Positions 1 to 64,000 of a stretch of 64,000 nucleotides of DNA are shown one piece after another. Position numbers and translations under genes: made by a program. The first letter of the stretch is position 1, and each line of letters begins with the position of its first letter. The DNA is from a virus. Taxonomy: Duplodnaviria > Caudoviricetes. The notes under the pieces are model-generated. The model was not told the DNA's origin. It was given only the letters and a program-made list of their open reading frames with translations, and made no database searches. Where the stretch lies: IMG/VR virus record IMGVR_UViG_3300047446_000164, positions 1,868-65,867 of that record; one strand, given 5' to 3'.

Positions 1-153
1 GTCGAACTTGTAGATTGGCTTCGGCGGCACATCGGCAGCCTTCAAGCACGGCACCGGCACCATCACTTCGACGCGCTGAACAATCGGCGCTGGCGTGCCG
101 CCGCAACCGGACAGCAGCAGCGCGACCACCGCCATAGTTTTCAATCGCTTCAT
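1..153 (-). CDS. o-spanin (Rz1-like) lipoprotein, runs off window
   Basis: Read by hand: MKRLKTMAVVALLLSGCGGTPAPIVQRVEVMVPVPC; lipobox LSGC, Pro-rich, ATGA overlap with the i-spanin stop. Confidence 0.8.
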   Translation of the reverse strand, partial: MKRLKTMAVVALLLSGCGGTPAPIVQRVEVMVPVPCLKAADVPPKPIYKFD

Positions 154-557
154 CGCACCTTCTCCAGCAGCTGATTCACGTAGGGCATGGCGTCGGCGCA
201 GGTGGTCGCATTGGCGCCGGCCAGCGCCGTCAGCGCCGCATCGTAGCGCCGACCATTGACTACCGCCTCCTGCTGGGCGGCTTGGCCTCGCGCCTCCGCA
301 TCCTCCGATGCCCGGTACCAGGTCTGAATGGCGCGATTCTGATCGTCCACACCGGCGCGCAGCTGCGCATTCTCGCCTTGCGCCGCCTTCAGATCCACCA
401 ACGCATGGTCGCGCGCGGTGGCCGCCGACCACCACAGCGCGCCTCCGGCGCCACCACCGGCCAGCAAGACGATCAGCAGCACCAGCGCCGCCAACTTCCA
501 AGCCTGCCCGGCCAGCAGGCCGCTGGCACCGGCCGCCATGTCGCCCAAGGCGCTCAT
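150..557 (-). CDS. i-spanin (Rz-like)
   Basis: N-terminal TM (WKLAALVLLIVLLAGGG) plus coiled coil and C-terminal Cys; follows the endolysin. Confidence 0.8.
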   Translation of the reverse strand: MSALGDMAAGASGLLAGQAWKLAALVLLIVLLAGGGAGGALWWSAATARDHALVDLKAAQGENAQLRAGVDDQNRAIQTWYRASEDAEARGQAAQQEAVVNGRRYDAALTALAGANATTCADAMPYVNQLLEKVR

Positions 558-1048
558 GCCAGTCTCCCGCCGGCGGCCGAGTAGATGCTGGCCAGCTGCG
601 CCACCTTGCGCATCGGCTGGCCCGGATAGTTGGCGCCTGGCAGACTCGCCCAAAGGTTGCTCACGGCGCCTACTGCGTCAGCGAACCGCCCCGCCTCGAT
701 CAGTGGCAACGCGCGCCGCTCACGGATCAGCTGAATCGCCCAGCGGTCCTGCGAATCCGGGCCAAAGTCTGGCAGGCGAAGAAGGTCGCGGTAGTGCGCC
801 CAGTCGCGCAGCATGTGCTGGTAGCGTCCGGACGCCGTACTTTTGAGGCCGGCGCTGTTGATGGGCTTCGGCGCGCGGCCAGCAGCGAATGGGTGCACGC
901 TGTAGTCGGCGAAGACCTCCGGCCGGCCGTCGATGCCGGTTACGATGACGTCGTAGCCGTTGTTGCGCGTGGCCGGGCTGGTCGACGTGCCCTCGGCCCA
1001 CGCGATGGTATCCAGGAAAGCGCGCAAATTGGCGCTGGCGGCGATCAC
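554..1048 (-). CDS. Endolysin, lambda R-type lytic transglycosylase
   Basis: AFLDTIAWAEGT, GYDVIV, STASGRYQ and WASLPG motifs. Confidence 0.93.
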   Translation of the reverse strand: MIAASANLRAFLDTIAWAEGTSTSPATRNNGYDVIVTGIDGRPEVFADYSVHPFAAGRAPKPINSAGLKSTASGRYQHMLRDWAHYRDLLRLPDFGPDSQDRWAIQLIRERRALPLIEAGRFADAVGAVSNLWASLPGANYPGQPMRKVAQLASIYSAAGGRLA

Positions 1049-1491
1049 AGCGCACCTCGCGCATCCTTGACCACCTCGGCGACGTCATGGACCATCTCGC
1101 CGATATCCTTGTCGCGACGGCGATCGAGCCAGCGGATTACGCCACCGATCAACCACCATGCCGGCAGGCCAGCGGCCACCATCACCGGTGCGGCCACGAA
1201 CAGCACGCCCAACGCGGGGTCGCCGCCGTACAGGATCGTCACCGCCTTCGCCGAATCGAACAGCGTCGGCCACCAGCTGTGGACCGCCATCACCAGGAAT
1301 GGACCGAAGATCGCGCTGGTGGCGATGGTGCTGGTGAGCCGCAGGAACGCCTCACGCAGCGTCTTGGGCCACATGAACAGGAACACCAGTGCGGTCGCGG
1401 CGGCACCGGCCAGCACAGGAGCGCCGAAGATTTTGATCAGCGCGCCGCCGGCGGCGGAAGTTGTTTCGAGTGCGGGCATATTGGCTTTCAT
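1045..1491 (-). CDS. Putative holin
   Basis: About 3 TM segments, charged C-terminus, directly upstream of the endolysin; start could be 1491 or 1479. Confidence 0.75.
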   Translation of the reverse strand: MKANMPALETTSAAGGALIKIFGAPVLAGAAATALVFLFMWPKTLREAFLRLTSTIATSAIFGPFLVMAVHSWWPTLFDSAKAVTILYGGDPALGVLFVAAPVMVAAGLPAWWLIGGVIRWLDRRRDKDIGEMVHDVAEVVKDARGAL

Positions 1492-1547
1492 GATTGGAAA
1501 TAGGGTTCGGAATTGAGGGGATGGTCTGGACTGACACACACGGCGCA

Positions 1548-1925
1548 TCACGCAGGCCAGTCGATAGAGGGCATGCTGGCCACCAAGTCAGCTGCCGCCG
1601 GATACGCGCTTTCACCGCGCGCCGCTTGAGCTTGACGCGCATAGGCCTTGGCGTAGCATTCGTCCATCCACTTGCCGAATGCCGCCCCCTCGGCTTGGTA
1701 AGGACCTTCATAGCTGGCCCGCATTGCACAGGTGATGCGGTTATCGTATTGCTTCGTCTGCGCAGTCCGGTCGAAGAGGTCGATCAGCGCGTCGTCATAC
1801 TCCTTCGCGGAGGGCTGATTTCCTATTTCCCGGAACCGGCCCGCAAAGTGTGTACTCACAAATACGAAGTCGGCGTTGATACGATTAATCGCTCGCCCGC
1901 TGTCATCGGTGATCTCGTAAATCAT
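1548..1925 (-). CDS. Putative tail fibre assembly/accessory protein
   Basis: Follows the tail fibre; C-terminal P-x-I-D-W-P pattern. Confidence 0.55.
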   Translation of the reverse strand: MIYEITDDSGRAINRINADFVFVSTHFAGRFREIGNQPSAKEYDDALIDLFDRTAQTKQYDNRITCAMRASYEGPYQAEGAAFGKWMDECYAKAYARQAQAARGESAYPAAADLVASMPSIDWPA

Positions 1926-3748
1926 GCTTCAGTCCATTCAAAAGTTGAGAAAGCGTTGGCGCCGGCCTGCGCCGTAACAGTGATGCTTCCCGCCGTTCCC
2001 GGTCGACCGACGGCGCCGCCGGTGCCACCACCCTGGCCGCCGGCAGCCACTACTGTCAGGCCGCCGCCTGCGTTGCCGCCAATAGCTGCACCGCCGCCAG
2101 CTAGAGGTCCGCCAGCTGTACTTAAAGCGCTGGAACTCGTTTGCACCATTGCATTTCCGCCTGCGCCTGGTCCTACAGTGTTACCAGCGGCAACGATCGC
2201 CAACGGCGTAGAGGCCAGCATCGCGGGATAGCCGGGACCAGGCGTGGAAACGGCAAAAGAGTTGCTCGCTGCTGCCGATGGCCCAGCAGCACCGCCGCCG
2301 CCAGATACGCCCGGCGCCGAATTACCGGCGGTAGCGGCGCCACTCGCGCCTCCAGTTCCTGCCCCGCCAGAGGCGGCGAAAAGTGAGGCCGCCCCCGCCG
2401 GCACGGCTGCGGTTCCACTTGAATAGCCGACGCCGTTCCATGCAATGGCTCCAGCCCCAGTTGCGGCTACGCCACCACTCACAGCGACGACAGCATCGCC
2501 TGACCCGCCACCGGTGTAGTTCGCATCGCCACCGGAAGCAGTCCCACCGGTCACCCCTGGCGCAGTGACCGGGCCGGAGGCCGCATAGGCGCCGATACCA
2601 CCCTTGCCACCGTTCGCAGTCATGCTGGTATTGGGGCCGGTTACCGTTGAGACACCAGCATCATTGCCATTCAGGCGCGCGCCAGGCGTCGAGGTCGAGA
2701 CCTGCGCACCGCCAGCGGCACCGATAAACACGAAGGCATCCCCACCTTCTACGTGCATCGTTTTGATAGCCAGACCGCCGGCGCTGGAGCCAGATGCTGC
2801 TCCAGAAGAAGTGGAATCGTTAGGGCAGGCAACGACCGCTCCAGAACCATCACCGCCGCGAAGCGTAATTCTTAAGATGCCCCTTCCCGGCGCTACCCAA
2901 GTACCGGAGCTTGGCAAATGCGCCACAGTCCGGAACTGCTTGGACACGAACAGTGGATCACCGTTGGCGCGCATCCAGCTGGTGACCTTCACCGCACCGC
3001 CACCCTCACCTCGAAATCGCACAACGTCGCCGGCCTGGGCCTTGATGTTCGCCTTGGTCGGCAAATCGAGGTTGGCGCTATGCACAAAGGTCGGCGTCCC
3101 GTCCATAGTCACCTCACGCTCGGCGCCCTGTGCCAGGGTAATCGCGGTGACGGGGCCGGTGCTGCCGGTGATGTGCACGTAGTTGCCGGTGGCAGCATCG
3201 AGGTTGATCGTGGCCGCAGATGCGATCGCGGCGCCCTTCAATTCGTTCAGCACGCCGCTCACCGCAGCGGGGCCGGACAGCGAGATGGACCATGCCGCCA
3301 ACGTTGGGTAGACGCCTGGAGTAACCACGCCGATGTTGGTGACGTAGACCTGCAGCGCACCGGTGGATGCGTTGTACGAATCGATCGAGCCGTTCATCCA
3401 GTTGCGCGGCGACGCGGTGCTGGCGATCGTGCACGGCATGCCAGGCGAAAGCGTCTTGCCGGACTGAATGACCAGCGACTGCATGCCGAGTGCTGCTGTC
3501 AGCGAGGTCGACGAGGTTCCGGTCGACCCCGGGCCGGATACTGCCGTAGAGGCAGCAACGGCAGCCGCAGCCGCAGCGGATTCAGCAAGCTCCACCTGGT
3601 GCGCAGCGGCGGCAACCTTACCCGCCGTGTCGATCAGCGTGTCAGTGATCATCGGCAGCAGATTCTGGCGGAAGCCACCGTTATTCATATCCTTCGGCGT
3701 CGAGCCATCATCCGAGTAGGCGGTGCCATTTACAGTCAGCTGGGTCAT
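1922..3748 (-). CDS. Tail fibre / receptor-binding protein, Gly-rich C-terminus
   Basis: 608 aa, last large tail gene, Gly/Ala/Ser-rich repeats. Confidence 0.75.
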   Translation of the reverse strand: MTQLTVNGTAYSDDGSTPKDMNNGGFRQNLLPMITDTLIDTAGKVAAAAHQVELAESAAAAAAVAASTAVSGPGSTGTSSTSLTAALGMQSLVIQSGKTLSPGMPCTIASTASPRNWMNGSIDSYNASTGALQVYVTNIGVVTPGVYPTLAAWSISLSGPAAVSGVLNELKGAAIASAATINLDAATGNYVHITGSTGPVTAITLAQGAEREVTMDGTPTFVHSANLDLPTKANIKAQAGDVVRFRGEGGGAVKVTSWMRANGDPLFVSKQFRTVAHLPSSGTWVAPGRGILRITLRGGDGSGAVVACPNDSTSSGAASGSSAGGLAIKTMHVEGGDAFVFIGAAGGAQVSTSTPGARLNGNDAGVSTVTGPNTSMTANGGKGGIGAYAASGPVTAPGVTGGTASGGDANYTGGGSGDAVVAVSGGVAATGAGAIAWNGVGYSSGTAAVPAGAASLFAASGGAGTGGASGAATAGNSAPGVSGGGGAAGPSAAASNSFAVSTPGPGYPAMLASTPLAIVAAGNTVGPGAGGNAMVQTSSSALSTAGGPLAGGGAAIGGNAGGGLTVVAAGGQGGGTGGAVGRPGTAGSITVTAQAGANAFSTFEWTEA

Positions 3749-4605
3749 TACAGACGTTCCTTCAATTCAAAGGCTGCTTTGTTGATGTTGGAATACGGGT
3801 ATTCAATTGGGCCGAGCGTGCGCAGGCGGGCGAGGAACCGGCGGCGCAGGGCGTGCACCGTGTCGTCGGGGTCGTGAATAAAAAGAACTTCTTGATCGAT
3901 ACCGGCCTGGCGCTGCAACTCGAAAGCCTTGGAAAATGCTTCGTCCTGCTCCATCCAGTCGATCGAAAAGCGGGCCACTCGGAACGGCGTACGGCGGTCA
4001 AAATATTCGGCGCCGCTGATCGCGGCCTGTGACGTTGTTCCTGTCTCCCATGCCAGAGAGGCGCCGTAGCTCATGTTCAGCTTTGGCTGCCAGACCGGGC
4101 CGATGAACAGCCGGCCGGCCTGGATGTATCCTGCCGGGTTCGTCAAGTCGCTCAGCTCAATCTTCCAATAGCGCAAGGCCTTCGCCATGGGCAGGATGTG
4201 ATCGAGCTGGGTCGTGTAGCCCTGAGTTTCCTCGGCGGTGTATTTGCCCGACCAGAAGTTGTCGTCTTCCCACTCCAGTGTGCCCCAGGCATAAACCTCG
4301 GGCCAGACATCGCTCCAGCCAGAGTCGTAACTCAGCACGGAGAAATCAGGTACAGTCGACGCCGTCACACGGTACCGGGCGGCCAGCGATAGGTTATGGT
4401 TGCGCAGCGTCACATCGCGCACGTTGGTGCTCTTGCCCAGGTCAATGACGATGGTCGCGCTTGACAGCGCGGTATTGGTGGTGCGCGCCACGCGCCCGAT
4501 TGTCCGATCGAGCAAGTTCGTCAGCGGCAGCTTCTCCGACCAGGCGCCGCCGCTCAGAACGGCGATATCCGCACGGTTTGGGAATCCCAGCATGCAGTTG
4601 CTCAT
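3748..4605 (-). CDS. Minor tail protein
   Basis: Between the hub-like gene and the fibre, translationally coupled. Confidence 0.65.
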   Translation of the reverse strand: MSNCMLGFPNRADIAVLSGGAWSEKLPLTNLLDRTIGRVARTTNTALSSATIVIDLGKSTNVRDVTLRNHNLSLAARYRVTASTVPDFSVLSYDSGWSDVWPEVYAWGTLEWEDDNFWSGKYTAEETQGYTTQLDHILPMAKALRYWKIELSDLTNPAGYIQAGRLFIGPVWQPKLNMSYGASLAWETGTTSQAAISGAEYFDRRTPFRVARFSIDWMEQDEAFSKAFELQRQAGIDQEVLFIHDPDDTVHALRRRFLARLRTLGPIEYPYSNINKAAFELKERL

Positions 4606-4606
4606 T

Positions 4607-6124
4607 TCATCCCCAGATAGTCAAAATTGCTTTATTGCTGCCGTTCTCCAGCGCGACGCCGATCACGCGGAACAGAGGGCCCGTGTTGAGCTGGAAGCGC
4701 GGGTGGTCCACGCCGATCACGTCGAGCAGCCAAATGCCCGTGGCGGTCAGAACTGAGAGCGCAACCGGGATCTCAAAGATGTCCCGCCGCACCTTGTATA
4801 GCGCCAGCAGGCGCGCTGCCTCGGCGTCTGCGGCTGCCGGCGTTGTGAGTAGCGTGTCGACCGTGATGGTGCTGGCCAGCAGCCACTGCGTTTTTACTGT
4901 GGGAGCCACGGCATTGGCAGCGCGCGTCTCCTCACTGACGAACGGCTGACGCGCGACGGCCGCAGATCCGGCCAATCCCGACGTTTGCACCGTGTAGTTG
5001 CGGGTGTGGTTGACCGTAACGCTCCAGGCGGGCATGCCGTTATCTGCCGGCGCGCGCCGCTCGATACCATCCAGGATGTCGTACTCAGCCAGGATCGCCT
5101 TCGGTGGTCCAACCGGCTCAGTCAGCTGCCCCATGCGCAGCATGCCGCTGCCGTCGAAGCCATACCATGCACCGATGCTGGCGGCTACCTGATCCATGGC
5201 GCTGGCAAAGGTCGTCGAGTCGTCGTCCAGCCAGATACCGACCGGGCTGGCGTTCAGCGCGTCAAGTGCAGAAACGTCGTTCATTACGATATCGGCAGTG
5301 GGAATGCCGGCCGCCACGGCCAGCATCGCCAGCACCTGCCCGACAGTTCGCTGCGCGGTAGTGGCGCCTTGCGTCACATCAGCCGTGATCTGCTGCGCGT
5401 CGTACGATCCGATCCGGAAGTAGCCGCCGGCCGGCCAGGCGCGGAAGTACCCGGAGGCAGGTGAGTTCGCCTCCATATCCGCCTGGGACGTATAGACCGC
5501 GCCAGCGGTAAGCTCCGCGCCATTCGAATAGACGTGGTCTACCGAGTTGCAGGCGCCAACCTCGAAGATCAGCCGCGATGTGTTGACCATCGGCGGCGAC
5601 ACGTTGAAAACGACACCCGCCGCGCGCGGCTTCGCCTTGCTCTTCAGGTCCGCCGCGCCGTCGAGCCCATTCGGCAGCACGTTGCCGCCGCCGTACAGTG
5701 CGGTCAGCACCGGCTTATCGAACAGGAACTGTTTGTCCTTGATGCGGATCACCACCTTATCCCAGGTGGTATCAACGCCGTCAACGGTCGCCACCAAGAC
5801 AGTCTTGAACGCCGACGGATACGGGCCGGCCACGCCGCTGCGAATCGTGAGTGGACGACCATCGAAGGAATAGCGCAGCCAGTCGTCCAGCTGGCCATCG
5901 ACGTTGATCAGCGTGATCTCCCCAACCTCCAGCTTCGTGCGGCCGGTGGTCCGACCATCGGAGAAAGCATGCAGACCGATGGACCCAGGATCGGCAACGC
6001 ATGGAAGAAAGCTCGTGTCGGCCGGCGAATCGTTAGGTTCGGTCGTGAACCTGTCGGTGGACACGTAGAACGTGCGCAGCGTGCCGGCCGCGTCGACGGC
6101 CGCTGTAAGCTCAATCAGAATCAC
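4607..6124 (-). CDS. Tail tip / baseplate hub-like protein
   Basis: 505 aa immediately downstream of the tape measure. Confidence 0.65.
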   Translation of the reverse strand: MILIELTAAVDAAGTLRTFYVSTDRFTTEPNDSPADTSFLPCVADPGSIGLHAFSDGRTTGRTKLEVGEITLINVDGQLDDWLRYSFDGRPLTIRSGVAGPYPSAFKTVLVATVDGVDTTWDKVVIRIKDKQFLFDKPVLTALYGGGNVLPNGLDGAADLKSKAKPRAAGVVFNVSPPMVNTSRLIFEVGACNSVDHVYSNGAELTAGAVYTSQADMEANSPASGYFRAWPAGGYFRIGSYDAQQITADVTQGATTAQRTVGQVLAMLAVAAGIPTADIVMNDVSALDALNASPVGIWLDDDSTTFASAMDQVAASIGAWYGFDGSGMLRMGQLTEPVGPPKAILAEYDILDGIERRAPADNGMPAWSVTVNHTRNYTVQTSGLAGSAAVARQPFVSEETRAANAVAPTVKTQWLLASTITVDTLLTTPAAADAEAARLLALYKVRRDIFEIPVALSVLTATGIWLLDVIGVDHPRFQLNTGPLFRVIGVALENGSNKAILTIWG

Positions 6125-9100
6125 GCGGCCTCCTTCGTGCGCGTTACGCGTTTCTGGGCGTCCATCTTGTCGGCCAATTTGTCGATCTTCTCGATGGTTG
6201 CCTCGCCGACGGCTCCGCGCTGCGCCTTATCAGCACGCAGCTCGGTCAGCACTTCTTCCAGCAGCGCATTGGTGCGCTCAGCAGCTGCATCGCCAGAGCG
6301 GACAGCGGCAGCGGTCTGTACGCGTTCGCCATAGTGCAGTTCGGCGCGGTAGCCGTTAAACGGAACGAAGTCCAACCCATTTGCGTGCGAGCCGTCGATG
6401 CCCATCATCTGGTTTTTAATCGCGGCCCAGAAAGCTGGGATCGCTGCGGCCTGCGCATCACTCGCCGCAGCAAACTGGCTGTTCTTTGCGATAACTGCCG
6501 CAAAGTCGGCTGCATAGCCAGCGCTGCCGCCGAACCACGACTTTGACGCGTCAAGGAAGGCTTTTTCAGCAGCCGCCAGATTCGACCCGTCGGCGGTATC
6601 AAATTGGCGCTTGGCTTCCAGGTATTTCTGCTCAGGGTTTAGCGCCGACGAGTCGCCGATCAGCAGTGCATCATTGAGCGCGCGGAACGCGGCGGCCGCC
6701 TCGGTGGCCTTTTTCATACTATCGGCCAGCGCGCTGCCAAAGCTTGCCATCGCAGCAGCCGACGATTCTTGCGCCTTCTTGATAGCAGCCGCTGCCGCGT
6801 CCTCGGCTTTCAACGCCGCGACCCGGTCGTACAGCGCCACCGTTGACGCGTCCATGCCAGCAATTTCAAGTGCACGGACAGCCGACTCGCCTTGGCGCGC
6901 AGCCAGGATCTGATCAATCTGCTCTTGATAATCTGCATTGGCGGTAGCGACGTCGGCCGCCTTCTGCGCGGCCGTGACCTGGTCGTACAGGGCCTGATTA
7001 TGGCCGTCGATCGCGGCACGTGCCTTGTCGGCGAGCTGGGCCTGCGTCATGGTCAGTTCGTCGAGCTTGTTCTGCAGGTCGGTGCGCTCGTCGGTGATTT
7101 CCTGCTCGGACTTCGTTAGGTCCACCGTGGCGGCATGGGTCTTCGCGAAGGCATCGGCCAAGGCCAGCAGCGCGGTGTACTGCTGCGCGCCGGCATCGGT
7201 CGCCAGCGCTCCGGAGTTGGCCAGACCCAGCACGTAGTCCTTGAACTTGTCGCGGGTATCCAGGCTTTGAAGCCCCATCGCGGCCAGCTGGTCGGTGACG
7301 TACTTTTGCACCGGCGCCAGCTGCTCGGCCTTGCTCAGGAAGTTCTGCGTGAACGAGTTGGTTTGGCTGGCCAGCTGATCAATGCCGCCGGCCAGCTCGA
7401 TCAGGTGCTCACGCGCGGCGATGCTGGCCATACCGGTGGCGCCGAACGTCGTGCTGCTGGCGGCCAGGATCGAATCGAGCTTGGCATAGTCGCCAGCCAG
7501 GCGCATCACCGTCTCAGCGTAGCCCTCGCCCACCGTCCGGAACTGATCCAGCTGCGGGAATGCCGCTTCCGCGATCTCGTCCATCGACTTCGAAATGACC
7601 GAGTTCAGCGCATCGGTCAGCGCGGTGCCGGTCAGGCCCTTGAGCGATACTTTGGTGCTTTCCAGCGTCAGGTTGTCCAGCACCTTGGTCACGTCGGCTG
7701 CCGAGCCGCCCATGGCAGTTGCCGCAGCCTGCAGCGACTTGTCCAGGTTCGTGAAGATCAGGCCGAATTGCTTCGACAGCTCGTCGTTCAGGCCTTGCAC
7801 CTCCACGCGGTTGCTCGTACTCTTCGACAGGCCAAAGAAGCTGGACTTGGTCGTGTCGATGCTCGCGTATTGGTCGAAGCCCTGACCAGCCTGCAAGCTG
7901 CGCACGCTACCGCCGTACTGCAAGCCGGAATCGACGATGTTCTGGGTAGTTTTTCCCCAGAGCTTGGACACGGCGCCACCGATCGCACCGCCGATCCAAA
8001 CCCCGAGCGGGCCGGCCAACGCGCCGCCAATCATGCTGCCTAACTGGGCGCTGCCGGCGAGCGCTACTGCGCCACCCGTCGCGATCGTGCCGGTCTGGAT
8101 GCCCATGTTCGCGCCGTCGGTCAGGCCCGTCGTGCGCACCACCAAGTTCGTCAACCCCGTCATCGACGACTCGATGTTTTGCAGCGCGGTCAGCATGCCC
8201 TGGTTAATCGGCAGCATGTCCGACGAGTTCGCGGTCAGCTGCTCGATCGAGCGCCGGACCGAATCCGACTTCGCCGAGCTGTCGCCGAACACGGAACCCG
8301 TGCCTTGCGCCTTCTGGACGTCAGCAGCGGACTGGCCGCCACCGCCACCACCGCCACCACTGATGGCGACACCCAATCCGGTCACGATGGCAGCCATGGC
8401 CGCCATGCGCACGAAGGCAGAATACGGATCACCCTCGCCCTGGGTCAGCACGGCATTGACGCCCTTGATCAGACTTAGCGCCACTTCGGCGCCTTGCAAT
8501 GCGACGGTCGCGGCGTGCATCGCCTGGTAGCCGCGCGAGCCTTCGCTGAAGAAGCCCTGCGCGGCGGCCGTCATGCCAGCATAGCCTTGGATCTGCGACT
8601 GTGCACCGGCCAGCTGGGCGCGGTTGATCGCAGCGATCTTGTCTGGATCGTCCGCTGCCAGTTTCTTTGCAGTAGCTAGCTCCTTCTGCGCGCGCAACTG
8701 CCCTTCCATTCCCTTGGCGTAAGCCTGAAACATGCCACCCAGCGCCTTGCCACCCTCGCCAAAAGCGGTGGTCAGGCTTTCGGAGATGCTCTGCCCAGCA
8801 CGCTGCCAGTCTTTGATTGCCTGGTCAGCAGCCTTGTCCTTGTATTGGAGTGACTGCTGCTGGTCGAGGCCTGCGGCGATGCGCGCATGCGCTGCGCGCT
8901 GATCTTCCAGAGTTTTTAGAATGACTGGCGCCTGGGCGATTTCTTCAGCGGTGGCGCCGTTGGCGGCCTGTTGAGCCATGAATACTTTTTGATATGCAAT
9001 CGCCTGGTCGTACAGGTCGACCGTTTTCCGCTCTACGGCACCGCGCGACGTCTCGTGAGCGGCATTGGACTCTTCCAGCTTCTTCGCTTCCTGATCGAGC

Positions 9101-11154
9101 CCAGCCAAGTACTTGTTCGTCGCGTCTTCCGAGGCGGATGCGATTGCGTCCTTTCGAAGAAATTCTTTCGCATCCAGCAAATTGACCTCGCTCTGAGACT
9201 TCGCATCGGCAGCGGCGCGCTTGGCCTCGATGTCGTTGATCTGCTTTGCGTGTTTGGCGGCCTCAGCCTCGGTCGAGTTGTGGTATGCCTTTAGATCGGC
9301 GATCTGCTTGGTGTAGGCATCGATTTGATCTTTGCCGGCAGCGATGGCGTAGTCGCGCTTATTGCGGTAGAACTCATCGTCGCCCATCTTCCCAGCCGCA
9401 TGAAAGGCGTCGTCCATCTTGGACATCGAGTCGTACATCTCTTTTTCGGCGTTGACCACGTCTTGGATGCGCGCGAGCCGGTCGGCCAGCTCGGTGCTCT
9501 CGACCTTGTCGACCTTCGCCTTCGGCTCCCGGCCTTCGGTATCGCGGTACGTGGGAGTGCCGACATAGACTGACTTCGCCAGCGCCGCCTGCGCCGCCTG
9601 CTGCGCCTCGATGGACTTGCCGGCATTGGCCAGCAGTAGTGCGGTGGCCTTAGCGGCGTAGTCCTGGTCGATCTTCAGCCGCGCGTCTGCTTCTGCCTTG
9701 TGCTTCGCTGTCATCGCTGCCGAGCGAACGTCGTAGGCCTTCTGAAACTTGTCCTCGCCAGCCAGAATTGCCTCCTTCTCCTCGGCGAACAGCTGAACAT
9801 TGGCGGCTACGGCGGCGCGCTGCTTTGCATAGGCGGCAGCCTGTTTGTCCGTGTCGAAGCCTGCGGCTGCCACATCTCGCGCATACTGAGCAATGATGGA
9901 AGCAGAAGTGGAGGCGTATCCCGCGCCGACGGCGAGCAGCTTTACCGCTCCCAAGGCGTTGTTCACGTTGTCAGCGATCGTCACGAAGACTTGCGTGATT
10001 CCGTGCCCCCACTCCTGCAGCTGGTTATTGCGCGACAGGTCGCTGACCTCTTTGTTCGCATCCTTCAGGCTGTCAGTCAACGCCATGACGCCAACCGTCA
10101 AGGCCTCGTTGAATGTCTCACCCAGGACCGTCTTCAAATCTTCGGTGTAGCGCTGCATCGACTTGAGCTGCTTGCCAGCTGTATCCATCGACGCCTCGTA
10201 GGTGCCGGCGATATCGGCGCCATGCTCGATGACGGCATTCAGGCGAGCCTGTACACGTTCGTTCTCCGTCAGTTCTTTAGTGCTCTTACCGAGCGAGTCC
10301 GCCATTTGCTCGTATGCCGATTGCAGGTTGACGTTGATACCGATATTGCGCAGAATCAGGACGTTGCCGCGTGAGATGCCGTTCACCAGGCGGTCGAACG
10401 CTTCGGATGAATTCAGATTGCCGATCACGGCCGCATCTTGGGCGATGCGCGCAAGGCCGGTCGCATTCGCCAAATCCACGTGCGCCTGTACAAGCTTGAT
10501 GGCCGACTGGCGCGACTCAATCATCGTGATGCCTTGGCGCGCGATTGCATCGGTCGCGGTGTCCATCTGAACCTTGGTGTAACCGGCATTCTTGCCGACG
10601 ACGGTCGACACGACGCCCAGCGTCTCGTATCGTGCGGCGAGTAGCGCTGCGTCCTTGACGTACTCGCCCAGCTTCAACGCGCTGTACGCGGCGGCGAGCA
10701 CCTTGATCGAATCAGCGAAGAAATTGCTCTGCTTCGCGGCTTCTGCTTTCGCGTCGGCGAGCGCCTTGATCTGGTCCTCGTAAGCCTTCAGCTTAGCCAC
10801 GGAAGCCTCGGCCTCCTTCGAGACGCCCAGCTGCGCGGCCTGGTATGCAGCCAACTGCGAGCGGCTCATGCCCAGCACGGCTACTTGCTCCTGCAGCTTG
10901 TCGATGAATATTTGTGCGCCGATCGAGGCGGCGCTTGTCGACGTTCCCATGGCGGTGTTGGCTGCAGCGGCGGCGCGCGCCTGCTCAGCCTGGGCGCGCA
11001 TGATCTTGCTAGTGTCAGCCATCTGGCCGTTCAGCGATCGCGCACCCTGGTCGGCTTTCGCGCTGGCGTCAGCGAACTGGTCGAGAGCTTTCTTGCCGTC
11101 AACGACTTGTGACGAGTCGATTTGCAGACCAAGGCTGGCGATATCTGGCATCAC
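6121..11154 (-). CDS. Tape measure protein
   Basis: 1677 aa, Ala-rich helical, N-terminal DIASLGLQIDSSQV, follows the tail chaperones. Confidence 0.95.
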   Translation of the reverse strand: MMPDIASLGLQIDSSQVVDGKKALDQFADASAKADQGARSLNGQMADTSKIMRAQAEQARAAAAANTAMGTSTSAASIGAQIFIDKLQEQVAVLGMSRSQLAAYQAAQLGVSKEAEASVAKLKAYEDQIKALADAKAEAAKQSNFFADSIKVLAAAYSALKLGEYVKDAALLAARYETLGVVSTVVGKNAGYTKVQMDTATDAIARQGITMIESRQSAIKLVQAHVDLANATGLARIAQDAAVIGNLNSSEAFDRLVNGISRGNVLILRNIGINVNLQSAYEQMADSLGKSTKELTENERVQARLNAVIEHGADIAGTYEASMDTAGKQLKSMQRYTEDLKTVLGETFNEALTVGVMALTDSLKDANKEVSDLSRNNQLQEWGHGITQVFVTIADNVNNALGAVKLLAVGAGYASTSASIIAQYARDVAAAGFDTDKQAAAYAKQRAAVAANVQLFAEEKEAILAGEDKFQKAYDVRSAAMTAKHKAEADARLKIDQDYAAKATALLLANAGKSIEAQQAAQAALAKSVYVGTPTYRDTEGREPKAKVDKVESTELADRLARIQDVVNAEKEMYDSMSKMDDAFHAAGKMGDDEFYRNKRDYAIAAGKDQIDAYTKQIADLKAYHNSTEAEAAKHAKQINDIEAKRAAADAKSQSEVNLLDAKEFLRKDAIASASEDATNKYLAGLDQEAKKLEESNAAHETSRGAVERKTVDLYDQAIAYQKVFMAQQAANGATAEEIAQAPVILKTLEDQRAAHARIAAGLDQQQSLQYKDKAADQAIKDWQRAGQSISESLTTAFGEGGKALGGMFQAYAKGMEGQLRAQKELATAKKLAADDPDKIAAINRAQLAGAQSQIQGYAGMTAAAQGFFSEGSRGYQAMHAATVALQGAEVALSLIKGVNAVLTQGEGDPYSAFVRMAAMAAIVTGLGVAISGGGGGGGGQSAADVQKAQGTGSVFGDSSAKSDSVRRSIEQLTANSSDMLPINQGMLTALQNIESSMTGLTNLVVRTTGLTDGANMGIQTGTIATGGAVALAGSAQLGSMIGGALAGPLGVWIGGAIGGAVSKLWGKTTQNIVDSGLQYGGSVRSLQAGQGFDQYASIDTTKSSFFGLSKSTSNRVEVQGLNDELSKQFGLIFTNLDKSLQAAATAMGGSAADVTKVLDNLTLESTKVSLKGLTGTALTDALNSVISKSMDEIAEAAFPQLDQFRTVGEGYAETVMRLAGDYAKLDSILAASSTTFGATGMASIAAREHLIELAGGIDQLASQTNSFTQNFLSKAEQLAPVQKYVTDQLAAMGLQSLDTRDKFKDYVLGLANSGALATDAGAQQYTALLALADAFAKTHAATVDLTKSEQEITDERTDLQNKLDELTMTQAQLADKARAAIDGHNQALYDQVTAAQKAADVATANADYQEQIDQILAARQGESAVRALEIAGMDASTVALYDRVAALKAEDAAAAAIKKAQESSAAAMASFGSALADSMKKATEAAAAFRALNDALLIGDSSALNPEQKYLEAKRQFDTADGSNLAAAEKAFLDASKSWFGGSAGYAADFAAVIAKNSQFAAASDAQAAAIPAFWAAIKNQMMGIDGSHANGLDFVPFNGYRAELHYGERVQTAAAVRSGDAAAERTNALLEEVLTELRADKAQRGAVGEATIEKIDKLADKMDAQKRVTRTKEAA

Positions 11155-11510
11155 TTTTCCTTCTTGTATTGGTGCGACAGGTACAGCTCGTCGAGCTGGT
11201 CGATGACACTGTTTTCAAACGGGGTGAAGGAGATGCCCTGACGGGCGCACCAGCAGAGGACCTCTTCGCTGGTGATGGGGCATGGCCCCATGCCGCTTTG
11301 CCGTTTCCGGCTGAGCTTCAGGAACCAGTCCCAGATGTAAGCGAGCTCGAACGGCAAGTAGGGCGCCGCCGGCGCTTCTTCCGCCTTGTAGAGCGGGTGG
11401 CGCTTGGCGGCGTCGACGTGATCGCCGACGGAGTTGCCGTCGGCGGCCTTGCTTAGCCGTTCGAACTGGTGGTCGGCGAAGGCAACGAGCCCGGCGACGA
11501 GACTTTCAAA
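11151..11510 (-). CDS. Tail assembly chaperone, frameshifted C-terminal part (gpT-like)
   Basis: The -1 frame is open from the slippery site through FESLVAGL...PFELAYIWDWF to the stop at 11151. Confidence 0.85.
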   Translation of the reverse strand, partial: FESLVAGLVAFADHQFERLSKAADGNSVGDHVDAAKRHPLYKAEEAPAAPYLPFELAYIWDWFLKLSRKRQSGMGPCPITSEEVLCWCARQGISFTPFENSVIDQLDELYLSHQYKKEK

Positions 11511-11947
11511 AAATTGGCGTCAACCTCCAGCGCCGCGTTCACCTTGTCTTCCCAGGTTGGGTATTTGGCGAACGCCGTGGCGACCAGCTTTTTGTCGAAC
11601 GGCACCGGCACGCCGGCGCTGGTGAAGCCGTACCAGTCGACGACGACGGACAGCGCCAGACGAGTGGCGTTGCCGTCGATGACGTCGACCAGCTTGCTCG
11701 CGCCTTCGTCGGTCTTGGCGTCGATCGCGGTTTTGCGCACAGCGGATTTTTTGTAGCCTTCGGCGCGCACAGAATGGCTCTCGGCCTGGTATTGGGGGCT
11801 GTTCTTGCCCACGATGACGAAGCCGGCGGTGGCGTTGCCGTCCTCGTCGAACAGCACGTCGACCTTGTGGGTAGCCGGCGCAGTGTCGATGGCGGTCAGA
11901 TTGGCGATATCGAAACCGATAGCGGCGATGGTTTGAGCAGTGTTCAT
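11453..11947 (-). CDS. Tail assembly chaperone (gpG-like)
   Basis: Between the major tail and tape measure genes; ends ..DANFLK.. over a slippery site. Confidence 0.85.
   Translation of the reverse strand: MNTAQTIAAIGFDIANLTAIDTAPATHKVDVLFDEDGNATAGFVIVGKNSPQYQAESHSVRAEGYKKSAVRKTAIDAKTDEGASKLVDVIDGNATRLALSVVVDWYGFTSAGVPVPFDKKLVATAFAKYPTWEDKVNAALEVDANFLKVSSPGSLPSPTTSSNG
11507..11513 (-). other. Programmed -1 ribosomal frameshift heptamer T TTT TTG
   Basis: GCC AAT TTT TTG; the -1 frame joins the gpT-like ORF. Confidence 0.85.
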
Positions 11948-12073
11948 GGTGTTGCCTTTCTTCGCGGGTAAAGAGGTGCCCGTGCCGGCCGCTGCGCCCG
12001 CGAAGGCGACAGCGACCGGTCGGTACTGGGGTGGCTTACGCCAAAGTGGAATGCCGGCGGCGCCGACGGTGGT

Positions 12074-13279
12074 TTACAGAGTACTGTCTTGGATCGACAG
12101 CGTGGTTTGCTCGTGCTGGGCGTCGGTGCCCTTGTAGCGCAGCACATCGAACTGGCAGGTGATGATCTTGTTCTTCTCGCCGTCATCCACCTTGGCGGAT
12201 GTGATCTTGACACGGCCCATGGCCAGCGCCATGACGTCCGCCAGCGGTGCATTGCTCGCCGCCATTGCGTACGCCAGAGAGATCTCCTGATCGTTCTTGA
12301 AATAGTCGAGGTAGGTACTATCCTGCATCAGCACGGTGAATTGGCCGCTGCCGATCACCTTGCCGCGCGACGCCGCGGTGGCGAACTTCGAGCCGATAAC
12401 CGGATCGATCTTCACCTGGCCATCCATCGAGATCGACATCCCGGTGCAGATCTGCGATGGGATACCGTTGACAGAGAGCAGCGCCGTGGCGCCCGAAAAC
12501 TTGCCGCCCACCGGAGTGGCGGCCGCAGCGGCGAAGTACGCCGCAGCCAGGGTCGGGTCTTCCTTCTTGCCCATGAAGGTAAAGTCGCAGCTGGTCAGAC
12601 CGTTCGGTTGAACCGCCATGTCCATCTTGCTGACCAGTTGATCGACGAAAGTGCGGAACACGGTCACATCGGGCTGCTGAATCTCGGCGGTGAACCAGTC
12701 GGTGGTGTGGCCGGTCAGCGGCGTATAGGTGCGCTTGCCGGGGGCGGCGAGAGCGACGTTGTCGCCGGCCGCTTTCACAACAACCGCGCTGCCGTCCAGG
12801 TATTGGCCAGTGATCTTCAACGCGGTTACGGCGGTGACGAAGAAGTTTCTGGCGTTGTTGGCTGCGGCCGGCGCCGTGAAGCCGGTTACGCGCACCACCG
12901 TGCCGGCGCGATGCCCGTCAGCTAGGAACGAGCCGGCGGTCCGGGTGAAGCCGTCGGCGACCGAGGCGATGGTGACAGCTGCGGCCGTGGTGCCGGCGGC
13001 GGTCCAGTCGCGGCGCATCAGCGCCGCCATCAGCACCGAATACGTCGCGCAGGATGCCTCGCCCTTGATGTCGCCGCTGACGCGGAAGTTGCCCAGGCGG
13101 GTATCGCCCTGCTGCTGGCTCGGGTCAATCTCGTTAGAGGAGTACTTGTCGGCGTCGGTATCGAACGACGCGGTGACGCGCGGATAGAGCTGGCCGGCGC
13201 CGACCAGCGCCTTGGTGCCTTCGGCGGTTTGCTTGCCGAGCACCAGCAGGGTATTGATGCCATTTGCGGTAGCGGACAT
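12074..13279 (-). CDS. Major tail (tube) protein
   Basis: About 401 aa, GAAAGG RBS, upstream of the chaperones. Confidence 0.85.
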   Translation of the reverse strand: MSATANGINTLLVLGKQTAEGTKALVGAGQLYPRVTASFDTDADKYSSNEIDPSQQQGDTRLGNFRVSGDIKGEASCATYSVLMAALMRRDWTAAGTTAAAVTIASVADGFTRTAGSFLADGHRAGTVVRVTGFTAPAAANNARNFFVTAVTALKITGQYLDGSAVVVKAAGDNVALAAPGKRTYTPLTGHTTDWFTAEIQQPDVTVFRTFVDQLVSKMDMAVQPNGLTSCDFTFMGKKEDPTLAAAYFAAAAATPVGGKFSGATALLSVNGIPSQICTGMSISMDGQVKIDPVIGSKFATAASRGKVIGSGQFTVLMQDSTYLDYFKNDQEISLAYAMAASNAPLADVMALAMGRVKITSAKVDDGEKNKIITCQFDVLRYKGTDAQHEQTTLSIQDSTL

Positions 13280-13327
13280 GTGGAGCCTTTCGGAAAAGAA
13301 AAAGGCCATCACATGGATGGCCGGAAT

Positions 13328-13352
13328 GAAAAAGCCGCCCTGCGGCGGCTTC
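13328..13352 (-). terminator. Rho-independent terminator
   Basis: GAAGCCGCC GCA GGGCGGCTTTTTC on the minus strand. Confidence 0.7.
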
Positions 13353-13357
13353 AGTGG

Positions 13358-13771
13358 TTATTCGGTGAAAATGTCGGCGTGCCAGCGCACCCGGCAGGTT
13401 TGCCGCCAGCGCCCCTCCTCCGGCGCACCGGCGGCAATCTCAGGTGTCTTGTCGATCTGGACCTCGACGCCGCCGTCACTGAACACGGCGCCGCGCTTGA
13501 ACAGGGCGCGGATTTGCTCGGCGCGCATTGCGCAGTCCAAGGTGCCGACCAGCAGCGGGTATTGCAGGTTGATCTGGAAGACGCCCGCCTCGCGGTGGAA
13601 GGGCTGGCCAATCACCGGGTTGCTCGGCTCCGCCACCAGCAGATAAGCCTCGCAATACGGCAGACCGTCTTGCGGCTCATAGCGCTCGCCGTTCTCATGC
13701 ACGATGTCGATCGCTGGCGCGAGGCTGCCCAGCGCATCTTCCAGCGCGTTTCGGATATTCGGAATGCTCAT
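13358..13771 (-). CDS. Tail terminator-like protein (DUF4128-like)
   Basis: GVFQINLQYP motif and position. Confidence 0.7.
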   Translation of the reverse strand: MSIPNIRNALEDALGSLAPAIDIVHENGERYEPQDGLPYCEAYLLVAEPSNPVIGQPFHREAGVFQINLQYPLLVGTLDCAMRAEQIRALFKRGAVFSDGGVEVQIDKTPEIAAGAPEEGRWRQTCRVRWHADIFTE

Positions 13772-14358
13772 AGTGAATAGGTCTTGAAGCCCTGTGCGAA
13801 GTCGGCGGCGCTCGTGCCGGCGCGGATCCCGTTGACCACGTTGTCTACGATCACCTGCCACTCGACCACGGTCAGCGCCACGATGCCCAGCGGCGCCTGC
13901 TTCGACCAGCCCTGCTCCAGGCGCACCGCGTAGGGCATGTTGTTTCGAAAATGAATCACGTCGCCAGCCTTCGCCGCGGCGATGATCGCCTTATGCGCTT
14001 CGATCGTGATGTTGCCGCTCGGGTCCACTACGGTACCCAGGGAGTTGTCCGGCGAGCCGATCGACACCATCCAGGCGCCACGGAACCGGCCGCCAACGTA
14101 CCCCGCGCCAGACGTGCGGTATGTCGACGCCCCCTTGCTCATGAAGCCCAGTTGCCAGTTTGCCTTCGGCCCAGCCGCGCTGAACTTACCGAACACTTTT
14201 GGCTTGTTCGGATTTACCTTCCACGTCGTGGGATCGCCGACCGGCGAGCGGTACATCAGCTTGCCATCCACGGCAAGCGCGCAATATCGCACGGCCGTGT
14301 CGAGGTCGCCCTTGGTCTTGTCCACCCAGGCACGAATCTGTAGCGCGAATGACGTCAT
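13768..14358 (-). CDS. HK97 gp10-like tail completion protein
   Basis: SPVGDP, GGRFRGAW, NNMPYAVRLEQGWSKQAP motifs. Confidence 0.8.
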   Translation of the reverse strand: MTSFALQIRAWVDKTKGDLDTAVRYCALAVDGKLMYRSPVGDPTTWKVNPNKPKVFGKFSAAGPKANWQLGFMSKGASTYRTSGAGYVGGRFRGAWMVSIGSPDNSLGTVVDPSGNITIEAHKAIIAAAKAGDVIHFRNNMPYAVRLEQGWSKQAPLGIVALTVVEWQVIVDNVVNGIRAGTSAADFAQGFKTYSL

Positions 14359-14741
14359 CAGATCCGCGCCACCAGCTGCCACAGCACGACCACGCCACCC
14401 GGCGCGACCTTGTCGATATTCTTTACCTTGTAGGTGACGGCGCCGGCAAGCACCAGGTCGTCTTCCTTCATCGTCGGCAGCGCCGTCCCAGCATCGTCCA
14501 GCGCGGACATCAGGATCTTGCGGTCGCCGGACTTGATCAGCGTGCCGTTGATCGTGCCGACGCCCAGGTCGTGCGCAGTGACGCCGGTTTCGATTCCCCA
14601 TGCCTGCTTAATGATCGGTACGCCCGGGATCTGAGCGCCGCCGACGTAGGTGCCCGGCTGCTTAAAAGTTAGCGTCAGCAGCTGGCCGGACCGGCGCAAG
14701 GCCTTGTCGGTGCTCTTTGCTTTGGCGGCGTAGTTGCTCAT
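14358..14741 (-). CDS. Head-tail joining / closure protein
   Basis: GTLIKSGDRKI motif and position. Confidence 0.7.
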   Translation of the reverse strand: MSNYAAKAKSTDKALRRSGQLLTLTFKQPGTYVGGAQIPGVPIIKQAWGIETGVTAHDLGVGTINGTLIKSGDRKILMSALDDAGTALPTMKEDDLVLAGAVTYKVKNIDKVAPGGVVVLWQLVARI

Positions 14742-15112
14742 GACTTCGTTTCCAGGTAATCATGCGGCGGCGTCTTCTGGAAGCGCATTGCCCTGATGGT
14801 GGTCTTGCCATCGATCAGCGCGCGCAGCACGCGGTGCCAGCCATCCATGATGAAGCCCTTCTCGCAAAGTATGATCGGGTAGCTGGTGTCGACATCCAGC
14901 GCGCGGCGCATGTGAAACGCCATCCCGAACGCTGAACCTTCAGCTGGCCAGACCTCGGCGCCGAGGTAAATTGCGGCCAGCGGCAGATCAAACGGGACCA
15001 GATCCTTGGCATGCGAGATCAGGTTGGTCACAGTCCACACCTTGCCGTCGGCCGAGTAAGTGTTTTCGTGCACGGCGCATCCGCCGATCTGCACCACGGG
15101 GTAGCCGCTCAT
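14738..15112 (-). CDS. Small ParB/Srx-fold-like protein
   Basis: PIIL....IMDGWHRV motif. Confidence 0.55.
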   Translation of the reverse strand: MSGYPVVQIGGCAVHENTYSADGKVWTVTNLISHAKDLVPFDLPLAAIYLGAEVWPAEGSAFGMAFHMRRALDVDTSYPIILCEKGFIMDGWHRVLRALIDGKTTIRAMRFQKTPPHDYLETKS

Positions 15113-15612
15113 CCACGCACCAATCGTCCGGAAGTGCCCGAGCCGCACAGGTACGGCGCCAGCATGCCGTCGACGGCCGTGTAGCGAGGCCGCTCGGGTG
15201 AGCCGTCTTCATAGATCGTGGTGAGCGGGCCGACGGTGTCCTGCTTTATGGCGCGCTCGAGATCCGGCATCAGTTCAGTTCCGCCGGCGGCACGCACGGC
15301 CAGATCGATACACGCATTCACCACATCGGTCGGCACAACGGTGCTCAGCACCGGGAAGCCGTCAACAACCACATTCCAACGCGGCCAGTCCAGCGCCTGC
15401 GTCTGGTAGACGCGGCGGCCCGCCCAACGGCTCCGGAACGTCGCCAGCATGAACTGGGTCGCGTTGCGCAGCGCCACTTCCTTGTCGGCGTCCGCGCGCG
15501 GCGCCCAGTCGGTGACGCCCAAAGCGGCGCAGCGTGTATCAGCCTGCGCTACACTGGCGTAGCTATCGGCATTCGGCAGGCCGGCGCCGGTTTCGATAGT
15601 CAGCATGGTCAA
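15109..15612 (-). CDS. Head-tail connector (DnaT-like family)
   Basis: ETGAGLPNADSYASV, QALDWPR, VGPLTTIY motifs. Confidence 0.8.
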   Translation of the reverse strand: MTMLTIETGAGLPNADSYASVAQADTRCAALGVTDWAPRADADKEVALRNATQFMLATFRSRWAGRRVYQTQALDWPRWNVVVDGFPVLSTVVPTDVVNACIDLAVRAAGGTELMPDLERAIKQDTVGPLTTIYEDGSPERPRYTAVDGMLAPYLCGSGTSGRLVRG

Positions 15613-17171
15613 GCCAGTCCGAATTTAGTGCGATTGTCATAAGCAAACTGCGCGACGGCTTCGTGTCCAGGCTCGTTCAAGTGGATGACGTCGACCGTGG
15701 TGCCGTCTGCCTTTTTGGTTAGGAACTCAGGGCGCATGGCGTTGGTAGTGATGTCCGCTGCGACGATGGCGCGCGCGTCGAGCACGGCCACGCCAGAGGC
15801 GGCCAGTTTGTCGCAGTAAGCCTGGACCAGATTGAAACAGGCCAAGTCCTGGCCTTGTCCAGCCCACGGGCGCACGATGATGATCTTCACGTTGCGCGCG
15901 GCCGCCATGGCGATCAGTTGAGACGTCCGCGCCAGCGCTGGCGGTACCGAAGCAACACCGTCTGGTGCTTCGTTCACGGACCAAGGCATCACCAGCAGGT
16001 GCGTGATACCGCCGGTCAACAGGCAGTTGTAGGCGCGATTGTGGAAGAGCAGCGACTTGTTACCGTATTGGCAAAGAGCCGTGTACGAGGCAATGCCGCC
16101 GCCGTCGATGATCTTCTGCACCAAGCGCCGCGCCCAGCCGTTGATAGTGCCGCCCCATTGAGGCACTGCCGTAGTCTGAACCCAGCCCTGCATGATCGAA
16201 TCGCCAGCACCAGCGATGGACTGGCAGAGTTTCCCGCGCAGCTGGAACAGCATGTCATACGACGGGATGCTGCTTTGCACCGGCGGCGTGCTCGGCGTGC
16301 TGCCGGTATAGTCAGCGGCCCAGTAGCCCGACATGTAGTCAGGGTCGATTTGCGTCCACGGATTGGCATTGCCGTTGTTGGATTGCGCAACGCCGATGAC
16401 GGCGGGAGGATTCGTGCCCCAGATGCGCGTCATGATCAGCGGGCGCCGGTTCGGGAAGTCCGTGCGCGGTAGGGATTTGCAGGGAATCCAATCGGTCTGG
16501 AGCATGCCCTCGATCAGCGTGAAGTCCGCGTTTTGGCCGGAGGTGCCGGTAACGACGCCAGTCGGTGCACCGCCCCCGGTATTGCGGAAGTCGGTCAGAT
16601 TGGTACTACCGAACGTACCGACAATCGGCGCAATGACCGCGCCGGTCGCATCGACAGGATGGAAACCGTCGTTATATGCAGCCGACGGCGAAACACCGAC
16701 CTTGAACGCATTTTCCGGCACCGATGCGGCCCCGGTCAGGACAACTTTGACGGCGTCGTAGTGCTCTGGCGCCTGCCGGATCTCATGCATGCACGCGTTG
16801 ACGGTCGCGTTGCTGACCACGCCGTAGATGCGCTGACGGGCGATTGTGCTCAACGGTGGCGGCGTTGAAGCCGGCGTTGCAGCAGCGGCAGCCGTCGGTA
16901 CATTCAGCACCGCATCCTGCATGGTGGCGTCGATAGAACCGGCAGAGCATGTCAACATTATTTTCTGCGAGTTCGCGTATGGTCCGATGGGCGCCGGCGC
17001 GCCGGTACCAACTGCCCACGTCTTCGCAGAGTTGGTGCCGCCCAGCACCGGGTCCAGCAGGTAGGCCATGCCTACCGCGCCAGCCGCGCCATTCAGGATC
17101 AGCGCCTTACCCTCAGGCAGCGTGATGGTCTTGGCGGACTCGCCTACTTTGATCGTGGTGGTCTGGGACAT
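15609..17171 (-). CDS. Virion-associated protein with C-terminal SGNH/GDSL hydrolase
   Basis: AGDSI (block I), VNE (block III), DVIHLN (block V); located in the head module. Confidence 0.75.
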   Translation of the reverse strand: MSQTTTIKVGESAKTITLPEGKALILNGAAGAVGMAYLLDPVLGGTNSAKTWAVGTGAPAPIGPYANSQKIMLTCSAGSIDATMQDAVLNVPTAAAAATPASTPPPLSTIARQRIYGVVSNATVNACMHEIRQAPEHYDAVKVVLTGAASVPENAFKVGVSPSAAYNDGFHPVDATGAVIAPIVGTFGSTNLTDFRNTGGGAPTGVVTGTSGQNADFTLIEGMLQTDWIPCKSLPRTDFPNRRPLIMTRIWGTNPPAVIGVAQSNNGNANPWTQIDPDYMSGYWAADYTGSTPSTPPVQSSIPSYDMLFQLRGKLCQSIAGAGDSIMQGWVQTTAVPQWGGTINGWARRLVQKIIDGGGIASYTALCQYGNKSLLFHNRAYNCLLTGGITHLLVMPWSVNEAPDGVASVPPALARTSQLIAMAAARNVKIIIVRPWAGQGQDLACFNLVQAYCDKLAASGVAVLDARAIVAADITTNAMRPEFLTKKADGTTVDVIHLNEPGHEAVAQFAYDNRTKFGLA

Positions 17172-17194
17172 TGGCTATCTCGGCGGTGGAATTG

Positions 17195-17218
17195 AAAAAG
17201 CCCGCACGCGGCGGGCTG
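17195..17218 (-). terminator. Rho-independent terminator
   Basis: GCCCGCCGCGTGCGGGC followed by a T run. Confidence 0.75.
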
Positions 17219-17237
17219 GAGGTGGAGCGAGGCGTGA

Positions 17238-17666
17238 CTACGCGGCGGTCAGCAGCGCGATCAGCTCAGCCTTGTTTGCAGCGGCCGGGAACTGAGTGCC
17301 TTTCGCATTGAGCGCGGCGTGCAGCTCGTCCTTGGACATGGTGCTGTAGTCCGGCGGGGTGACGCCTGCGCCAGGGGCGCTCAGCGCGGCTCGCTCGGCT
17401 GCCAAGCGCTGAGCCTCGGCTTCGTTGGCGGAGGCCAGGTCGTTCAGGCGGTCGCGCTCGACGGCAAGTTCACGCTCGCGCTCCAGCAGCTGGTCGCGTG
17501 CGGCCAGCAATTCCGCCATGGTGGGCAAGCGCCCGGGCGCGGTGTCATCGTCGGTACCGTCGTCGTACTTCTCATGCACTTCTGGGTTGAAGTCAGCGCG
17601 CTCGATGATGACGTACGGGCCTTGGCTCGCTGGGTGGCTGGAATGGACTTTGATGGTGGTGGTCAT
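17238..17666 (-). CDS. Capsid-associated protein with C-terminal HeH/LEM-like domain
   Basis: MSKDELHAALNAKGTQFPAAANKAELIALL; follows the capsid gene. Confidence 0.65.
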   Translation of the reverse strand: MTTTIKVHSSHPASQGPYVIIERADFNPEVHEKYDDGTDDDTAPGRLPTMAELLAARDQLLERERELAVERDRLNDLASANEAEAQRLAAERAALSAPGAGVTPPDYSTMSKDELHAALNAKGTQFPAAANKAELIALLTAA

Positions 17667-17720
17667 GTTTTTCTCGCAGTTGGCCCGGCGCCGTGCTAGC
17701 CGCCGGGCGTCGTTGTTGGA

Positions 17721-19076
17721 TTAGCCGCCGATCAGCAGGCCGATGTGACGCGAAGCGACTGCTTTCACGCCCCATGCCAAGTTGACCTCCCAGCGGACCG
17801 AGCGCTTGCCGCGATACAGTGCGAACTCGTAGGTCAGGCCCGAGTACGGATCCGTGATCAGCACCACGTCGTCAGCCGAGTCGCCCCCTTCTGGCATGGC
17901 CGGTGCGCGAGTCGCCAGCTGAATCGCCGAGCGGTGGAAGAACATGTTGCGGGTGGTAGCCGCAATCAGCGTCAGCGCGGTCGCAGCGGCGGGGATGGCC
18001 TTTTGCAGGCCTGGCTCTGCGATGGTGATGGTGCCCCCGTTGGAGACGTCGGCATCGCCGCTGACGATCACGTATTTCTCGGTGTCGCCGGCCACCGTCA
18101 TGATGTCGCCCGAGATCACCGCGCCGGTACCAGCCGAGGCGATGGTGATCACGGTTGCGCCGACAGGATAGCCGGTGGCATTGGTGGTCGCGCCCGCAGC
18201 GGTGCCAGCGGTGACGGATTTCTTCACCTGGCCAGAGTTGTGCAGGTCGAAGCCTTCCACCGAACCCAGAGCGCCCCGGCGCAGCAGATCGTCGTTGCCG
18301 GCTTCGTTCACCTTGAACAGACCCGATTGCTTGCCGCGAATGTTCGCCACGGCCGACGAGCCGAGCACCATGTGCAGGTCGGATTGAGGAACGCCGTTAT
18401 CGTCCAGGATCTTGCGGCTCTGGGCGAAGTCGCTCAGGTCGGTGGCGACACCAAACGGCGTGGTGCCTGCGGTGCCATAGGCACGGGAAGCGTAGATGTG
18501 CAGCGCGGCCAAGTCGGTCTCGACCTCGTTGGTCAGCGTGCGGAAGGCCTGGACGATGCTATCGCGGTTGATCGTGCCCAGCGTGCCAGCACTTTGCAGG
18601 CCGCGCGTTTCTTCGCCGGTGATACCGAACGGAACGGAGCGGGCCTTCGAAATGGTCATCTGGACGTTGCCGATAGGACGGTCCGGTGCCATTTGTGCGT
18701 AAGCCGCCGCCACCAGGTCTTCAGCTGGCAGTGCGCCGACGACTGGCGACATCACTACTTGGCCGACAGCGGCGCGTTCAGCGGTCGAATCTCGGGATAC
18801 GGCAGGAATGAAGCCGACCAGCTCGCGCGAGACGGTGTCCATGGCTTCATAGATGGTCGGGATCAGACCGTTCAGGGTCAGGATGCCCAGCTGCATACCC
18901 GTCGCGGACATGTGGTTCTGCAGGTGTGCACGCGCGATCTCGGCGAATGCCTTGCCATAGAGCTCGATTTTGCGCGCGGCCGGCTTGCCGATGCCGGTCA
19001 CATCGGCGAACAGGTCGACCACAGGGGCCAGCGCCAGCGCCAGCACTGCGGCGACGGCGAACATAATCATTTTCAT
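17721..19076 (-). CDS. Major capsid protein (P22 coat-like)
   Basis: LIPTIYEAMDTVSRELVGFIP and C-terminal AWGVKAV; GAAAGG RBS at 19076. Confidence 0.88.
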   Translation of the reverse strand: MKMIMFAVAAVLALALAPVVDLFADVTGIGKPAARKIELYGKAFAEIARAHLQNHMSATGMQLGILTLNGLIPTIYEAMDTVSRELVGFIPAVSRDSTAERAAVGQVVMSPVVGALPAEDLVAAAYAQMAPDRPIGNVQMTISKARSVPFGITGEETRGLQSAGTLGTINRDSIVQAFRTLTNEVETDLAALHIYASRAYGTAGTTPFGVATDLSDFAQSRKILDDNGVPQSDLHMVLGSSAVANIRGKQSGLFKVNEAGNDDLLRRGALGSVEGFDLHNSGQVKKSVTAGTAAGATTNATGYPVGATVITIASAGTGAVISGDIMTVAGDTEKYVIVSGDADVSNGGTITIAEPGLQKAIPAAATALTLIAATTRNMFFHRSAIQLATRAPAMPEGGDSADDVVLITDPYSGLTYEFALYRGKRSVRWEVNLAWGVKAVASRHIGLLIGG

Positions 19077-19188
19077 GGTATTGCCTTTCAGTTTAGTGGT
19101 TTGGGGTTCACAGCAGACAGGCCATCCAGCCCAAAGCACCGACTTGCCCATCCAGGCGCCGGCTAAGGAATTGCAGTGTTACGGATAC

Positions 19189-19212
19189 AAAAAAGCCCGC
19201 ACGCGGCGGGCA
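19189..19212 (-). terminator. Rho-independent terminator, same hairpin as 17195
   Basis: GCCCGCCGCGTGCGGGCTTTTTT. Confidence 0.75.
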
Positions 19213-19233
19213 TGGTGAAGTCGTTGTAGTGGA

Positions 19234-20028
19234 TCAGTCGCTGATGGTGGCGCCGCCCTTCATGGCAGCAGCGCGCGATGCACCGTCCATGGCATCGAAC
19301 TGCGCGCGGCTGATGGACTTTGCGCCGCCCGCGCCACCACTGCCGCCGGAGGCGCCGCCGCCCGAAGCGCCGGAGCCCTTCAAGATCTTGTCTTTGTTTG
19401 GATACTGACTGACCATCACCTGGATTGCCTCGTCGAAGTCGGCGTGATTGCCGTGGTTGGTGGCGGAAAAAATCGGATTGCCGTTGGAGTCCAGCGGAAC
19501 CAGTTTGCCGCTTTCCACTTTGAAGCGGTCGCCGAAGACCTTCTGCGCGATGTCGGCAGGAATAGCCAGCTTGTCGGCGATGAATTTCGAGCCGGTGAAG
19601 CTGCCGCCGACGATGTGGTTGTTCAGGTCTTGGGTCAATTTGGTGTTCTGCTCGGTCAGCTCGCGCTGCTTTTCTTCGGCCGCGCGCGTGGCGGCGGCGA
19701 CGGCTTCATTCGCCGAGCGCGTGGCAGCATCCTTAATCTCCTGCACTTTGGCGGCAGTCGTCAGGTCACCCGTTTTGATATTCGCCATGGTCTGCAGCGC
19801 TTCAGCGGCGGCAGCGGCATCGGTGATACCAGCGTCCTTGAATGGCTTCAGGGCGGCTTCGGCAGCCTCTTTGGCCTGGCGGTGGCTCATGGCCTCGCCG
19901 TTCAGGCTGGAAATCTTCGCTACGGTGGCAGCGGCGTCATGTGCGACCTCGCGGCCGTCGTCCAGGATGTAGACCGGCTTGCCGTCTTGCAGCACTGCAT
20001 TGCCATTTGCGTCGAGTTTCAGTTTCAT
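19234..20028 (-). CDS. Capsid scaffolding protein (DUF6651-like)
   Basis: MKLKLDANGNAVLQDGKPVY, coiled coil, Gly-rich tail, upstream of the capsid gene. Confidence 0.8.
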   Translation of the reverse strand: MKLKLDANGNAVLQDGKPVYILDDGREVAHDAAATVAKISSLNGEAMSHRQAKEAAEAALKPFKDAGITDAAAAAEALQTMANIKTGDLTTAAKVQEIKDAATRSANEAVAAATRAAEEKQRELTEQNTKLTQDLNNHIVGGSFTGSKFIADKLAIPADIAQKVFGDRFKVESGKLVPLDSNGNPIFSATNHGNHADFDEAIQVMVSQYPNKDKILKGSGASGGGASGGSGGAGGAKSISRAQFDAMDGASRAAAMKGGATISD

Positions 20029-20102
20029 TTTGAGAGCTTTCCGGGCATCCGCCCTATCGATGGCCTTCCGGCCGTGCACCGCGTCGCGTCCGCTTGCGGC
20101 AT

Positions 20103-20128
20103 AAAAAAAACCGCCTCGAGGGCGGTCT
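20103..20128 (-). terminator. Rho-independent terminator (a second one at about 20146-20167)
   Basis: ACCGCCCTCGAGGCGGT followed by a T run. Confidence 0.7.
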
Positions 20129-20170
20129 GGTAAATATGTGGGCGTAAAAAAAACCGCGCAGCGGGCTAAA

Positions 20171-20443
20171 TTAATAATCTGTTGGGAGCGCGACCGTGAT
20201 GTTCCACAAGTCTTCCGAATCACCCCGAGCCGATGCTGCTACTACGGCATCGAGGCTACGCCCGTCGATTGTGATCGGCACTGTGAAAGGGGTGTCGTCA
20301 GCCAAACACCGCATTGCGGCGACGGTTGCTCCGGTAACCTTATTGACTTCGAACAAAAATCCCGCACTAGTAAGTAAAGCTCGTCCATCGTAGGGTTTCA
20401 ATAACGGACTAGGCCAGTCGACGGTGAGCGCAAAGCTCATCAT
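20171..20443 (-). CDS. Hypothetical protein
   Basis: 90-aa ORF coupled to the upstream gene. Confidence 0.5.
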   Translation of the reverse strand: MMSFALTVDWPSPLLKPYDGRALLTSAGFLFEVNKVTGATVAAMRCLADDTPFTVPITIDGRSLDAVVAASARGDSEDLWNITVALPTDY

Positions 20444-20673
20444 CCCACTACCACTCGTTCGCCCTTAGGCGCGCCATCAGTAAGGATGAAGTGCGCTGCC
20501 TGCTCACCGTGCGCCACCAGGTTGATCTTCCGGATCGGCGCACCACCGGGAAGCTTGACGCCGGCGCCGCCCATGCCAGCAGCCTGAAGCTGCGCGAGCG
20601 CGGCGGCCAGGCCGTCGACCGTGAGGTCTGTCGGCAGCGGCGCGGTCAGAAGGGATTTGGCATCGAATGTCAT
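20440..20673 (-). CDS. Hypothetical protein
   Basis: 77-aa ORF within the operon. Confidence 0.55.
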   Translation of the reverse strand: MTFDAKSLLTAPLPTDLTVDGLAAALAQLQAAGMGGAGVKLPGGAPIRKINLVAHGEQAAHFILTDGAPKGERVVVG

Positions 20674-20688
20674 GCGCCAAATTCTACA

Positions 20689-21837
20689 TCAGTTCGCGTA
20701 CTCCGCCTTGAGCTGCGATAGCTTCAACGGCCGGCCGGACACGTCGACCAGCTCACGCTGCGTCAGCTTGCCGGCGCGGAACAGCTCCGCCCTGCCCTTG
20801 CCCAGCGTTTCGTCCTGATACTCCGGCCCCATCATCTTGAGGAAGTCGGCGAAGGTGGACTTCGCGCTGATCGGGCCGGCGGCCGAGGCGCGCTGGCCAG
20901 GTTCAGGCTCGTCCATATCGATGCCCATTTCGCGCAGGGTCTTCATCAGCGCAATCTCGGCGCTGCGGCAGTTCCAGTGGCGCGGCACGCCGCCGTTCCA
21001 AGGTAGATCGTTGCCGTTGATCGGCTCGTATTCCCAGTTCCAGCAGGCGCCGCTGTATGCGATGCACGTCAGGCTGGTGTGGCTATCCAACGTGCTCACC
21101 TGCATGAAGCCGTTGGTCACATCCTTGTTCAGTTCCAACGTCGCACGGCGCGCAGCGGCGGAGACCGTAGCCATGCTCGTCTGCACGATCGCCGCGGCGT
21201 TTTTCTTCGCCAGCGGCATGACGCCTGGGGCGCCCGGCCGAATCTCCGGTGCCGGCGCCTTCGCGGTCGGTGCGGCCACGGCCGGCACAACCTTGGCCTC
21301 TTCGCCGACGATCCGCTTGATGATCTGGGCGTTCGTCTCGCCCTGGGCGGCGCCGATCCGAATCTGGGTCGCCACCTTGAACTGGGTGTCCTGCTGCTGG
21401 CGGAACCACCAGTTCTTGGCCGGCGAACCCTGGATCAGCACGTCGCTGACCAGCTTCTTCAGGTAGGTCTCGGACGGCACGCTCAAGCCCAGGCGGATCT
21501 CGGAGCTGATGCGGCCCGGGGCCGCGCGCTCGATCACGGTCGCCAGCGCCTTGCGGACGCCCAGCGATTCGACCTCGGCCACACCGAATAGGTCCATCTG
21601 CACCAGCGCCTTGCCGTAGTAACTGGCGATCAGGTCGTTCGATTCGCGCAGCAGCGCGGCCTTGGCCTGCTTACCCATCACCGACAGCTCGCCGGCGTTG
21701 GCCAGCACGCTGACCAGGTCCTTCTGCATCAGCACCAGCAGGGCCAGCACCTTCGCCTTGACCTCCGCCTCGGCGCGCAGCATCTTGATGCCGTTGCCGA
21801 GCAGTACCTCCAGCAGCCACTGTTCGAGGGCGCTCAT
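20689..21837 (-). CDS. Minor head protein (SPP1 gp7/Mu F-like)
   Basis: STLDSHTSLTC...PRHWNCRS motif; follows the portal. Confidence 0.88.
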   Translation of the reverse strand: MSALEQWLLEVLLGNGIKMLRAEAEVKAKVLALLVLMQKDLVSVLANAGELSVMGKQAKAALLRESNDLIASYYGKALVQMDLFGVAEVESLGVRKALATVIERAAPGRISSEIRLGLSVPSETYLKKLVSDVLIQGSPAKNWWFRQQQDTQFKVATQIRIGAAQGETNAQIIKRIVGEEAKVVPAVAAPTAKAPAPEIRPGAPGVMPLAKKNAAAIVQTSMATVSAAARRATLELNKDVTNGFMQVSTLDSHTSLTCIAYSGACWNWEYEPINGNDLPWNGGVPRHWNCRSAEIALMKTLREMGIDMDEPEPGQRASAAGPISAKSTFADFLKMMGPEYQDETLGKGRAELFRAGKLTQRELVDVSGRPLKLSQLKAEYAN

Positions 21838-23279
21838 TATTCAGTCGCAGGCGCTGGCGTCGGTGCGGGTGCCGGCGGTTGCGCGCCTGGCATCGGCACG
21901 TCGAACGTCGGCGCTTCCAGTTCCAGTTTCGCTTGCACGTCTTTCCACACCTTGTCCGGATTGATGATGCCATAGCGCTGCATCTCTTCGAAGGCGGATT
22001 CCTTGTCGAGCAGGCCGTTGCTCACCAACTGGATCAGCGCCAGCACGAATGGCCCGGCCGTGGACAGGATCGCGTCGGACGAGAAGTCGTCGTAAATATC
22101 GACCGCGCCCTTGTATTCGAGGTTCATCCAGCGGTGCATCATGTCGAGCGCGTTGTCGAGCGTGTCTTCCTCCGACTGCACCATCCGCGACAGCTGGCAC
22201 TTGGCCTCGCTGTCCTCGATGTTGTTCTGCGTCGCGGTGCTGGCTACCTGCGTTTCTACCAGCAGCTCGCCGCCCATGGCACGCATCTGGTTTTCCAGAT
22301 CCTGCAGCGATTCGCGCCCAGCAGATATTGCGGCGCCGGTGTGCTCGACGTACTTCGCCTCGGCGCCCATCGGTAGCCGCAAAAACGACTTGGCGCCGAT
22401 CTCGACCTTGTCGTCTTCCGTCAGGCCGCTGATCGACAGGATCGGAACGCGCGCGGTGTGCAAAATGCTGTCCTGGTCGCTGGATGACTGCCAGTGCTTG
22501 ATGTTCAGGTCGGCCAGGTCCAGCAGCGGCGGCACGGCGGTCATAAAGCCGGTGCGCTTCGTGTAGAACGTGACGAGCGGGATAAAGTCGATCGAGGTCG
22601 GGCCCTCTTCGAACAATGCCCATTCGCCCTTCTTCTGCTTGTCCTCGCGGTAGGTTGCCCAGGCGCCCGGGATCAACACGCGCACCTGCGGCACCGATTT
22701 GACGCCAAATGGGCCGTCATCCTCCTCGATGCACTCCATCATGCGCAGCATGGTCAGCCGCTCCACGCCGTCCGCGCCCTTCTGGCTGCGCCAGCCCAGC
22801 ACCTGGCCGGGCTTGACGTGGATCATGTACGGGCGCAGGCCGGCCGCCTTCTCGTCCGCCTTGGTGATGTACTTCTGGCGCCCCTCGGCGTCTACGGTCG
22901 ACGGCATATCGACCAGGATGTGGGTCAACCCCTTTGCCATGCCCTCGGTGAACACGCTGTGCGCGAACACGGTCAGGTTGTTGCCGCTCAGATCGATGTT
23001 TTCCAACCACTCCGCGGCGGCCGGGTCGATGTCGGTGGAGGTGATCGCCTCAGCGAATGGCTTCGCGGCCATGTTCTCCAGCGTGCGGCCTAGGCCGTTG
23101 AACAGCGTCGACGTCGCCAGGCGGTAGTCGTAGCTCTCCTGGTCTTCCGCCGGGAACTTCGGCAGGTACTTGACGCCGGCGGCGCGCATCGCCTTCGTGC
23201 CGCCGACCAGCGCATCGATCTTCGCCCAGTCTTCCTGCATTGCCGCGACCGCAGCTGAAATATCATTGACCTTGGCCAT
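21837..23279 (-). CDS. Portal protein (DUF4055-like)
   Basis: GGTKAMRAAG..YLP..E; PPLLDLADLNIKHWQ; follows TerL. Confidence 0.88.
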   Translation of the reverse strand: MAKVNDISAAVAAMQEDWAKIDALVGGTKAMRAAGVKYLPKFPAEDQESYDYRLATSTLFNGLGRTLENMAAKPFAEAITSTDIDPAAAEWLENIDLSGNNLTVFAHSVFTEGMAKGLTHILVDMPSTVDAEGRQKYITKADEKAAGLRPYMIHVKPGQVLGWRSQKGADGVERLTMLRMMECIEEDDGPFGVKSVPQVRVLIPGAWATYREDKQKKGEWALFEEGPTSIDFIPLVTFYTKRTGFMTAVPPLLDLADLNIKHWQSSSDQDSILHTARVPILSISGLTEDDKVEIGAKSFLRLPMGAEAKYVEHTGAAISAGRESLQDLENQMRAMGGELLVETQVASTATQNNIEDSEAKCQLSRMVQSEEDTLDNALDMMHRWMNLEYKGAVDIYDDFSSDAILSTAGPFVLALIQLVSNGLLDKESAFEEMQRYGIINPDKVWKDVQAKLELEAPTFDVPMPGAQPPAPAPTPAPATE

Positions 23280-23291
23280 GGCTTCCTTGCT

Positions 23292-24611
23292 TTAAATTCT
23301 GAGCGGCGCGGACGATGCCGACCGCTTCGTGACTGGCCAGCGCTTCGTGATGAAATAGCCGCCGGCGTCATTACCGTGGTCGAATCCACCCTTTTTATCG
23401 GGTTCGCCCTTGTCGTTGTAGATCTGGCGCTCGAGGCCAATCGTGTACTTCGGGCATTTCGTGGTGTTCACCAGCATTCGGCGCTGGTCGTAGGTGTTGC
23501 ACAGCATCGCGTTCACGCTGTTGATCCGGTCCTTGACTGCCGGATTGGTGGTGTCCACTACCACTGTGAACTTCGCGGCGCGCAGCAGCGTCAGGTCGGA
23601 CTCGCTCGCGCCGCTGGACTTCCGGTTTTGGCCCGAGGCATCTGGGTACACCGCGATGGCATGCTGCTGGCCGGCCTGCTCGTACCGCTCCTTGATCTTC
23701 TTGATCATGGCAGGCGTATCGAACACCTCCATGAATTCGTCCACCGCTCGCGGTAAGTCGTCGCGGATGACGAACACCACGGCAGCCATGTGCGCCACAT
23801 TGAAGTCCATGCCGATGTGCAGCGCGTCGCCCGGCTTGACCGTGTCGTCGGTGTGGCTCTTGCGCCGGTCGAAGCAGTAGTAGACGACGCCCTGATAGTT
23901 CTCGAAGCTGGCCAGATACTCCTGGCGGAACGTGCGCGGGTCCATCTTGCGCCGCGCGGCCTCGATTTCTTCCGCTGGAACGTTGCCGCCGTCCACCGAG
24001 GTGTAAAGCCAGCTCTTGTGGTCCGGTTCGCGGCCCTGGCCATCCAGATAACTGTCGTAGCAGTGGTTGAAGCCCTTCGGCGTGCCGATCCGCAGCGCGT
24101 GGCCGCCGACCCGCTGCTCGCCGTCAATCTCATACTTGCAGGTCGACAGCATCGGGCGAAGCACTTCTTCCCACGCCTCGTATGGGCAGTCCGCCCATTC
24201 GTCCACCAGCACGAAGAACAGGCCCGAGCCGCGCAGGTTGTCGTAGGAGTCCAGACCAACGATCCGTACCACATGGCCGGCCTTCGTCGTAATCGAGCAC
24301 TCGGTCTCGTTCGGCTTACTCGCGCGCCAGCTGGCCGGGATCGCCTGCTTCAGGCGGCGCCAGAAAACGCGCTTCGCCTGTTTGAAGGTCGGCGCGCCGT
24401 ACCAGATCTCGTCCTCGACGCTGACATTCCACTTGGCGGCTAGGCGCACCGCGCGTCGAATCTCTGCCTTGCCGAGGAACGTCTTACCGAAGCGCCGGCC
24501 GCACACCGCGTCACGGAAGCGCGCCTTCTTCTGGTATCCCCAGCAGTAGATATTCGCCTGCTTCGGTGTCAGCTTTACCGGCGGATCAGAGTATGGGCTG
24601 GTCTGGGACAT
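23292..24611 (-). CDS. terL: Terminase large subunit
   Basis: Walker A GRRFGKT, Walker B VLVDE, GTPKG, nuclease GMDFN and DHGNDA. Confidence 0.95.
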   Translation of the reverse strand: MSQTSPYSDPPVKLTPKQANIYCWGYQKKARFRDAVCGRRFGKTFLGKAEIRRAVRLAAKWNVSVEDEIWYGAPTFKQAKRVFWRRLKQAIPASWRASKPNETECSITTKAGHVVRIVGLDSYDNLRGSGLFFVLVDEWADCPYEAWEEVLRPMLSTCKYEIDGEQRVGGHALRIGTPKGFNHCYDSYLDGQGREPDHKSWLYTSVDGGNVPAEEIEAARRKMDPRTFRQEYLASFENYQGVVYYCFDRRKSHTDDTVKPGDALHIGMDFNVAHMAAVVFVIRDDLPRAVDEFMEVFDTPAMIKKIKERYEQAGQQHAIAVYPDASGQNRKSSGASESDLTLLRAAKFTVVVDTTNPAVKDRINSVNAMLCNTYDQRRMLVNTTKCPKYTIGLERQIYNDKGEPDKKGGFDHGNDAGGYFITKRWPVTKRSASSAPLRI

Positions 24612-25065
24612 CTTCGTCAGGTTTCAGCACGTACTCAGGCGCGGCAGGAATGCCGCCTTCATTAGTACCGACCGGCGCTTTCGGCGCATCCAATCGGCGG
24701 TTCACATAGACGTCGCCCACTTCCTTGGCGGCCTGCTCAATGATCTGCAACGCCAGCGGCAAGTTGCCTTTCGACTCAGCGCGGTCGGCCATCCGATCCA
24801 TCATGCGCAGCCGCGCAGCGCGGTTGGCAATGCCGATCTCAGCCGTCTCCTCGCGGAACCGCTTGCGCGTGTCCTCGAACAGTGTGCGCCACTTGATGTT
24901 CAGCGTCCGGCCGGCGTACTTCGTCGGGTCGTAGGTTTCCACCTGCTGGCGGGTGACGTCGAGCCGGAATTCTTCCTTGACTTGAGCCGCAACCTGCGAC
25001 GGCTTGTCGAAGCACGCCAGCGCCTGCACGATGAAGGCTTTAACGTCATCCTTGAGTGCCGCCAT
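24586..25065 (-). CDS. terS: Terminase small subunit (DUF2280-like)
   Basis: KAFIVQALACFDKPSQVA...YDPTK; upstream of TerL. Confidence 0.85.
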   Translation of the reverse strand: MAALKDDVKAFIVQALACFDKPSQVAAQVKEEFRLDVTRQQVETYDPTKYAGRTLNIKWRTLFEDTRKRFREETAEIGIANRAARLRMMDRMADRAESKGNLPLALQIIEQAAKEVGDVYVNRRLDAPKAPVGTNEGGIPAAPEYVLKPDEDVPDQPIL

Positions 25066-25097
25066 GGGAGTTGCCTTCCGTCAAGGGGCCGTCAATG

Positions 25098-25742
25098 TCA
25101 AGCCGCCTTCAGCAGACAGGTACCGCACGCCCTCGCTATGTTGATCTTTGCCACCTCTGGGGCGGCGTTTGCAGCGGCAACCAGCTGAGCCAGCGTGCCT
25201 TCGGGGTGGCCGACACCGTAGCGGCGGACCACGCCGACAAACTCCTCGACGTCGTGGCCGCGAATGAACAGCTTGGGCATGCCGTCCTTGGTGAAGGCCG
25301 GGCTACCGAAGTCGTCCTGCTCCTGACCGATGTGGTAAAGCTCGTGCTCCACCAGCGCGCAGAACTCGGCGTCGCTGCAGGTCAGGCAGTAGCTGGCGTC
25401 CAGGGTGATCAAGTAATCAGGCACCATGCCGAACCAGTCGGCCATCTGCTGTTGCTGGCGCCCCTTCTGCCACGGTCCGCAACGGAACAGCATCTCTTCG
25501 CACTGGCCGATCACCGTGCGGCCCTGCTTGTTGAAGCCGCCCGGCGCCCACAGAAACTGGACGTCGGCATATTCGAGGTGGGCGTGGTCGGGATTGTGCA
25601 GTTGGCCGCCCTCGGTGAGGATCTCGGCCCGCGCCCACTTGAGCACCTCGGGTGCGGGTGCGTATCGCGCCGACAGCAGGTCGGTGAAGCTTTCCGGCGG
25701 CAGTGGGCGGGACTGCCCGGGCGCGGCCGGCTTTTTCGCCAT
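25098..25742 (-). CDS. Putative phage metallopeptidase
   Basis: HELYH zinc motif and HDVEEF. Confidence 0.8.
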   Translation of the reverse strand: MAKKPAAPGQSRPLPPESFTDLLSARYAPAPEVLKWARAEILTEGGQLHNPDHAHLEYADVQFLWAPGGFNKQGRTVIGQCEEMLFRCGPWQKGRQQQQMADWFGMVPDYLITLDASYCLTCSDAEFCALVEHELYHIGQEQDDFGSPAFTKDGMPKLFIRGHDVEEFVGVVRRYGVGHPEGTLAQLVAAANAAPEVAKINIARACGTCLLKAA

Positions 25743-25987
25743 TACAGCGGGTCAACCGCCAGCATAACCGGCGGCATCGTCACGCCCAGCACCGTCAACC
25801 CGATCGACCCGCCGGCGGCTAGCATGGCCAGCTCGTTCTCGGACGGCTTCCAGTAGCTGACCACGGCGGGCATGCCCTCCACCTCGATGCGGGTGATCGG
25901 CAGGGCGTCGCACGGCAACTGCGCCTGGTCCCAATCCTTGGGTGCGCCCAGCACTGCATTGTTCGTGTGGTGCTGGTGCTTGTTCAT
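25742..25987 (-). CDS. Hypothetical protein
   Basis: MNKHQHHTNNAVLGAP..., with RBS and coupled stop/start. Confidence 0.7.
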   Translation of the reverse strand: MNKHQHHTNNAVLGAPKDWDQAQLPCDALPITRIEVEGMPAVVSYWKPSENELAMLAAGGSIGLTVLGVTMPPVMLAVDPL

Positions 25988-26254
25988 AGCGTTCTTTCTG
26001 GTTGTCGCTGCCCGCTCCAGGCTGGAACCGCCGGCGCGAAGATCTGCACACGGCGGCCGGACCCACCCGGTCATGCTTCGTCAGCGACTGCGCCCGCTTT
26101 TCAAGCCCGCCCGCTGGAGCGCGATGGACGGCGACGTTTAACACCGAGTCAATATCGGTTCATGCCCGTCGCACACTTAATACTGCACGCTGACAAGCAC
26201 TATTTTTTGCGCTAACATTTAATTGCAAATTTACATTTATTTCGGGAGAGCGAA

Positions 26255-26515
26255 ATGCTGAATCTCGCGGAAATCGAGCGCAAAATGCTGCAGGCAAACG
26301 ATGCGCTAACGACCGATCCCCAGGGTGCAGAAACACTGCGCGGCCTGACTGTAGATGAATCGCAGTTTGTCCTAGCCGTGGAGAGAACGGCGGACCAAAA
26401 TGTCGGCGCGGCAGAATCGATGGCTTACCGACAGTTGCGAAACCTACATGCGGCGTCGCGCCAAATGAACGCAATCCAGCTTCGCGCTCGACGACCCAAA
26501 CTCACCGACAAATAA
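26255..26515 (+). CDS. Hypothetical moron protein (paralog A1)
   Basis: GGAGA RBS; similar to the next ORF. Confidence 0.7.
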   Translation: MLNLAEIERKMLQANDALTTDPQGAETLRGLTVDESQFVLAVERTADQNVGAAESMAYRQLRNLHAASRQMNAIQLRARRPKLTDK

Positions 26516-26648
26516 CTTCTGTTGACGTATTCTCGCTTTGCGACACTGTCTTGATCGGCCACAACCATGGTTGCTCAGCCGTAGTGTGCTGCACACGCCT
26601 ACCACCGGGCTTAAAATTCGCGATACGGCAACGGCAAGCGAGGCGGAA

Positions 26649-26903
26649 ATGCTTAACCTAAACGACGGGCAACGCAGCGAACTTCTTCTGCGTGGAGCGC
26701 TAACGGTCGACGAAGACGGCGATGAGGTCCTGCTAGGCCTTACTCTCGCCGAGTCGCACTTTTTTCTAACGTTTGAGGAGCACCCGGTAGAGACTCACGC
26801 CACAGGCGAAACAGTTCTGTACTATCAACTGAAGCACAAACACTTAGCAGCACGCAGCGCGGCGCTTCTCGGACCAGCTGAAAGAGCGCAAGCTCCCGGC
26901 TGA
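26649..26903 (+). CDS. Hypothetical moron protein (paralog A2)
   Basis: GAGG RBS; shares MLNL...ALT.D..G.E.L.GLT..ES.F with A1. Confidence 0.7.
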   Translation: MLNLNDGQRSELLLRGALTVDEDGDEVLLGLTLAESHFFLTFEEHPVETHATGETVLYYQLKHKHLAARSAALLGPAERAQAPG

Positions 26904-27050
26904 CTGGCCCAGACGTCTTCTCCGCCCATCTCTTGTTGTCTATTCATGAGTGACGACCCGGCTTTATCCTACCAGGTGGCGAGAAGCGCGCTTACGGGTA
27001 GGCGAATTCGGTGCAAATAAAATCCTTCCATGTTACGGAGGGATTTACCT

Positions 27051-27422
27051 ATGGTTGAAGCTCGACAAGTCCGAGTGCTTATCGTCGACGATAACAGAGA
27101 CGCAGCAGACCTTTTGTCGGATTTTTTCTTACTGCACGGCTACATGACTGAAATCGAGTATGACGGCTTCGCGGGTCTGTCGGCTGTGCTCGCCTTCGCA
27201 CCGAACGTTGTTTTTCTTGACTTAGGCATGCCTGAACTTGATGGGTTCGAGACGGCACGGCAGATCCGTAGGCTAACGAGCATTCAACAGCCAAGATTGG
27301 TAGCATTTAGCGCTTGGGGCGATGAATACACTAGGGCGAAGACCAAAGAAGCCGGCTTTGATGCGCATGTGGTCAAGCCTTCAGACCTCAATATTTTGCT
27401 CGCCGAAATCGAGCGCCGATAG
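27051..27422 (+). CDS. Single-domain response regulator (REC)
   Basis: IVDDN, FLDLGMPELDG, FSAW, VVKP. Confidence 0.92.
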   Translation: MVEARQVRVLIVDDNRDAADLLSDFFLLHGYMTEIEYDGFAGLSAVLAFAPNVVFLDLGMPELDGFETARQIRRLTSIQQPRLVAFSAWGDEYTRAKTKEAGFDAHVVKPSDLNILLAEIERR

Positions 27423-27437
27423 CAGAGGCGCCCAGAG

Positions 27438-27605
27438 CTATTCTCCAACATCTGCTCGATCCGGCTGACGGCTCTGCGGCAGCAGGTGCCAACCCAGGAT
27501 GCGACGGATCTCGTCAGGGCATGGCGGTGGGTCCAGCGGGGCGTGGGTGCGCGATTCGAGCCATTCGCGGACGTCTTCCTTGGAGGGCTTTGTCGTCTGC
27601 GTCAT
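27438..27605 (-). CDS. Small hypothetical protein
   Basis: MTQTTKPSKEDVREWL...PPCPDEIRRILGWHL. Confidence 0.65.
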   Translation of the reverse strand: MTQTTKPSKEDVREWLESRTHAPLDPPPCPDEIRRILGWHLLPQSRQPDRADVGE

Positions 27606-27615
27606 GTTCGATCCG

Positions 27616-28023
27616 TCATCGGCGGAACGTGTAGCGGGCACTGCTGGAGCTTGGTAACCCTGGATCGTAGAGGGTCCGTTCAATGCGCAAATCTCGCGCA
27701 TCTGGCGCGGAGTCAAGATGCATGGCGGCATCCAACTTCGCTTGCAACTCGGCGGCACAGCGTTTGCTATCCCTATTACGCCGGCCGGCCTGAGCTGTTT
27801 TCGCGTTGTCGCGGGGGTAGCCCTTGCGGATGTTCCCTAACTCGTATGCTCCTGAGTCGTGCAGCCGCTGCATCTGCAAGCAGTCATGCCCACGTCCACG
27901 ACGGTCAATATCATCACCCCACCAATTCACCCATTCTTCGAAGCTCAGTCGGAACGGAATATCACGCTCAGCCGCCCTGCTCTTCTGCGCCCGGTAGGCG
28001 CGACGTAGTTCGGCTTGCTTCAT
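27616..28023 (-). CDS. Putative His-Me finger (HNH-like) nuclease
   Basis: LSFEEW..WW, CLQMQRLHDSGAYELGNI resembles the beta-beta-alpha signature. Confidence 0.55.
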   Translation of the reverse strand: MKQAELRRAYRAQKSRAAERDIPFRLSFEEWVNWWGDDIDRRGRGHDCLQMQRLHDSGAYELGNIRKGYPRDNAKTAQAGRRNRDSKRCAAELQAKLDAAMHLDSAPDARDLRIERTLYDPGLPSSSSARYTFRR

Positions 28024-28040
28024 GATTCACCCCATAAATG

Positions 28041-28063
28041 CAAAAACCCGCACATGGCGGGTT
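28041..28063 (-). terminator. Candidate tR'-like terminator
   Basis: AACCCGCCATGTGCGGGTTTTT just downstream of the candidate late promoter. Confidence 0.65.
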
Positions 28064-28080
28064 CTGGGTTCGTTCCAACA

Positions 28081-28108
28081 ACTATAGTGTGATGTGAACT
28101 ACATACAA
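28081..28108 (-). promoter_or_regulatory. Candidate late promoter (pR'-like)
   Basis: TTGTAT-16 nt-TATAGT on the minus strand, followed by a terminator, downstream of the Q-like gene. Confidence 0.5.
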
Positions 28109-28406
28109 CTTGTACACGCGAGCGCTTTCCCTAAACGGTGGGGTGCTAGCCTCGAATCACTGCTATCGGTGAGGCTCGAAGCCTGCATTACGAGTACGGT
28201 GAGTGTATGAGTCTCGACGTTAACATAGTGTGGCAAGGTGCACAAGTAAAATATTCGGACCGCCCGGAAGCCTCGCAAATACATAAAAACAACGTCGCAA
28301 TGCACTTATTGTTGAAATTGAATTGTCAGGATACTATTGATTAGCACATGCGCAACGCGTGTGGATGTCCACCTCACTCTCATATCCAATACCCAGGGAT
28401 GACAAC

Positions 28407-29525
28407 ATGAAAACTCCAAAGTTGGTAGGTGCTTGTATGATGGCTTTTGCTTCAGCCCTCTCGTTCGCTGCAGAGGACGGGTGCGAGGATGTTCTTAAGT
28501 ACAGTTCGCGAAATTTCGAAAAGACGCAGTCCGACATCGGAATAGCGCTATCGGTGTACGACCAGTATTGCGAAAATTCTTCAGTCAAATCCGGGACGTC
28601 GTTTAATGCCGGCCTCGGAGCAGTTATCGAAGCAGTTCCAATAAACTTCAACCTCGGCTCAGGGAGCACACAAGAGCGGACGAAGCACTTCTGCAAGACC
28701 TTTGATAGTCAATATAAAAGCAATCAGAAATATTTTCGGGACGTTTCTACAGTCGTTAACGAGTCCACGTCCGCCTGGTTATCCTGTAAGTCGCTGGCGA
28801 GCAGGGGTGTGATATTTAAGCCGCAGATAGCGAACACGCTGTTCACAATCGAGGTCACCCGCATGACCCCAGAGGAGGTCTCGGTGAACGGGGTAACGTT
28901 CGATGCTCAAGCGGCGTCCTGCAAGGTGCCCAATGACGACATCAGCGCGTCCACAGTCGATGCGACTTCGAACACCAGAAAACGCTTAGATAGTGGTGTC
29001 TGGACGTTGACCTGCACGCGAACACCAATAGAAGACCGTGGCACGAAGAAATATCCTGGCTTTGACCTGGCGATCGCCACAACAAAAGGCAGCCTTGTGC
29101 TGCCGATCGCTGCGGAAGCTTCGCTGCCAATTCAGTGGGCGACCGATATCCAGCGAAAAATCACCGCTCTGGAGGGTTCGTCCAGCTCTCACACCTCGAG
29201 CCTCAAAAAGCTGACCTTTGCGTCAGGCATAATCCCGATGGCCGCAGTCAATACCCGCCCGCTCCTTGACGGCGGACAGTGCCCGGCGAACTCGGACGCA
29301 ACGCGGGGAGAAAGGGGCGGGAGAATTATATTCCCGGCGCCGTTTCAGGAGCCGCCACATGTGAGCATTGCCCTTTCCAGTTTCGATTTAACCGGAAGTA
29401 CTAACCGACTTACAGTGACAGTGACAGGCGTCGATACTCAGGGCTTTAATTATCAATATGTGACTTGGTGCGACACGAAAATTTGGAGCTCTCAAGCTAC
29501 GTGGATCGCCATCCCAAAAACCTGA
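28407..29525 (+). CDS. Secreted Cys-rich protein with C-terminal H-type lectin-like domain
   Basis: Signal peptide MKTPKLVGACMMAFASALSFA; C-terminal IIFPAPFQEPPHVSIALSSFD...RLTV...GF...TWCDTKIW....WIA. Confidence 0.75.
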   Translation: MKTPKLVGACMMAFASALSFAAEDGCEDVLKYSSRNFEKTQSDIGIALSVYDQYCENSSVKSGTSFNAGLGAVIEAVPINFNLGSGSTQERTKHFCKTFDSQYKSNQKYFRDVSTVVNESTSAWLSCKSLASRGVIFKPQIANTLFTIEVTRMTPEEVSVNGVTFDAQAASCKVPNDDISASTVDATSNTRKRLDSGVWTLTCTRTPIEDRGTKKYPGFDLAIATTKGSLVLPIAAEASLPIQWATDIQRKITALEGSSSSHTSSLKKLTFASGIIPMAAVNTRPLLDGGQCPANSDATRGERGGRIIFPAPFQEPPHVSIALSSFDLTGSTNRLTVTVTGVDTQGFNYQYVTWCDTKIWSSQATWIAIPKT

Positions 29526-29555
29526 GCGCTACCGCTACGATCTCAGACAGGCAAG

Positions 29556-30122
29556 CTACAACGGCTTCGTCACCATCGAATATGCATTCGTCCGGAGCGA
29601 AGCCGCTGCCCGTCCATTATGTGCCAGCAGCAGCCCCTCCAGTTCACTGACCATATCGAGCGCCTTCTCGCGCTCAAAGCCGCCACCACCGATTTCACCG
29701 CGACCAGTTCCCTTGCAAGGCACACAAATGCGCCGATCGACCGTGTTGCCGCTGCCAGAGCACGTTGAGCACTTTCCGTCCAGCCAGTGCGCCAGCGAGC
29801 GCTCGGCCACACGCCGGTACAGCGCCTGCGCAGCCTGCGCATCCCAAGCGCTGCCCTCACGAACCCACTTCCGCTCGCGGCCCTTCTCCATCACGCGCGC
29901 GGTCCAGATGCGCAGCAGCTGGGCCAGGTTGGCACTGCCGGACTCGAACAGCTTGTGCTGCGTGCCGTCGGCGTACTTCACGCGCGAGAGCAGCGAGCCG
30001 ATGCCTGCGCCGGCGGTGTCGGCCAGCGCCGCCGCGCACAGCGCATCCGTGGCATGGTGGTGCTCATCGTCGCGAAGGTCGGACGAGTTGACGGCATGAA
30101 GGTATCGGTCGGCAAAGCCCAT
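29556..30122 (-). CDS. Q-like late antiterminator
   Basis: Two CxxCxGxG repeats; last gene of the early-right operon. Confidence 0.65.
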   Translation of the reverse strand: MGFADRYLHAVNSSDLRDDEHHHATDALCAAALADTAGAGIGSLLSRVKYADGTQHKLFESGSANLAQLLRIWTARVMEKGRERKWVREGSAWDAQAAQALYRRVAERSLAHWLDGKCSTCSGSGNTVDRRICVPCKGTGRGEIGGGGFEREKALDMVSELEGLLLAHNGRAAASLRTNAYSMVTKPL

Positions 30123-30199
30123 TTCGCTGCTCCAAGAGGTGTGGCTGGACGTTAACACAGGTATTGCCGTTGCGCTAGACTGTCGATGTGGCAACTCGC

Positions 30200-30610
30200 T
30201 CAACCGCGCAATTGGCGCAACGCTTTCTCGTAGGCGGCTGCCAGCATGCCGACCTCAAGCTTCGGCAGCGCGCGGACGTAGTAGCTGATCGCCAGACGAA
30301 TAGCCGCGTACTCGCCGGTGGTCAAGTCGAGCAGCGCCGTCGGACGCGCGCAGGCCTTGCGCAGATGGCCCCACGCCAGCACCGTCTTGTCGTAGAGCCT
30401 GCGGTTACCCTGCTGCGACCAGATCGCAGCGCTCGTCAGCAGGTGCTCCGTCAGTGTGTTGGCCAGCGCGCCCGGCGCGGCGCCACGCTTCGCCGCGTCC
30501 AGCGCGATCAGCACCAGCAGCGCGGTCTTGTCGCCCTCCTCCTGCCCGACCGGCTGCTTGGCGGCCAAGAGGTCCAACGGGTTCAGCAGGAAGTGGTCGC
30601 GCCCGCTCAT
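30200..30610 (-). CDS. Hypothetical phage protein
   Basis: Coupled to the DnaC-like gene stop. Confidence 0.7.
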   Translation of the reverse strand: MSGRDHFLLNPLDLLAAKQPVGQEEGDKTALLVLIALDAAKRGAAPGALANTLTEHLLTSAAIWSQQGNRRLYDKTVLAWGHLRKACARPTALLDLTTGEYAAIRLAISYYVRALPKLEVGMLAAAYEKALRQLRG

Positions 30611-31389
30611 GCCGCAACACCTTCACGCCGGCTGCGGTACGACTCCCAGTCGCACACCACCAGCTGGCCGCCGCCCTCGCGCAACCGGTCGAAGGCCCGG
30701 GCGCCGAGGTATTCCTCCAGCGCCTTGATGGCCAGGTTGCTGATCACGATCGTCGGCCGGCCGGCTTCGTAGCGCCCGTTGATGATCTCGAACAGCACAA
30801 GCTTTTCGGTATCGGTGCCGTGCTGGACGCCCACCTCATCGAGGATCAGCAGGTCCGGATCGACCAGGTCGGCGATGGCCTGCGCCTCGGTGCGGCTGTT
30901 GCCCTTGGCGTAGGTTTCCTTCACGGAGCGGACCGCGCGCATCACCGAGGTGAACACCGGCTGACCGCCCTGCCCCAGCACGACGTGAGCAATGCCGATC
31001 GCCAGGTGGGTTTTCCCAGTGCCGACGTCGCCGCAGAGGATCAGGCAGGCGCCGGCCTTGCGCACCGCGGCGAAGTTCGAGGCGTAGCGGGCAGCGATGC
31101 GCAGCGCCTTCTCGGCCTCGTCGCAGGTCGGCACGTACGTTTCGAGCCGACGGTCAGCAAAGCGCTCAGGAATCGCCGCGCGGCCCAGCCGAGCATCCCA
31201 GGCCCGGCTACGCAGTTCGGCCTGCCAGGAGGCCTGTGCTGCCACCGCAGCGGCATTCTCGGTAGCGTGCTCGCATTGCACACAGCCGGACCAGCCACCA
31301 GCCAGCAGCAGCGAGGTGTATTCGCCGTGCAGCTGGCAGGTTTCGAGCATGGCGCTCATATAGCGCGGCCGGCGATCAGAACTCGCCAT
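30607..31389 (-). CDS. DnaC/IstB-like AAA+ helicase loader
   Basis: GDVGTGKT, LLILDEVG, TIVISN, DRL, WESYR; N-terminal zinc motif. Confidence 0.9.
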   Translation of the reverse strand: MASSDRRPRYMSAMLETCQLHGEYTSLLLAGGWSGCVQCEHATENAAAVAAQASWQAELRSRAWDARLGRAAIPERFADRRLETYVPTCDEAEKALRIAARYASNFAAVRKAGACLILCGDVGTGKTHLAIGIAHVVLGQGGQPVFTSVMRAVRSVKETYAKGNSRTEAQAIADLVDPDLLILDEVGVQHGTDTEKLVLFEIINGRYEAGRPTIVISNLAIKALEEYLGARAFDRLREGGGQLVVCDWESYRSRREGVAA

Positions 31390-32164
31390 TTTTACCAACC
31401 CCTGCCCGGTAATCCTGCGTGGCGAAGTTCCCATGATTTCCTTTCGATTTCGACGTCGCGCCTGCGCCATTCTGAGTAACCCATTCGGCTTTGAAGCCCT
31501 GCCAGCCACGTGTGCAGCAAATCTGCAGAGCGCTGTCCAGCGAGAGGCCAGCCAGCGCAGCCTCCCTACGCACGGCATCCAATGCAGTCTTCGTGGCCGG
31601 AGCCTTCTTCGCCGTGCGAAGCTTCAACCAATCGGTGACGGTCTGCGCAGCGACACCAGAAGCCAACAGATCATCCCTGACGGAATATTTCTGCGCGCCA
31701 GCGCTATGCTTTTGATCTTCTATTTGGTTATTGGTTATTGGTTCTTGGTTAGTTTTCAATCCGCGACCTACTGGCTTCCCGGTGGGAGCCAGATCGGAAC
31801 CGGCTGGGTTACCGCTGGGTTTCGGATTGGTCGCCGGTTGCTTGCGCGGGCGACCGCCGGCTTTCCCGTTTTCGCGAGCTGTTGCGGCCTTCTGGTGGTA
31901 CTCAACGATCACCGCCTTGCAAATATCATGGTGGTAACCGTCGACTTCCTGGACGAATTTGAAGCGCAATAGCTTCTGTACGACCGCGCGCTCCTCCTCT
32001 GCCTCCACACCAATTTGGTCGCACAGTGCCTCGAAATCGAGTGTCAGCGGCTTTTCGGTATCGTAGTAGACGTCCATCATGTCGCGGTATATCCAACGAG
32101 CGACGCGCGTCATGTGAACGGTTCCCGAGCGGAAGTCGCCAATATGGAACGGGTAGTAGTTCAC
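31376..32164 (-). CDS. Replication initiator (YdaU/DUF1376 family)
   Basis: MNYYPFHIGDF, NGKAGGRP, C-terminal RGWQGF. Confidence 0.88.
   Translation of the reverse strand: MNYYPFHIGDFRSGTVHMTRVARWIYRDMMDVYYDTEKPLTLDFEALCDQIGVEAEEERAVVQKLLRFKFVQEVDGYHHDICKAVIVEYHQKAATARENGKAGGRPRKQPATNPKPSGNPAGSDLAPTGKPVGRGLKTNQEPITNNQIEDQKHSAGAQKYSVRDDLLASGVAAQTVTDWLKLRTAKKAPATKTALDAVRREAALAGLSLDSALQICCTRGWQGFKAEWVTQNGAGATSKSKGNHGNFATQDYRAGVGKNGEF
31724..31830. repeat. Candidate replication origin repeats inside the initiator gene
   Basis: Tandem TTGGTTA/TTGGTTC and two GCTGGGTT repeats in the central linker. Confidence 0.45.
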
Positions 32165-32703
32165 GAAAAATATTCCTCGGGGGTCAGGACCTCGTAGCCG
32201 TCGATCAAGTGGGACAAGATCTCGGCCGCTACCTTGTATGAGTCATCCATGATTTCCCTGCCGGTATATCGAAAGACTTTCCATCCCTCTTTCTGCATGA
32301 AGCGGTCACGTGCCTTCTCCCGACGGCGCTCCTGCTCCGTGCGCTCATGAAAAGCAGTACCGTCGCACTCAACGATTACACGCGAGGACACACCTTGATA
32401 ACGGAAGTACGAGACCATGAAATCGGCACTATATTTACCTACCGGGTATTGCGGCGATAACACTAGTCCGGTCGACCAGACCTCGACGTCTATTGGCTCG
32501 GAAAACGGCATCCCGTTCAACCGAGCAACGACTTGGAGCGCTACGTGCAACATCATCTCGATAGGCGATTGCTTGTGAGGCGTCTCCGACAATTCAGCAA
32601 AAGCGCCGCAAGAAAACGATTCAGCTTCGAATTTTCCAACCCATTCAGCTGCGCTATTGATCATTTCCATCACGTTGTTCGGGATCGTGTTAAGTTCGTT
32701 CAT
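32161..32703 (-). CDS. DUF559/Vsr-like endonuclease
   Basis: QYPVGKYSADF, IVECDGTAFH, RDRFMQKEGWKVFRY. Confidence 0.8.
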   Translation of the reverse strand: MNELNTIPNNVMEMINSAAEWVGKFEAESFSCGAFAELSETPHKQSPIEMMLHVALQVVARLNGMPFSEPIDVEVWSTGLVLSPQYPVGKYSADFMVSYFRYQGVSSRVIVECDGTAFHERTEQERRREKARDRFMQKEGWKVFRYTGREIMDDSYKVAAEILSHLIDGYEVLTPEEYFS

Positions 32704-32858
32704 GCCCTGCTCCTGTAAGTAATAATGTCGCGGATCGTGGATGCACCTACTCCAAAGCGGCGCGCGAGCGACTCATAGCCGACGCCCCTTACCCCGGGTC
32801 GGTGGAGAGCGCGGATCTCACGCACCTGGCTGTCGGTGAGCACTCGGCGGCGCGTCAC
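32700..32858 (-). CDS. Small HTH protein
   Basis: LTDSQVREIR..LARRFGVGASTIRDII; GTGA-coupled start. Confidence 0.6.
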   Translation of the reverse strand: MTRRRVLTDSQVREIRALHRPGVRGVGYESLARRFGVGASTIRDIITYRSRA

Positions 32859-33013
32859 GGCTGCACCTGCGATAATTCTGCGATAAACGCGGATGACTGT
32901 GGTGAGGCCTCCACCGGCGAACCATAAGTTTTGCCACAACCATAGAGGCGTGCTCCTATGAACTTGGCGAGCAAAAAAGCTCTCAACTCGTCGCGAATAG
33001 TCGCGGCCTTCAC
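32855..33013 (-). CDS. Small hypothetical protein
   Basis: GTG start overlapping the MTase stop; its stop overlaps the next start. Confidence 0.45.
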   Translation of the reverse strand: MKAATIRDELRAFLLAKFIGARLYGCGKTYGSPVEASPQSSAFIAELSQVQP

Positions 33014-35640
33014 GATGCATTCTCCTGGTCCAGCGCCACCAGATCGAACAACGTCGGCATGCTCGCCTCGCGCTCCGCCTCCTTCAGGTAGTGCACCTGG
33101 TCTCGGAAGTAGGCGGCGTTCAGTTCGGAACCGCGGCCTTTCCGGCCCAGCTTCACGGCGCGAACACACACCGTACCGAGGCCGTGGAACGGGTCATACA
33201 CGACGTCGCCCGGGTTCGTATAACGGCCGATTAGGCGGTCGACGATATCGATCTGGAATGGGCACACGTGATTCTCGACCGCGCGCGCGGCCTGGGCCCC
33301 GTTCAGCGTCTTCATGCGCACGATGTCGTGCCACACCATCGGATCGCTGCTGCCCGGTGCCAGGCTCATGTAGGTGGCCGGCAGCGACTTGTTCGCCAGC
33401 ATCTGCTCGCCGGTACCAACGTGCAGCTCGTAGTCGTAGACGTTGGCCAGCGACAGCTCGGTGAACATCTTCGCCAGCTTGGCCGGGCCGTAACTGGCCA
33501 GCTCGGCCGCGCCCAGCAGACGATTGCCGCTGGAGCGCCAGAAGGCGTGCGCATCGACCTGCCAACGGGCGACGCTGTAGCCGGTGCCGGGGATCGGCGG
33601 CAGCGCGCGGTCGAAGTCGACCGGTAGACCATCATCGCCGAGGCACTGCGGCTTCGCCTTCGTCACCGGCGTGTCGGCGTAGCCGCGCGCGCGGTCGGTC
33701 TGTGGCTTGTGGAACAGCAGGATGTATTCCGGCGAGCCGACGCCCATCTTCGTGCCATCCTTGCACACCTCCGAATAGCCGAGGCGATAGGTCTGGTTGT
33801 TCTCGCGCACCACGTCAGTTACCACCGTGATCATGCCCATGTAGTCGAAGCCGTGCTTCAGGCCGTGGAACAGTGCCTCGGCGTGGAACGGGCTGACCGT
33901 CGGCACGCCGGCGCCAGTGACGTTCCCGAACAGGATCCGGTCCTTCACATGACAGGCGTAGATGCGGCCCGGTTGCAGGATGCGTAGCAGCTGCGGCGTC
34001 AGGAAATCCATCTGGCGCCAGAACTGCGCGTTGTCCTGCGTGTGGCCGAAGTCATTGTAGCTCGGGCTGTATTCGTAATGGTTTGCGAACGGGATCGACG
34101 TCAGGATCATGCCGACCGAATTCTCGGGCTGCTCCAGCGCTTCCAGCACGCAATCGTTGTGCGCGACGGTGAAGTGCTCGCCGACGGCCACCTGGCGCTG
34201 CACGCCGATCGTGCGCGCGAGCGAATCCTGCATCGACAGTTGGTCCAGACCGTAGGTGCGGATGATCTCGCCCATCTTGGCCTGCATCTCGTCGTGCTGC
34301 TGCCACTTCACCAGCAGGTCTTCCAGCACCTTGCGCTCGACTTCGGTATGGACAATATCGATGATCACCGAGTGGGTCTGCTGGAAGCGCTGGACGCGGT
34401 GAATGGCCTGGATGAAGTCGTTGAACTTGAACCCGATGCCGGCAAAAATCTCGCGATGACAGTGCACCTGGAAGTTGCAGCCTGAGCCCGCGATGATAGG
34501 CTTCGTCGACAGTACTGGGAACTTGCCGTCGCTGAAGTCGGCAATACGCTGCTCGCGCTCCTCCAGATCCTGCGTGCCCCACACGCTCACGGCAGCCGGG
34601 ATTGCGGTCTGGATGGCGTGCCGCTCGTCCTCCAGGTCGTGCCAGACCACGAAATGATCTTCCGGCGCGGCAGCAATGATCTCGGCGACCTTGGCCACGC
34701 GCGCCGGCATGCTGTTGCGCTTCTCGCCGGCAGCGGCCGACAGGCCCATGGCCACGTTCGGGATCAGCAGTCCCTGGCCGTTCTTCTCGGCGCCGGCGGT
34801 CTCGTAGTTGCTGGGCACCTCGTGGTACCGGACTTCGATCGGCGGCAGATCATAGCCCTCGTCAGAATGACCCAGATCGCTCGGGCGCTGAATGAACACC
34901 GCCCAGCTGGCCACCCACAACCAAAATTCATGCTCCTTGTGGGGGTACAGCGTCAGGTTGCCGGCCTTCTCGCTGTCGCGCTGGAAGAAGCGGGTCAGCG
35001 CCTGGCCGGTGTCCATTACGCCCAGATAACCGGCATAGTGGATCAGCTCTTTGAAGCGGTTCGGGCTCGGCGTGGCCGTATAGACGAACTTGAACTCGAC
35101 TGGCTCGAACATCGGCAAGAACTCCTGGTACGTCTTGCTGCCGTAGCTGCGCAGCACGCTGGCCTCGTCAAGGCCGACGGCACCGATGCGGCTGGTGGTG
35201 ATTTTCCCTTCGCGAACCGATTCGTAGTTCGTCAAGTAGATTACGGACGGGTCGACAATTTCCGCGTCGGTGCGCACGAACTGCACCGTGATGGCTTGGG
35301 CACCCGTGAAGCGCTTCGCAGCTTCGCGAATGAATTCCTGCCTCACGCCCAACGGCAGGACGATCAGGCGGAACATCTCTGGACACCGAATGCCGATCTG
35401 CCGCATCACCTCCAGGTTGGTGCTGGTCTTGTGCAGGCCGAAGGACGCGAAGATGGCACGCTGGCCGCCGGCGAGCGCCCAACGCACGATGTCGCGCGTG
35501 TGTGGCTTGAGGCCCGGGTGAATTTGATCCAGCGGCACGTCGAAGCCTTTCTTCTGTGCCAGCTTGATTTTCTCGCGCAGGAACTGGCCGTATTCGGCCT
35601 GCACCAGCAGTTTTTGTTCTTCAGGGCTAAATGCGCTCAT
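33010..35640 (-). CDS. SNF2-like helicase fused to an amino (N4/N6) DNA methyltransferase
   Basis: GLHKT, LDEAS, TATPSPN, QAIHRVQRF; MTase TSIPF then DPFHGLGT (beta-class order). Confidence 0.85.
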   Translation of the reverse strand: MSAFSPEEQKLLVQAEYGQFLREKIKLAQKKGFDVPLDQIHPGLKPHTRDIVRWALAGGQRAIFASFGLHKTSTNLEVMRQIGIRCPEMFRLIVLPLGVRQEFIREAAKRFTGAQAITVQFVRTDAEIVDPSVIYLTNYESVREGKITTSRIGAVGLDEASVLRSYGSKTYQEFLPMFEPVEFKFVYTATPSPNRFKELIHYAGYLGVMDTGQALTRFFQRDSEKAGNLTLYPHKEHEFWLWVASWAVFIQRPSDLGHSDEGYDLPPIEVRYHEVPSNYETAGAEKNGQGLLIPNVAMGLSAAAGEKRNSMPARVAKVAEIIAAAPEDHFVVWHDLEDERHAIQTAIPAAVSVWGTQDLEEREQRIADFSDGKFPVLSTKPIIAGSGCNFQVHCHREIFAGIGFKFNDFIQAIHRVQRFQQTHSVIIDIVHTEVERKVLEDLLVKWQQHDEMQAKMGEIIRTYGLDQLSMQDSLARTIGVQRQVAVGEHFTVAHNDCVLEALEQPENSVGMILTSIPFANHYEYSPSYNDFGHTQDNAQFWRQMDFLTPQLLRILQPGRIYACHVKDRILFGNVTGAGVPTVSPFHAEALFHGLKHGFDYMGMITVVTDVVRENNQTYRLGYSEVCKDGTKMGVGSPEYILLFHKPQTDRARGYADTPVTKAKPQCLGDDGLPVDFDRALPPIPGTGYSVARWQVDAHAFWRSSGNRLLGAAELASYGPAKLAKMFTELSLANVYDYELHVGTGEQMLANKSLPATYMSLAPGSSDPMVWHDIVRMKTLNGAQAARAVENHVCPFQIDIVDRLIGRYTNPGDVVYDPFHGLGTVCVRAVKLGRKGRGSELNAAYFRDQVHYLKEAEREASMPTLFDLVALDQENAS

Positions 35641-35657
35641 GTCTTTTCCGTTTCGGG

Positions 35658-36368
35658 TTAAATTCCAGCAGCTGGTACAGCAGCGGCTTTGAGGTCTTTC
35701 AATAATTTTCGGTAGTGCGCGGTCATGGCGATCAGTTGGTCGACCGTGTAGTGGCGTGGTTCGTTGTCCGCCTCCAGCGCCTCGACGGCGGCCAGGCCGA
35801 TGCGCGCGATGACGCCGGCGCGGAAGGATGCCGCCGTCGTGCCGCCGGGCCGGTTGCAGCCCTTCAGTTGCGCGAACACGTTGCGCTCGTCGAAACGCAA
35901 ATGGGGATGGCTGCCGCGCGACAGGTAGTGGCCCGCGTCCCAAGCGCCACCAGTCAGCGTCCCGGCGCCGGCGCGGCGGCCGCAGCAGATGCACGTCCGG
36001 TCGCGGTCGCGGAATCGCACCCAGGCGTTGAACGCCTTCTGGCAGTCAGCCACGTGGTCAGCCTTGCGCTTGAACTTGGCTAGCTTCTCCTGGCGATCCT
36101 TGCGCTCGGCGCGCGCCGTCGTCTGCTTCTGCTTCTCCAACTTCGCCATGGCCAGCACCGTGCCGCATTCCGGCGAACACCAGATTACGAACGGCGCCGG
36201 ACGCACGAACTCGGCGCGGCAGGTGCGGACCGCGCACTTGTGCTTCTTCTCCCGCGTAGCTTTGGTGGCGATCTTCGTCACCTCGCGCGCCTCGATGCGC
36301 TCGCCGCGCGCGAACGCGGTACGCTTCATTGGCGCGGTGCCAGGCTTCATGAAGGTGCGGCGCATCAT
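35658..36368 (-). CDS. ninG: NinG/Rap-like recombination nuclease
   Basis: FNAWVRFRD..CICCG, DAGHYLSRG, LRFDERNV. Confidence 0.9.
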   Translation of the reverse strand: MMRRTFMKPGTAPMKRTAFARGERIEAREVTKIATKATREKKHKCAVRTCRAEFVRPAPFVIWCSPECGTVLAMAKLEKQKQTTARAERKDRQEKLAKFKRKADHVADCQKAFNAWVRFRDRDRTCICCGRRAGAGTLTGGAWDAGHYLSRGSHPHLRFDERNVFAQLKGCNRPGGTTAASFRAGVIARIGLAAVEALEADNEPRHYTVDQLIAMTAHYRKLLKDLKAAAVPAAGI

Positions 36369-36403
36369 GCTATGATGTCCTTTTGATAAACACCCAAGTC
36401 CCC

Positions 36404-37051
36404 ATGGCAATAGTTCTCAAGTGCCCTCATTGTGGCGCAAATAAAATGGCTTTTTCGCTCCACAACGAATACCTCCGCCCATCTCACGCCAACGAGGTGA
36501 TCGTAGGCGCCAGCTGCGAAGCGTGCACGATGCCCATAACAATCATTTTCAGAGGCGCTGCCAATCTGATACACAATGGCCAACGCCCTTCGCGCCATGT
36601 AGGAGACCTCATGGCACTTGGATCGCCCTGGCTGCTCGTTTCCGTGTTCCCTGATGGACCCGCCCAGGAAATGCCGGACGATATTCCTGAAGCAGTTGCG
36701 AGAGCATTCGTACAGGCAGATGGCTCGCGACTTGCTGGGCACTGGGACGCCGCCAGCAGCATGTACCGAAAAGCAATGGAACTGGCATTGAAGGCATTTT
36801 CGCCAGACATTGAGGCATGGCAAATAGGCAAGCGGATTGACCAGATGGCGGCCGAAAACCGGATCACTCCTGAGCTCAAGACCTGGGCGCACGAGTTGCG
36901 GCTGGATGGAAACGACGCGGTGCATGGAGACGAGGAAACTACCGAGGAGGCCGTCAAGAATATGCACGATTTCTGTAAGTTCTTGTTGATTTATCTCTAT
37001 ACACTCCCCGCTCAGGTTGCGAGAGCCCAGGCGCGCCGAAATGGGCAGTAG
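36404..37051 (+). CDS. DUF4145 (HEPN-like) domain protein with N-terminal zinc ribbon
   Basis: CPHC/CEAC; RKAMELAL; LRLDGNDAVH (Rx4-6H-like). Confidence 0.8.
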   Translation: MAIVLKCPHCGANKMAFSLHNEYLRPSHANEVIVGASCEACTMPITIIFRGAANLIHNGQRPSRHVGDLMALGSPWLLVSVFPDGPAQEMPDDIPEAVARAFVQADGSRLAGHWDAASSMYRKAMELALKAFSPDIEAWQIGKRIDQMAAENRITPELKTWAHELRLDGNDAVHGDEETTEEAVKNMHDFCKFLLIYLYTLPAQVARAQARRNGQ

Positions 37052-37056
37052 GTGCG

Positions 37057-37803
37057 TCAAAATAAGCCCTCCTGAATTGGCGCGGAAGCACGCCGCCAAA
37101 ACGTCAGCGACTGATGCGATTCGATCCGTTCGCGCATGATCGCGGCACGCGCCTCCTTGGTAGGTGGCGTATAGGTGCCCTTCCAGGCCGAATCGATGCC
37201 AACGTTCTGGCCGATGTTCGTGCTGTCGGCTGAGGCGAACGGAAACCGCGAGAAAACCGCTGGATCAAGCATGCGCAAACCATGGATCTTCGCAGCCGGC
37301 CGGCCGGAGCGGTCGCAGATGACATCCATCGCCTCCGCCATACGAGTCCACCAAGCCGGCGTGCCGATCTTTGCGAACTCGCCGGAGCTGCCGAGGCAAA
37401 TGCGCGGCCACGTTGCGACCAAGCGGTCGAGACGGCCCAACGATTCATGCAAGTGCCAGACTGGCGCGCCAACATGCGGCGCCGACTCGCGCCACGGCCA
37501 TTCCGAAAGAAGCAAGTCGTTTGCCGCCTCATCGCCATCAATGACGTCAGGGATCACGGCGAAATCGAATCCCGGATAGCGGTGGAGCTCAGCCACCCAG
37601 TCGTAATAAGGCTCCCAATCAGTTATTGGATGTCCGCTGCGCCAAGCCGAGAACGCACCGTTGTCCACCGCGAAGGATTGGGCCGCTACCAGCGCGAGGG
37701 TCAATTGGTCAGGATACCGGAACGACACGAAGGCGTGCCCGCTGCTGATGGCGCGCAGCGCTGCTGTCGCGGGCGTGATCGGTAGTCCGTGGTAGTGGAT
37801 CAA
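37057..37803 (-). CDS. TGT/DpdA-like TIM-barrel protein
   Basis: TTG start IHYHG; VDNGAFS, PDVIDG, PVWH, IHGL, SADSTN resemble tRNA-guanine transglycosylase motifs. Confidence 0.6.
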   Translation of the reverse strand: MIHYHGLPITPATAALRAISSGHAFVSFRYPDQLTLALVAAQSFAVDNGAFSAWRSGHPITDWEPYYDWVAELHRYPGFDFAVIPDVIDGDEAANDLLLSEWPWRESAPHVGAPVWHLHESLGRLDRLVATWPRICLGSSGEFAKIGTPAWWTRMAEAMDVICDRSGRPAAKIHGLRMLDPAVFSRFPFASADSTNIGQNVGIDSAWKGTYTPPTKEARAAIMRERIESHQSLTFWRRASAPIQEGLF

Positions 37804-38234
37804 GGCCGTACTCCCAGCGACAGCGCCAGCCGCGCGCGCTTCGCATCCAGGCCAGCCACACGGCAACCGACGTCGGTGGCGTGGAAGTATTGCATCTGGA
37901 GCAGCACGGCGCCGGCGCGCACGAAGCCTGCGGCAACCAGGCGCTCCAGTGACGCGCGGTCTTGGCGGTTGCAGAGGTACTCATTCCGCACGCGAGCCTT
38001 CTGGCCTTCGACCGGCACCATGCGCGCCATGTGCCGCAGGATGTCCAGATCACCCTCATGCAGCGTGGCGACGCGGTCGGCCAGCTGGCAGCCGTGGCAC
38101 TTCTTGTACTGCACCAGCACTTTGGCCGGCGCGGCCTTGCCGCAGGCGCAGCGCTTCGATTCGAGCACCGGGCCCGGCTTTTCGTTGGCGATGGCGCGGT
38201 GCTGGCGCTCAGCGCGGGAGAGGTCGTAAATCAT
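37800..38234 (-). CDS. Hypothetical protein
   Basis: Cys-containing ORF coupled to the downstream gene. Confidence 0.6.
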   Translation of the reverse strand: MIYDLSRAERQHRAIANEKPGPVLESKRCACGKAAPAKVLVQYKKCHGCQLADRVATLHEGDLDILRHMARMVPVEGQKARVRNEYLCNRQDRASLERLVAAGFVRAGAVLLQMQYFHATDVGCRVAGLDAKRARLALSLGVRP

Positions 38235-38267
38235 GATATATTTGTCTTTCTAGCAATGGAGGATCGC

Positions 38268-38570
38268 ATGCGCTTTAATCTTGAAATTGACTGTGGCAAC
38301 TTCAAAATGGCCGATGCTGACAAGTTCGGCCGCTTAGTGAACGTGTCCCTCTGGATGGGAAATCCGGCCGATGCTGTGGAATCTCGGTACAAAATCGCGT
38401 ATCCAAAAGCGTGGCCTCCGGAGATAGATGTGATGAAAATAGAAGATGCAGTTCGCGTAGCTATGGCGCACGCGCTCAACAGGGAGTTCGATCCTTTTCT
38501 GGTTACGCTGATCGTTGAAGAGGAAAGTCCCCGATGGCAAGGGCGACTGATTGGCACAGCGGCGCAATAG
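38268..38570 (+). CDS. Hypothetical counter-strand moron protein
   Basis: GGAGG RBS, lower GC, fills the gap between minus-strand genes. Confidence 0.6.
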   Translation: MRFNLEIDCGNFKMADADKFGRLVNVSLWMGNPADAVESRYKIAYPKAWPPEIDVMKIEDAVRVAMAHALNREFDPFLVTLIVEEESPRWQGRLIGTAAQ

Positions 38571-38574
38571 ACAT

Positions 38575-40905
38575 TCATGCCGCCACCATCCCAATCTCAC
38601 GCTCATGCATGAAGTTCGCCTGAATCAGCGCGCGAGCCATAGGCGGACAGACGCTGTTGCCGCACATGCGGACCTGGGCCGATTTCGTCAGCGGCACGCG
38701 CGGCAATTCCAGGGGGTTGCCCTCGGCCTGGTGGCTATCCTTGAATAGCAGCTTCGGATCCGGAATTTCGCGAATTACGTAGCTCGCCGGAAAGCCCTGC
38801 GCGCGATACAGTTCCGCCGGCTCCAGCATGCGCAGGCCGATGTCGACAATCTGGTAGTCCACCCCTTCGATCGTCACGAGGCCGAAACGATCCTTCGTCG
38901 TGACCGTGTGCAGCGGCTCTTCCAATCGCGGGTCCTGATCGGAGCCGTAATACTTGACGAGGAAGGCGCGTACCTCAGCGTGGTGCTGGCCGCCAGCGCT
39001 AACGGTGTGTAGCGGTTCGTCCATGCCGGCCGTGCTGCTGGTACCGCGCAGCTTGACCAGGCTGCTGGTCATCACAGCGTGCCGGGCGCTGGCCGTGACT
39101 GTCTTGATCGGCTCACGCGCATCCTGGCCGCGAGATTCATCGCCCTTCTGGGAATACATCGCCTCGATGTGAGCGGTCACGATGCCCAAGGCATGCGGCG
39201 CGCCGGCCGGGTTTTCCTTCGGCCCGGCCGTGATCGTCGGCACTGGATCGTTCATATCGCTGCCGGTCGCGCCGGTGCGGAACTTGGTGATGTGCGCGGT
39301 CACAAGGGCTTGATTACCTGTCGACGTGATTGTCGGTACCGGCGTGCCGACCTGCGCCCCGGTGTGCCCTGAAGTGTTGGTCATCACGAACGGTGCCAAT
39401 TCTGCGGTGACGACTGCGGTGTCGCCCTTGGCGGTGATAGTGGCCGCCGGCTCATCGGCGCCACGCGGGCGGCTGTCGCCGGCACGGCCGCCAACACCCA
39501 CCAACGTCGCCGAGACGGCGCTGAAGTGACCACCCTTGACCTGGGCGCAGATGGTCCGCAGCGGCTCGTCGGCCGGCATCGTGCGCTGGTTGCTGGAATT
39601 GGCGTGCTCGTTCAGGAACGCGGTCACCAATGCCGCCTTGGTTGCGCCGGCCACCACCGTGCCCAGCGGCTTCTCGATATCCAGCGCGCGCGGCGTCTGG
39701 CCATCGCGCTCACCGTAGCCGGTCTGCACCATGGTGGCGACGGCCAGCGCCTTCTCGCCGCGCTGCGCGCTGGTGATCGTGCGGAACGGCTCGTGCACGG
39801 ATTCGCTGCGGTCGCCGCCCTGGTGCGTCACCGGCACAATGCTGGGCAGGACAATGGCGCGGTGGTTCTCCGTCGTCAGCGTGCCGAACGGCTGGTCAGC
39901 CGGCACCGGCTTGCCCGAGTAGATCGGGCCGCCCTGCCCGATGATGAACGGCGTTTCCGCGTCCACCACGTAGCGCTGGATGCCCTTCGCGATGCGGCGC
40001 AGCGTCGCGTCGGCCAGCGGGCGCTTGCGCTCGAAGATCGAAGGGCATGGAATGGACCAATCGATGCATTCGGCGGCCGTGCGCCACGGCGCCAGGTTCC
40101 CGGCCAGCACGCCGGCGGACGTCGGCGCGCCGTTGGTAGGCGCCGGCCAGCGGATCGGCAGGCCGTCGCGGCGCGCCACGAGAAAGAAGCGCTTCCGGAT
40201 GGTCGGAGTATCAAAGTCGCTGGCGCGCAACTCCTTGTGGTCGACCGTATAGCCGAGGGCGCGCAACTGGCGCAGGAAGCTCTCGAAAGTCTTACCCTTC
40301 TTCGCTGGATCAGGCATCCAGACCTTGATGGTCTCAACGTTGCCATCATGATCGACAGGTACTTCCTTCTCAACCTCAATCAGTGGCCCCCAGGTTTTGA
40401 ACTCTTCGACGTTTTCCAGCATGATCACGCGCGGCTTGCACTTCGCCGCCCAGCGTAACGTCACCCAGGCCAGGCCGCGAATGTTCTTCGCCACCGGCGT
40501 GCCGCCCTTCGCCTTGCTAAAGTGTTTGCAGTCCGGCGACAGCCAGACTAGGCCCACCGGCTGGTTGTTCGTCACCTTAATCGGGTCCACGTCCCAAACG
40601 CTCTCGCACAGGTGCTTCGTATGTGGGTGGTTCATGGCGTGCAGCGCCAAGGCCTCTGGATCATGGTTGATGGCGATATCGACCGGGCGGCCGAACACTT
40701 CTTCAAGGCCAGTGCTGGTGCCGCCACCGCCGGCGAAGTTGTCGATGATCAGTTCATGGCCAAGGTCCAGCTGCGGCGTCAGGACGTCACGCTTCACGTG
40801 GCGCGGCGTGTGGCGCACGGTCGGCCGGGACGCCGGCACCGGTGTTGCCATCATGGCGGAGACGTCTTCCAGCGGAAGATCGAAGTTGAAGTTGTCGCGC
40901 CTCAT
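38575..40905 (-). CDS. C5 cytosine DNA methyltransferase with repeat-expanded variable region
   Basis: DNFAGGGG (I), SPDCKHFS (IV), ENVEEF (VI), RKRFF (VIII), AQGFP (IX), GNSV (X). Confidence 0.93.
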   Translation of the reverse strand: MRRDNFNFDLPLEDVSAMMATPVPASRPTVRHTPRHVKRDVLTPQLDLGHELIIDNFAGGGGTSTGLEEVFGRPVDIAINHDPEALALHAMNHPHTKHLCESVWDVDPIKVTNNQPVGLVWLSPDCKHFSKAKGGTPVAKNIRGLAWVTLRWAAKCKPRVIMLENVEEFKTWGPLIEVEKEVPVDHDGNVETIKVWMPDPAKKGKTFESFLRQLRALGYTVDHKELRASDFDTPTIRKRFFLVARRDGLPIRWPAPTNGAPTSAGVLAGNLAPWRTAAECIDWSIPCPSIFERKRPLADATLRRIAKGIQRYVVDAETPFIIGQGGPIYSGKPVPADQPFGTLTTENHRAIVLPSIVPVTHQGGDRSESVHEPFRTITSAQRGEKALAVATMVQTGYGERDGQTPRALDIEKPLGTVVAGATKAALVTAFLNEHANSSNQRTMPADEPLRTICAQVKGGHFSAVSATLVGVGGRAGDSRPRGADEPAATITAKGDTAVVTAELAPFVMTNTSGHTGAQVGTPVPTITSTGNQALVTAHITKFRTGATGSDMNDPVPTITAGPKENPAGAPHALGIVTAHIEAMYSQKGDESRGQDAREPIKTVTASARHAVMTSSLVKLRGTSSTAGMDEPLHTVSAGGQHHAEVRAFLVKYYGSDQDPRLEEPLHTVTTKDRFGLVTIEGVDYQIVDIGLRMLEPAELYRAQGFPASYVIREIPDPKLLFKDSHQAEGNPLELPRVPLTKSAQVRMCGNSVCPPMARALIQANFMHEREIGMVAA

Positions 40906-40937
40906 GATACGATCCTCCCTTTTTGGAGAAGCGAACG

Positions 40938-41156
40938 ATGAGCAGCACACATACCGAAATCATTAATGTCGGAGACTGGGAGATGACAGTCCGCATAGCC
41001 CAGCTTGCACCAGACAGCCTGTACACTATGCATATCGCGCAGATTCGCAACAGTCAGCGCAGCCTGCCGGATTGGACCGATCACGACAACAGCTACCGCA
41101 CTCCTGATGAGGCTCGTGCAGCGGCACTCAAATGGGCAGAGAAGCAATTTAAGTAG
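40938..41156 (+). CDS. Small hypothetical protein (paralog B1)
   Basis: GGAG RBS; similar to 41285. Confidence 0.6.
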   Translation: MSSTHTEIINVGDWEMTVRIAQLAPDSLYTMHIAQIRNSQRSLPDWTDHDNSYRTPDEARAAALKWAEKQFK

Positions 41157-41284
41157 ATTACTCATACCCGCGCTCCCGCAGCGCGGCGCGCAATGGTGAC
41201 TGGCATCGGATGCGGCGTACTGCAACCCGGCAAGTCTATGTAACCTTCCCGTGCTAAGCTTCCATCTTCTCCATGGGCCGATGC

Positions 41285-41512
41285 ATGCATACAATTGACG
41301 AGTTTGTACAGATAGGCGCGTGGCGAATGAGAATCGAGGTTAAGCCGATCGTTGATCAGAGCAACAAATTCGCTTACTGCGTTTCGTCGATCACGAACAC
41401 TGAAGATCCGAGGAAAAAGCCGCAAGACGGCGGTTCCACCAGCAGTTCGTACAGTTCGGCCAATGCGGCGTACGCTGCCGCGTATTTTTGGGCAACCGAA
41501 AAATGCAAATAA
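41285..41512 (+). CDS. Small hypothetical protein (paralog B2)
   Basis: Shares G.W.M...SY....A.AAA..WA with B1. Confidence 0.55.
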   Translation: MHTIDEFVQIGAWRMRIEVKPIVDQSNKFAYCVSSITNTEDPRKKPQDGGSTSSSYSSANAAYAAAYFWATEKCK

Positions 41513-41523
41513 AGGCAACTTCC

Positions 41524-41730
41524 TCATGGATGGCCAGCCTCCCCGTCGGTCAGGTCAACCGTCATGCGCAGCTTGCGGCGCGCGCGGTACTCTGCAGCGC
41601 CGGTGGTGGCGCTCTTCTCTGCGATGTGTTCACGGTCTTTTTCGCGCCATTCCCGGGCCGCGAGCGTGACTTTCTCCTCCGGCGTGCCAGTCTGTGCTGG
41701 CGCCGGTCCTTGCTGTAAAATAGTGGGCAT
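41524..41730 (-). CDS. Hypothetical protein
   Basis: GAGG RBS, MPTILQQG start. Confidence 0.55.
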   Translation of the reverse strand: MPTILQQGPAPAQTGTPEEKVTLAAREWREKDREHIAEKSATTGAAEYRARRKLRMTVDLTDGEAGHP

Positions 41731-41925
41731 GTAATTCCTCTGGTGGGTGATCGGGTCGCGCTGCAACGCGGCCTTTTTATTTCCGCTGCTCGTTTTCCAA
41801 TTCGCGCAGCAGGCGTTCGTAGTGTTCACGCTGTTTGTGCTTCTCGCGTGTCATGGCGTGCGCCGGTTCTACATCCATCGGCCGCGCTTCCTCAGCGGCC
41901 TGCTGCTGGTGCTGCTGCGTCATCG

Positions 41926-42180
41926 TTACGCGCCCTCGCCGGCCAGCAACTGGCGGATCGACTGCACGGTGAAGTTGTACTTCTCGTGCGCCTTGAGGAT
42001 CATGCTGTCGCCGAACGGCAGCTTGTCGTGGCGAATCTTGCTGATCACCGGCGGCGCCACCTCGAACGCGCGCGCCAGAGCGGCGTCGTTCTTCAGGCAG
42101 AGTTTCTCGATAAAGTGGTCGAGCAGCGCCGCGCCGGCGCCAGGTTGAATTTGCGATGCTTGAGGCATGCGGTTCTCCAT
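41926..42180 (-). CDS. HTH protein
   Basis: LKNDAALARAFEVAPPVISKIRH. Confidence 0.7.
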   Translation of the reverse strand: MENRMPQASQIQPGAGAALLDHFIEKLCLKNDAALARAFEVAPPVISKIRHDKLPFGDSMILKAHEKYNFTVQSIRQLLAGEGA

Positions 42181-42218
42181 CTTCTTCGCCGCGCACAACG
42201 GGGCGCGGCATCCCGAAT

Positions 42219-42929
42219 TTAGTGGTGGTGCGCTTGGCTTGCCAGCTGGTGCTTGGCGAATTCGCCAGCGACCCAGTGCAGGCCCTTGGTGGTGAAACGC
42301 ATGCTGTTGAAGGCGTGCTCATTCTTCGCCGATACGCCAGCTTTCACTTCGAAGCGACCCGCGTTGAGGTGCTCGGCGCGCGGAGCCAGCTCACGGCCAA
42401 GCCGATATGCAATCTCCTTGGTCAGCAAGAATTCACGGAACACGTTTTCTTTGATCTTCAGCACCTTGCAGGCCTGGCGGAAGCCCAGCAGGCCCGACGC
42501 GTCAACGTAGCGCTCGACGAATTCGACGGCCGGCGCGGCGGCGGCCAGCTCTACCTGCAACGCCTGCTTGGCCTCGACTTCATCAGCCCAGGCGCGTGCG
42601 GCGGCCGCTGGGTTGGTGAAGTCCGGCAAAGCAATCGCAGGGGCCGCTGCTGTTGGTTCCAGCTCTTGCCAGCGGTCTACCAGGCGCGCCGTGAACTCAG
42701 GTGACAACTGTGCGACGATCACGTAGGTGTCGCGTTTAGCGATCTCGTACACAGTGATCGCTTTGGGGCCGGCACCGTGATTTGATACTTCCGCCAGTGG
42801 CGGGAGTGTGATGACACCACGCTGCGCGAGCCGCTCGATGCTGCGCTTGACGTCGTCGTGCCGCGATTCGACCAGTTCGGCGATATCGCGGCTGTTCATG
42901 GTGGTGATGCTGGTGCTGATCAAATTCAC
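42219..42929 (-). CDS. Rha-like/ANT(KilAC) antirepressor
   Basis: MNSRDIAELVESRHDDVKRSIE; ARAWADE; FTTKGLHW. Confidence 0.88.
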   Translation of the reverse strand: MNLISTSITTMNSRDIAELVESRHDDVKRSIERLAQRGVITLPPLAEVSNHGAGPKAITVYEIAKRDTYVIVAQLSPEFTARLVDRWQELEPTAAAPAIALPDFTNPAAAARAWADEVEAKQALQVELAAAAPAVEFVERYVDASGLLGFRQACKVLKIKENVFREFLLTKEIAYRLGRELAPRAEHLNAGRFEVKAGVSAKNEHAFNSMRFTTKGLHWVAGEFAKHQLASQAHHH

Positions 42930-42976
42930 GGTGGCTCCTTTGCGTTGGTGGCGTAGGCGACTGGCTGGCCGAGGAT

Positions 42977-43246
42977 TCACATGCGCATGTGGTGGCGCGG
43001 CTGCGCATAGTTCGCGCGGCCCGGCAGCAACATGGCCATGTTCTGGCCAGCTTTAGGCCATTCCTGTTGCGCCCGGCGCTGCTTATCATTACGAAAACGC
43101 GCTGACCAGTCGTTCGCCAGTTGGCGCAGCGTCCGACTCTGCGACTCGCCGGCGTCGGTGCAGGCCTGGCTAAAGTCGCGGTACTCATCCTCGTTAAACA
43201 ATGCTTTCGCAACGAGGACGCGGGGTTTCGGCATCTTGGTTTTCAT
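42977..43246 (-). CDS. Small DNA-binding protein (RHH-like, CII position)
   Basis: Beta-strand plus two-helix pattern downstream of cro. Confidence 0.5.
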   Translation of the reverse strand: MKTKMPKPRVLVAKALFNEDEYRDFSQACTDAGESQSRTLRQLANDWSARFRNDKQRRAQQEWPKAGQNMAMLLPGRANYAQPRHHMRM

Positions 43247-43325
43247 GGTGGTTTCCTATAAAAGTGATTCAGGCTTTCAGGTGATGCGGATGATTCTGGT
43301 AGTGCGATTCGTTGGGCTGGCGCCG

Positions 43326-43640
43326 TCAGCCAGGCAGGCCGGATGCGGCAGCGCCAGTGGCGGGCGCGGTGCGCAGCGCGGCGTGATCGCCCTGCTTCGC
43401 CAACACTTCCAGCAGCGTGGTCTGCTTGCGCAGTTCGGCGAGGATCAACGCGGGCGTTTCGTCAGCGACCAACTCGACGCCTGTCACCTCGGCAACCACC
43501 GGCGCCGAGCCGCGCACAGCGTCGGCGAAGGCCAGCAGCACGGTCGCGGCAGCGCCAGCGACGACAGCAGGATCAGCGTTATCGGTGTCCAGGTTGAACA
43601 CGGCCAGCAGCGCGGCGGTGAGGTTTTGGTGGTTGCTCAT
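43326..43640 (-). CDS. Hypothetical protein
   Basis: GAAAGG RBS, MSNHQNL start. Confidence 0.55.
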   Translation of the reverse strand: MSNHQNLTAALLAVFNLDTDNADPAVVAGAAATVLLAFADAVRGSAPVVAEVTGVELVADETPALILAELRKQTTLLEVLAKQGDHAALRTAPATGAAASGLPG

Positions 43641-43724
43641 GACTACCTTTCTAAATATTCGGGCGGGAGATTCCAATGCGTTACAGTTGCAGTTCTCACA
43701 CAACAACTTGCAAAAGGATCTCCC

Positions 43725-43985
43725 ATGGAACAGGACTCCGACTTCGATATCGAGGCCTATTGCGAAAAAACTCTCGCAATGGAATTCGTGCTGCAAGGAA
43801 TTTGCTCCGCGCTCCCGAAGGAGCAAGCAGACAAAGTCCTAATTCATCTCGCTCGACTCCAGGAGCACTTCGCCGACCCCGCAAGCGAGAAAGATGGAAC
43901 ACGGGACGCATGGAAGCGCGTAATGGTGCGCATCAATCCGTTTGTCGAGATTCTGTCTGGCCTGCCGCCGCGCTCGCTTCATTGA
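43725..43985 (+). CDS. Hypothetical counter-strand protein
   Basis: AAGGA RBS, MEQDSDF start. Confidence 0.55.
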   Translation: MEQDSDFDIEAYCEKTLAMEFVLQGICSALPKEQADKVLIHLARLQEHFADPASEKDGTRDAWKRVMVRINPFVEILSGLPPRSLH

Positions 43986-44319
43986 GGACACGGATGCCAC
44001 TTGCGCCACTTTGCTCGCCCAACTGATTGAGGGCTGCAGTGCGACTTGGCGATTCAGATCCTGAGCCGATGGGGCTGCAAACACCTCCCGAGCCGGTACG
44101 CGCCTGGCAGCACTGCATCGCCTCCTGGATGTTCCAGAGCTTCGCCAGTGCTGCTTCGGCTGCCAGCGCCGCTGGCGTCACCTGCTCCAGCAGTGCCAAG
44201 GTCTCGCGCACCTGGCTGCTGTCGACTTCGATCTTCAGCGGGATGCTGGTGGCTGCTACTTGTGTGGCGGCCGGCACGTAGCCGAGGCGCGCCATCAGGC
44301 GGTTGATGTAGCGCTTCAT
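43933..44319 (-). CDS. Hypothetical protein
   Basis: Coupled to the cro stop. Confidence 0.55.
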   Translation of the reverse strand: MKRYINRLMARLGYVPAATQVAATSIPLKIEVDSSQVRETLALLEQVTPAALAAEAALAKLWNIQEAMQCCQARTGSGGVCSPIGSGSESPSRTAALNQLGEQSGASGIRVLNEASAAAGQTESRQTD

Positions 44320-44594
44320 GCGGTTTCTCCGGTGGTATTGACCTGGGTCACTGCGGCGCTAAGGGCGCCATCGTTTAATGATTGCGGAACTGGCTCCGGC
44401 TTTCCGTATATGTCGTCGAAGCTCAATTCATGCCCGCACTGCCCAGCAAAAGTGATTAGGCGCTTGGCGACCTCAGGGGGAACGCTCTGCCCGCGCTCGT
44501 AGTGCGAGATGTTGCCTTGGCTGACATTAATCCCGTCCGCTAAGACCTGTTGGGTTACGCCGAGCTTGGCCCGGATATGCGATATCGAGTTCAT
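44316..44594 (-). CDS. cro: Cro-like repressor
   Basis: HTH TQQVLADGINVSQGNISHYERG; divergent from cI. Confidence 0.85.
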   Translation of the reverse strand: MNSISHIRAKLGVTQQVLADGINVSQGNISHYERGQSVPPEVAKRLITFAGQCGHELSFDDIYGKPEPVPQSLNDGALSAAVTQVNTTGETA

Positions 44595-44601
44595 GGAACA
44601 A

Positions 44602-44671
44602 ATATTAGTCGGACTGCTAGATAATGTCAACAGTCTGACTAATTGAAATTTATTAGGCTTACTTATATTCT
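44602..44671. promoter_or_regulatory. oR region: pR, pRM and AGTC-N-GACT operators
   Basis: pR TTGACA-17-TAATAT (minus); pRM TTGAAA-17-TATTCT (plus); operators AGTCGGACT at 44607 and AGTCTGACT at 44632. Confidence 0.85.
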
Positions 44672-44677
44672 CCTCGA

Positions 44678-45415
44678 ATGCCCGCACAACCCTTATCTCC
44701 CGGCCAGTTGGCCGAAGCCGCCAAGCTCAAAGACCTTTTCAAGGAATGGCAGCGCGCGCGTAAAGAATCCGGATTGCCTTCTTCTCAGGAAGCAGCAGCA
44801 GATCTGCTGGGGTTTGGACAAAGCGCCCTGGCGCAGTATTTGAATGGTCGCATCCCACTCAACGTGGATGCGAGTGCGAAATTCGCTGGTTTGCTCGGCG
44901 TGAGCATAGGCGACTTCAGTAAATCCATATCGGACCAAGCGCTTCGCGTCGCAGGGGCCGTCGCGATTACGGACGACGATGATGACGCCCCGCCCTCGAT
45001 TGCGATCCAGATGGTAACGATTGAGGTGCAGGCAGGCATTGACCGATTTGTGGCCGAACCGATTGATGATGGCGGTAGTAAGCACCATGTGCCACGTCAA
45101 TGGCTGGAGGAAAATGATTTTTACCCGGGCGCACTCGTCGCGGTGAAAATTAAGGGTGACAGCATGCAACCCTTGATGTACGAAGGCGACATTGCGGTCG
45201 TGAACACGGCCGATAAAGCGCGCAAGAGCGGTGGGGTCTTTGCTATGAATTACGAGGGCCAAGCCGTCATCAAGCGCCTACTGTACGAGCGCCGCGATTG
45301 GTATCTCGCGTCGGACAATCCCGAGTTTAAGCCAGTCCCCTGCCGTGGTGCTGATTGCATCGTTATCGGCCGTGTGGTTCACTTCACCCCGAAAAATTTC
45401 AGAGACCGGCTATGA
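44678..45415 (+). CDS. cI: CI-like repressor (HTH + S24 peptidase)
   Basis: SQEAAADLLGFGQSALAQYLNG; QAG cleavage site; GDSM; IKRL. Confidence 0.95.
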   Translation: MPAQPLSPGQLAEAAKLKDLFKEWQRARKESGLPSSQEAAADLLGFGQSALAQYLNGRIPLNVDASAKFAGLLGVSIGDFSKSISDQALRVAGAVAITDDDDDAPPSIAIQMVTIEVQAGIDRFVAEPIDDGGSKHHVPRQWLEENDFYPGALVAVKIKGDSMQPLMYEGDIAVVNTADKARKSGGVFAMNYEGQAVIKRLLYERRDWYLASDNPEFKPVPCRGADCIVIGRVVHFTPKNFRDRL

Positions 45416-45732
45416 GAAAGCTTATCGGAGCAACGGCAGCGATACTTCTAACCACTTCGACACATGCAGCCGAGTGCAACAAGTTGGCGGCGCTCAAAGT
45501 TCAGTCAATGATGGCTGAATTCGCAAAAAGTCATGTGGAAGGTGATCACCTCGCCGTATATTGGACCTTCAAGATCGAGAAGGAGCCGGACGCGAAGCGG
45601 TTAAACATGGTGACCACGTTCGCCGACATGGATGCATGCTTGACAGGCGGCGCACGCGAAATCATGTTCTATCGCAAGGAAAAGCTGATGGGTATAGCAT
45701 CCGCCACCTCCGGTATTAGGCTGGTGAAGTAA
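45412..45732 (+). CDS. Exported hypothetical protein
   Basis: Signal peptide MRKLIGATAAILLTTSTHA; coupled to cI. Confidence 0.7.
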   Translation: MRKLIGATAAILLTTSTHAAECNKLAALKVQSMMAEFAKSHVEGDHLAVYWTFKIEKEPDAKRLNMVTTFADMDACLTGGAREIMFYRKEKLMGIASATSGIRLVK

Positions 45733-45735
45733 GGC

Positions 45736-46110
45736 ATGGCACTTATTCCTTGCCCCACCTGTGAACGCGAAGTTTCCCAAATGGCCGAAGCGTGTCCCGG
45801 CTGCGGTCACCCTATCGCAGCCCATCCCGTGACTGCGCCGACGGCACCTCTGGTCGAATCGGGCGCAACCCCAACTTGGTTGGTGGTCATAGGCGTAATC
45901 GCCGGAATTCTGGGCGCCCTACTTTTCATCGGCTACCTTATTGGAAGCACGCCGGAAGCCAAGGAGCAGGCAACCGACCGCAGGGCGATCGAGCTTTGCA
46001 AAGATGATTTGAGAAAGCAATCACTGGGGTCTGGAACAGAATCGTTTGTGCGTAACACGTGCGAGATGATGGCGAACAAGTTCGAGCAGAAGTATGGAAG
46101 TCGACCTTAG
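45736..46110 (+). CDS. Zinc-ribbon membrane protein
   Basis: CPTC...CPGCG plus a TM helix. Confidence 0.75.
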   Translation: MALIPCPTCEREVSQMAEACPGCGHPIAAHPVTAPTAPLVESGATPTWLVVIGVIAGILGALLFIGYLIGSTPEAKEQATDRRAIELCKDDLRKQSLGSGTESFVRNTCEMMANKFEQKYGSRP

Positions 46111-46230
46111 TGCAAAGCCATATGCTTCGGAGATCACTGGAAGGCTATTTGCAAAGAATAATCCCGCGCACCATCCGATGCGGGGTGCGCCATGCGGCCG
46201 GATTTTATAATCAATATCGACAGGACCATT

Positions 46231-47004
46231 ATGGCATCGGTGAAAGACAAGAGGCCCGCCGCTCGAGGTCCAGGCACTAAGTCAGCTAGCAAGCCAGCCT
46301 CGAGCCAGCATCAGCTCGTTGAGAAGGCGGGCAAGAATTTCGAAGACTTCATTCACGGCACTCGCCAGCAAAACGAACGCGCGACGGGATTACACGATCG
46401 TTTGCGCGCCCTTGGCCTGGAGGGCCTGACGACAAGGGAGCAGTTTAAAGACGCGGTACAGGGAACAGACCTAAGCGCAGAAGGTGGCCCGGAGCGCTTC
46501 GTCGAGCTATTGGCGCTGGCGGAGGATTTTGCCTCACTCACGCCTCCGATTGAAGAAACGCCAAGCGCAAATACTAAGTCTGAAGCTGCTGTGGTTGACA
46601 GCCCACCTACAAAAGAAGAAGATCGCCGCATGAGCGCACCAACCCGTGAAGAAATCGACGCCAAACTAGAACTCATCGAGACCCGGATGGACGGGCGACT
46701 CGCGTCTATTGAAAGTTCGGTGCGGGCTTCGATTGCCGAGGCGCAGGATATGCGCCGCGATATAAAGAGCTTAAAAGTTACAATGATCATTACTGCGATA
46801 GCAACTGTTGGCAGTATCGCAGCATTTAACGCAACTGTGCTTTCAAATATGGTCGCTTCGTTCGAGTCTGGCAAGAACACTGCGGCGGCCCAGGCTGACG
46901 TCAAAAGGCAGGCTGAAGATACAGCTGCGCTGCTCAAGAAAATTCAGGAAGATATAGACTCGCGGCGCGCGGCGGAAGCTTCCGCTGTCAAACCTAAGCC
47001 GTAA
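46231..47004 (+). CDS. Coiled-coil membrane-anchored hypothetical protein
   Basis: TREEIDAKL coiled coil then TM; possible internal start near 46630. Confidence 0.65.
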   Translation: MASVKDKRPAARGPGTKSASKPASSQHQLVEKAGKNFEDFIHGTRQQNERATGLHDRLRALGLEGLTTREQFKDAVQGTDLSAEGGPERFVELLALAEDFASLTPPIEETPSANTKSEAAVVDSPPTKEEDRRMSAPTREEIDAKLELIETRMDGRLASIESSVRASIAEAQDMRRDIKSLKVTMIITAIATVGSIAAFNATVLSNMVASFESGKNTAAAQADVKRQAEDTAALLKKIQEDIDSRRAAEASAVKPKP

Positions 47005-47320
47005 AAAAGTCCGCAAGAGCGTCCTTTTACGTAGCCGCTGCCATGTGCACAATGCATTGAAAGCCCAATCATCGCTCCAAGCAAAGTGGAAAGCCTCGTC
47101 TGGAGCGAACAAGAGCGGGGTTATGTTATTAGCAAGACCGCGCCCCCATCCCTTCGTAAGCCCCCCCCCATTCACCAAGTATGTACGACGCGACAAGAAA
47201 CAGTGGCATTATTTCGATAACAAATTTATAATTGATTGTTATCGTATTAATGCAGCCGTGTCGCCCGTTTCGACTTCCGGGTCTGGAGTCGCCTTGGATC
47301 CTCAATTGACTGGATTAGCA

Positions 47321-48004
47321 ATGAACTCATATAAATCTGCCGCGCTTGCCGCCGTTGCCTCGTTGTGCCTGCTATCCACCTCCGCGCAGGCGGCCGGGCC
47401 AGTGCTGATCACCTTCGACGCCGGTGATCCGATCGGCGGCTTGGCTGTGGGCGAAACGCTCGGCAATCAATACGCTGCGTATGGAGTGACGTTTGCCTCC
47501 AGTCCGTTCAATGGACCGGGCGGACCCACTACGAAATGGGCCACCAACACCGACATGACGATCATCTCATCGTCCGGCAACGACATCGGAGGACTTGGCT
47601 CGCCTTCACTGGTAAGTGGCAACATCTTGCACTCGTTCGGTGGCTGGCTCGGTGAAAACGGTGACCCCAGCTTCGTCGCAAAGTTCAGCCAAGGCGTAAC
47701 CTCGTTCAGTGCGGATTTCGCTGGCGTGTTTTACCCCCAATCAGTGGGGCTGTACGCCTACAATGGCACCACCCTGCTCGGTTCAGTCTTTGGCACGGTC
47801 GCTACCGGCCAATTTACGCTGAGCATCGCCAGCGCCAAAACGATCACCAGCGTGGTGATCTCGAACGGGGGCTTCGACGACTGGGTCGGCGTCGACAATA
47901 TCAGCTTTACCAACGTCTCAGCAGTGCCTGAACCGACAACCTACGCCATGTTCGTCCTGGGTCTGGGTCTGCTGGGCTTCATGAGCCGCAAGCGCACCGC
48001 ATGA
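47321..48004 (+). CDS. PEP-CTERM sorting domain protein
   Basis: Signal peptide (AQA) and C-terminal VPEPTTYAMFVLGLGLLGFMSRKR. Confidence 0.95.
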   Translation: MNSYKSAALAAVASLCLLSTSAQAAGPVLITFDAGDPIGGLAVGETLGNQYAAYGVTFASSPFNGPGGPTTKWATNTDMTIISSSGNDIGGLGSPSLVSGNILHSFGGWLGENGDPSFVAKFSQGVTSFSADFAGVFYPQSVGLYAYNGTTLLGSVFGTVATGQFTLSIASAKTITSVVISNGGFDDWVGVDNISFTNVSAVPEPTTYAMFVLGLGLLGFMSRKRTA

Positions 48005-48097
48005 TTCTCCTTCGGGGTCAGGTCCAGCAGCTCTAAACGAGGCGAGCTCATCACGCCTCTATTGTGCGGGTGCGTAACTCCTCAATAACATGCGTGC

Positions 48098-48120
48098 AGC
48101 CCCGCCAGCCGGGGCTTTTT
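48098..48120 (+). terminator. Rho-independent terminator
   Basis: AGCCCCGCCAGCCGGGGCTTTTT. Confidence 0.75.
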
Positions 48121-48384
48121 AACGTCCGCGCACCGTCTGATGCGCGCGGTGAGATCCATCAAACACCACCAAGGAAGTGTTCGAAGATCACTGGAAGGCA
48201 ATTTGCGAGAGTACTGCCATATCATCGTGACAATTCGTTAGATTCCAGCGCTCAACAATGCATACAATGTTGACACTGTTAGCAGCTATGGCGCAAAGGT
48301 GCAGAAGCACCAATGCCCTGACATACTAATTCCTAACATTGTAATTTTATATCCTCACACTATTGCGGGGTTATCTTGATTAAA

Positions 48385-48402
48385 ATTAACCCATAAGTTA
48401 AT
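48385..48402. promoter_or_regulatory. Palindromic operator upstream of the TA toxin
   Basis: ATTAAC-CCATAA-GTTAAT immediately before the toxin start. Confidence 0.6.
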
Positions 48403-48404
48403 AT

Positions 48405-48791
48405 ATGGCTTATCATGTGCTTGTTAAAAAGAAATATGCCGTGGCATGCCTCGAGTCAATTAGTGAGGACTGGACAACAAATTGTCCTGGTTTGGATTTC
48501 TTAGCTAAGGCGCACAACGATGCGAATACCCGTAAAAGCTGTAATGGCTACAGTGCGATGTTCCACCACATTGCTGAGCATGGTCCAGGCTCCCTTACTG
48601 GCGCTATGTCCCATGAGGCAAACAAAGAAAATTCAATCATGGAGCTCATTAAGGGGCGTCTACGCCTCTTGTACTTCACTGACGGCGACACCATTTACAT
48701 TACGAACGGCTACCTGAAGAGCTCCCAAAAGGCCGACCCTGCTGAGGTAGCCCGAGCAATCAGCGCTCGAAACGCATTTTATAAAAAATAA
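48405..48791 (+). CDS. HigB/RelE-family (Gp49-like) toxin
   Basis: IMELIKGRLRLLYF...ITNGYLKSSQK..P.E; toxin-first order. Confidence 0.85.
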   Translation: MAYHVLVKKKYAVACLESISEDWTTNCPGLDFLAKAHNDANTRKSCNGYSAMFHHIAEHGPGSLTGAMSHEANKENSIMELIKGRLRLLYFTDGDTIYITNGYLKSSQKADPAEVARAISARNAFYKK

Positions 48792-48809
48792 TATCCATAG
48801 GAGTTTACG

Positions 48810-49226
48810 ATGAAATCCGCAGAGCTCGCTGCCTGGTTCAATTCACTTCCAGTTGATGCTGCAGAAACGATCAAACTGGAATTCGCTATCGCTATTGATG
48901 CTGCGATCAAGAGCAAAAATATGACCCGCAAGCAGGTAGCGGATGCTGTCGCGACCAGTCCAGCCTGGGTTACTAAGGTCCTGCGTGGCGACGTCAATTT
49001 GACGATCGAAAGCATGGCGAAATTGTGTCAAGCGATTGATCATAAATTGGAAATCAAAGTAGCTCGACGCCAAGCGATTGCTCAGTCCAATGTCGTTAGT
49101 CACTCAGAGTTTTTGAGTAGGAACACCGCGCGAGTGAAGACCCGAGGTGCATTCGAGTTTGAGATGCTTACCGGCTCAAGCGGAATGTTAATTTGCAATG
49201 ATAATGAGTACGCGAATGCAGCTTAG
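48810..49226 (+). CDS. HigA-like Xre antitoxin with C-terminal extension
   Basis: HTH TRKQVADAVATSPAWVTKVLRGDVNLTIESM plus a ~55-aa tail. Confidence 0.85.
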   Translation: MKSAELAAWFNSLPVDAAETIKLEFAIAIDAAIKSKNMTRKQVADAVATSPAWVTKVLRGDVNLTIESMAKLCQAIDHKLEIKVARRQAIAQSNVVSHSEFLSRNTARVKTRGAFEFEMLTGSSGMLICNDNEYANAA

Positions 49227-49767
49227 TCCATTACAGCTTGAGGATCTCAGATTCGTTCACGTTTGCATTGAGCCTCGTGAAGTTCCTGACTTCAAAGACT
49301 TTGATAAAGTCTTCACACCCTATGAATTTGGGAATACAAAATTTACCTCGACGGTTGAGCACGTGCAGGCGCCAGACGAAGAGGATAGTCCTACGACCAA
49401 GTTTATTGTCGGCCTGACCCTGCAACTGCCGGACGAAGGGGATACACCCCCCCCTTATATCATTGACGTCAAGTGCATCGGTTACTTTACCATCGATAAA
49501 GGCGCATTCCCTGATTCCGTCAAGCGCTATGATGTTGGCGTGGTGAATGGCGCCTCGCTACTCTATGGGGCCATGCGCGAGATGATTGCAACCACCACCT
49601 CTCGTCTGTGGTATGGCAAGATGTTTCTACCAGCAGTTAACTTTCTTGCAAACGCCCCCAGTAAGGGGGATCACGAGGAGTACACACCCTCGAAGGTCGC
49701 GCCTGCCAAGGCAAGGCCGAAGCGGAAAGCGAGTGCATCGAACAAGCGCTCGGTTGAACCGCTGTAA
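49216..49767 (+). CDS. SecB-like chaperone
   Basis: SPLQL, PYIIDVKCIGYF, NGASLLYGAMREMI...SR...LPAVNF. Confidence 0.85.
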   Translation: MQLSPLQLEDLRFVHVCIEPREVPDFKDFDKVFTPYEFGNTKFTSTVEHVQAPDEEDSPTTKFIVGLTLQLPDEGDTPPPYIIDVKCIGYFTIDKGAFPDSVKRYDVGVVNGASLLYGAMREMIATTTSRLWYGKMFLPAVNFLANAPSKGDHEEYTPSKVAPAKARPKRKASASNKRSVEPL

Positions 49768-49865
49768 ATTTCCTTCCCTGCGAAGCCTGTGTCGTCAGGC
49801 TTCCATCGAATTTGCGTAGTCTCTTGACCCCACCGATATTTCGTTTCCCCGTCAGTACTATAGCT

Positions 49866-50120
49866 GTGAGGCAGTTCAGCCTCGCCGTCATCCTGGTCGA
49901 CCCAGAGCTGACCTATACAACGCCCGGCGCGCGCCTGATCGCCGAGGCCCAGCGATACTTCCCCGCCCTTCCCATCATCCTGGTGTCGCCCCGCATCGGC
50001 GGCTTCTCGCGCAGCTTCGCGCACTTCGACACCACCAACATCATTAAGCACATCAATACGGATGAGATTGACTGGCGGCCTGTAGTGCTGCCGGCTGAGG
50101 CTAGTGAGCTACCTTTTTAA
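49866..50120 (+). CDS. Hypothetical protein
   Basis: ORF with YFPALPIILVS; start uncertain. Confidence 0.55.
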   Translation: MRQFSLAVILVDPELTYTTPGARLIAEAQRYFPALPIILVSPRIGGFSRSFAHFDTTNIIKHINTDEIDWRPVVLPAEASELPF

Positions 50121-50146
50121 CAGGATACAAAAATTTATCTCTTTTT

Positions 50147-50188
50147 ATTAGTCCGACTGTTGACTTAAATAAGTAGTCGGACTAATAT
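50147..50188 (+). promoter_or_regulatory. pL promoter with two oL operators
   Basis: TTGACT-17-TAATAT; AGTCCGACT at 50150 and AGTCGGACT at 50175 match oR. Confidence 0.85.
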
Positions 50189-50328
50189 TACGCCATCGAC
50201 GCACCAACCACGATGGAGAACGAAATGTCCCAAGCCGAACTCGCCGCAATCGCAGAAGCCGCCCGCCGCGGTGATGCCGCCTTCGCTGCTCAGCAAGCAG
50301 CCGCAGCCTCCAAGCAAGGCTAAATCCC

Positions 50329-50733
50329 ATGAACGCGCCAATCTCCGCCGCCTTGCTCCAGCTGCGCGCTGGCGCCATCGCCACGCCGGTAATGCAGGGC
50401 GACGAGCCGCTGCGCACCGTGTACGTGGTCCAGCAGCCGCTGGTCCCGACCACCGCCCGCCTGCTGCGCGCTGGTTACGAGCATGACGGCCTGCGGATCG
50501 ACCTGTACGGAACGCTGGACTCCGCAGGCTACGAAGTTGAGCACGTTGCGCTCACCGGCGCGCTCGACCAGATCGATGTCGGCGCGTGGTTGACGCGGGA
50601 GCAAATGCGCCAGATGAGCGATTGGTGCGACCGCCACCTGCCGAGCACGCACGAACTGAAGCTGGTCTCGCAGCAAGAAGCACGCGCCGAGCGCATGCAG
50701 TGGCAGCGCAACTTTGCGGCCGAGCCACCTTGA
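50329..50733 (+). CDS. Hypothetical early protein
   Basis: 134-aa ORF; preceded by a 32-aa ORF at 50225-50323. Confidence 0.65.
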   Translation: MNAPISAALLQLRAGAIATPVMQGDEPLRTVYVVQQPLVPTTARLLRAGYEHDGLRIDLYGTLDSAGYEVEHVALTGALDQIDVGAWLTREQMRQMSDWCDRHLPSTHELKLVSQQEARAERMQWQRNFAAEPP

Positions 50734-51562
50734 ACCGAAACCGGAGCGCGCTGCCCCGGAGCACAACGCAGCGATAGCCGATGGCCAGGCGATAGAACCG
50801 CGCCCAGTGGGATCTGTATGCCTCGACTTCGCCGCTCGGTCGGCCCATCCCGGGCAAGCGCGGCACCAACTTCAAGGAACGCAGCGTGAAGAAACAAGTG
50901 ATCGTAATCGCGGTGTTCGCTGGGTGCTGCGGCCTGCTGTGGCTGCTGGTGCAGATCGGGCCGCAGCACCGCCCCAGCGCCGATCTGTTCGAGCGCCTGA
51001 AGGGCAAGTAATACCCGTCCCGCGCCGGTGAAGCGCGGGAACCACATAACCAGCCCTTGCCCTCGTAAGCCTACCAACGGCTTGCGCGAAGGCGGAAGCG
51101 TAGGCCGAGACACGGCGAGGGACGACAGGGGCTGGCTATGTGGTGAAAGTAGGGAAAGCGGCTGAGCGCGGCCTCGCGGAGTGCCGGCGGCGAACAGCGC
51201 CAGGATCGAAGATCTACCACACGCAGCGAGCGGCGTACGCGCTCCCCAAAACAACGAAGTCAATAGGGAGCGCAGGATGAACAGCACGAATCACTGGCAA
51301 GCGAAATACCCGGGCGGGCTCTTCTGGACCAACGTGCCGGCGGTCCTCGTACAAAACTTAATTGCCTGCGGCTTCAAGGTGCGCCCTCCGCGCGCTGCAA
51401 GCCTCTCGCAAACGCAGGTGTTTGCATGATGGCGCGCATCCTATTCGGCACGCCGGGCGACTGGTGCGGCCGCCACCCGCGCGTAATGCTAGGCGCCGTG
51501 CTGCTGCTCACCGTGCTGTCGCAATGGCTGGTCGACCTGGTGCTTCCCCCGGTGGTGATGTC

Positions 51563-51832
51563 ATGAGCGCCAACGAACGCGGCCTGCTGGCGCAACTGTT
51601 CGGCGCGGAACCATCGCAGGCGGAAGTAGCATGCCGCCGAATCATGACGCTGTTCGCCGACAACTCCCGCATGAGCGATCACGAGCTGCGCGTATACGAA
51701 ATCGCGATGGAAGGCCTGAGCATTCCGGCGCCACAGCGCCGCGTGCAGCTGCAAGCCGCGATCCAGCTGAAGCGCGACCGCGTCATGGCGATGTATGCCG
51801 CCCGCCAGGAGGCCCGCCGTGAAGCTGCGTGA
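51563..51832 (+). CDS. Hypothetical early protein
   Basis: One of several coupled small ORFs (51277, 51426, 51563, 51819, 51950). Confidence 0.55.
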   Translation: MSANERGLLAQLFGAEPSQAEVACRRIMTLFADNSRMSDHELRVYEIAMEGLSIPAPQRRVQLQAAIQLKRDRVMAMYAARQEARREAA

Positions 51833-52083
51833 CGTCGTGACCATCGCCCTGCTGTGCCTGCTGATCGCCAGCGCCTACGCCTTCATGCAGCAGGCCGACG
51901 AAGAGGCGGCGCAGCGCGACCAAGTGGTGTGGGCCGGGAAAGCGGACAAATGACCGCCCTCGTCCACGTCGCCAGCCAGGCGCTGCGCAACCTGCGCGCC
52001 GGCCACCGCCCGCAACACGCTGTACGCCTTGCCCTGCTCAATGCAGCTTTAACGAAGTTAGACCGGAGAATGAAATGGGAAGC

Positions 52084-52941
52084 ATGAACGAAGTACTGGA
52101 TATGGAGCAGCCTGCCAGCGACCAGCGCGCCGTCGCCAAGGCAGCGTCGCACGCGGTCTCAGTAATTCCGACCACACCTTTCGAGTTGGTCGCCCACGCG
52201 GCGGCGCGCGGCGCATCCATGGACGAGCTGCGCACCTTCATCGAATTGCAAGAGCGCCTCGAGGCGAATCAGGCTCGCAAAGCCTACGTCGCCGCCATGG
52301 CTGAGTTCAAGCGCAATCCGCCGCAGATCATGAAAGATAAAGCCGTTGGCTACTACAACAAGGATGGCTCCTTCACCGGTTACAAGCATTCGACGCTGGG
52401 TGCGGTGTGTGGCGCCGTGGTCGAGGCGCTGGGTACGCACGGATTCTCGCACCGCTGGGATACCGAGCAGCCGGACAGCGGCCTAATCGAGGTGACCTGC
52501 GCGATCACCCACGCCATGGGTCACTCGGAAGTAACGCGCATGGTCGCGCCGCCGGACAACTCGGGCAAGAAAAATGCCATCCAGCAGGTGGCCTCGACCA
52601 TCACGTACTTGCAGCGTTACACCCTACTGGCGGCCTGCGGCCTCGCCACGAACGAGCAGTTGGACGATGACGGACACGGTGGTGCTGATGACCCGCACGC
52701 TGCCGGGCCGCAGGCCGGCGCGGACGATAAACGTCAGCCGCAACCAGAAGGCCCACCGCCATGCAGTGACCAGCAATTCGAAGTCGAAGCTCCGAAATGG
52801 CGCAAGACGGTTGAGAGCGGCAAGAAAACGCCGGAACAGCTGCTCGCGATGGTAAGCACGCGCGCCGCGTTCACTGAAGCACAGAAAAAAGCAATCCTGT
52901 CCTGGAAACAAAAACCGGCTTCGGCCGCCAACGAGGAATAA
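52084..52941 (+). CDS. ERF-family ssDNA annealing protein
   Basis: GYKHSTL, ITHAMGHSE, QQVASTITYLQRYTL, DDDG. Confidence 0.88.
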   Translation: MNEVLDMEQPASDQRAVAKAASHAVSVIPTTPFELVAHAAARGASMDELRTFIELQERLEANQARKAYVAAMAEFKRNPPQIMKDKAVGYYNKDGSFTGYKHSTLGAVCGAVVEALGTHGFSHRWDTEQPDSGLIEVTCAITHAMGHSEVTRMVAPPDNSGKKNAIQQVASTITYLQRYTLLAACGLATNEQLDDDGHGGADDPHAAGPQAGADDKRQPQPEGPPPCSDQQFEVEAPKWRKTVESGKKTPEQLLAMVSTRAAFTEAQKKAILSWKQKPASAANEE

Positions 52942-52943
52942 TC

Positions 52944-54824
52944 ATGCAGCGCGAAACCACACTGACCCGCGAAATTCACCATCTGCTGCAAGGCAGCGAC
53001 GAATGGCACGCATTCCGCTTCAACCACCATGGCGCCAGCGAGGCGGCAGCCATGCTGGGCCTGTCGAAGAAAGTCACCCGTGACGAATTGGTGCGCATGA
53101 AGGCCACCGGCCTGGCCAAAGAATTCAGCGACTGGGTGCAGGAAAACATCCTGGACTACGGCCACGAAGTCGAAGCACTGGCGCGCCCGTTCGCTGAGCG
53201 AATCATCGGTGACGAGCTGTATCCAGTGACCCTGTCGCTGGGCCGCGAGAGTGCATCCTGCGACGGTCTAGATATGGCTGAAACCATCGGCTTCGAACAC
53301 AAGCAGTGGAATGCCGAACTGGCCGCATCGGTCGCGGCCGGCGTGCTGCCCGATGAGCACGCGCCGCAGGTCCAGCAGCAGCTGATGGTGTCCGGCGCCG
53401 AGAAATGGTTGTTCATGGTTTCGGGCGGTACCGGGGACAACATGGTGTGGATGTGGGTGCACCCGGACGCCGCTCGCTTCGACCAGATCCGCGCCGGCTG
53501 GGAACAGTTCGACATCGACGTCGCCAACTACACGCAGGTCCACCACGCCGTAAAACCAGAAGCCGCGCCAGCCGCCGCCCTACCCGCGCTGGTCGTGCAG
53601 ACCGAAGGCAAGGTGGTCAGCAGCAACCTGATGGTGTACCAGAAGGCCGCCGAGAAGTTCCTGACGACGATCAAGACCGACCTGCAGGATGATCAGGACT
53701 TCGCGGACGCCGAGTACAACGTCAAATTCTGCGGCGAGGCCGAGCAAAAACTGGAGCTGGCGAAAGCCGCTGCGCTGGCGCAGACATCGACCATTGACGA
53801 AGTGCTGCGCACGGTCGACCACATCAAGGCCCAGTTCCGCGCCAAGCGCCTGGAACTGGAAAAGCTGGTCAAGACCCGCAAAGAGCAGATCAAGGAAACC
53901 ATCCTGAACGAGGGCAAGCGCGATTATGCGGACCACGTCGCGGCGCTGGAGAAGGAAATCACCCCGCTGCGCCTGGCGCTGCCGCAGCCAGACTTCGCCG
54001 GCGCGATGAAGAGCCTGCGCACGCTGTCCAGCCTGCACAACGCCGTGAACACCACTCTGGCAAACGCAAAGGTCGCCGCCAGCCAGCAGGCCGCCGACTA
54101 CCGCGCCAAGCAGGCCTGGTGCAAGGAGCATGCCGCCGGCTACGGGCACCTGTTCATGGACATGGCCCAGATTATCGGCAAGGCGATGGACGACTTCCAG
54201 CTGGTGGTGACCACGCGTATCGACAAGCACAAGGCCGACGAAAAGGCCAAAGAAGATGCGCTGCGCGCGCGAATCGCCGCCCAAGAGCAGGCCAAGGCCG
54301 AAGCTGCCGCCGCCGAGAAATTGGCCGCCGAGCGTAAGGCAGACGCTGAGCGCCAAGCTGCAGAACAGGCGCGTGTCGCCGCCGAGACGAAGCGCCAACT
54401 GGAGGCTCAGGCTGCACAGCTTGCCGCGCAGCGCCAAGCCGACGAGCAACGCGCTCACCAAGCCGCCCAGGAACAGCGCCCTACTACGGCCGGCGCCGCA
54501 ATCGCGCAGGCAAACGCCCTTGCCGAACAGGCGCGCCTGACCGACTTGGCGGACACGCAAGTTGCGGTCGCAGAGCTCCCGCCTGTCGGCGACCTGTTCA
54601 GCTTCCCGATCGCAGCACCGGACGCGTTGCCGACGCTCAAGCTGGGCCAGATCAACGAGCGCATCGCACCGCTGGCCATCACCGTCGACGGCCTGCGCGC
54701 CTTGGGCTTCGAGCCGGCCGCCACCGACCGCGCATCGAAGTTGTACCACGAAGCCGAATTCCCGCGCATGTGCGCCGCCATGATGCGTCACATCAGCGCT
54801 GCACAGGCCAAATTTGCAGCATAA
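52944..54824 (+). CDS. YqaJ-type exonuclease with long coiled coil
   Basis: QGSDEWHAFR, GASEAAAMLG, GHEVE, ASCDG, FEHK. Confidence 0.9.
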   Translation: MQRETTLTREIHHLLQGSDEWHAFRFNHHGASEAAAMLGLSKKVTRDELVRMKATGLAKEFSDWVQENILDYGHEVEALARPFAERIIGDELYPVTLSLGRESASCDGLDMAETIGFEHKQWNAELAASVAAGVLPDEHAPQVQQQLMVSGAEKWLFMVSGGTGDNMVWMWVHPDAARFDQIRAGWEQFDIDVANYTQVHHAVKPEAAPAAALPALVVQTEGKVVSSNLMVYQKAAEKFLTTIKTDLQDDQDFADAEYNVKFCGEAEQKLELAKAAALAQTSTIDEVLRTVDHIKAQFRAKRLELEKLVKTRKEQIKETILNEGKRDYADHVAALEKEITPLRLALPQPDFAGAMKSLRTLSSLHNAVNTTLANAKVAASQQAADYRAKQAWCKEHAAGYGHLFMDMAQIIGKAMDDFQLVVTTRIDKHKADEKAKEDALRARIAAQEQAKAEAAAAEKLAAERKADAERQAAEQARVAAETKRQLEAQAAQLAAQRQADEQRAHQAAQEQRPTTAGAAIAQANALAEQARLTDLADTQVAVAELPPVGDLFSFPIAAPDALPTLKLGQINERIAPLAITVDGLRALGFEPAATDRASKLYHEAEFPRMCAAMMRHISAAQAKFAA

Positions 54825-54847
54825 CCACCAACCACAAGGAGAACACC

Positions 54848-55159
54848 ATGCACACCGCAAATTCCATCCCGCTGATGAAGGTCGAATCGTCGCAGATCGT
54901 AGCCATCGGCCACGACGCCGCGAGCCAGACCCTGGCCATCCAGTTCTTCCACAAGGGCGCGCCGGGCAACGTCTACCACTACGGCAACTTCACCGCCGAG
55001 GAATACACCGCTTTCGCCGGCGCGGAATCGATCGGCCGCCACTTCAAGCAGCACATCAAGCCGCACGCCGAGAAGCACCCGTACCAGAACATGGGCGTAG
55101 CTTCGCCGGCGCCGGCCGCCGAGGTCGCAGCCGAGCAACAGCAGGAGCAATCAGCGTGA
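54848..55159 (+). CDS. KTSC-domain protein
   Basis: VESSQIVAIGHD..LAIQF...YHY...AESIGRHF. Confidence 0.85.
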   Translation: MHTANSIPLMKVESSQIVAIGHDAASQTLAIQFFHKGAPGNVYHYGNFTAEEYTAFAGAESIGRHFKQHIKPHAEKHPYQNMGVASPAPAAEVAAEQQQEQSA

Positions 55160-55395
55160 GCCGTCGTCCACCAACGGCTGCCCAGCTGCAGGCGGCCTGC
55201 GACAAGTTCAACGCCGCGCACCAGGTCGGCGCCGCCGTCACTGTGCTGCTGGACGGCGGCGAAGTACGCGAGACGGTCACCACCAGCGAGGCTCAGGTGC
55301 TGAGCGGTCACAGTGCGGTGATCTGGCTGGCAGGCATCAGCGGCTACTACCTTCTGGATCGCGTGACGCCGCTGGCGCCCAAGGCGGCAGCATGA
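55156..55395 (+). CDS. Hypothetical protein
   Basis: GTG start coupled to the KTSC stop. Confidence 0.6.
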   Translation: MSRRPPTAAQLQAACDKFNAAHQVGAAVTVLLDGGEVRETVTTSEAQVLSGHSAVIWLAGISGYYLLDRVTPLAPKAAA

Positions 55396-56087
55396 CGGGC
55401 GAATGCACAGAAGAGTGTTTCCTGCGCGACGTGGCCGACCACAAGATGATCGTGATCCGCGATGAGGGCGTGAATCGCCACATCCGGTTCAAGGAGCCGG
55501 GCACGAACAATCAGTATTTCGATCTGATCACCTGGCCCGGCCACCTCTGCTACACCGGCGACATGGGCACCTACGTGTTCCAACGCACCGAGGATATGTT
55601 CAGCTTCTTCCGTACGGAACGGGAATATAACCGCCAGCGCGGCCGGCGGCTGGCAATCAATCCCAGCTACTGGACCGAGAAGCTGATTGCGGTGCACGGC
55701 GGCCGCGATGGCGGCAAGGCGATGGAGTACGACGAGGCCCAATTCCGCCGCGTGATCAATCAGTACCGCGTTGACTGGATGCGCGGCGCTAAGGCCGATG
55801 GCCTGCTCGACGTCGACGGACGCCGTGCTCTATGGGAAGCCGTCGACGATGAGGTGTTCGGCGCGCCGGAGGACGGCGGGGTTGACCGCGCGCTGTGGGC
55901 GGCGCACGAGTTCAGTTACCGCGATGGCGACAGCACCGGCTCGCGCGGCAGTTGGCACTTCGAAGCGCTGTGGGAGCACCGGATGAAGGATTACACCTTC
56001 GGCATGGTCTGGTGCCTGTACGGCCTGGCATGGGGCATTGAGCAGTACGACACGGCCAAGCAGGCGGCCGAGGCGGTTGCAGCATGA
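55392..56087 (+). CDS. Hypothetical phage protein
   Basis: 231 aa, coupled. Confidence 0.7.
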   Translation: MTGECTEECFLRDVADHKMIVIRDEGVNRHIRFKEPGTNNQYFDLITWPGHLCYTGDMGTYVFQRTEDMFSFFRTEREYNRQRGRRLAINPSYWTEKLIAVHGGRDGGKAMEYDEAQFRRVINQYRVDWMRGAKADGLLDVDGRRALWEAVDDEVFGAPEDGGVDRALWAAHEFSYRDGDSTGSRGSWHFEALWEHRMKDYTFGMVWCLYGLAWGIEQYDTAKQAAEAVAA

Positions 56088-56392
56088 ACGAAGAGCAGAA
56101 AACTGGCACGAAGCGCGTTTCGATGTGCATCAGTGTGCGCGGCGCACTTGGCGAGTTGCAGCGTTCCCGCAAAAAGGGCTCGTACTGGACGGATGACAAC
56201 GGCAAGCCGCTGACGCGCTTGGAAGCCATAGACGCACTGTGCGATGACCTGGCCGCTGGGCGCGAGACGCTGCCGCTTGGGAAGGACTGCGCCAACCCCT
56301 GCCCTCACGCTGATGAGGGCTGCAAGGGGTTCGACTTCGGCAAAGGTGGCGGCTGCCCCGGCTACTGGATTGCGCCGGAGACACCGCCTTGA
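56084..56392 (+). CDS. Cys-rich hypothetical protein
   Basis: Coupled ORF. Confidence 0.6.
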   Translation: MNEEQKTGTKRVSMCISVRGALGELQRSRKKGSYWTDDNGKPLTRLEAIDALCDDLAAGRETLPLGKDCANPCPHADEGCKGFDFGKGGGCPGYWIAPETPP

Positions 56393-56853
56393 CCGACATC
56401 GTGTTGATGAAGGTCTCCAACATCCTCGTGCCACACGACGAGGCTGCGGCGGCCTTCATCCAGAAAATGAAAGCCGGCGAGTTGACCCACGCCGATTTTA
56501 AACGGGTCAGGAATTACAGGTTTCACAAGAAATACTTCGCGCTGCTGGACTTTGCTTTTGAGCAGTGGGAGCCACGCGGCGGCCTGACCTACAAGGGCAT
56601 CCCGGTGGCGAAGAACAAGGAGCGCTTCCGCAAGGATCTGATAATCCTCGCCGGCTTCTACGAGTCGACGGTGAACATCCGTAGCGAGGTGCGCCTGGAG
56701 GCGAAGAGCATTAGCTTCGCCCAGATGGACGAAATTGAATTTGAGGCGCTGTACAGCAAAACCATTGACGTGGTGCTGCAGCGAATTTTGAAGAACTACT
56801 CGCGTGACGACTTGAATGCGGTCGTTGACGAGCTACTGCGGTTCGACCGCTGA
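56389..56853 (+). CDS. DUF1367 (NinB-related) protein
   Basis: RNYRFHKKYFALL, AKSISFAQMDE.EF. Confidence 0.8.
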   Translation: MTDIVLMKVSNILVPHDEAAAAFIQKMKAGELTHADFKRVRNYRFHKKYFALLDFAFEQWEPRGGLTYKGIPVAKNKERFRKDLIILAGFYESTVNIRSEVRLEAKSISFAQMDEIEFEALYSKTIDVVLQRILKNYSRDDLNAVVDELLRFDR

Positions 56854-56856
56854 AGG

Positions 56857-57144
56857 ATGGATATGGAACAAATTCGCAACAAGATCATTCGCGTCGGCGG
56901 CGCCGAAGAAGCGATCACCGGTCGCGCCACTATTGCCGGGATTGAAAGCGCCATCAACGCGGAAACGCTGGACACCGTGAACCTGCGCGACGGGCGTGTA
57001 ATGTTGGTCGACGATCTGGGCATCAGTAAGAAATTGCCGGTGAATGAGGTGGCCACGAAGCTGTACCACAGCGTATGCCGCAAGGGCACCACTGCCCAGA
57101 TCCACGGCGACGTCGCCGTAGTGTACGACGAAGATTTCGCTTAA
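56857..57144 (+). CDS. Hypothetical protein (DUF3846-like)
   Basis: MLVDDLG..KKLPVN..AT...IHGD. Confidence 0.6.
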   Translation: MDMEQIRNKIIRVGGAEEAITGRATIAGIESAINAETLDTVNLRDGRVMLVDDLGISKKLPVNEVATKLYHSVCRKGTTAQIHGDVAVVYDEDFA

Positions 57145-57152
57145 GGACCGCC

Positions 57153-58628
57153 ATGTTCAAAAACCTTCAGATATATCGCCTGCCGCGCAACTGGTCGATG
57201 ACCGCCGAAGCGCTGGCCAGCGCCCTGTCCTCCAACACCTTCACGCCTGCCAGCAGCAACGAGCTGCTGCGCGAAGGCTGGGCTCCGCCGCGCGCCGCCG
57301 GCCAGCTGGTGCACGCCGTGAACGGTCAGTTCTTGATCAAGCTGCAGAGCGAGAAGAAGCTGCTGCCGGCGACGGTGATCAACCAGGTGGCTGCCGACCG
57401 CGCCGCCGAGATGGAAGAGGCCCAGGGCTTCGCGCCAGGCAAGAAGGCGATGAAGGAACTAAAGGAGCGCGTCGCCGACGAACTGCTGCCGCGCGCGTTC
57501 TCTATCGCCAGCACCACCCTCGCCTGGATCGATCCGAAAAGTGGTTGGCTGGTAGTGGATGCGGCCAGCCCGTCGAAGGCGGACAACGTGATCAAGTTGC
57601 TGCTAAAGGCGGTCGACCGGATGCCGCTGGAAAGCCTGCGCGTGCAGCGCTCGCCGGTCGGCGTGATGACCGAATGGCTGCAAACCGACGAGGCGCCGGC
57701 CGGCTTCACGGTCGACCAGGACGCCACGCTGCGCGCCACCGGCGAGAGCAAGGCGCAGGTCCAGTACAAGCGCCACACGCTGGGCGGTGCCGAGGTCGCG
57801 GAACACATCAAGGCCGGCAAGCAGTGCACGCGCCTGGCCATGACGTGGGACAGCAAGATCAGCTTCGTGCTGGACGAGAGCCTCGCGGTCAAGTCGGTGA
57901 AGCTGCTGGACGTGCTGACGGAAGATTCGCGTGGCTCGATCCGCAACGACGACGAGCGCTTCGACGGCGACTTCGCGCTGATGACCGGCGAGCTGGCCAA
58001 GCTGATGGCCGACTTGGTCGAGGCGCTGGGCGGCGAGGTGACGATGGATGCGCCGGGCGAGCAGAAGTCGGCGCCGGCACGCGTCAGCCAGCAGAAGCTG
58101 GAGCGCGCGGTAGGCCTGTCGGCCGAGCTGTACAAGGTCCGTGCCATGCACCGCGACGTGCTGGCCGACCTGTACGAGCAGACCGTGCAACCGTACATCG
58201 ACCGCGTGCGTGAGCAGATGGCTGTCAGCAGTGAAGACGCGATCAAGGCGGCGCTCGTGCTGGCCAATGCCTTGCCCACTGGCTCCACCTCCGCGCAGAT
58301 GATGCTGGTGGCAGCCGTCGAAATCGTGGAGCCGACGCAGCGCGCGGCCAAGGGTGATGAGCCGGTGCGGGCGCAGCGCCCGGTAAATGCTCACGGCCTG
58401 GAAGACCAGCCCGCCGGCGACGGCAGCGCCAGCGATCCGCTGTACGACCAGGCCGTGGCCGTGGTGCGCACCAATCAGCGCGCATCGATATCGCTGATCC
58501 AGCGCCACCTGCGGATCGGCTACAACCGGGCGGCGCGGCTGCTGGAGGCGATGGAAGGATCGGTCGTCGGGCCGGCAGGGTTGAATGGCAACCGCGAATT
58601 GATACCTAAGCAGGCGGTGAGTCGCTAA
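57153..58628 (+). CDS. rdgC: RdgC fused to a C-terminal FtsK gamma-like wHTH
   Basis: MFKNLQIYRL...ELLPRAF...DFALM; DPLYDQAV...ASISLIQRHLRIGYNRAARL. Confidence 0.88.
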   Translation: MFKNLQIYRLPRNWSMTAEALASALSSNTFTPASSNELLREGWAPPRAAGQLVHAVNGQFLIKLQSEKKLLPATVINQVAADRAAEMEEAQGFAPGKKAMKELKERVADELLPRAFSIASTTLAWIDPKSGWLVVDAASPSKADNVIKLLLKAVDRMPLESLRVQRSPVGVMTEWLQTDEAPAGFTVDQDATLRATGESKAQVQYKRHTLGGAEVAEHIKAGKQCTRLAMTWDSKISFVLDESLAVKSVKLLDVLTEDSRGSIRNDDERFDGDFALMTGELAKLMADLVEALGGEVTMDAPGEQKSAPARVSQQKLERAVGLSAELYKVRAMHRDVLADLYEQTVQPYIDRVREQMAVSSEDAIKAALVLANALPTGSTSAQMMLVAAVEIVEPTQRAAKGDEPVRAQRPVNAHGLEDQPAGDGSASDPLYDQAVAVVRTNQRASISLIQRHLRIGYNRAARLLEAMEGSVVGPAGLNGNRELIPKQAVSR

Positions 58629-58645
58629 TTACCGCTCGTCCAGAA

Positions 58646-59335
58646 CTATTTAGCTTCCGATTTCATTGGGGTAAGACTGAACCACGAAGGGGTTAGATCG
58701 CCAGGAGTGAGTCCATTGATGGAGAACGTGAACGTGAATAAGAATGTCCAGAAAATGAACAGTGCGATTCCAATGTATATCGGAATTCGGCTCACGGAAG
58801 GCTTCCATAAAATAAGGAGGTCAATGATCTTCCCTAGCCACGTCGGTTCGCGCCTTATGAGTTCTTTTTTGGTCTCTGTCTTGACGGCGCCCCTGACTTG
58901 CGACAACAAGTCACTCGCACGGGCTGGATGGCAGTTCGCGGCCAGGAGAATAGCAGCTTCCTCTGCACTGAGATCCTTGCCGTCAGCAGTGAAGAACTGT
59001 GTTACTCGCGGGTGGTCTTTCAACTCATCCAACAACCAAACCTCGACCGTCTTTGATGCCCTCTCCCATCGCATTTGCCAGTACTTGGAGCCCGCCGCCA
59101 TGCAAACCTGCGCCCACGAAGTCACTACGCCGATTAGGCAAACGGCAAAGCTAATTACCGGGGCTGCCGCACCACCAGACTGAATAAGGCCCGCAATAAG
59201 CACGCCTTGGAAAATCATAAAGAAATTGTTTCGTTGCGTCAGTTGACTGATCTCAAACTCTCGCTGGCGTAAGGCTAGCTCAAGCGCTCGATCAAGACTT
59301 CCCATCGCAGAGAGCTTTTCTTCGGTAGTGGCCAC
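58646..59335 (-). CDS. Counter-strand membrane protein (RipA/8xMP-like)
   Basis: REFEISQLTQRNNFFMIFQGVL, about 3 TMs, SKYWQ..WE; AT-rich. Confidence 0.6.
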   Translation of the reverse strand: MATTEEKLSAMGSLDRALELALRQREFEISQLTQRNNFFMIFQGVLIAGLIQSGGAAAPVISFAVCLIGVVTSWAQVCMAAGSKYWQMRWERASKTVEVWLLDELKDHPRVTQFFTADGKDLSAEEAAILLAANCHPARASDLLSQVRGAVKTETKKELIRREPTWLGKIIDLLILWKPSVSRIPIYIGIALFIFWTFLFTFTFSINGLTPGDLTPSWFSLTPMKSEAK

Positions 59336-59374
59336 GGATCACCCAATTTTAATTGTTAATAGGAAAATAATAAC

Positions 59375-60154
59375 ATGAGCAAGGAGCACTCAGTCCTCTT
59401 CAGCACGCCAATGATCCAAGCGCTGCTCGATGGCAGCAAGACCCAAACGCGCCGCGTGGTGAAGCTGCGCGAGCTGGCCGGAGACTACTTCGAAGGCGGC
59501 GCCGCCGGCGTCGAGTTCGACGGCTTCCGTATTCCGCGCAATAGTGGACCGGCCCCGGCGCAATTAAGTGCCGAGGCTGTCGGCGGCGGTGCCTTCCTCA
59601 GCGAGGAACTGTATTGCCCATACGGTCAGCCAGGCGAAAGGATTTGGGCGCGTGAGACCTTCTACGCCTACGGCCACTGGGAAACGCGCTTCAGCGCGAA
59701 GAAGAAGCGCGACGAATGGCACTTCATCGATATGACTATCGAATGCGACCGCCGCTACCAGTACGCGGCGGACAATCCGGGCCTGCCGCTAACGACCGGG
59801 CGCGGCGGTGCCCTGCCTGGGTGGCACAAACGCCCGGCCATCTTCATGCCGCGCGCGGCATGCCGGATCCTGCTGGACATCACCGCCGTGCGTGTCGAGC
59901 GGTTGAACGACTGCAGCGAATCAGACGCGCTGGCGGAGGGCATTAGCACCGTGCGCAACGCTGAGTGGGATGCCGCGCATTTTCCCGAATGGAAGCGCGA
60001 ATTCGACGCCGTGTGCGCGCGCGGCAATAAGCCTCCAATCGGCCCGATGCCGAGCCAGACGTATGCGGCACTTTGGGAGTCGATCAACGGCGCCGGCAGC
60101 TGGGCGGCAAATCCATGGGTGTGGTGCGTCGAATTTAGCCGGGTGCTGCCATGA
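59375..60154 (+). CDS. ASCH/PUA-like protein
   Basis: ALLDGSKTQTRR, PAIFMPR, NPWVW. Confidence 0.75.
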   Translation: MSKEHSVLFSTPMIQALLDGSKTQTRRVVKLRELAGDYFEGGAAGVEFDGFRIPRNSGPAPAQLSAEAVGGGAFLSEELYCPYGQPGERIWARETFYAYGHWETRFSAKKKRDEWHFIDMTIECDRRYQYAADNPGLPLTTGRGGALPGWHKRPAIFMPRAACRILLDITAVRVERLNDCSESDALAEGISTVRNAEWDAAHFPEWKREFDAVCARGNKPPIGPMPSQTYAALWESINGAGSWAANPWVWCVEFSRVLP

Positions 60155-60531
60155 AGGAAGCTCACGATCACCACCGTGTCAGCCCGGAAGGTAAAAAGCT
60201 CGGATCGATATCAGCCAAACTTGCCGACAGCGAGTGCGCCGCGCTGGCACGCGAGGGTGAGGACGACGAACGCTGCAAGTCCTGCGCCTTCCGCGCCGGC
60301 ACGGTGCCGAACGGATGTCTGCAAACACAGCTCGATGTGATGAAGGCTGTGGCAGAGGACATCCCGTTCATGTGTCACCAGCACCTGGACCGGCGCGGCC
60401 GGCCATCGAAGATATGCCACGGCTGGTTCGCCGCGCGACGCGTGGTCGGCCGAATCGAGGCGGCAACGGGCAGGAAAATGCCGATGGCGCCATATGAATT
60501 TTCACCACCTGACCAACAGGAGACGCTGTGA
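60151..60531 (+). CDS. Cys-rich hypothetical protein
   Basis: CKSCAFR, FMCH, CHGW. Confidence 0.65.
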   Translation: MKEAHDHHRVSPEGKKLGSISAKLADSECAALAREGEDDERCKSCAFRAGTVPNGCLQTQLDVMKAVAEDIPFMCHQHLDRRGRPSKICHGWFAARRVVGRIEAATGRKMPMAPYEFSPPDQQETL

Positions 60532-60646
60532 ACGAAGACCTGCAAGCCCCGATACAGAGCGATGCGCACTGCCGGTGCCGCGCATGGCAGATCATCGCCC
60601 TGCTCTACGGCTTGGCGGCGGTGGCCAACCTCTGGTGGTGGGTGTC

Positions 60647-60880
60647 GTGAGCGCGCGCGACGCAATGCCACAGCCGACGGCGCGCGACCTGGCCGAGCAG
60701 CACGACATGCGCATCCACCGCGCAAAGCAGCGCTGCCGGCCGATCCTGCACGCTGGCACGAAGAAGTTCATCGCCGGCTTCTGCTGGCACAAGGGCGACG
60801 ACGAGATGGTCGTCTACCTGGAGGGCGTGCCTGGGAAGGTACGTCCGTGTGAAGTAACGATTATTGAGGAAGCAACATGA
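60647..60880 (+). CDS. Hypothetical protein
   Basis: GTG-coupled ORF. Confidence 0.5.
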   Translation: MSARDAMPQPTARDLAEQHDMRIHRAKQRCRPILHAGTKKFIAGFCWHKGDDEMVVYLEGVPGKVRPCEVTIIEEAT

Positions 60881-61905
60881 ACGAGAAAACTACGGCAGCG
60901 CCGAAGCACGACAGCTTGCGCGACCTGATCGGCCAAGCCATCAGCGACGAGATCGCCGCCGGCGCCGAACAGCCCGACTGGTACGACAGTCGAGAGATCG
61001 ACCGGCTGGCCGACGCGGTGATGGCCGTGCTGCCGAAGCGCCACACCACCCCGTCGCCTGAACTGCGTGCGGCGCTGGACGAGGCGGCGAAGACTGGCGC
61101 AACCGTAACCGAGCTGCCGGGCGGCGGCCTAGTCTTCATAAATCGCGGTGAGCAGCTGGAAGATGGTCCCGAGTTGAACTGTCCAGCATGCGGAGGCAGC
61201 GGCCATGCCGATGATGCACGCGGCGCGGCAACTGAGGGGGCTGATGACGCATTTGCCGCATTCTGTGATCGTGAGGGTTACCCGAGTGATGGGCCATTCG
61301 ACGCCGCGCTGCGCAAGGCTTTCGACGCTGGCCAGGCCACCATACCGCCAGCAGATGCAGCGCCAGTGAATGGGGAGAAGCTGCGAGCGCAGGGTCGCGC
61401 CGAAGCGCTAGCAATCCTGATGGGACTGAGCGCCGAGGGCGGAATTGATGCATACACCGGCTGGAGTAAGCCAGTAGGCCCGGAAGATGAAGGCGATGCC
61501 TACTGGGATGAGCCGAAGCTTCGCGAACTGTTCGCAGTTGATGGCACTCTGGCCGACATGATGAACAAAGCCGAGGCGGAGCACTACCAATACCTAGGCA
61601 TGCAGCAAGAAGCCGAGCACGCCAAGAATTTGGCATCCAACATGCACAACAGCGGCAAAGTGCGCGACGTGCTGGCAAAGGCTGGCGAGTTCGGCCTCAT
61701 CGCCGATCTGTGCCACGACGCCCAGCCATCCACCGCGCAGGGTGATGCGATGGGCCATCAATCGGCGCCGACCGCGCAGCAAGAGCGCGCCTGGTACAAG
61801 GACTGGCTCGCCGGCCTGGACGGCGATCTCACGGTCGACCAAATCGAGTTCGGCCGGCGCGTGTGGGCTGAGCGCGCTCGCCGCGCGGCGGAAGGTGGTG
61901 TGTGA
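60877..61905 (+). CDS. Hypothetical mosaic protein
   Basis: 342 aa with CPACGGSG. Confidence 0.65.
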   Translation: MNEKTTAAPKHDSLRDLIGQAISDEIAAGAEQPDWYDSREIDRLADAVMAVLPKRHTTPSPELRAALDEAAKTGATVTELPGGGLVFINRGEQLEDGPELNCPACGGSGHADDARGAATEGADDAFAAFCDREGYPSDGPFDAALRKAFDAGQATIPPADAAPVNGEKLRAQGRAEALAILMGLSAEGGIDAYTGWSKPVGPEDEGDAYWDEPKLRELFAVDGTLADMMNKAEAEHYQYLGMQQEAEHAKNLASNMHNSGKVRDVLAKAGEFGLIADLCHDAQPSTAQGDAMGHQSAPTAQQERAWYKDWLAGLDGDLTVDQIEFGRRVWAERARRAAEGGV

Positions 61906-62165
61906 TGCCGGCGCCGGACTACACCCCGAAGGTCCCAATGACTGAAGCGCAGCGAGAACAGCTGCGCAGCGTTGTCACGCGACCAGTCACGCTCGACGAC
62001 GTGCTGTATGGCATCCAGGTCCTGGCGGATAAGGTCGAGCGACTGGAAGCGGTCATTGCGCCGCGCCGCTCGCCGCTTGCGCTAGATCCGGATGACATCG
62101 CCCGCACGATGGCCATGCTGCGGAGCGCACGCCCCGTACAACCCAAAAAGGAGACCCCTCCATGA
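61902..62165 (+). CDS. Hypothetical protein
   Basis: Coupled ORF. Confidence 0.55.
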   Translation: MMPAPDYTPKVPMTEAQREQLRSVVTRPVTLDDVLYGIQVLADKVERLEAVIAPRRSPLALDPDDIARTMAMLRSARPVQPKKETPP

Positions 62166-62422
62166 TGTACAGCCAAGAAGAACGCCGCCGGATTGCCGAG
62201 TTGATGCTCGAACTGGAACGACAGCCGACGGCCCAGCGGCCAGCCCAAGCGGTGCAGGCGCGCTACGTCACTTTGCAGGAGTGGGCCAAAATCAACTTCT
62301 CCAGGGTGCCTCATAACAACACGCTGTTGCGCTGGGTCAATGAAGGACGTATTCAGCCTCAGCCGGAGAAAATCGGCCGCATCTGGCGCATTCGGCGCGA
62401 GGCGGTATATCGGGGTGATTAA
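62162..62422 (+). CDS. xis: Excisionase
   Basis: VTLQEWA...TLLRWVNEGRIQPQPEKIGRIWR; directly before int. Confidence 0.88.
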   Translation: MMYSQEERRRIAELMLELERQPTAQRPAQAVQARYVTLQEWAKINFSRVPHNNTLLRWVNEGRIQPQPEKIGRIWRIRREAVYRGD

Positions 62423-63537
62423 TGGGACGTAAAAGACTTGCGAAAAACCGGGGATTCCCGCCAAACCTATATCAGAATAGCGCGGGCTACTATTATTATT
62501 TGCATCCTAAAAGCCGCAAAGTGAAAGGACTAGGCAGAGACAAGGCGAATGCATATCAGGAAGCTCGCGCGGCAAACGCGGCGCTAGCGAACGATACGCC
62601 TTCAAGCCTCGTCGATTGGGTGCTCGGGAAAACGGACTACACGTTGGCAGGCTGGATGCCAATCTACAGGAAGCTGTGGCTTGAACAGAAGGATAAGCCA
62701 CCCGCACGGAACACTGTGCGGGCATTCGACCTGTCGATCCGAAAGATCGGCGAGGCGGATTATGCATGGCGAAGACTTCCCGCCGTCGAGACTGCGCACA
62801 TTGCAGCCCATCTCATCGACTTGACTGAAAACAGTGGCCCAGCATCCGCGCTTGCGGTACGCATCCGACTAGCCGACGCATTCCGGATGGCGGAAACACA
62901 GGGCCTGATTCCAAAAGGAAGTAACCCGGTCACGAGCACCTACACCCCGTCGAAGCATGTGAAGCGGGAGCGCCTATCGCTGGACCAGTTCAATGCAATC
63001 CGCGCAAAGGCGCCGCATTGGTTGAAAAATGCAATGGACCTCGCATTGGTCACCGCCCAGCGCCGCGAGGACGTCGCGAACATGAAATTTTCCGACTTTT
63101 ACGACGGTCATCTCCATGTGGTGCAGGGCAAGGGAGGCGGTGCGACCAGGCTGAGAATAGCTGGAGCAACAAGGCTAAGTGCTGTCGGAATGTCCATCGA
63201 ATCAGTCATTAAAGGGTGCCGCGATCACGTATTGAGCCCGTACATCGTGCACCATATTGCCAAGGTAAATCAGGTGCACGCAGGTGCTGGAGTTACGATT
63301 AATGGCATCTCGAATGCCTTTCAGCGCGCGCGCGAGGCTGCCGAAATTCTCCCAGCAGAGGGGCGGACACCGCCAAGCTTCCACGAGATTCGAAGTCTCG
63401 CAGAACGACTCTATCGCGATGAATACGGCGCCGAGTTTGCTCAGGCAATTCTAGGGCACAAGCATGCTAGCATGACGGCTAAGTATGACGATATGCGGGG
63501 GCAAGGTTGGGATGTGGTGGTGCCGAAAATTTTATAA
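62422..63537 (+). CDS. int: Lambda-like tyrosine integrase
   Basis: Arm-binding N-terminus PPNLY; AQRRED, HEIR, LGH, TAKY. Confidence 0.96.
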   Translation: MGRKRLAKNRGFPPNLYQNSAGYYYYLHPKSRKVKGLGRDKANAYQEARAANAALANDTPSSLVDWVLGKTDYTLAGWMPIYRKLWLEQKDKPPARNTVRAFDLSIRKIGEADYAWRRLPAVETAHIAAHLIDLTENSGPASALAVRIRLADAFRMAETQGLIPKGSNPVTSTYTPSKHVKRERLSLDQFNAIRAKAPHWLKNAMDLALVTAQRREDVANMKFSDFYDGHLHVVQGKGGGATRLRIAGATRLSAVGMSIESVIKGCRDHVLSPYIVHHIAKVNQVHAGAGVTINGISNAFQRAREAAEILPAEGRTPPSFHEIRSLAERLYRDEYGAEFAQAILGHKHASMTAKYDDMRGQGWDVVVPKIL

Positions 63538-63612
63538 AAGTATTCAACGAATTTTATAAATTACTGCGGAAAGCCTTTACCTAAAGGCTCTACGTTCCCC
63601 TATGTTATATGC
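63526..63612. other. Candidate att region
   Basis: AT-rich, two AATTTTATAAA repeats, junction with a truncated host-type gene. Confidence 0.6.
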
Positions 63613-64000
63613 GGCGTGTAGCTGGCTGGATTGCCGGTGATGCCCGCTTTGTGCAGCGCGCTGTTCAGGTTACGGTACAGCGCCGCCACACCGGTCACGC
63701 CATCGCCGCCAGTTAGCACGAACGGCCGGTTGCGGGCGCGATTGACGAAGGTCTGTGCGGTGTCGAAGCTGGCTACAAAGGGCGGCGTAACGCCGGCCAC
63801 CTGCGTTGCTGCTTGCGACGCGCGCGCGATCAGCGCATCCGGCATGCCGGCAAAATCGCCCAGATTACACAAAGTGCAGTGCAGTTTGGCGTCGGCAATC
63901 GGCCGGCCTTGCATGCCATGCTGCGCTTTCAGCGTCGCCGTTAGCGCGCCGATGTCGGCGATGGCCGGAGCATCCGGCGCGATGGCGAAGAAGATCCGGT
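63600..64000 (-). pseudogene. Host 2H phosphoesterase (ThpR/2'-5' RNA ligase-like), 3'-truncated
   Basis: RIFFAI..LHCTL..YTPHIT followed immediately by TAG; start outside window. Confidence 0.7.

What the first reader, a model, noticed from the sequence alone, without database searches (positions are those of the whole stretch)
49190..49226. TAC antitoxin ends in an ssrA-tag mimic (NDNEYANAA)
Seen: the antitoxin C-terminus is ICNDNEYANAA. Established: the E. coli tmRNA tag is AANDENYALAA, bound by SspB and ClpX. Inference: the antitoxin carries a genetically encoded trans-translation degron after its chaperone-addiction region, so loss of chaperone would send it straight to ClpXP. Many genes here end in AA through coupling, but the ND..YA.AA match is longer than that.
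Basis: partly seen in the sequence, partly recalled or inferred. Interest (0 to 1): 0.7.

Follow-up and report, generated by a model that had tools for sequence, protein, structure and literature searches.

The report
Phage antitoxin tail copies ssrA tag
A toxin-antitoxin-chaperone module carried by a temperate phage has an antitoxin whose last ten residues closely copy the host's tmRNA degradation tag, which most likely lets the ClpXP protease destroy the antitoxin as soon as its guardian chaperone lets go; the principle is known, but the tail copies more of the tag than the few terminal residues noted so far.

Summary
ORF 48810-49226 (+) ends ...ICNDNEYANAA*. It is the XRE-HTH antitoxin of a three-gene module: a HigB-fold toxin, the antitoxin, and a SecB-fold chaperone.

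The tail is conserved. In 33 long homologues AA is kept in 33/33, N-9 in 29/33, D-8 in 26/33 and Y/F-5 in 32/33. N, D and Y codons vary synonymously.

The likely host family (Oxalobacteraceae) encodes the tmRNA tag ANDNSYALAA in 7/7 genomes examined, so the tail matches 7/10 in register. No other ORF of 389 in the phage exceeds 4/10.

Across 21 loci, antitoxins end in AA in 11/11 with a SecB-like gene and 0/10 without.

Residue -3 (N/D/H, not Leu) follows from the chaperone's ATG overlapping that codon.

An unrelated CmdTAC-like antitoxin family in the same host family ends in the exact tag (NDNSYALAA in 10/10).

What seems new is that the mimicry extends into the SspB-binding half of the tag and matches the host. 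That function is inferred, not tested.

The parts
48405..48791 (+). Toxin, 128 aa, HigB-type (RelE superfamily) fold
   Evidence: Pfam Gp49 PF05973, E 8.8e-5, 22.9 bits, just under the 23.9 cut-off. AF2 model has pLDDT 93.3. Foldseek top hits are S. pneumoniae HigB 6af4 (E 8e-7, TMq 0.71-0.74) and M. tuberculosis HigB1 Rv1955 7nbu_Y/7awk. A profile against PDB sequences found nothing.
48810..49226 (+). Antitoxin, 138 aa: XRE-type HTH domain plus C-terminal extension
   Evidence: HTH_37, HTH_26 and HTH_3 hits on residues 19-84. 55 homologues found. The gene sits between toxin and chaperone in 5/5 close loci.
49086..49223 (+). C-terminal extension (about residues 93-138), the putative chaperone-addiction (ChAD) region with aromatics F101, F115, F117 and Y134
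   Evidence: Short homologues of 91-121 aa align only to about residue 90-95 and lack this region. The conserved block GA[FY]E is seen.
49194..49223 (+). Tail CNDNEYANAA, the ssrA-tag mimic (N-9, D-8, N-7, Y-5, A-4, A-2 and A-1 equal the tag ANDNSYALAA)
49216..49767 (+). SecB-like chaperone, 183 aa from the ATG at 49216 (the in-frame ATGs at 49198 and 49204 are probably not used)
   Evidence: Homologues in L001, L010 and L011 start at MQ[LP]SPLQ with no upstream start. Pfam SecB is only E 0.029. AF2 model has pLDDT 74.7. Foldseek top hits are E. coli SecB 1qyn (E 1.9e-6), H. influenzae SecB 1fx3 and Mtb Rv1957 SecB-like with ChAD peptide 5mtw. PADLOC PD-T4-9_C E 0.003.
49216..49226 (+). 11-nt overlap: the chaperone ATG lies in antitoxin codons -3/-2 (AAT GCA GCT TAG also reads ATG CAG CTT AG.)
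   Evidence: The same geometry is found in 5/5 loci. Codon -3 is always RAT, -2 is always GCA, and the stop is always TAG.

Best explanation
The three genes form a HigB / XRE-HigA / SecB-like toxin-antitoxin-chaperone (TAC) module. It sits in a low-GC island next to the CI-type repressor of a temperate phage, whose host is probably an Oxalobacteraceae bacterium.

The antitoxin's roughly 45-residue C-terminal extension is held by the SecB-like chaperone. Its last ten residues are a genetically encoded, host-matched copy of the tmRNA (ssrA) tag.

The proposed mechanism is as follows. When the chaperone is titrated away, in published TACs by a structural protein of an infecting phage, the free Ala-Ala-COOH end is engaged by ClpX. 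The upstream N-D-x-x-Y, which reproduces the register of the SspB-binding half of the tag, probably lets the SspB adaptor tether the antitoxin to ClpXP. The antitoxin is then degraded and the HigB-type mRNase is released, giving abortive infection or superinfection exclusion.

What is shown here:
- the gene order and the folds of toxin and chaperone;
- conservation of the tail and its match to the tag;
- the link between an AA terminus and the presence of a chaperone gene;
- the presence of SspB and ClpX in carrier and relative genomes.

What is inferred: every binding and degradation step.
For: Folds and gene order. The toxin has a HigB/HigB1 fold. The third gene has a SecB fold, including a match to the Mtb SecB-like/ChAD complex 5mtw. 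Toxin-antitoxin-chaperone order occurs in 5/5 close loci.

Tail conservation in 33 long homologues that are 40-90% identical to the window protein. A-1 and A-2 are kept in 33/33, [NDH]-3 in 33/33, Y/F-5 in 32/33, E-6 in 31/33, D-8 in 26/33 and N-9 in 29/33. N, D and Y codons vary synonymously among 5 loci, which points to selection at the protein level.

Match to the host tag. The tag ANDNSYALAA is encoded in G001 (the only genome found carrying a full-length homologue), in Rugamonas rubra, and in 5/5 genomes holding prophage DNA 77-87% identical to this phage. That gives 7/10 identity in register.

Link to the chaperone. Antitoxins end in AA in 11/11 loci with a SecB-like gene and in 0/10 without one (Fisher p = 2.8e-6; the loci are not phylogenetically independent). 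This includes L027, where the two genes do not overlap. Of 143 more distant representatives, 66 end in AA. Over all 198 proteins, 98 end in AA against a tail-shuffle mean of 3.0.

Independent case in the same host family. A CmdTAC-like operon in G690 (L046) has a middle gene ending in AANDNSYALAA. All 10/10 of its homologues (44-100% identical) end in NDNSYALAA, using a different Ser codon family from the tmRNA gene.

Host machinery. SspB is present in G001 and G002. ClpX is present in G001, G002 and G690.

Literature, read as passages:
- The chaperone masks the ClpX degron of Mtb HigA1, which ends Val-Ala, and a DD substitution stabilises it.
- CmdA ends LAA/AA, is ClpP-dependent, and AA to DD abolishes the toxicity of the TA pair.
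- SspB binds the first seven tag residues, and both SspB and ClpX touch the Tyr.
Against: Residue -3 is N/D/H, not Leu. In an E. coli tag screen, His and short polar residues at this position were depleted among tags ending in AA, and AA alone was not sufficient. The tail may therefore be a weak ClpX tag on its own.

The two Ala residues that begin the full tag are replaced by a hydrophobic residue plus Cys. E-6 and C-10 are conserved but are not features of the tag.

E-Y-A also fits the published chaperone-binding motif (polar, aromatic, small). In E. coli NT1F31 HigA an aromatic residue sits at the same distance from the C-terminus, yet that antitoxin is ClpXP-independent.

The last 11 nt are dual-coding, and GAG (E-6) lies 7 nt before the chaperone ATG like a Shine-Dalgarno element. 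Part of the conservation is therefore not due to the antitoxin frame.

The phage's host is inferred, not known. No experiment was done.
Confidence: 0.68

Rival explanations
1. The tail combines two ordinary TAC features: the last aromatic chaperone-binding motif of the ChAD (E-Y-A) and a generic Ala-Ala ClpX degron. The further likeness to the SspB-binding half of the ssrA tag (N-D) is incidental, and SspB plays no part.
For: The published ChAD motif is polar, aromatic, small, and E. coli NT1F31 HigA has Y214 of 218 at the same distance from the end. Other HTH-type TAC antitoxins end in PLAA, PVAA, TIAA, KIAA or VVAA without any ND..Y. A1/A2 of the tag are not kept, and E-6 and C-10 are not tag residues.
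Against: N-9 (29/33) and D-8 (26/33) are conserved with synonymous codon variation, in exactly the tag's register. In the L046 family the whole tag, including AANDNS, is invariant in 8-10 of 10 members while the protein body falls to 44% identity. Several distant representatives carry AAN[DH]... tails, for example ...SSNDTSYALAA and CANDGNYAAAA.
Confidence: 0.2
2. The conservation reflects the overlapping chaperone gene and translational coupling (Shine-Dalgarno-like GAG, ATG, codons for M-Q-L/P-S), not any degron function in the antitoxin.
For: Codon -2 is GCA in 5/5, the stop is TAG in 5/5, E is GAG in 5/5 and codon -3 is always RAT. The chaperone N-terminus MQ[LP]SPLQ is conserved.
Against: N, D and Y lie upstream of the overlap and vary synonymously. 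AA termini accompany SecB-like genes with other geometries: a 9-nt gap in L027, a 26-nt overlap in L029 and a 1-nt overlap in L046. The association is 11/11 against 0/10.
Confidence: 0.05
3. The tail is a degron for another protease (ClpAP, which also reads ssrA tags, or Lon/FtsH), or acts mainly by making the antitoxin prone to aggregation, as reported for E. coli NT1F31 HigA.
For: NT1F31 HigBA stayed toxic in clpPX, lon and hslVU mutant backgrounds. A polar residue at -3 weakens ClpX tags in E. coli.
Against: That HigA ends in Leu-Pro, not Ala-Ala. Here AA is invariant and tied to the presence of a chaperone gene.
Confidence: 0.07

Closest known systems
M. tuberculosis HigB1-HigA1-SecB(TA) TAC (Rv1955-Rv1957)
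   Same: Same three-gene order. The toxin model matches HigB1 structures and the chaperone model matches Rv1957 with its ChAD peptide. The antitoxin is an HTH protein with a C-terminal extension. In the published model the chaperone masks a C-terminal ClpX degron.
   Different: HigA1 ends in Val-Ala, and only the last two residues are described as the degron. Here ten residues follow the host tag. This module is phage-borne, in a proteobacterial setting that has SspB. The reviews state that no ClpX adaptor is known in M. tuberculosis.
E. coli CmdTAC (PD-T4-9) and E. coli NT1F31 HigBAC anti-phage TACs
   Same: They are prophage or mobile-element borne and have SecB-like chaperones (weak PD-T4-9_C hit). 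CmdA ends LAA/AA and is degraded in a ClpXP/ClpP-dependent way once a phage capsid protein titrates the chaperone. The trigger logic probably applies here too.
   Different: CmdT is an ADP-ribosyltransferase, whereas the toxin here has a HigB fold. NT1F31 HigA ends in Leu-Pro and is ClpXP-independent. The word ssrA occurs 0 times in the CmdTAC paper, and only for Ala-Ala in Mets et al..
ssrA (tmRNA) tag with SspB and ClpXP
   Same: N, D, Y, A and AA lie in the same register as the host-family tag ANDNSYALAA. SspB and ClpX are present in the carrier and related genomes.
   Different: The tail is encoded in the gene, not added by trans-translation. Leu -3 is replaced by N/D/H, A1/A2 are replaced, and E-6 is fixed.
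Engineered SspB-dependent DAS / DAS+4 tags (AANDENYADAS)
   Same: The SspB-binding half is kept while the ClpX-binding end is weakened by a polar or acidic residue at -3. Homologues end in ...EYADAA. Degradation of DAS tags is regulated by SspB (abstract listing of PMC3064785).
   Different: The natural tail keeps Ala-Ala rather than Ala-Ser. That it behaves the same way is a hypothesis only.

Membership tests
Toxin-antitoxin-chaperone (TAC) system | Type II toxin gene (HigB/RelE-type here) at the head of the operon | tested here: met
   Pfam Gp49 is borderline. AF2 model (pLDDT 93.3) matches HigB 6af4 and Mtb HigB1 7nbu/7awk.
Toxin-antitoxin-chaperone (TAC) system | The antitoxin carries a C-terminal extension that is absent from its two-gene homologues | tested here: met
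   Long forms (132-142 aa) contrast with short forms that align only to about residue 90-95. Short-form loci L008, L003 and L002 have no chaperone gene.
Toxin-antitoxin-chaperone (TAC) system | A SecB-like chaperone gene in the same operon | tested here: met
   SecB fold by Foldseek (1qyn, 1fx3, 5mtw; E 2e-6 to 1e-5). Sequence-level evidence is weak (Pfam E 0.029; PDB profile search found nothing).
Toxin-antitoxin-chaperone (TAC) system | [quoted passage not shown] | not testable with these tools
   Needs co-expression and binding assays.
ClpX C-terminal (ssrA-like, 'LAA') degron | C-terminal Ala-Ala-COOH | tested here: met
   Ends ...NAA. AA is kept in 33/33 homologues.
ClpX C-terminal (ssrA-like, 'LAA') degron | A non-polar residue (Leu) at -3 | tested here: not met
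   N here and N/D/H in 33/33 homologues. These residues were depleted in the E. coli tag screen. The cause is the overlapped ATG.
ClpX C-terminal (ssrA-like, 'LAA') degron | ClpXP-dependent turnover that is abolished by AA to DD | not testable with these tools
   Shown for Mtb HigA1 and CmdA only in the literature.
SspB-binding segment of the ssrA tag | N, D and the aromatic residue in the tag's register relative to the C-terminus | tested here: met
   N-9, D-8 and Y-5 as in ANDNSYALAA. That these residues are the key contacts is recalled from Flynn et al. 2001, which is not held. That SspB binds the first seven residues and touches the Tyr is from passages of PMC9963277.
SspB-binding segment of the ssrA tag | The two leading Ala residues of the full tag | tested here: not met
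   The window has I-C, and the family has a hydrophobic residue plus C (22/33).
SspB-binding segment of the ssrA tag | The host encodes SspB | tested here: inconclusive
   SspB (PF04386, 133-135 bits) is present in G001 and G002. The phage's own host is only inferred to belong to that family.
SspB-binding segment of the ssrA tag | The tail physically binds SspB | not testable with these tools
   Needs a binding assay with the tail peptide and the cognate SspB domain.

The most novel reading that the evidence does not exclude
Proteobacterial TAC antitoxins of unrelated families (HigA/XRE here, CmdA-like in L046) carry genetically encoded, host-matched copies of the whole tmRNA tag, including its SspB-binding half.

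If so, release from the SecB-like chaperone hands them to the SspB-ClpXP ribosome-rescue disposal route. In the window's family the ClpX end is weakened (N/D/H at -3), which would make degradation depend on the adaptor, like a natural DAS tag.

A bolder corollary follows. The chaperone recognises an ssrA-like peptide, so a surge of ssrA-tagged proteins during infection could itself compete for the chaperone or for ClpXP and so tune the switch.
Probability: 0.35. Interest if true: 0.75.

Novelty: new variant of a known kind. Interest (0 to 1): 0.55.

Why it matters
TAC systems are now recognised anti-phage defences. Their switch is the loss of the antitoxin once the chaperone is titrated away.

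The published descriptions I saw name only the last two or three residues (VA, AA, LAA) as the degron. If the whole tag is mimicked and matched to the host, an adaptor (SspB) enters the circuit. That gives three testable predictions: dependence on sspB, failure of the module in hosts with a different tag, and competition with the load of ssrA-tagged proteins.

It also gives a simple sequence rule for finding chaperone-addicted antitoxins. Here an AA terminus was present in 11/11 loci with a SecB-like gene and 0/10 without.

Natural tails ending ...EYADAA could serve as adaptor-dependent degradation tags.

The core mechanism itself is not new.

Tried and rejected
Searches and jobs that gave nothing usable:
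- Complex prediction of G001 SspB (residues 1-105) with the L001 antitoxin tail (residues 105-136) gave no verdict (0.14 against a mark of 0.32; controls not run). It is not used either way.
- No tmRNA or tRNA was found in the window or record, so the phage brings no tag of its own.
- DNA of the module against the phage collection found no match.
- The first 25 kb against phages gave one 79-bp hit.
- The terminase protein has its best relatives in Klebsiella, Pseudomonas and Acinetobacter phages and does not tell the host.
- Profiles of the chaperone and of the toxin against PDB sequences found nothing. Fold comparison was needed instead.
- NCBIfam gave nothing for toxin or chaperone. PADLOC gave nothing for the toxin.
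- A cluster look-up of 10 distant 'AAN'-type tails showed all are metagenomic with no taxon, so tail-versus-tag covariation could not be tested.
- The tail's DNA pattern gave 0 hits in viral contigs and was found in 1/401 genomes of the family, the L001 locus in G001.
- Earlier findings of this scan held nothing relevant.

ARAGORN reported another 'tag' (GNSLAHNVHIRAG) for 3 of 5 tmRNAs. I rejected it as a miscall because the homologous position encodes ANDNSYALAA with identical DNA.

I considered and rejected recent capture of tmRNA DNA as the origin of the tail. DNA identity to the tag-coding frame is 21/33 for the window and 25/33 for L046, and L046 uses the other Ser codon family.

Literature searches for a described full ssrA/SspB mimic in TAC antitoxins found none. 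Bordes 2016 and the CmdTAC paper each contain the word ssrA 0 times.

Texier 2021 and Flynn 2001 are not held (for the latter), and supplements are closed. Their tables of antitoxin C-termini may already show such tails.

Full report
**1. Observation**

The window is bases 1868-65867 of a 65,867-bp virus record.

ORF 48810-49226 (+) encodes 138 aa ending ...GMLICNDNEYANAA, followed by TAG.

The tail stands out from chance. Of 389 ORFs of at least 60 aa in the record, this one matches the tag ANDNSYALAA at 7/10 C-terminal positions. One other reaches 4/10 and the other 387 reach 3/10 or less. Seventeen of the 389 end in AA.

**2. What the genes are**

Three genes lie head to tail on the + strand, in an island of 0.42-0.50 GC flanked by DNA of 0.58-0.67 GC.

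- **Toxin, 48405-48791.** It scores just under Pfam's Gp49 cut-off. An AF2 model (pLDDT 93.3) matches S. pneumoniae HigB (6af4, E 8e-7, TMq 0.71-0.74) and M. tuberculosis HigB1 Rv1955 (7nbu_Y, 7awk).
- **Antitoxin, 48810-49226.** It has an XRE-type HTH at residues 19-84.
- **Chaperone.** It has only a faint Pfam SecB hit (E 0.029) and no PDB hit by sequence profile. Its AF2 model (pLDDT 74.7) matches E. coli SecB 1qyn, H. influenzae SecB 1fx3 and the M. tuberculosis SecB-like chaperone with its ChAD peptide, 5mtw (E 2e-6 to 1e-5). There is also a weak PADLOC PD-T4-9_C hit. Homologues begin at MQ[LP]SPLQ with no upstream start, so the real start here is the ATG at 49216, not 49198.

This is therefore a HigB / HigA(XRE) / SecB-like TAC module.

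Upstream lie a CI-type repressor (HTH_3 plus Peptidase_S24, 44678-45415) and a PEP-CTERM protein. Downstream lie ERF, YqaJ and RdgC-FtsK-gamma genes. The module thus sits in the immunity region of a temperate phage.

**3. Conservation of the tail**

The word-indexed search gave 55 homologues. Thirty-two are long forms ending in AA, and 25 of these show the ND..[YF] or AN[DHNE] pattern. The other 23 have other tails.

In an alignment of 33 long forms (40-90% identical to the window protein), conservation by position is:

| Position | Residue | Count |
|---|---|---|
| -1, -2 | A | 33/33 each |
| -3 | N, D or H | 33/33 |
| -4 | A / L | 18/33 / 8/33 |
| -5 | Y / F | 27/33 / 5/33 |
| -6 | E | 31/33 |
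| -8 | D | 26/33 |
| -9 | N | 29/33 |
| -10 | C | 22/33 |

DNA is available for five loci: the window, L001 from a genome, and L009, L010 and L011 from metagenomes. All five have toxin-antitoxin-chaperone order.

In these five, the N, D and Y codons vary synonymously. E is always GAG, codon -3 is always RAT, codon -2 is always GCA, and the stop is always TAG. The reason is an 11-nt overlap: xAT GCA GCY TAG also reads ATG CAG CYT AG., the start of the chaperone (M-Q-L/P-S).

This overlap explains why -3 is N/D/H rather than the Leu of the tag. It also means the last residues are dual-coding.

**4. Link to the chaperone**

I ran HMMs of the antitoxin and of the chaperone over all ORFs of 21 distinct loci.

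- Eleven of 11 loci with a SecB-like gene have an antitoxin ending in AA. They are the window, L001, L009, L010, L011, L012, L027, L028, L029, L005 and L006 (L006 is the same sequence as L014). The last two are from Armatimonadota.
- Zero of 10 loci without a SecB-like gene do. They are L008, L003, L002 (same as L025), L004, L007, L026, L013, L015, L016 and L030.

Fisher's exact test gives p = 2.8e-6, but the loci are related, so this overstates independence.

The AA terminus persists with other gene geometries: a 9-nt gap in L027, a 26-nt overlap in L029 and a 1-nt overlap in L046. It is therefore not a by-product of this one overlap.

In the exhaustive search, 66 of 143 further representatives end in AA and 9 in VA. 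Over all 198 proteins, 98 end in AA against a mean of 3.0 (maximum 9) in 500 tail shuffles.

**5. The host tag**

Neither the window nor the record has a tmRNA.

The only genome found with a full-length homologue (G001, a Pseudomonadota MAG; locus L001, tail CNDNEYLNAA) encodes the tag ANDNSYALAA. So does Rugamonas rubra (G002, Oxalobacteraceae). Candidimonas has ANDERFALAA.

Phage DNA 50200-64000 matched several genes at 77-87% identity in genomes G491, G431, G690, G590, G608 and G636 of the family of G002, and G001 is in that family sample. Most of the 272/301 hits in that search are a single host-like rdgC stretch and say nothing about the host.

In the five of those genomes that I checked, the tmRNA encodes ANDNSYALAA. 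ARAGORN called this in 2 of the 5, and in the other 3 the homologous DNA is identical while ARAGORN picked another frame.

The likely host family therefore has this tag in 7/7 genomes examined. The window tail CNDNEYANAA matches it at N, D, N, Y, A, A and A, which is 7/10 in the same register from the C-terminus. With the Ala carried by tmRNA itself (established knowledge), the full tag is AANDNSYALAA and the match is 7/11.

SspB is present in G001 and G002, and ClpX in G001, G002 and G690.

**6. An independent case**

A DNA motif for ND..[YF]..AA-stop, run on five genomes of this family, hit the following:
- the tmRNA gene in 5/5, which serves as the positive control;
- the L001 antitoxin;
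- one chance site without a stop codon;
- a site in G690 (L046).

L046 holds another three-gene operon:
- a 182-aa protein with a faint PARP hit (E 0.066);
- a 102-aa protein ending ...LSAANDNSYALAA;
- a SecB-like protein (PADLOC PD-T4-9_C E 3.2e-11; Pfam SecB 29.2 bits, over the cut-off).

I read this as a CmdTAC-like system, by inference.

All 10 of its database homologues (44-100% identical) end in NDNSYALAA, and 8/10 in AANDNSYALAA. One identical protein is named as from Janthinobacterium. The Ser codon is AGT here against TCG in the tmRNA gene, so the tail is maintained at the protein level and is not a recent copy of tmRNA DNA.

Complete conservation of the part of the tag that ClpX does not need argues that this part is functional too. 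Its known reader is SspB.

**7. Mechanism**

The published TAC model is that the chaperone binds the ChAD and masks a C-terminal ClpX degron. When the chaperone leaves, ClpXP degrades the antitoxin. I read this in passages of two reviews describing Texier 2021, in Mets et al. and in Vassallo et al. [quoted passage not shown]

I place the window's module in this model with about 0.7 confidence.

The SspB step is my inference, at about 0.35-0.4. Three points are in its favour:
- the ND..Y register;
- the evidence from L046;
- SspB binds the first seven tag residues, and both SspB and ClpX touch the Tyr.

Four points count against it:
- A1/A2 of the tag are not kept.
- E-6 and C-10 are conserved but are foreign to the tag.
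- E-Y-A fits the chaperone-binding motif (polar, aromatic, small), and E. coli NT1F31 HigA has an aromatic residue at the same distance from its end.
- His and short polar residues at -3 weaken AA tags in E. coli.

The last point could equally mean that degradation here depends on the adaptor, as with engineered DAS tags. That idea is a hypothesis.

**8. Novelty**

I did not find in print that a TAC antitoxin reproduces most or all of the host's ssrA tag, including the SspB-binding half. I ran searches. Bordes 2016 and the CmdTAC paper each contain the word ssrA 0 times. Mets et al. use it only for Ala-Ala.

Texier 2021 and Flynn 2001 were not available to me, and supplements are closed. Alignments in them may already show such tails.

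Verdict: a real, conserved feature. It is a new member of the HigBAC TACs with a variant degron, an extended and host-matched tag mimic, whose function remains to be tested.

Noticed in passing
L046:670-1973 (G690:C69): A second, unrelated TAC-like operon in a genome of the likely host family. It has a 182-aa protein with a faint PARP hit, a 102-aa protein ending in the exact host tag AANDNSYALAA, and a SecB-like protein (PD-T4-9_C E 3.2e-11). All 10/10 homologues of the middle protein end in NDNSYALAA.
   Followed up: yes
proteins P0056-P0198: Distant HTH antitoxin representatives show several tail classes that end in AA. One is an 'AAN[DH]' class, for example ...SSNDTSYALAA, CANDGNYAAAA, AANDQNAWIKAA and AANHELFEHKLVAA. 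Another is a 'W...H-E-R-I-x-x-AA' class, for example ...GRHERITIAA and PHREPIPVAA. Their hosts are unknown, as all are metagenomic.
   Followed up: partly
window 47045-48004 (+): The phage encodes a protein with a PEP-CTERM sorting signal (PF07589, E 2.7e-8) just upstream of the TAC module. This is an unusual cargo for a phage and a hint to a host with the exosortase system.
   Followed up: partly
window 57075-58628 (+): An RdgC domain is fused to an FtsK gamma domain. An 880-bp stretch of it is 70-79% identical at the DNA level to a gene found in most of the 272/301 matching genomes of the family searched, so it is a host-like gene carried by the phage.
   Followed up: no
window 49666-49764 (chaperone residues about 151-183): The SecB-like protein has a disordered C-terminal tail (pLDDT below 50 from residue 153) with a conserved basic patch A-K-P-A-P-R-K-R-A-S in 5 homologues. 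Its function is unknown.
   Followed up: no
L041, L042, L043 (tmRNA genes of G690, G608, G590): ARAGORN reports the tag peptide GNSLAHNVHIRAG at 236-277 within the gene, although the canonical position encodes ANDNSYALAA with the same DNA as in relatives. This is a likely miscall to keep in mind when tags are harvested automatically.
   Followed up: yes
G590:C1:1767365-1767691: A second tmRNA-like match (90.8 bits) lies about 170 bp from the main tmRNA gene. It may be a remnant duplicated by an element integrated at ssrA.
   Followed up: no
G001:C17:77659-77763: A second open frame (518 aa) with a ClpX-type zinc finger, besides the regular clpX. It lies about 13 kb from the stretch of G001 that matches the phage's rdgC-like gene.
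   Followed up: no
window 46192-47004 (+): A 270-aa ORF between the repressor and the PEP-CTERM gene has no Pfam family. Its sequence has a hydrophobic stretch near the C-terminus.
   Followed up: no
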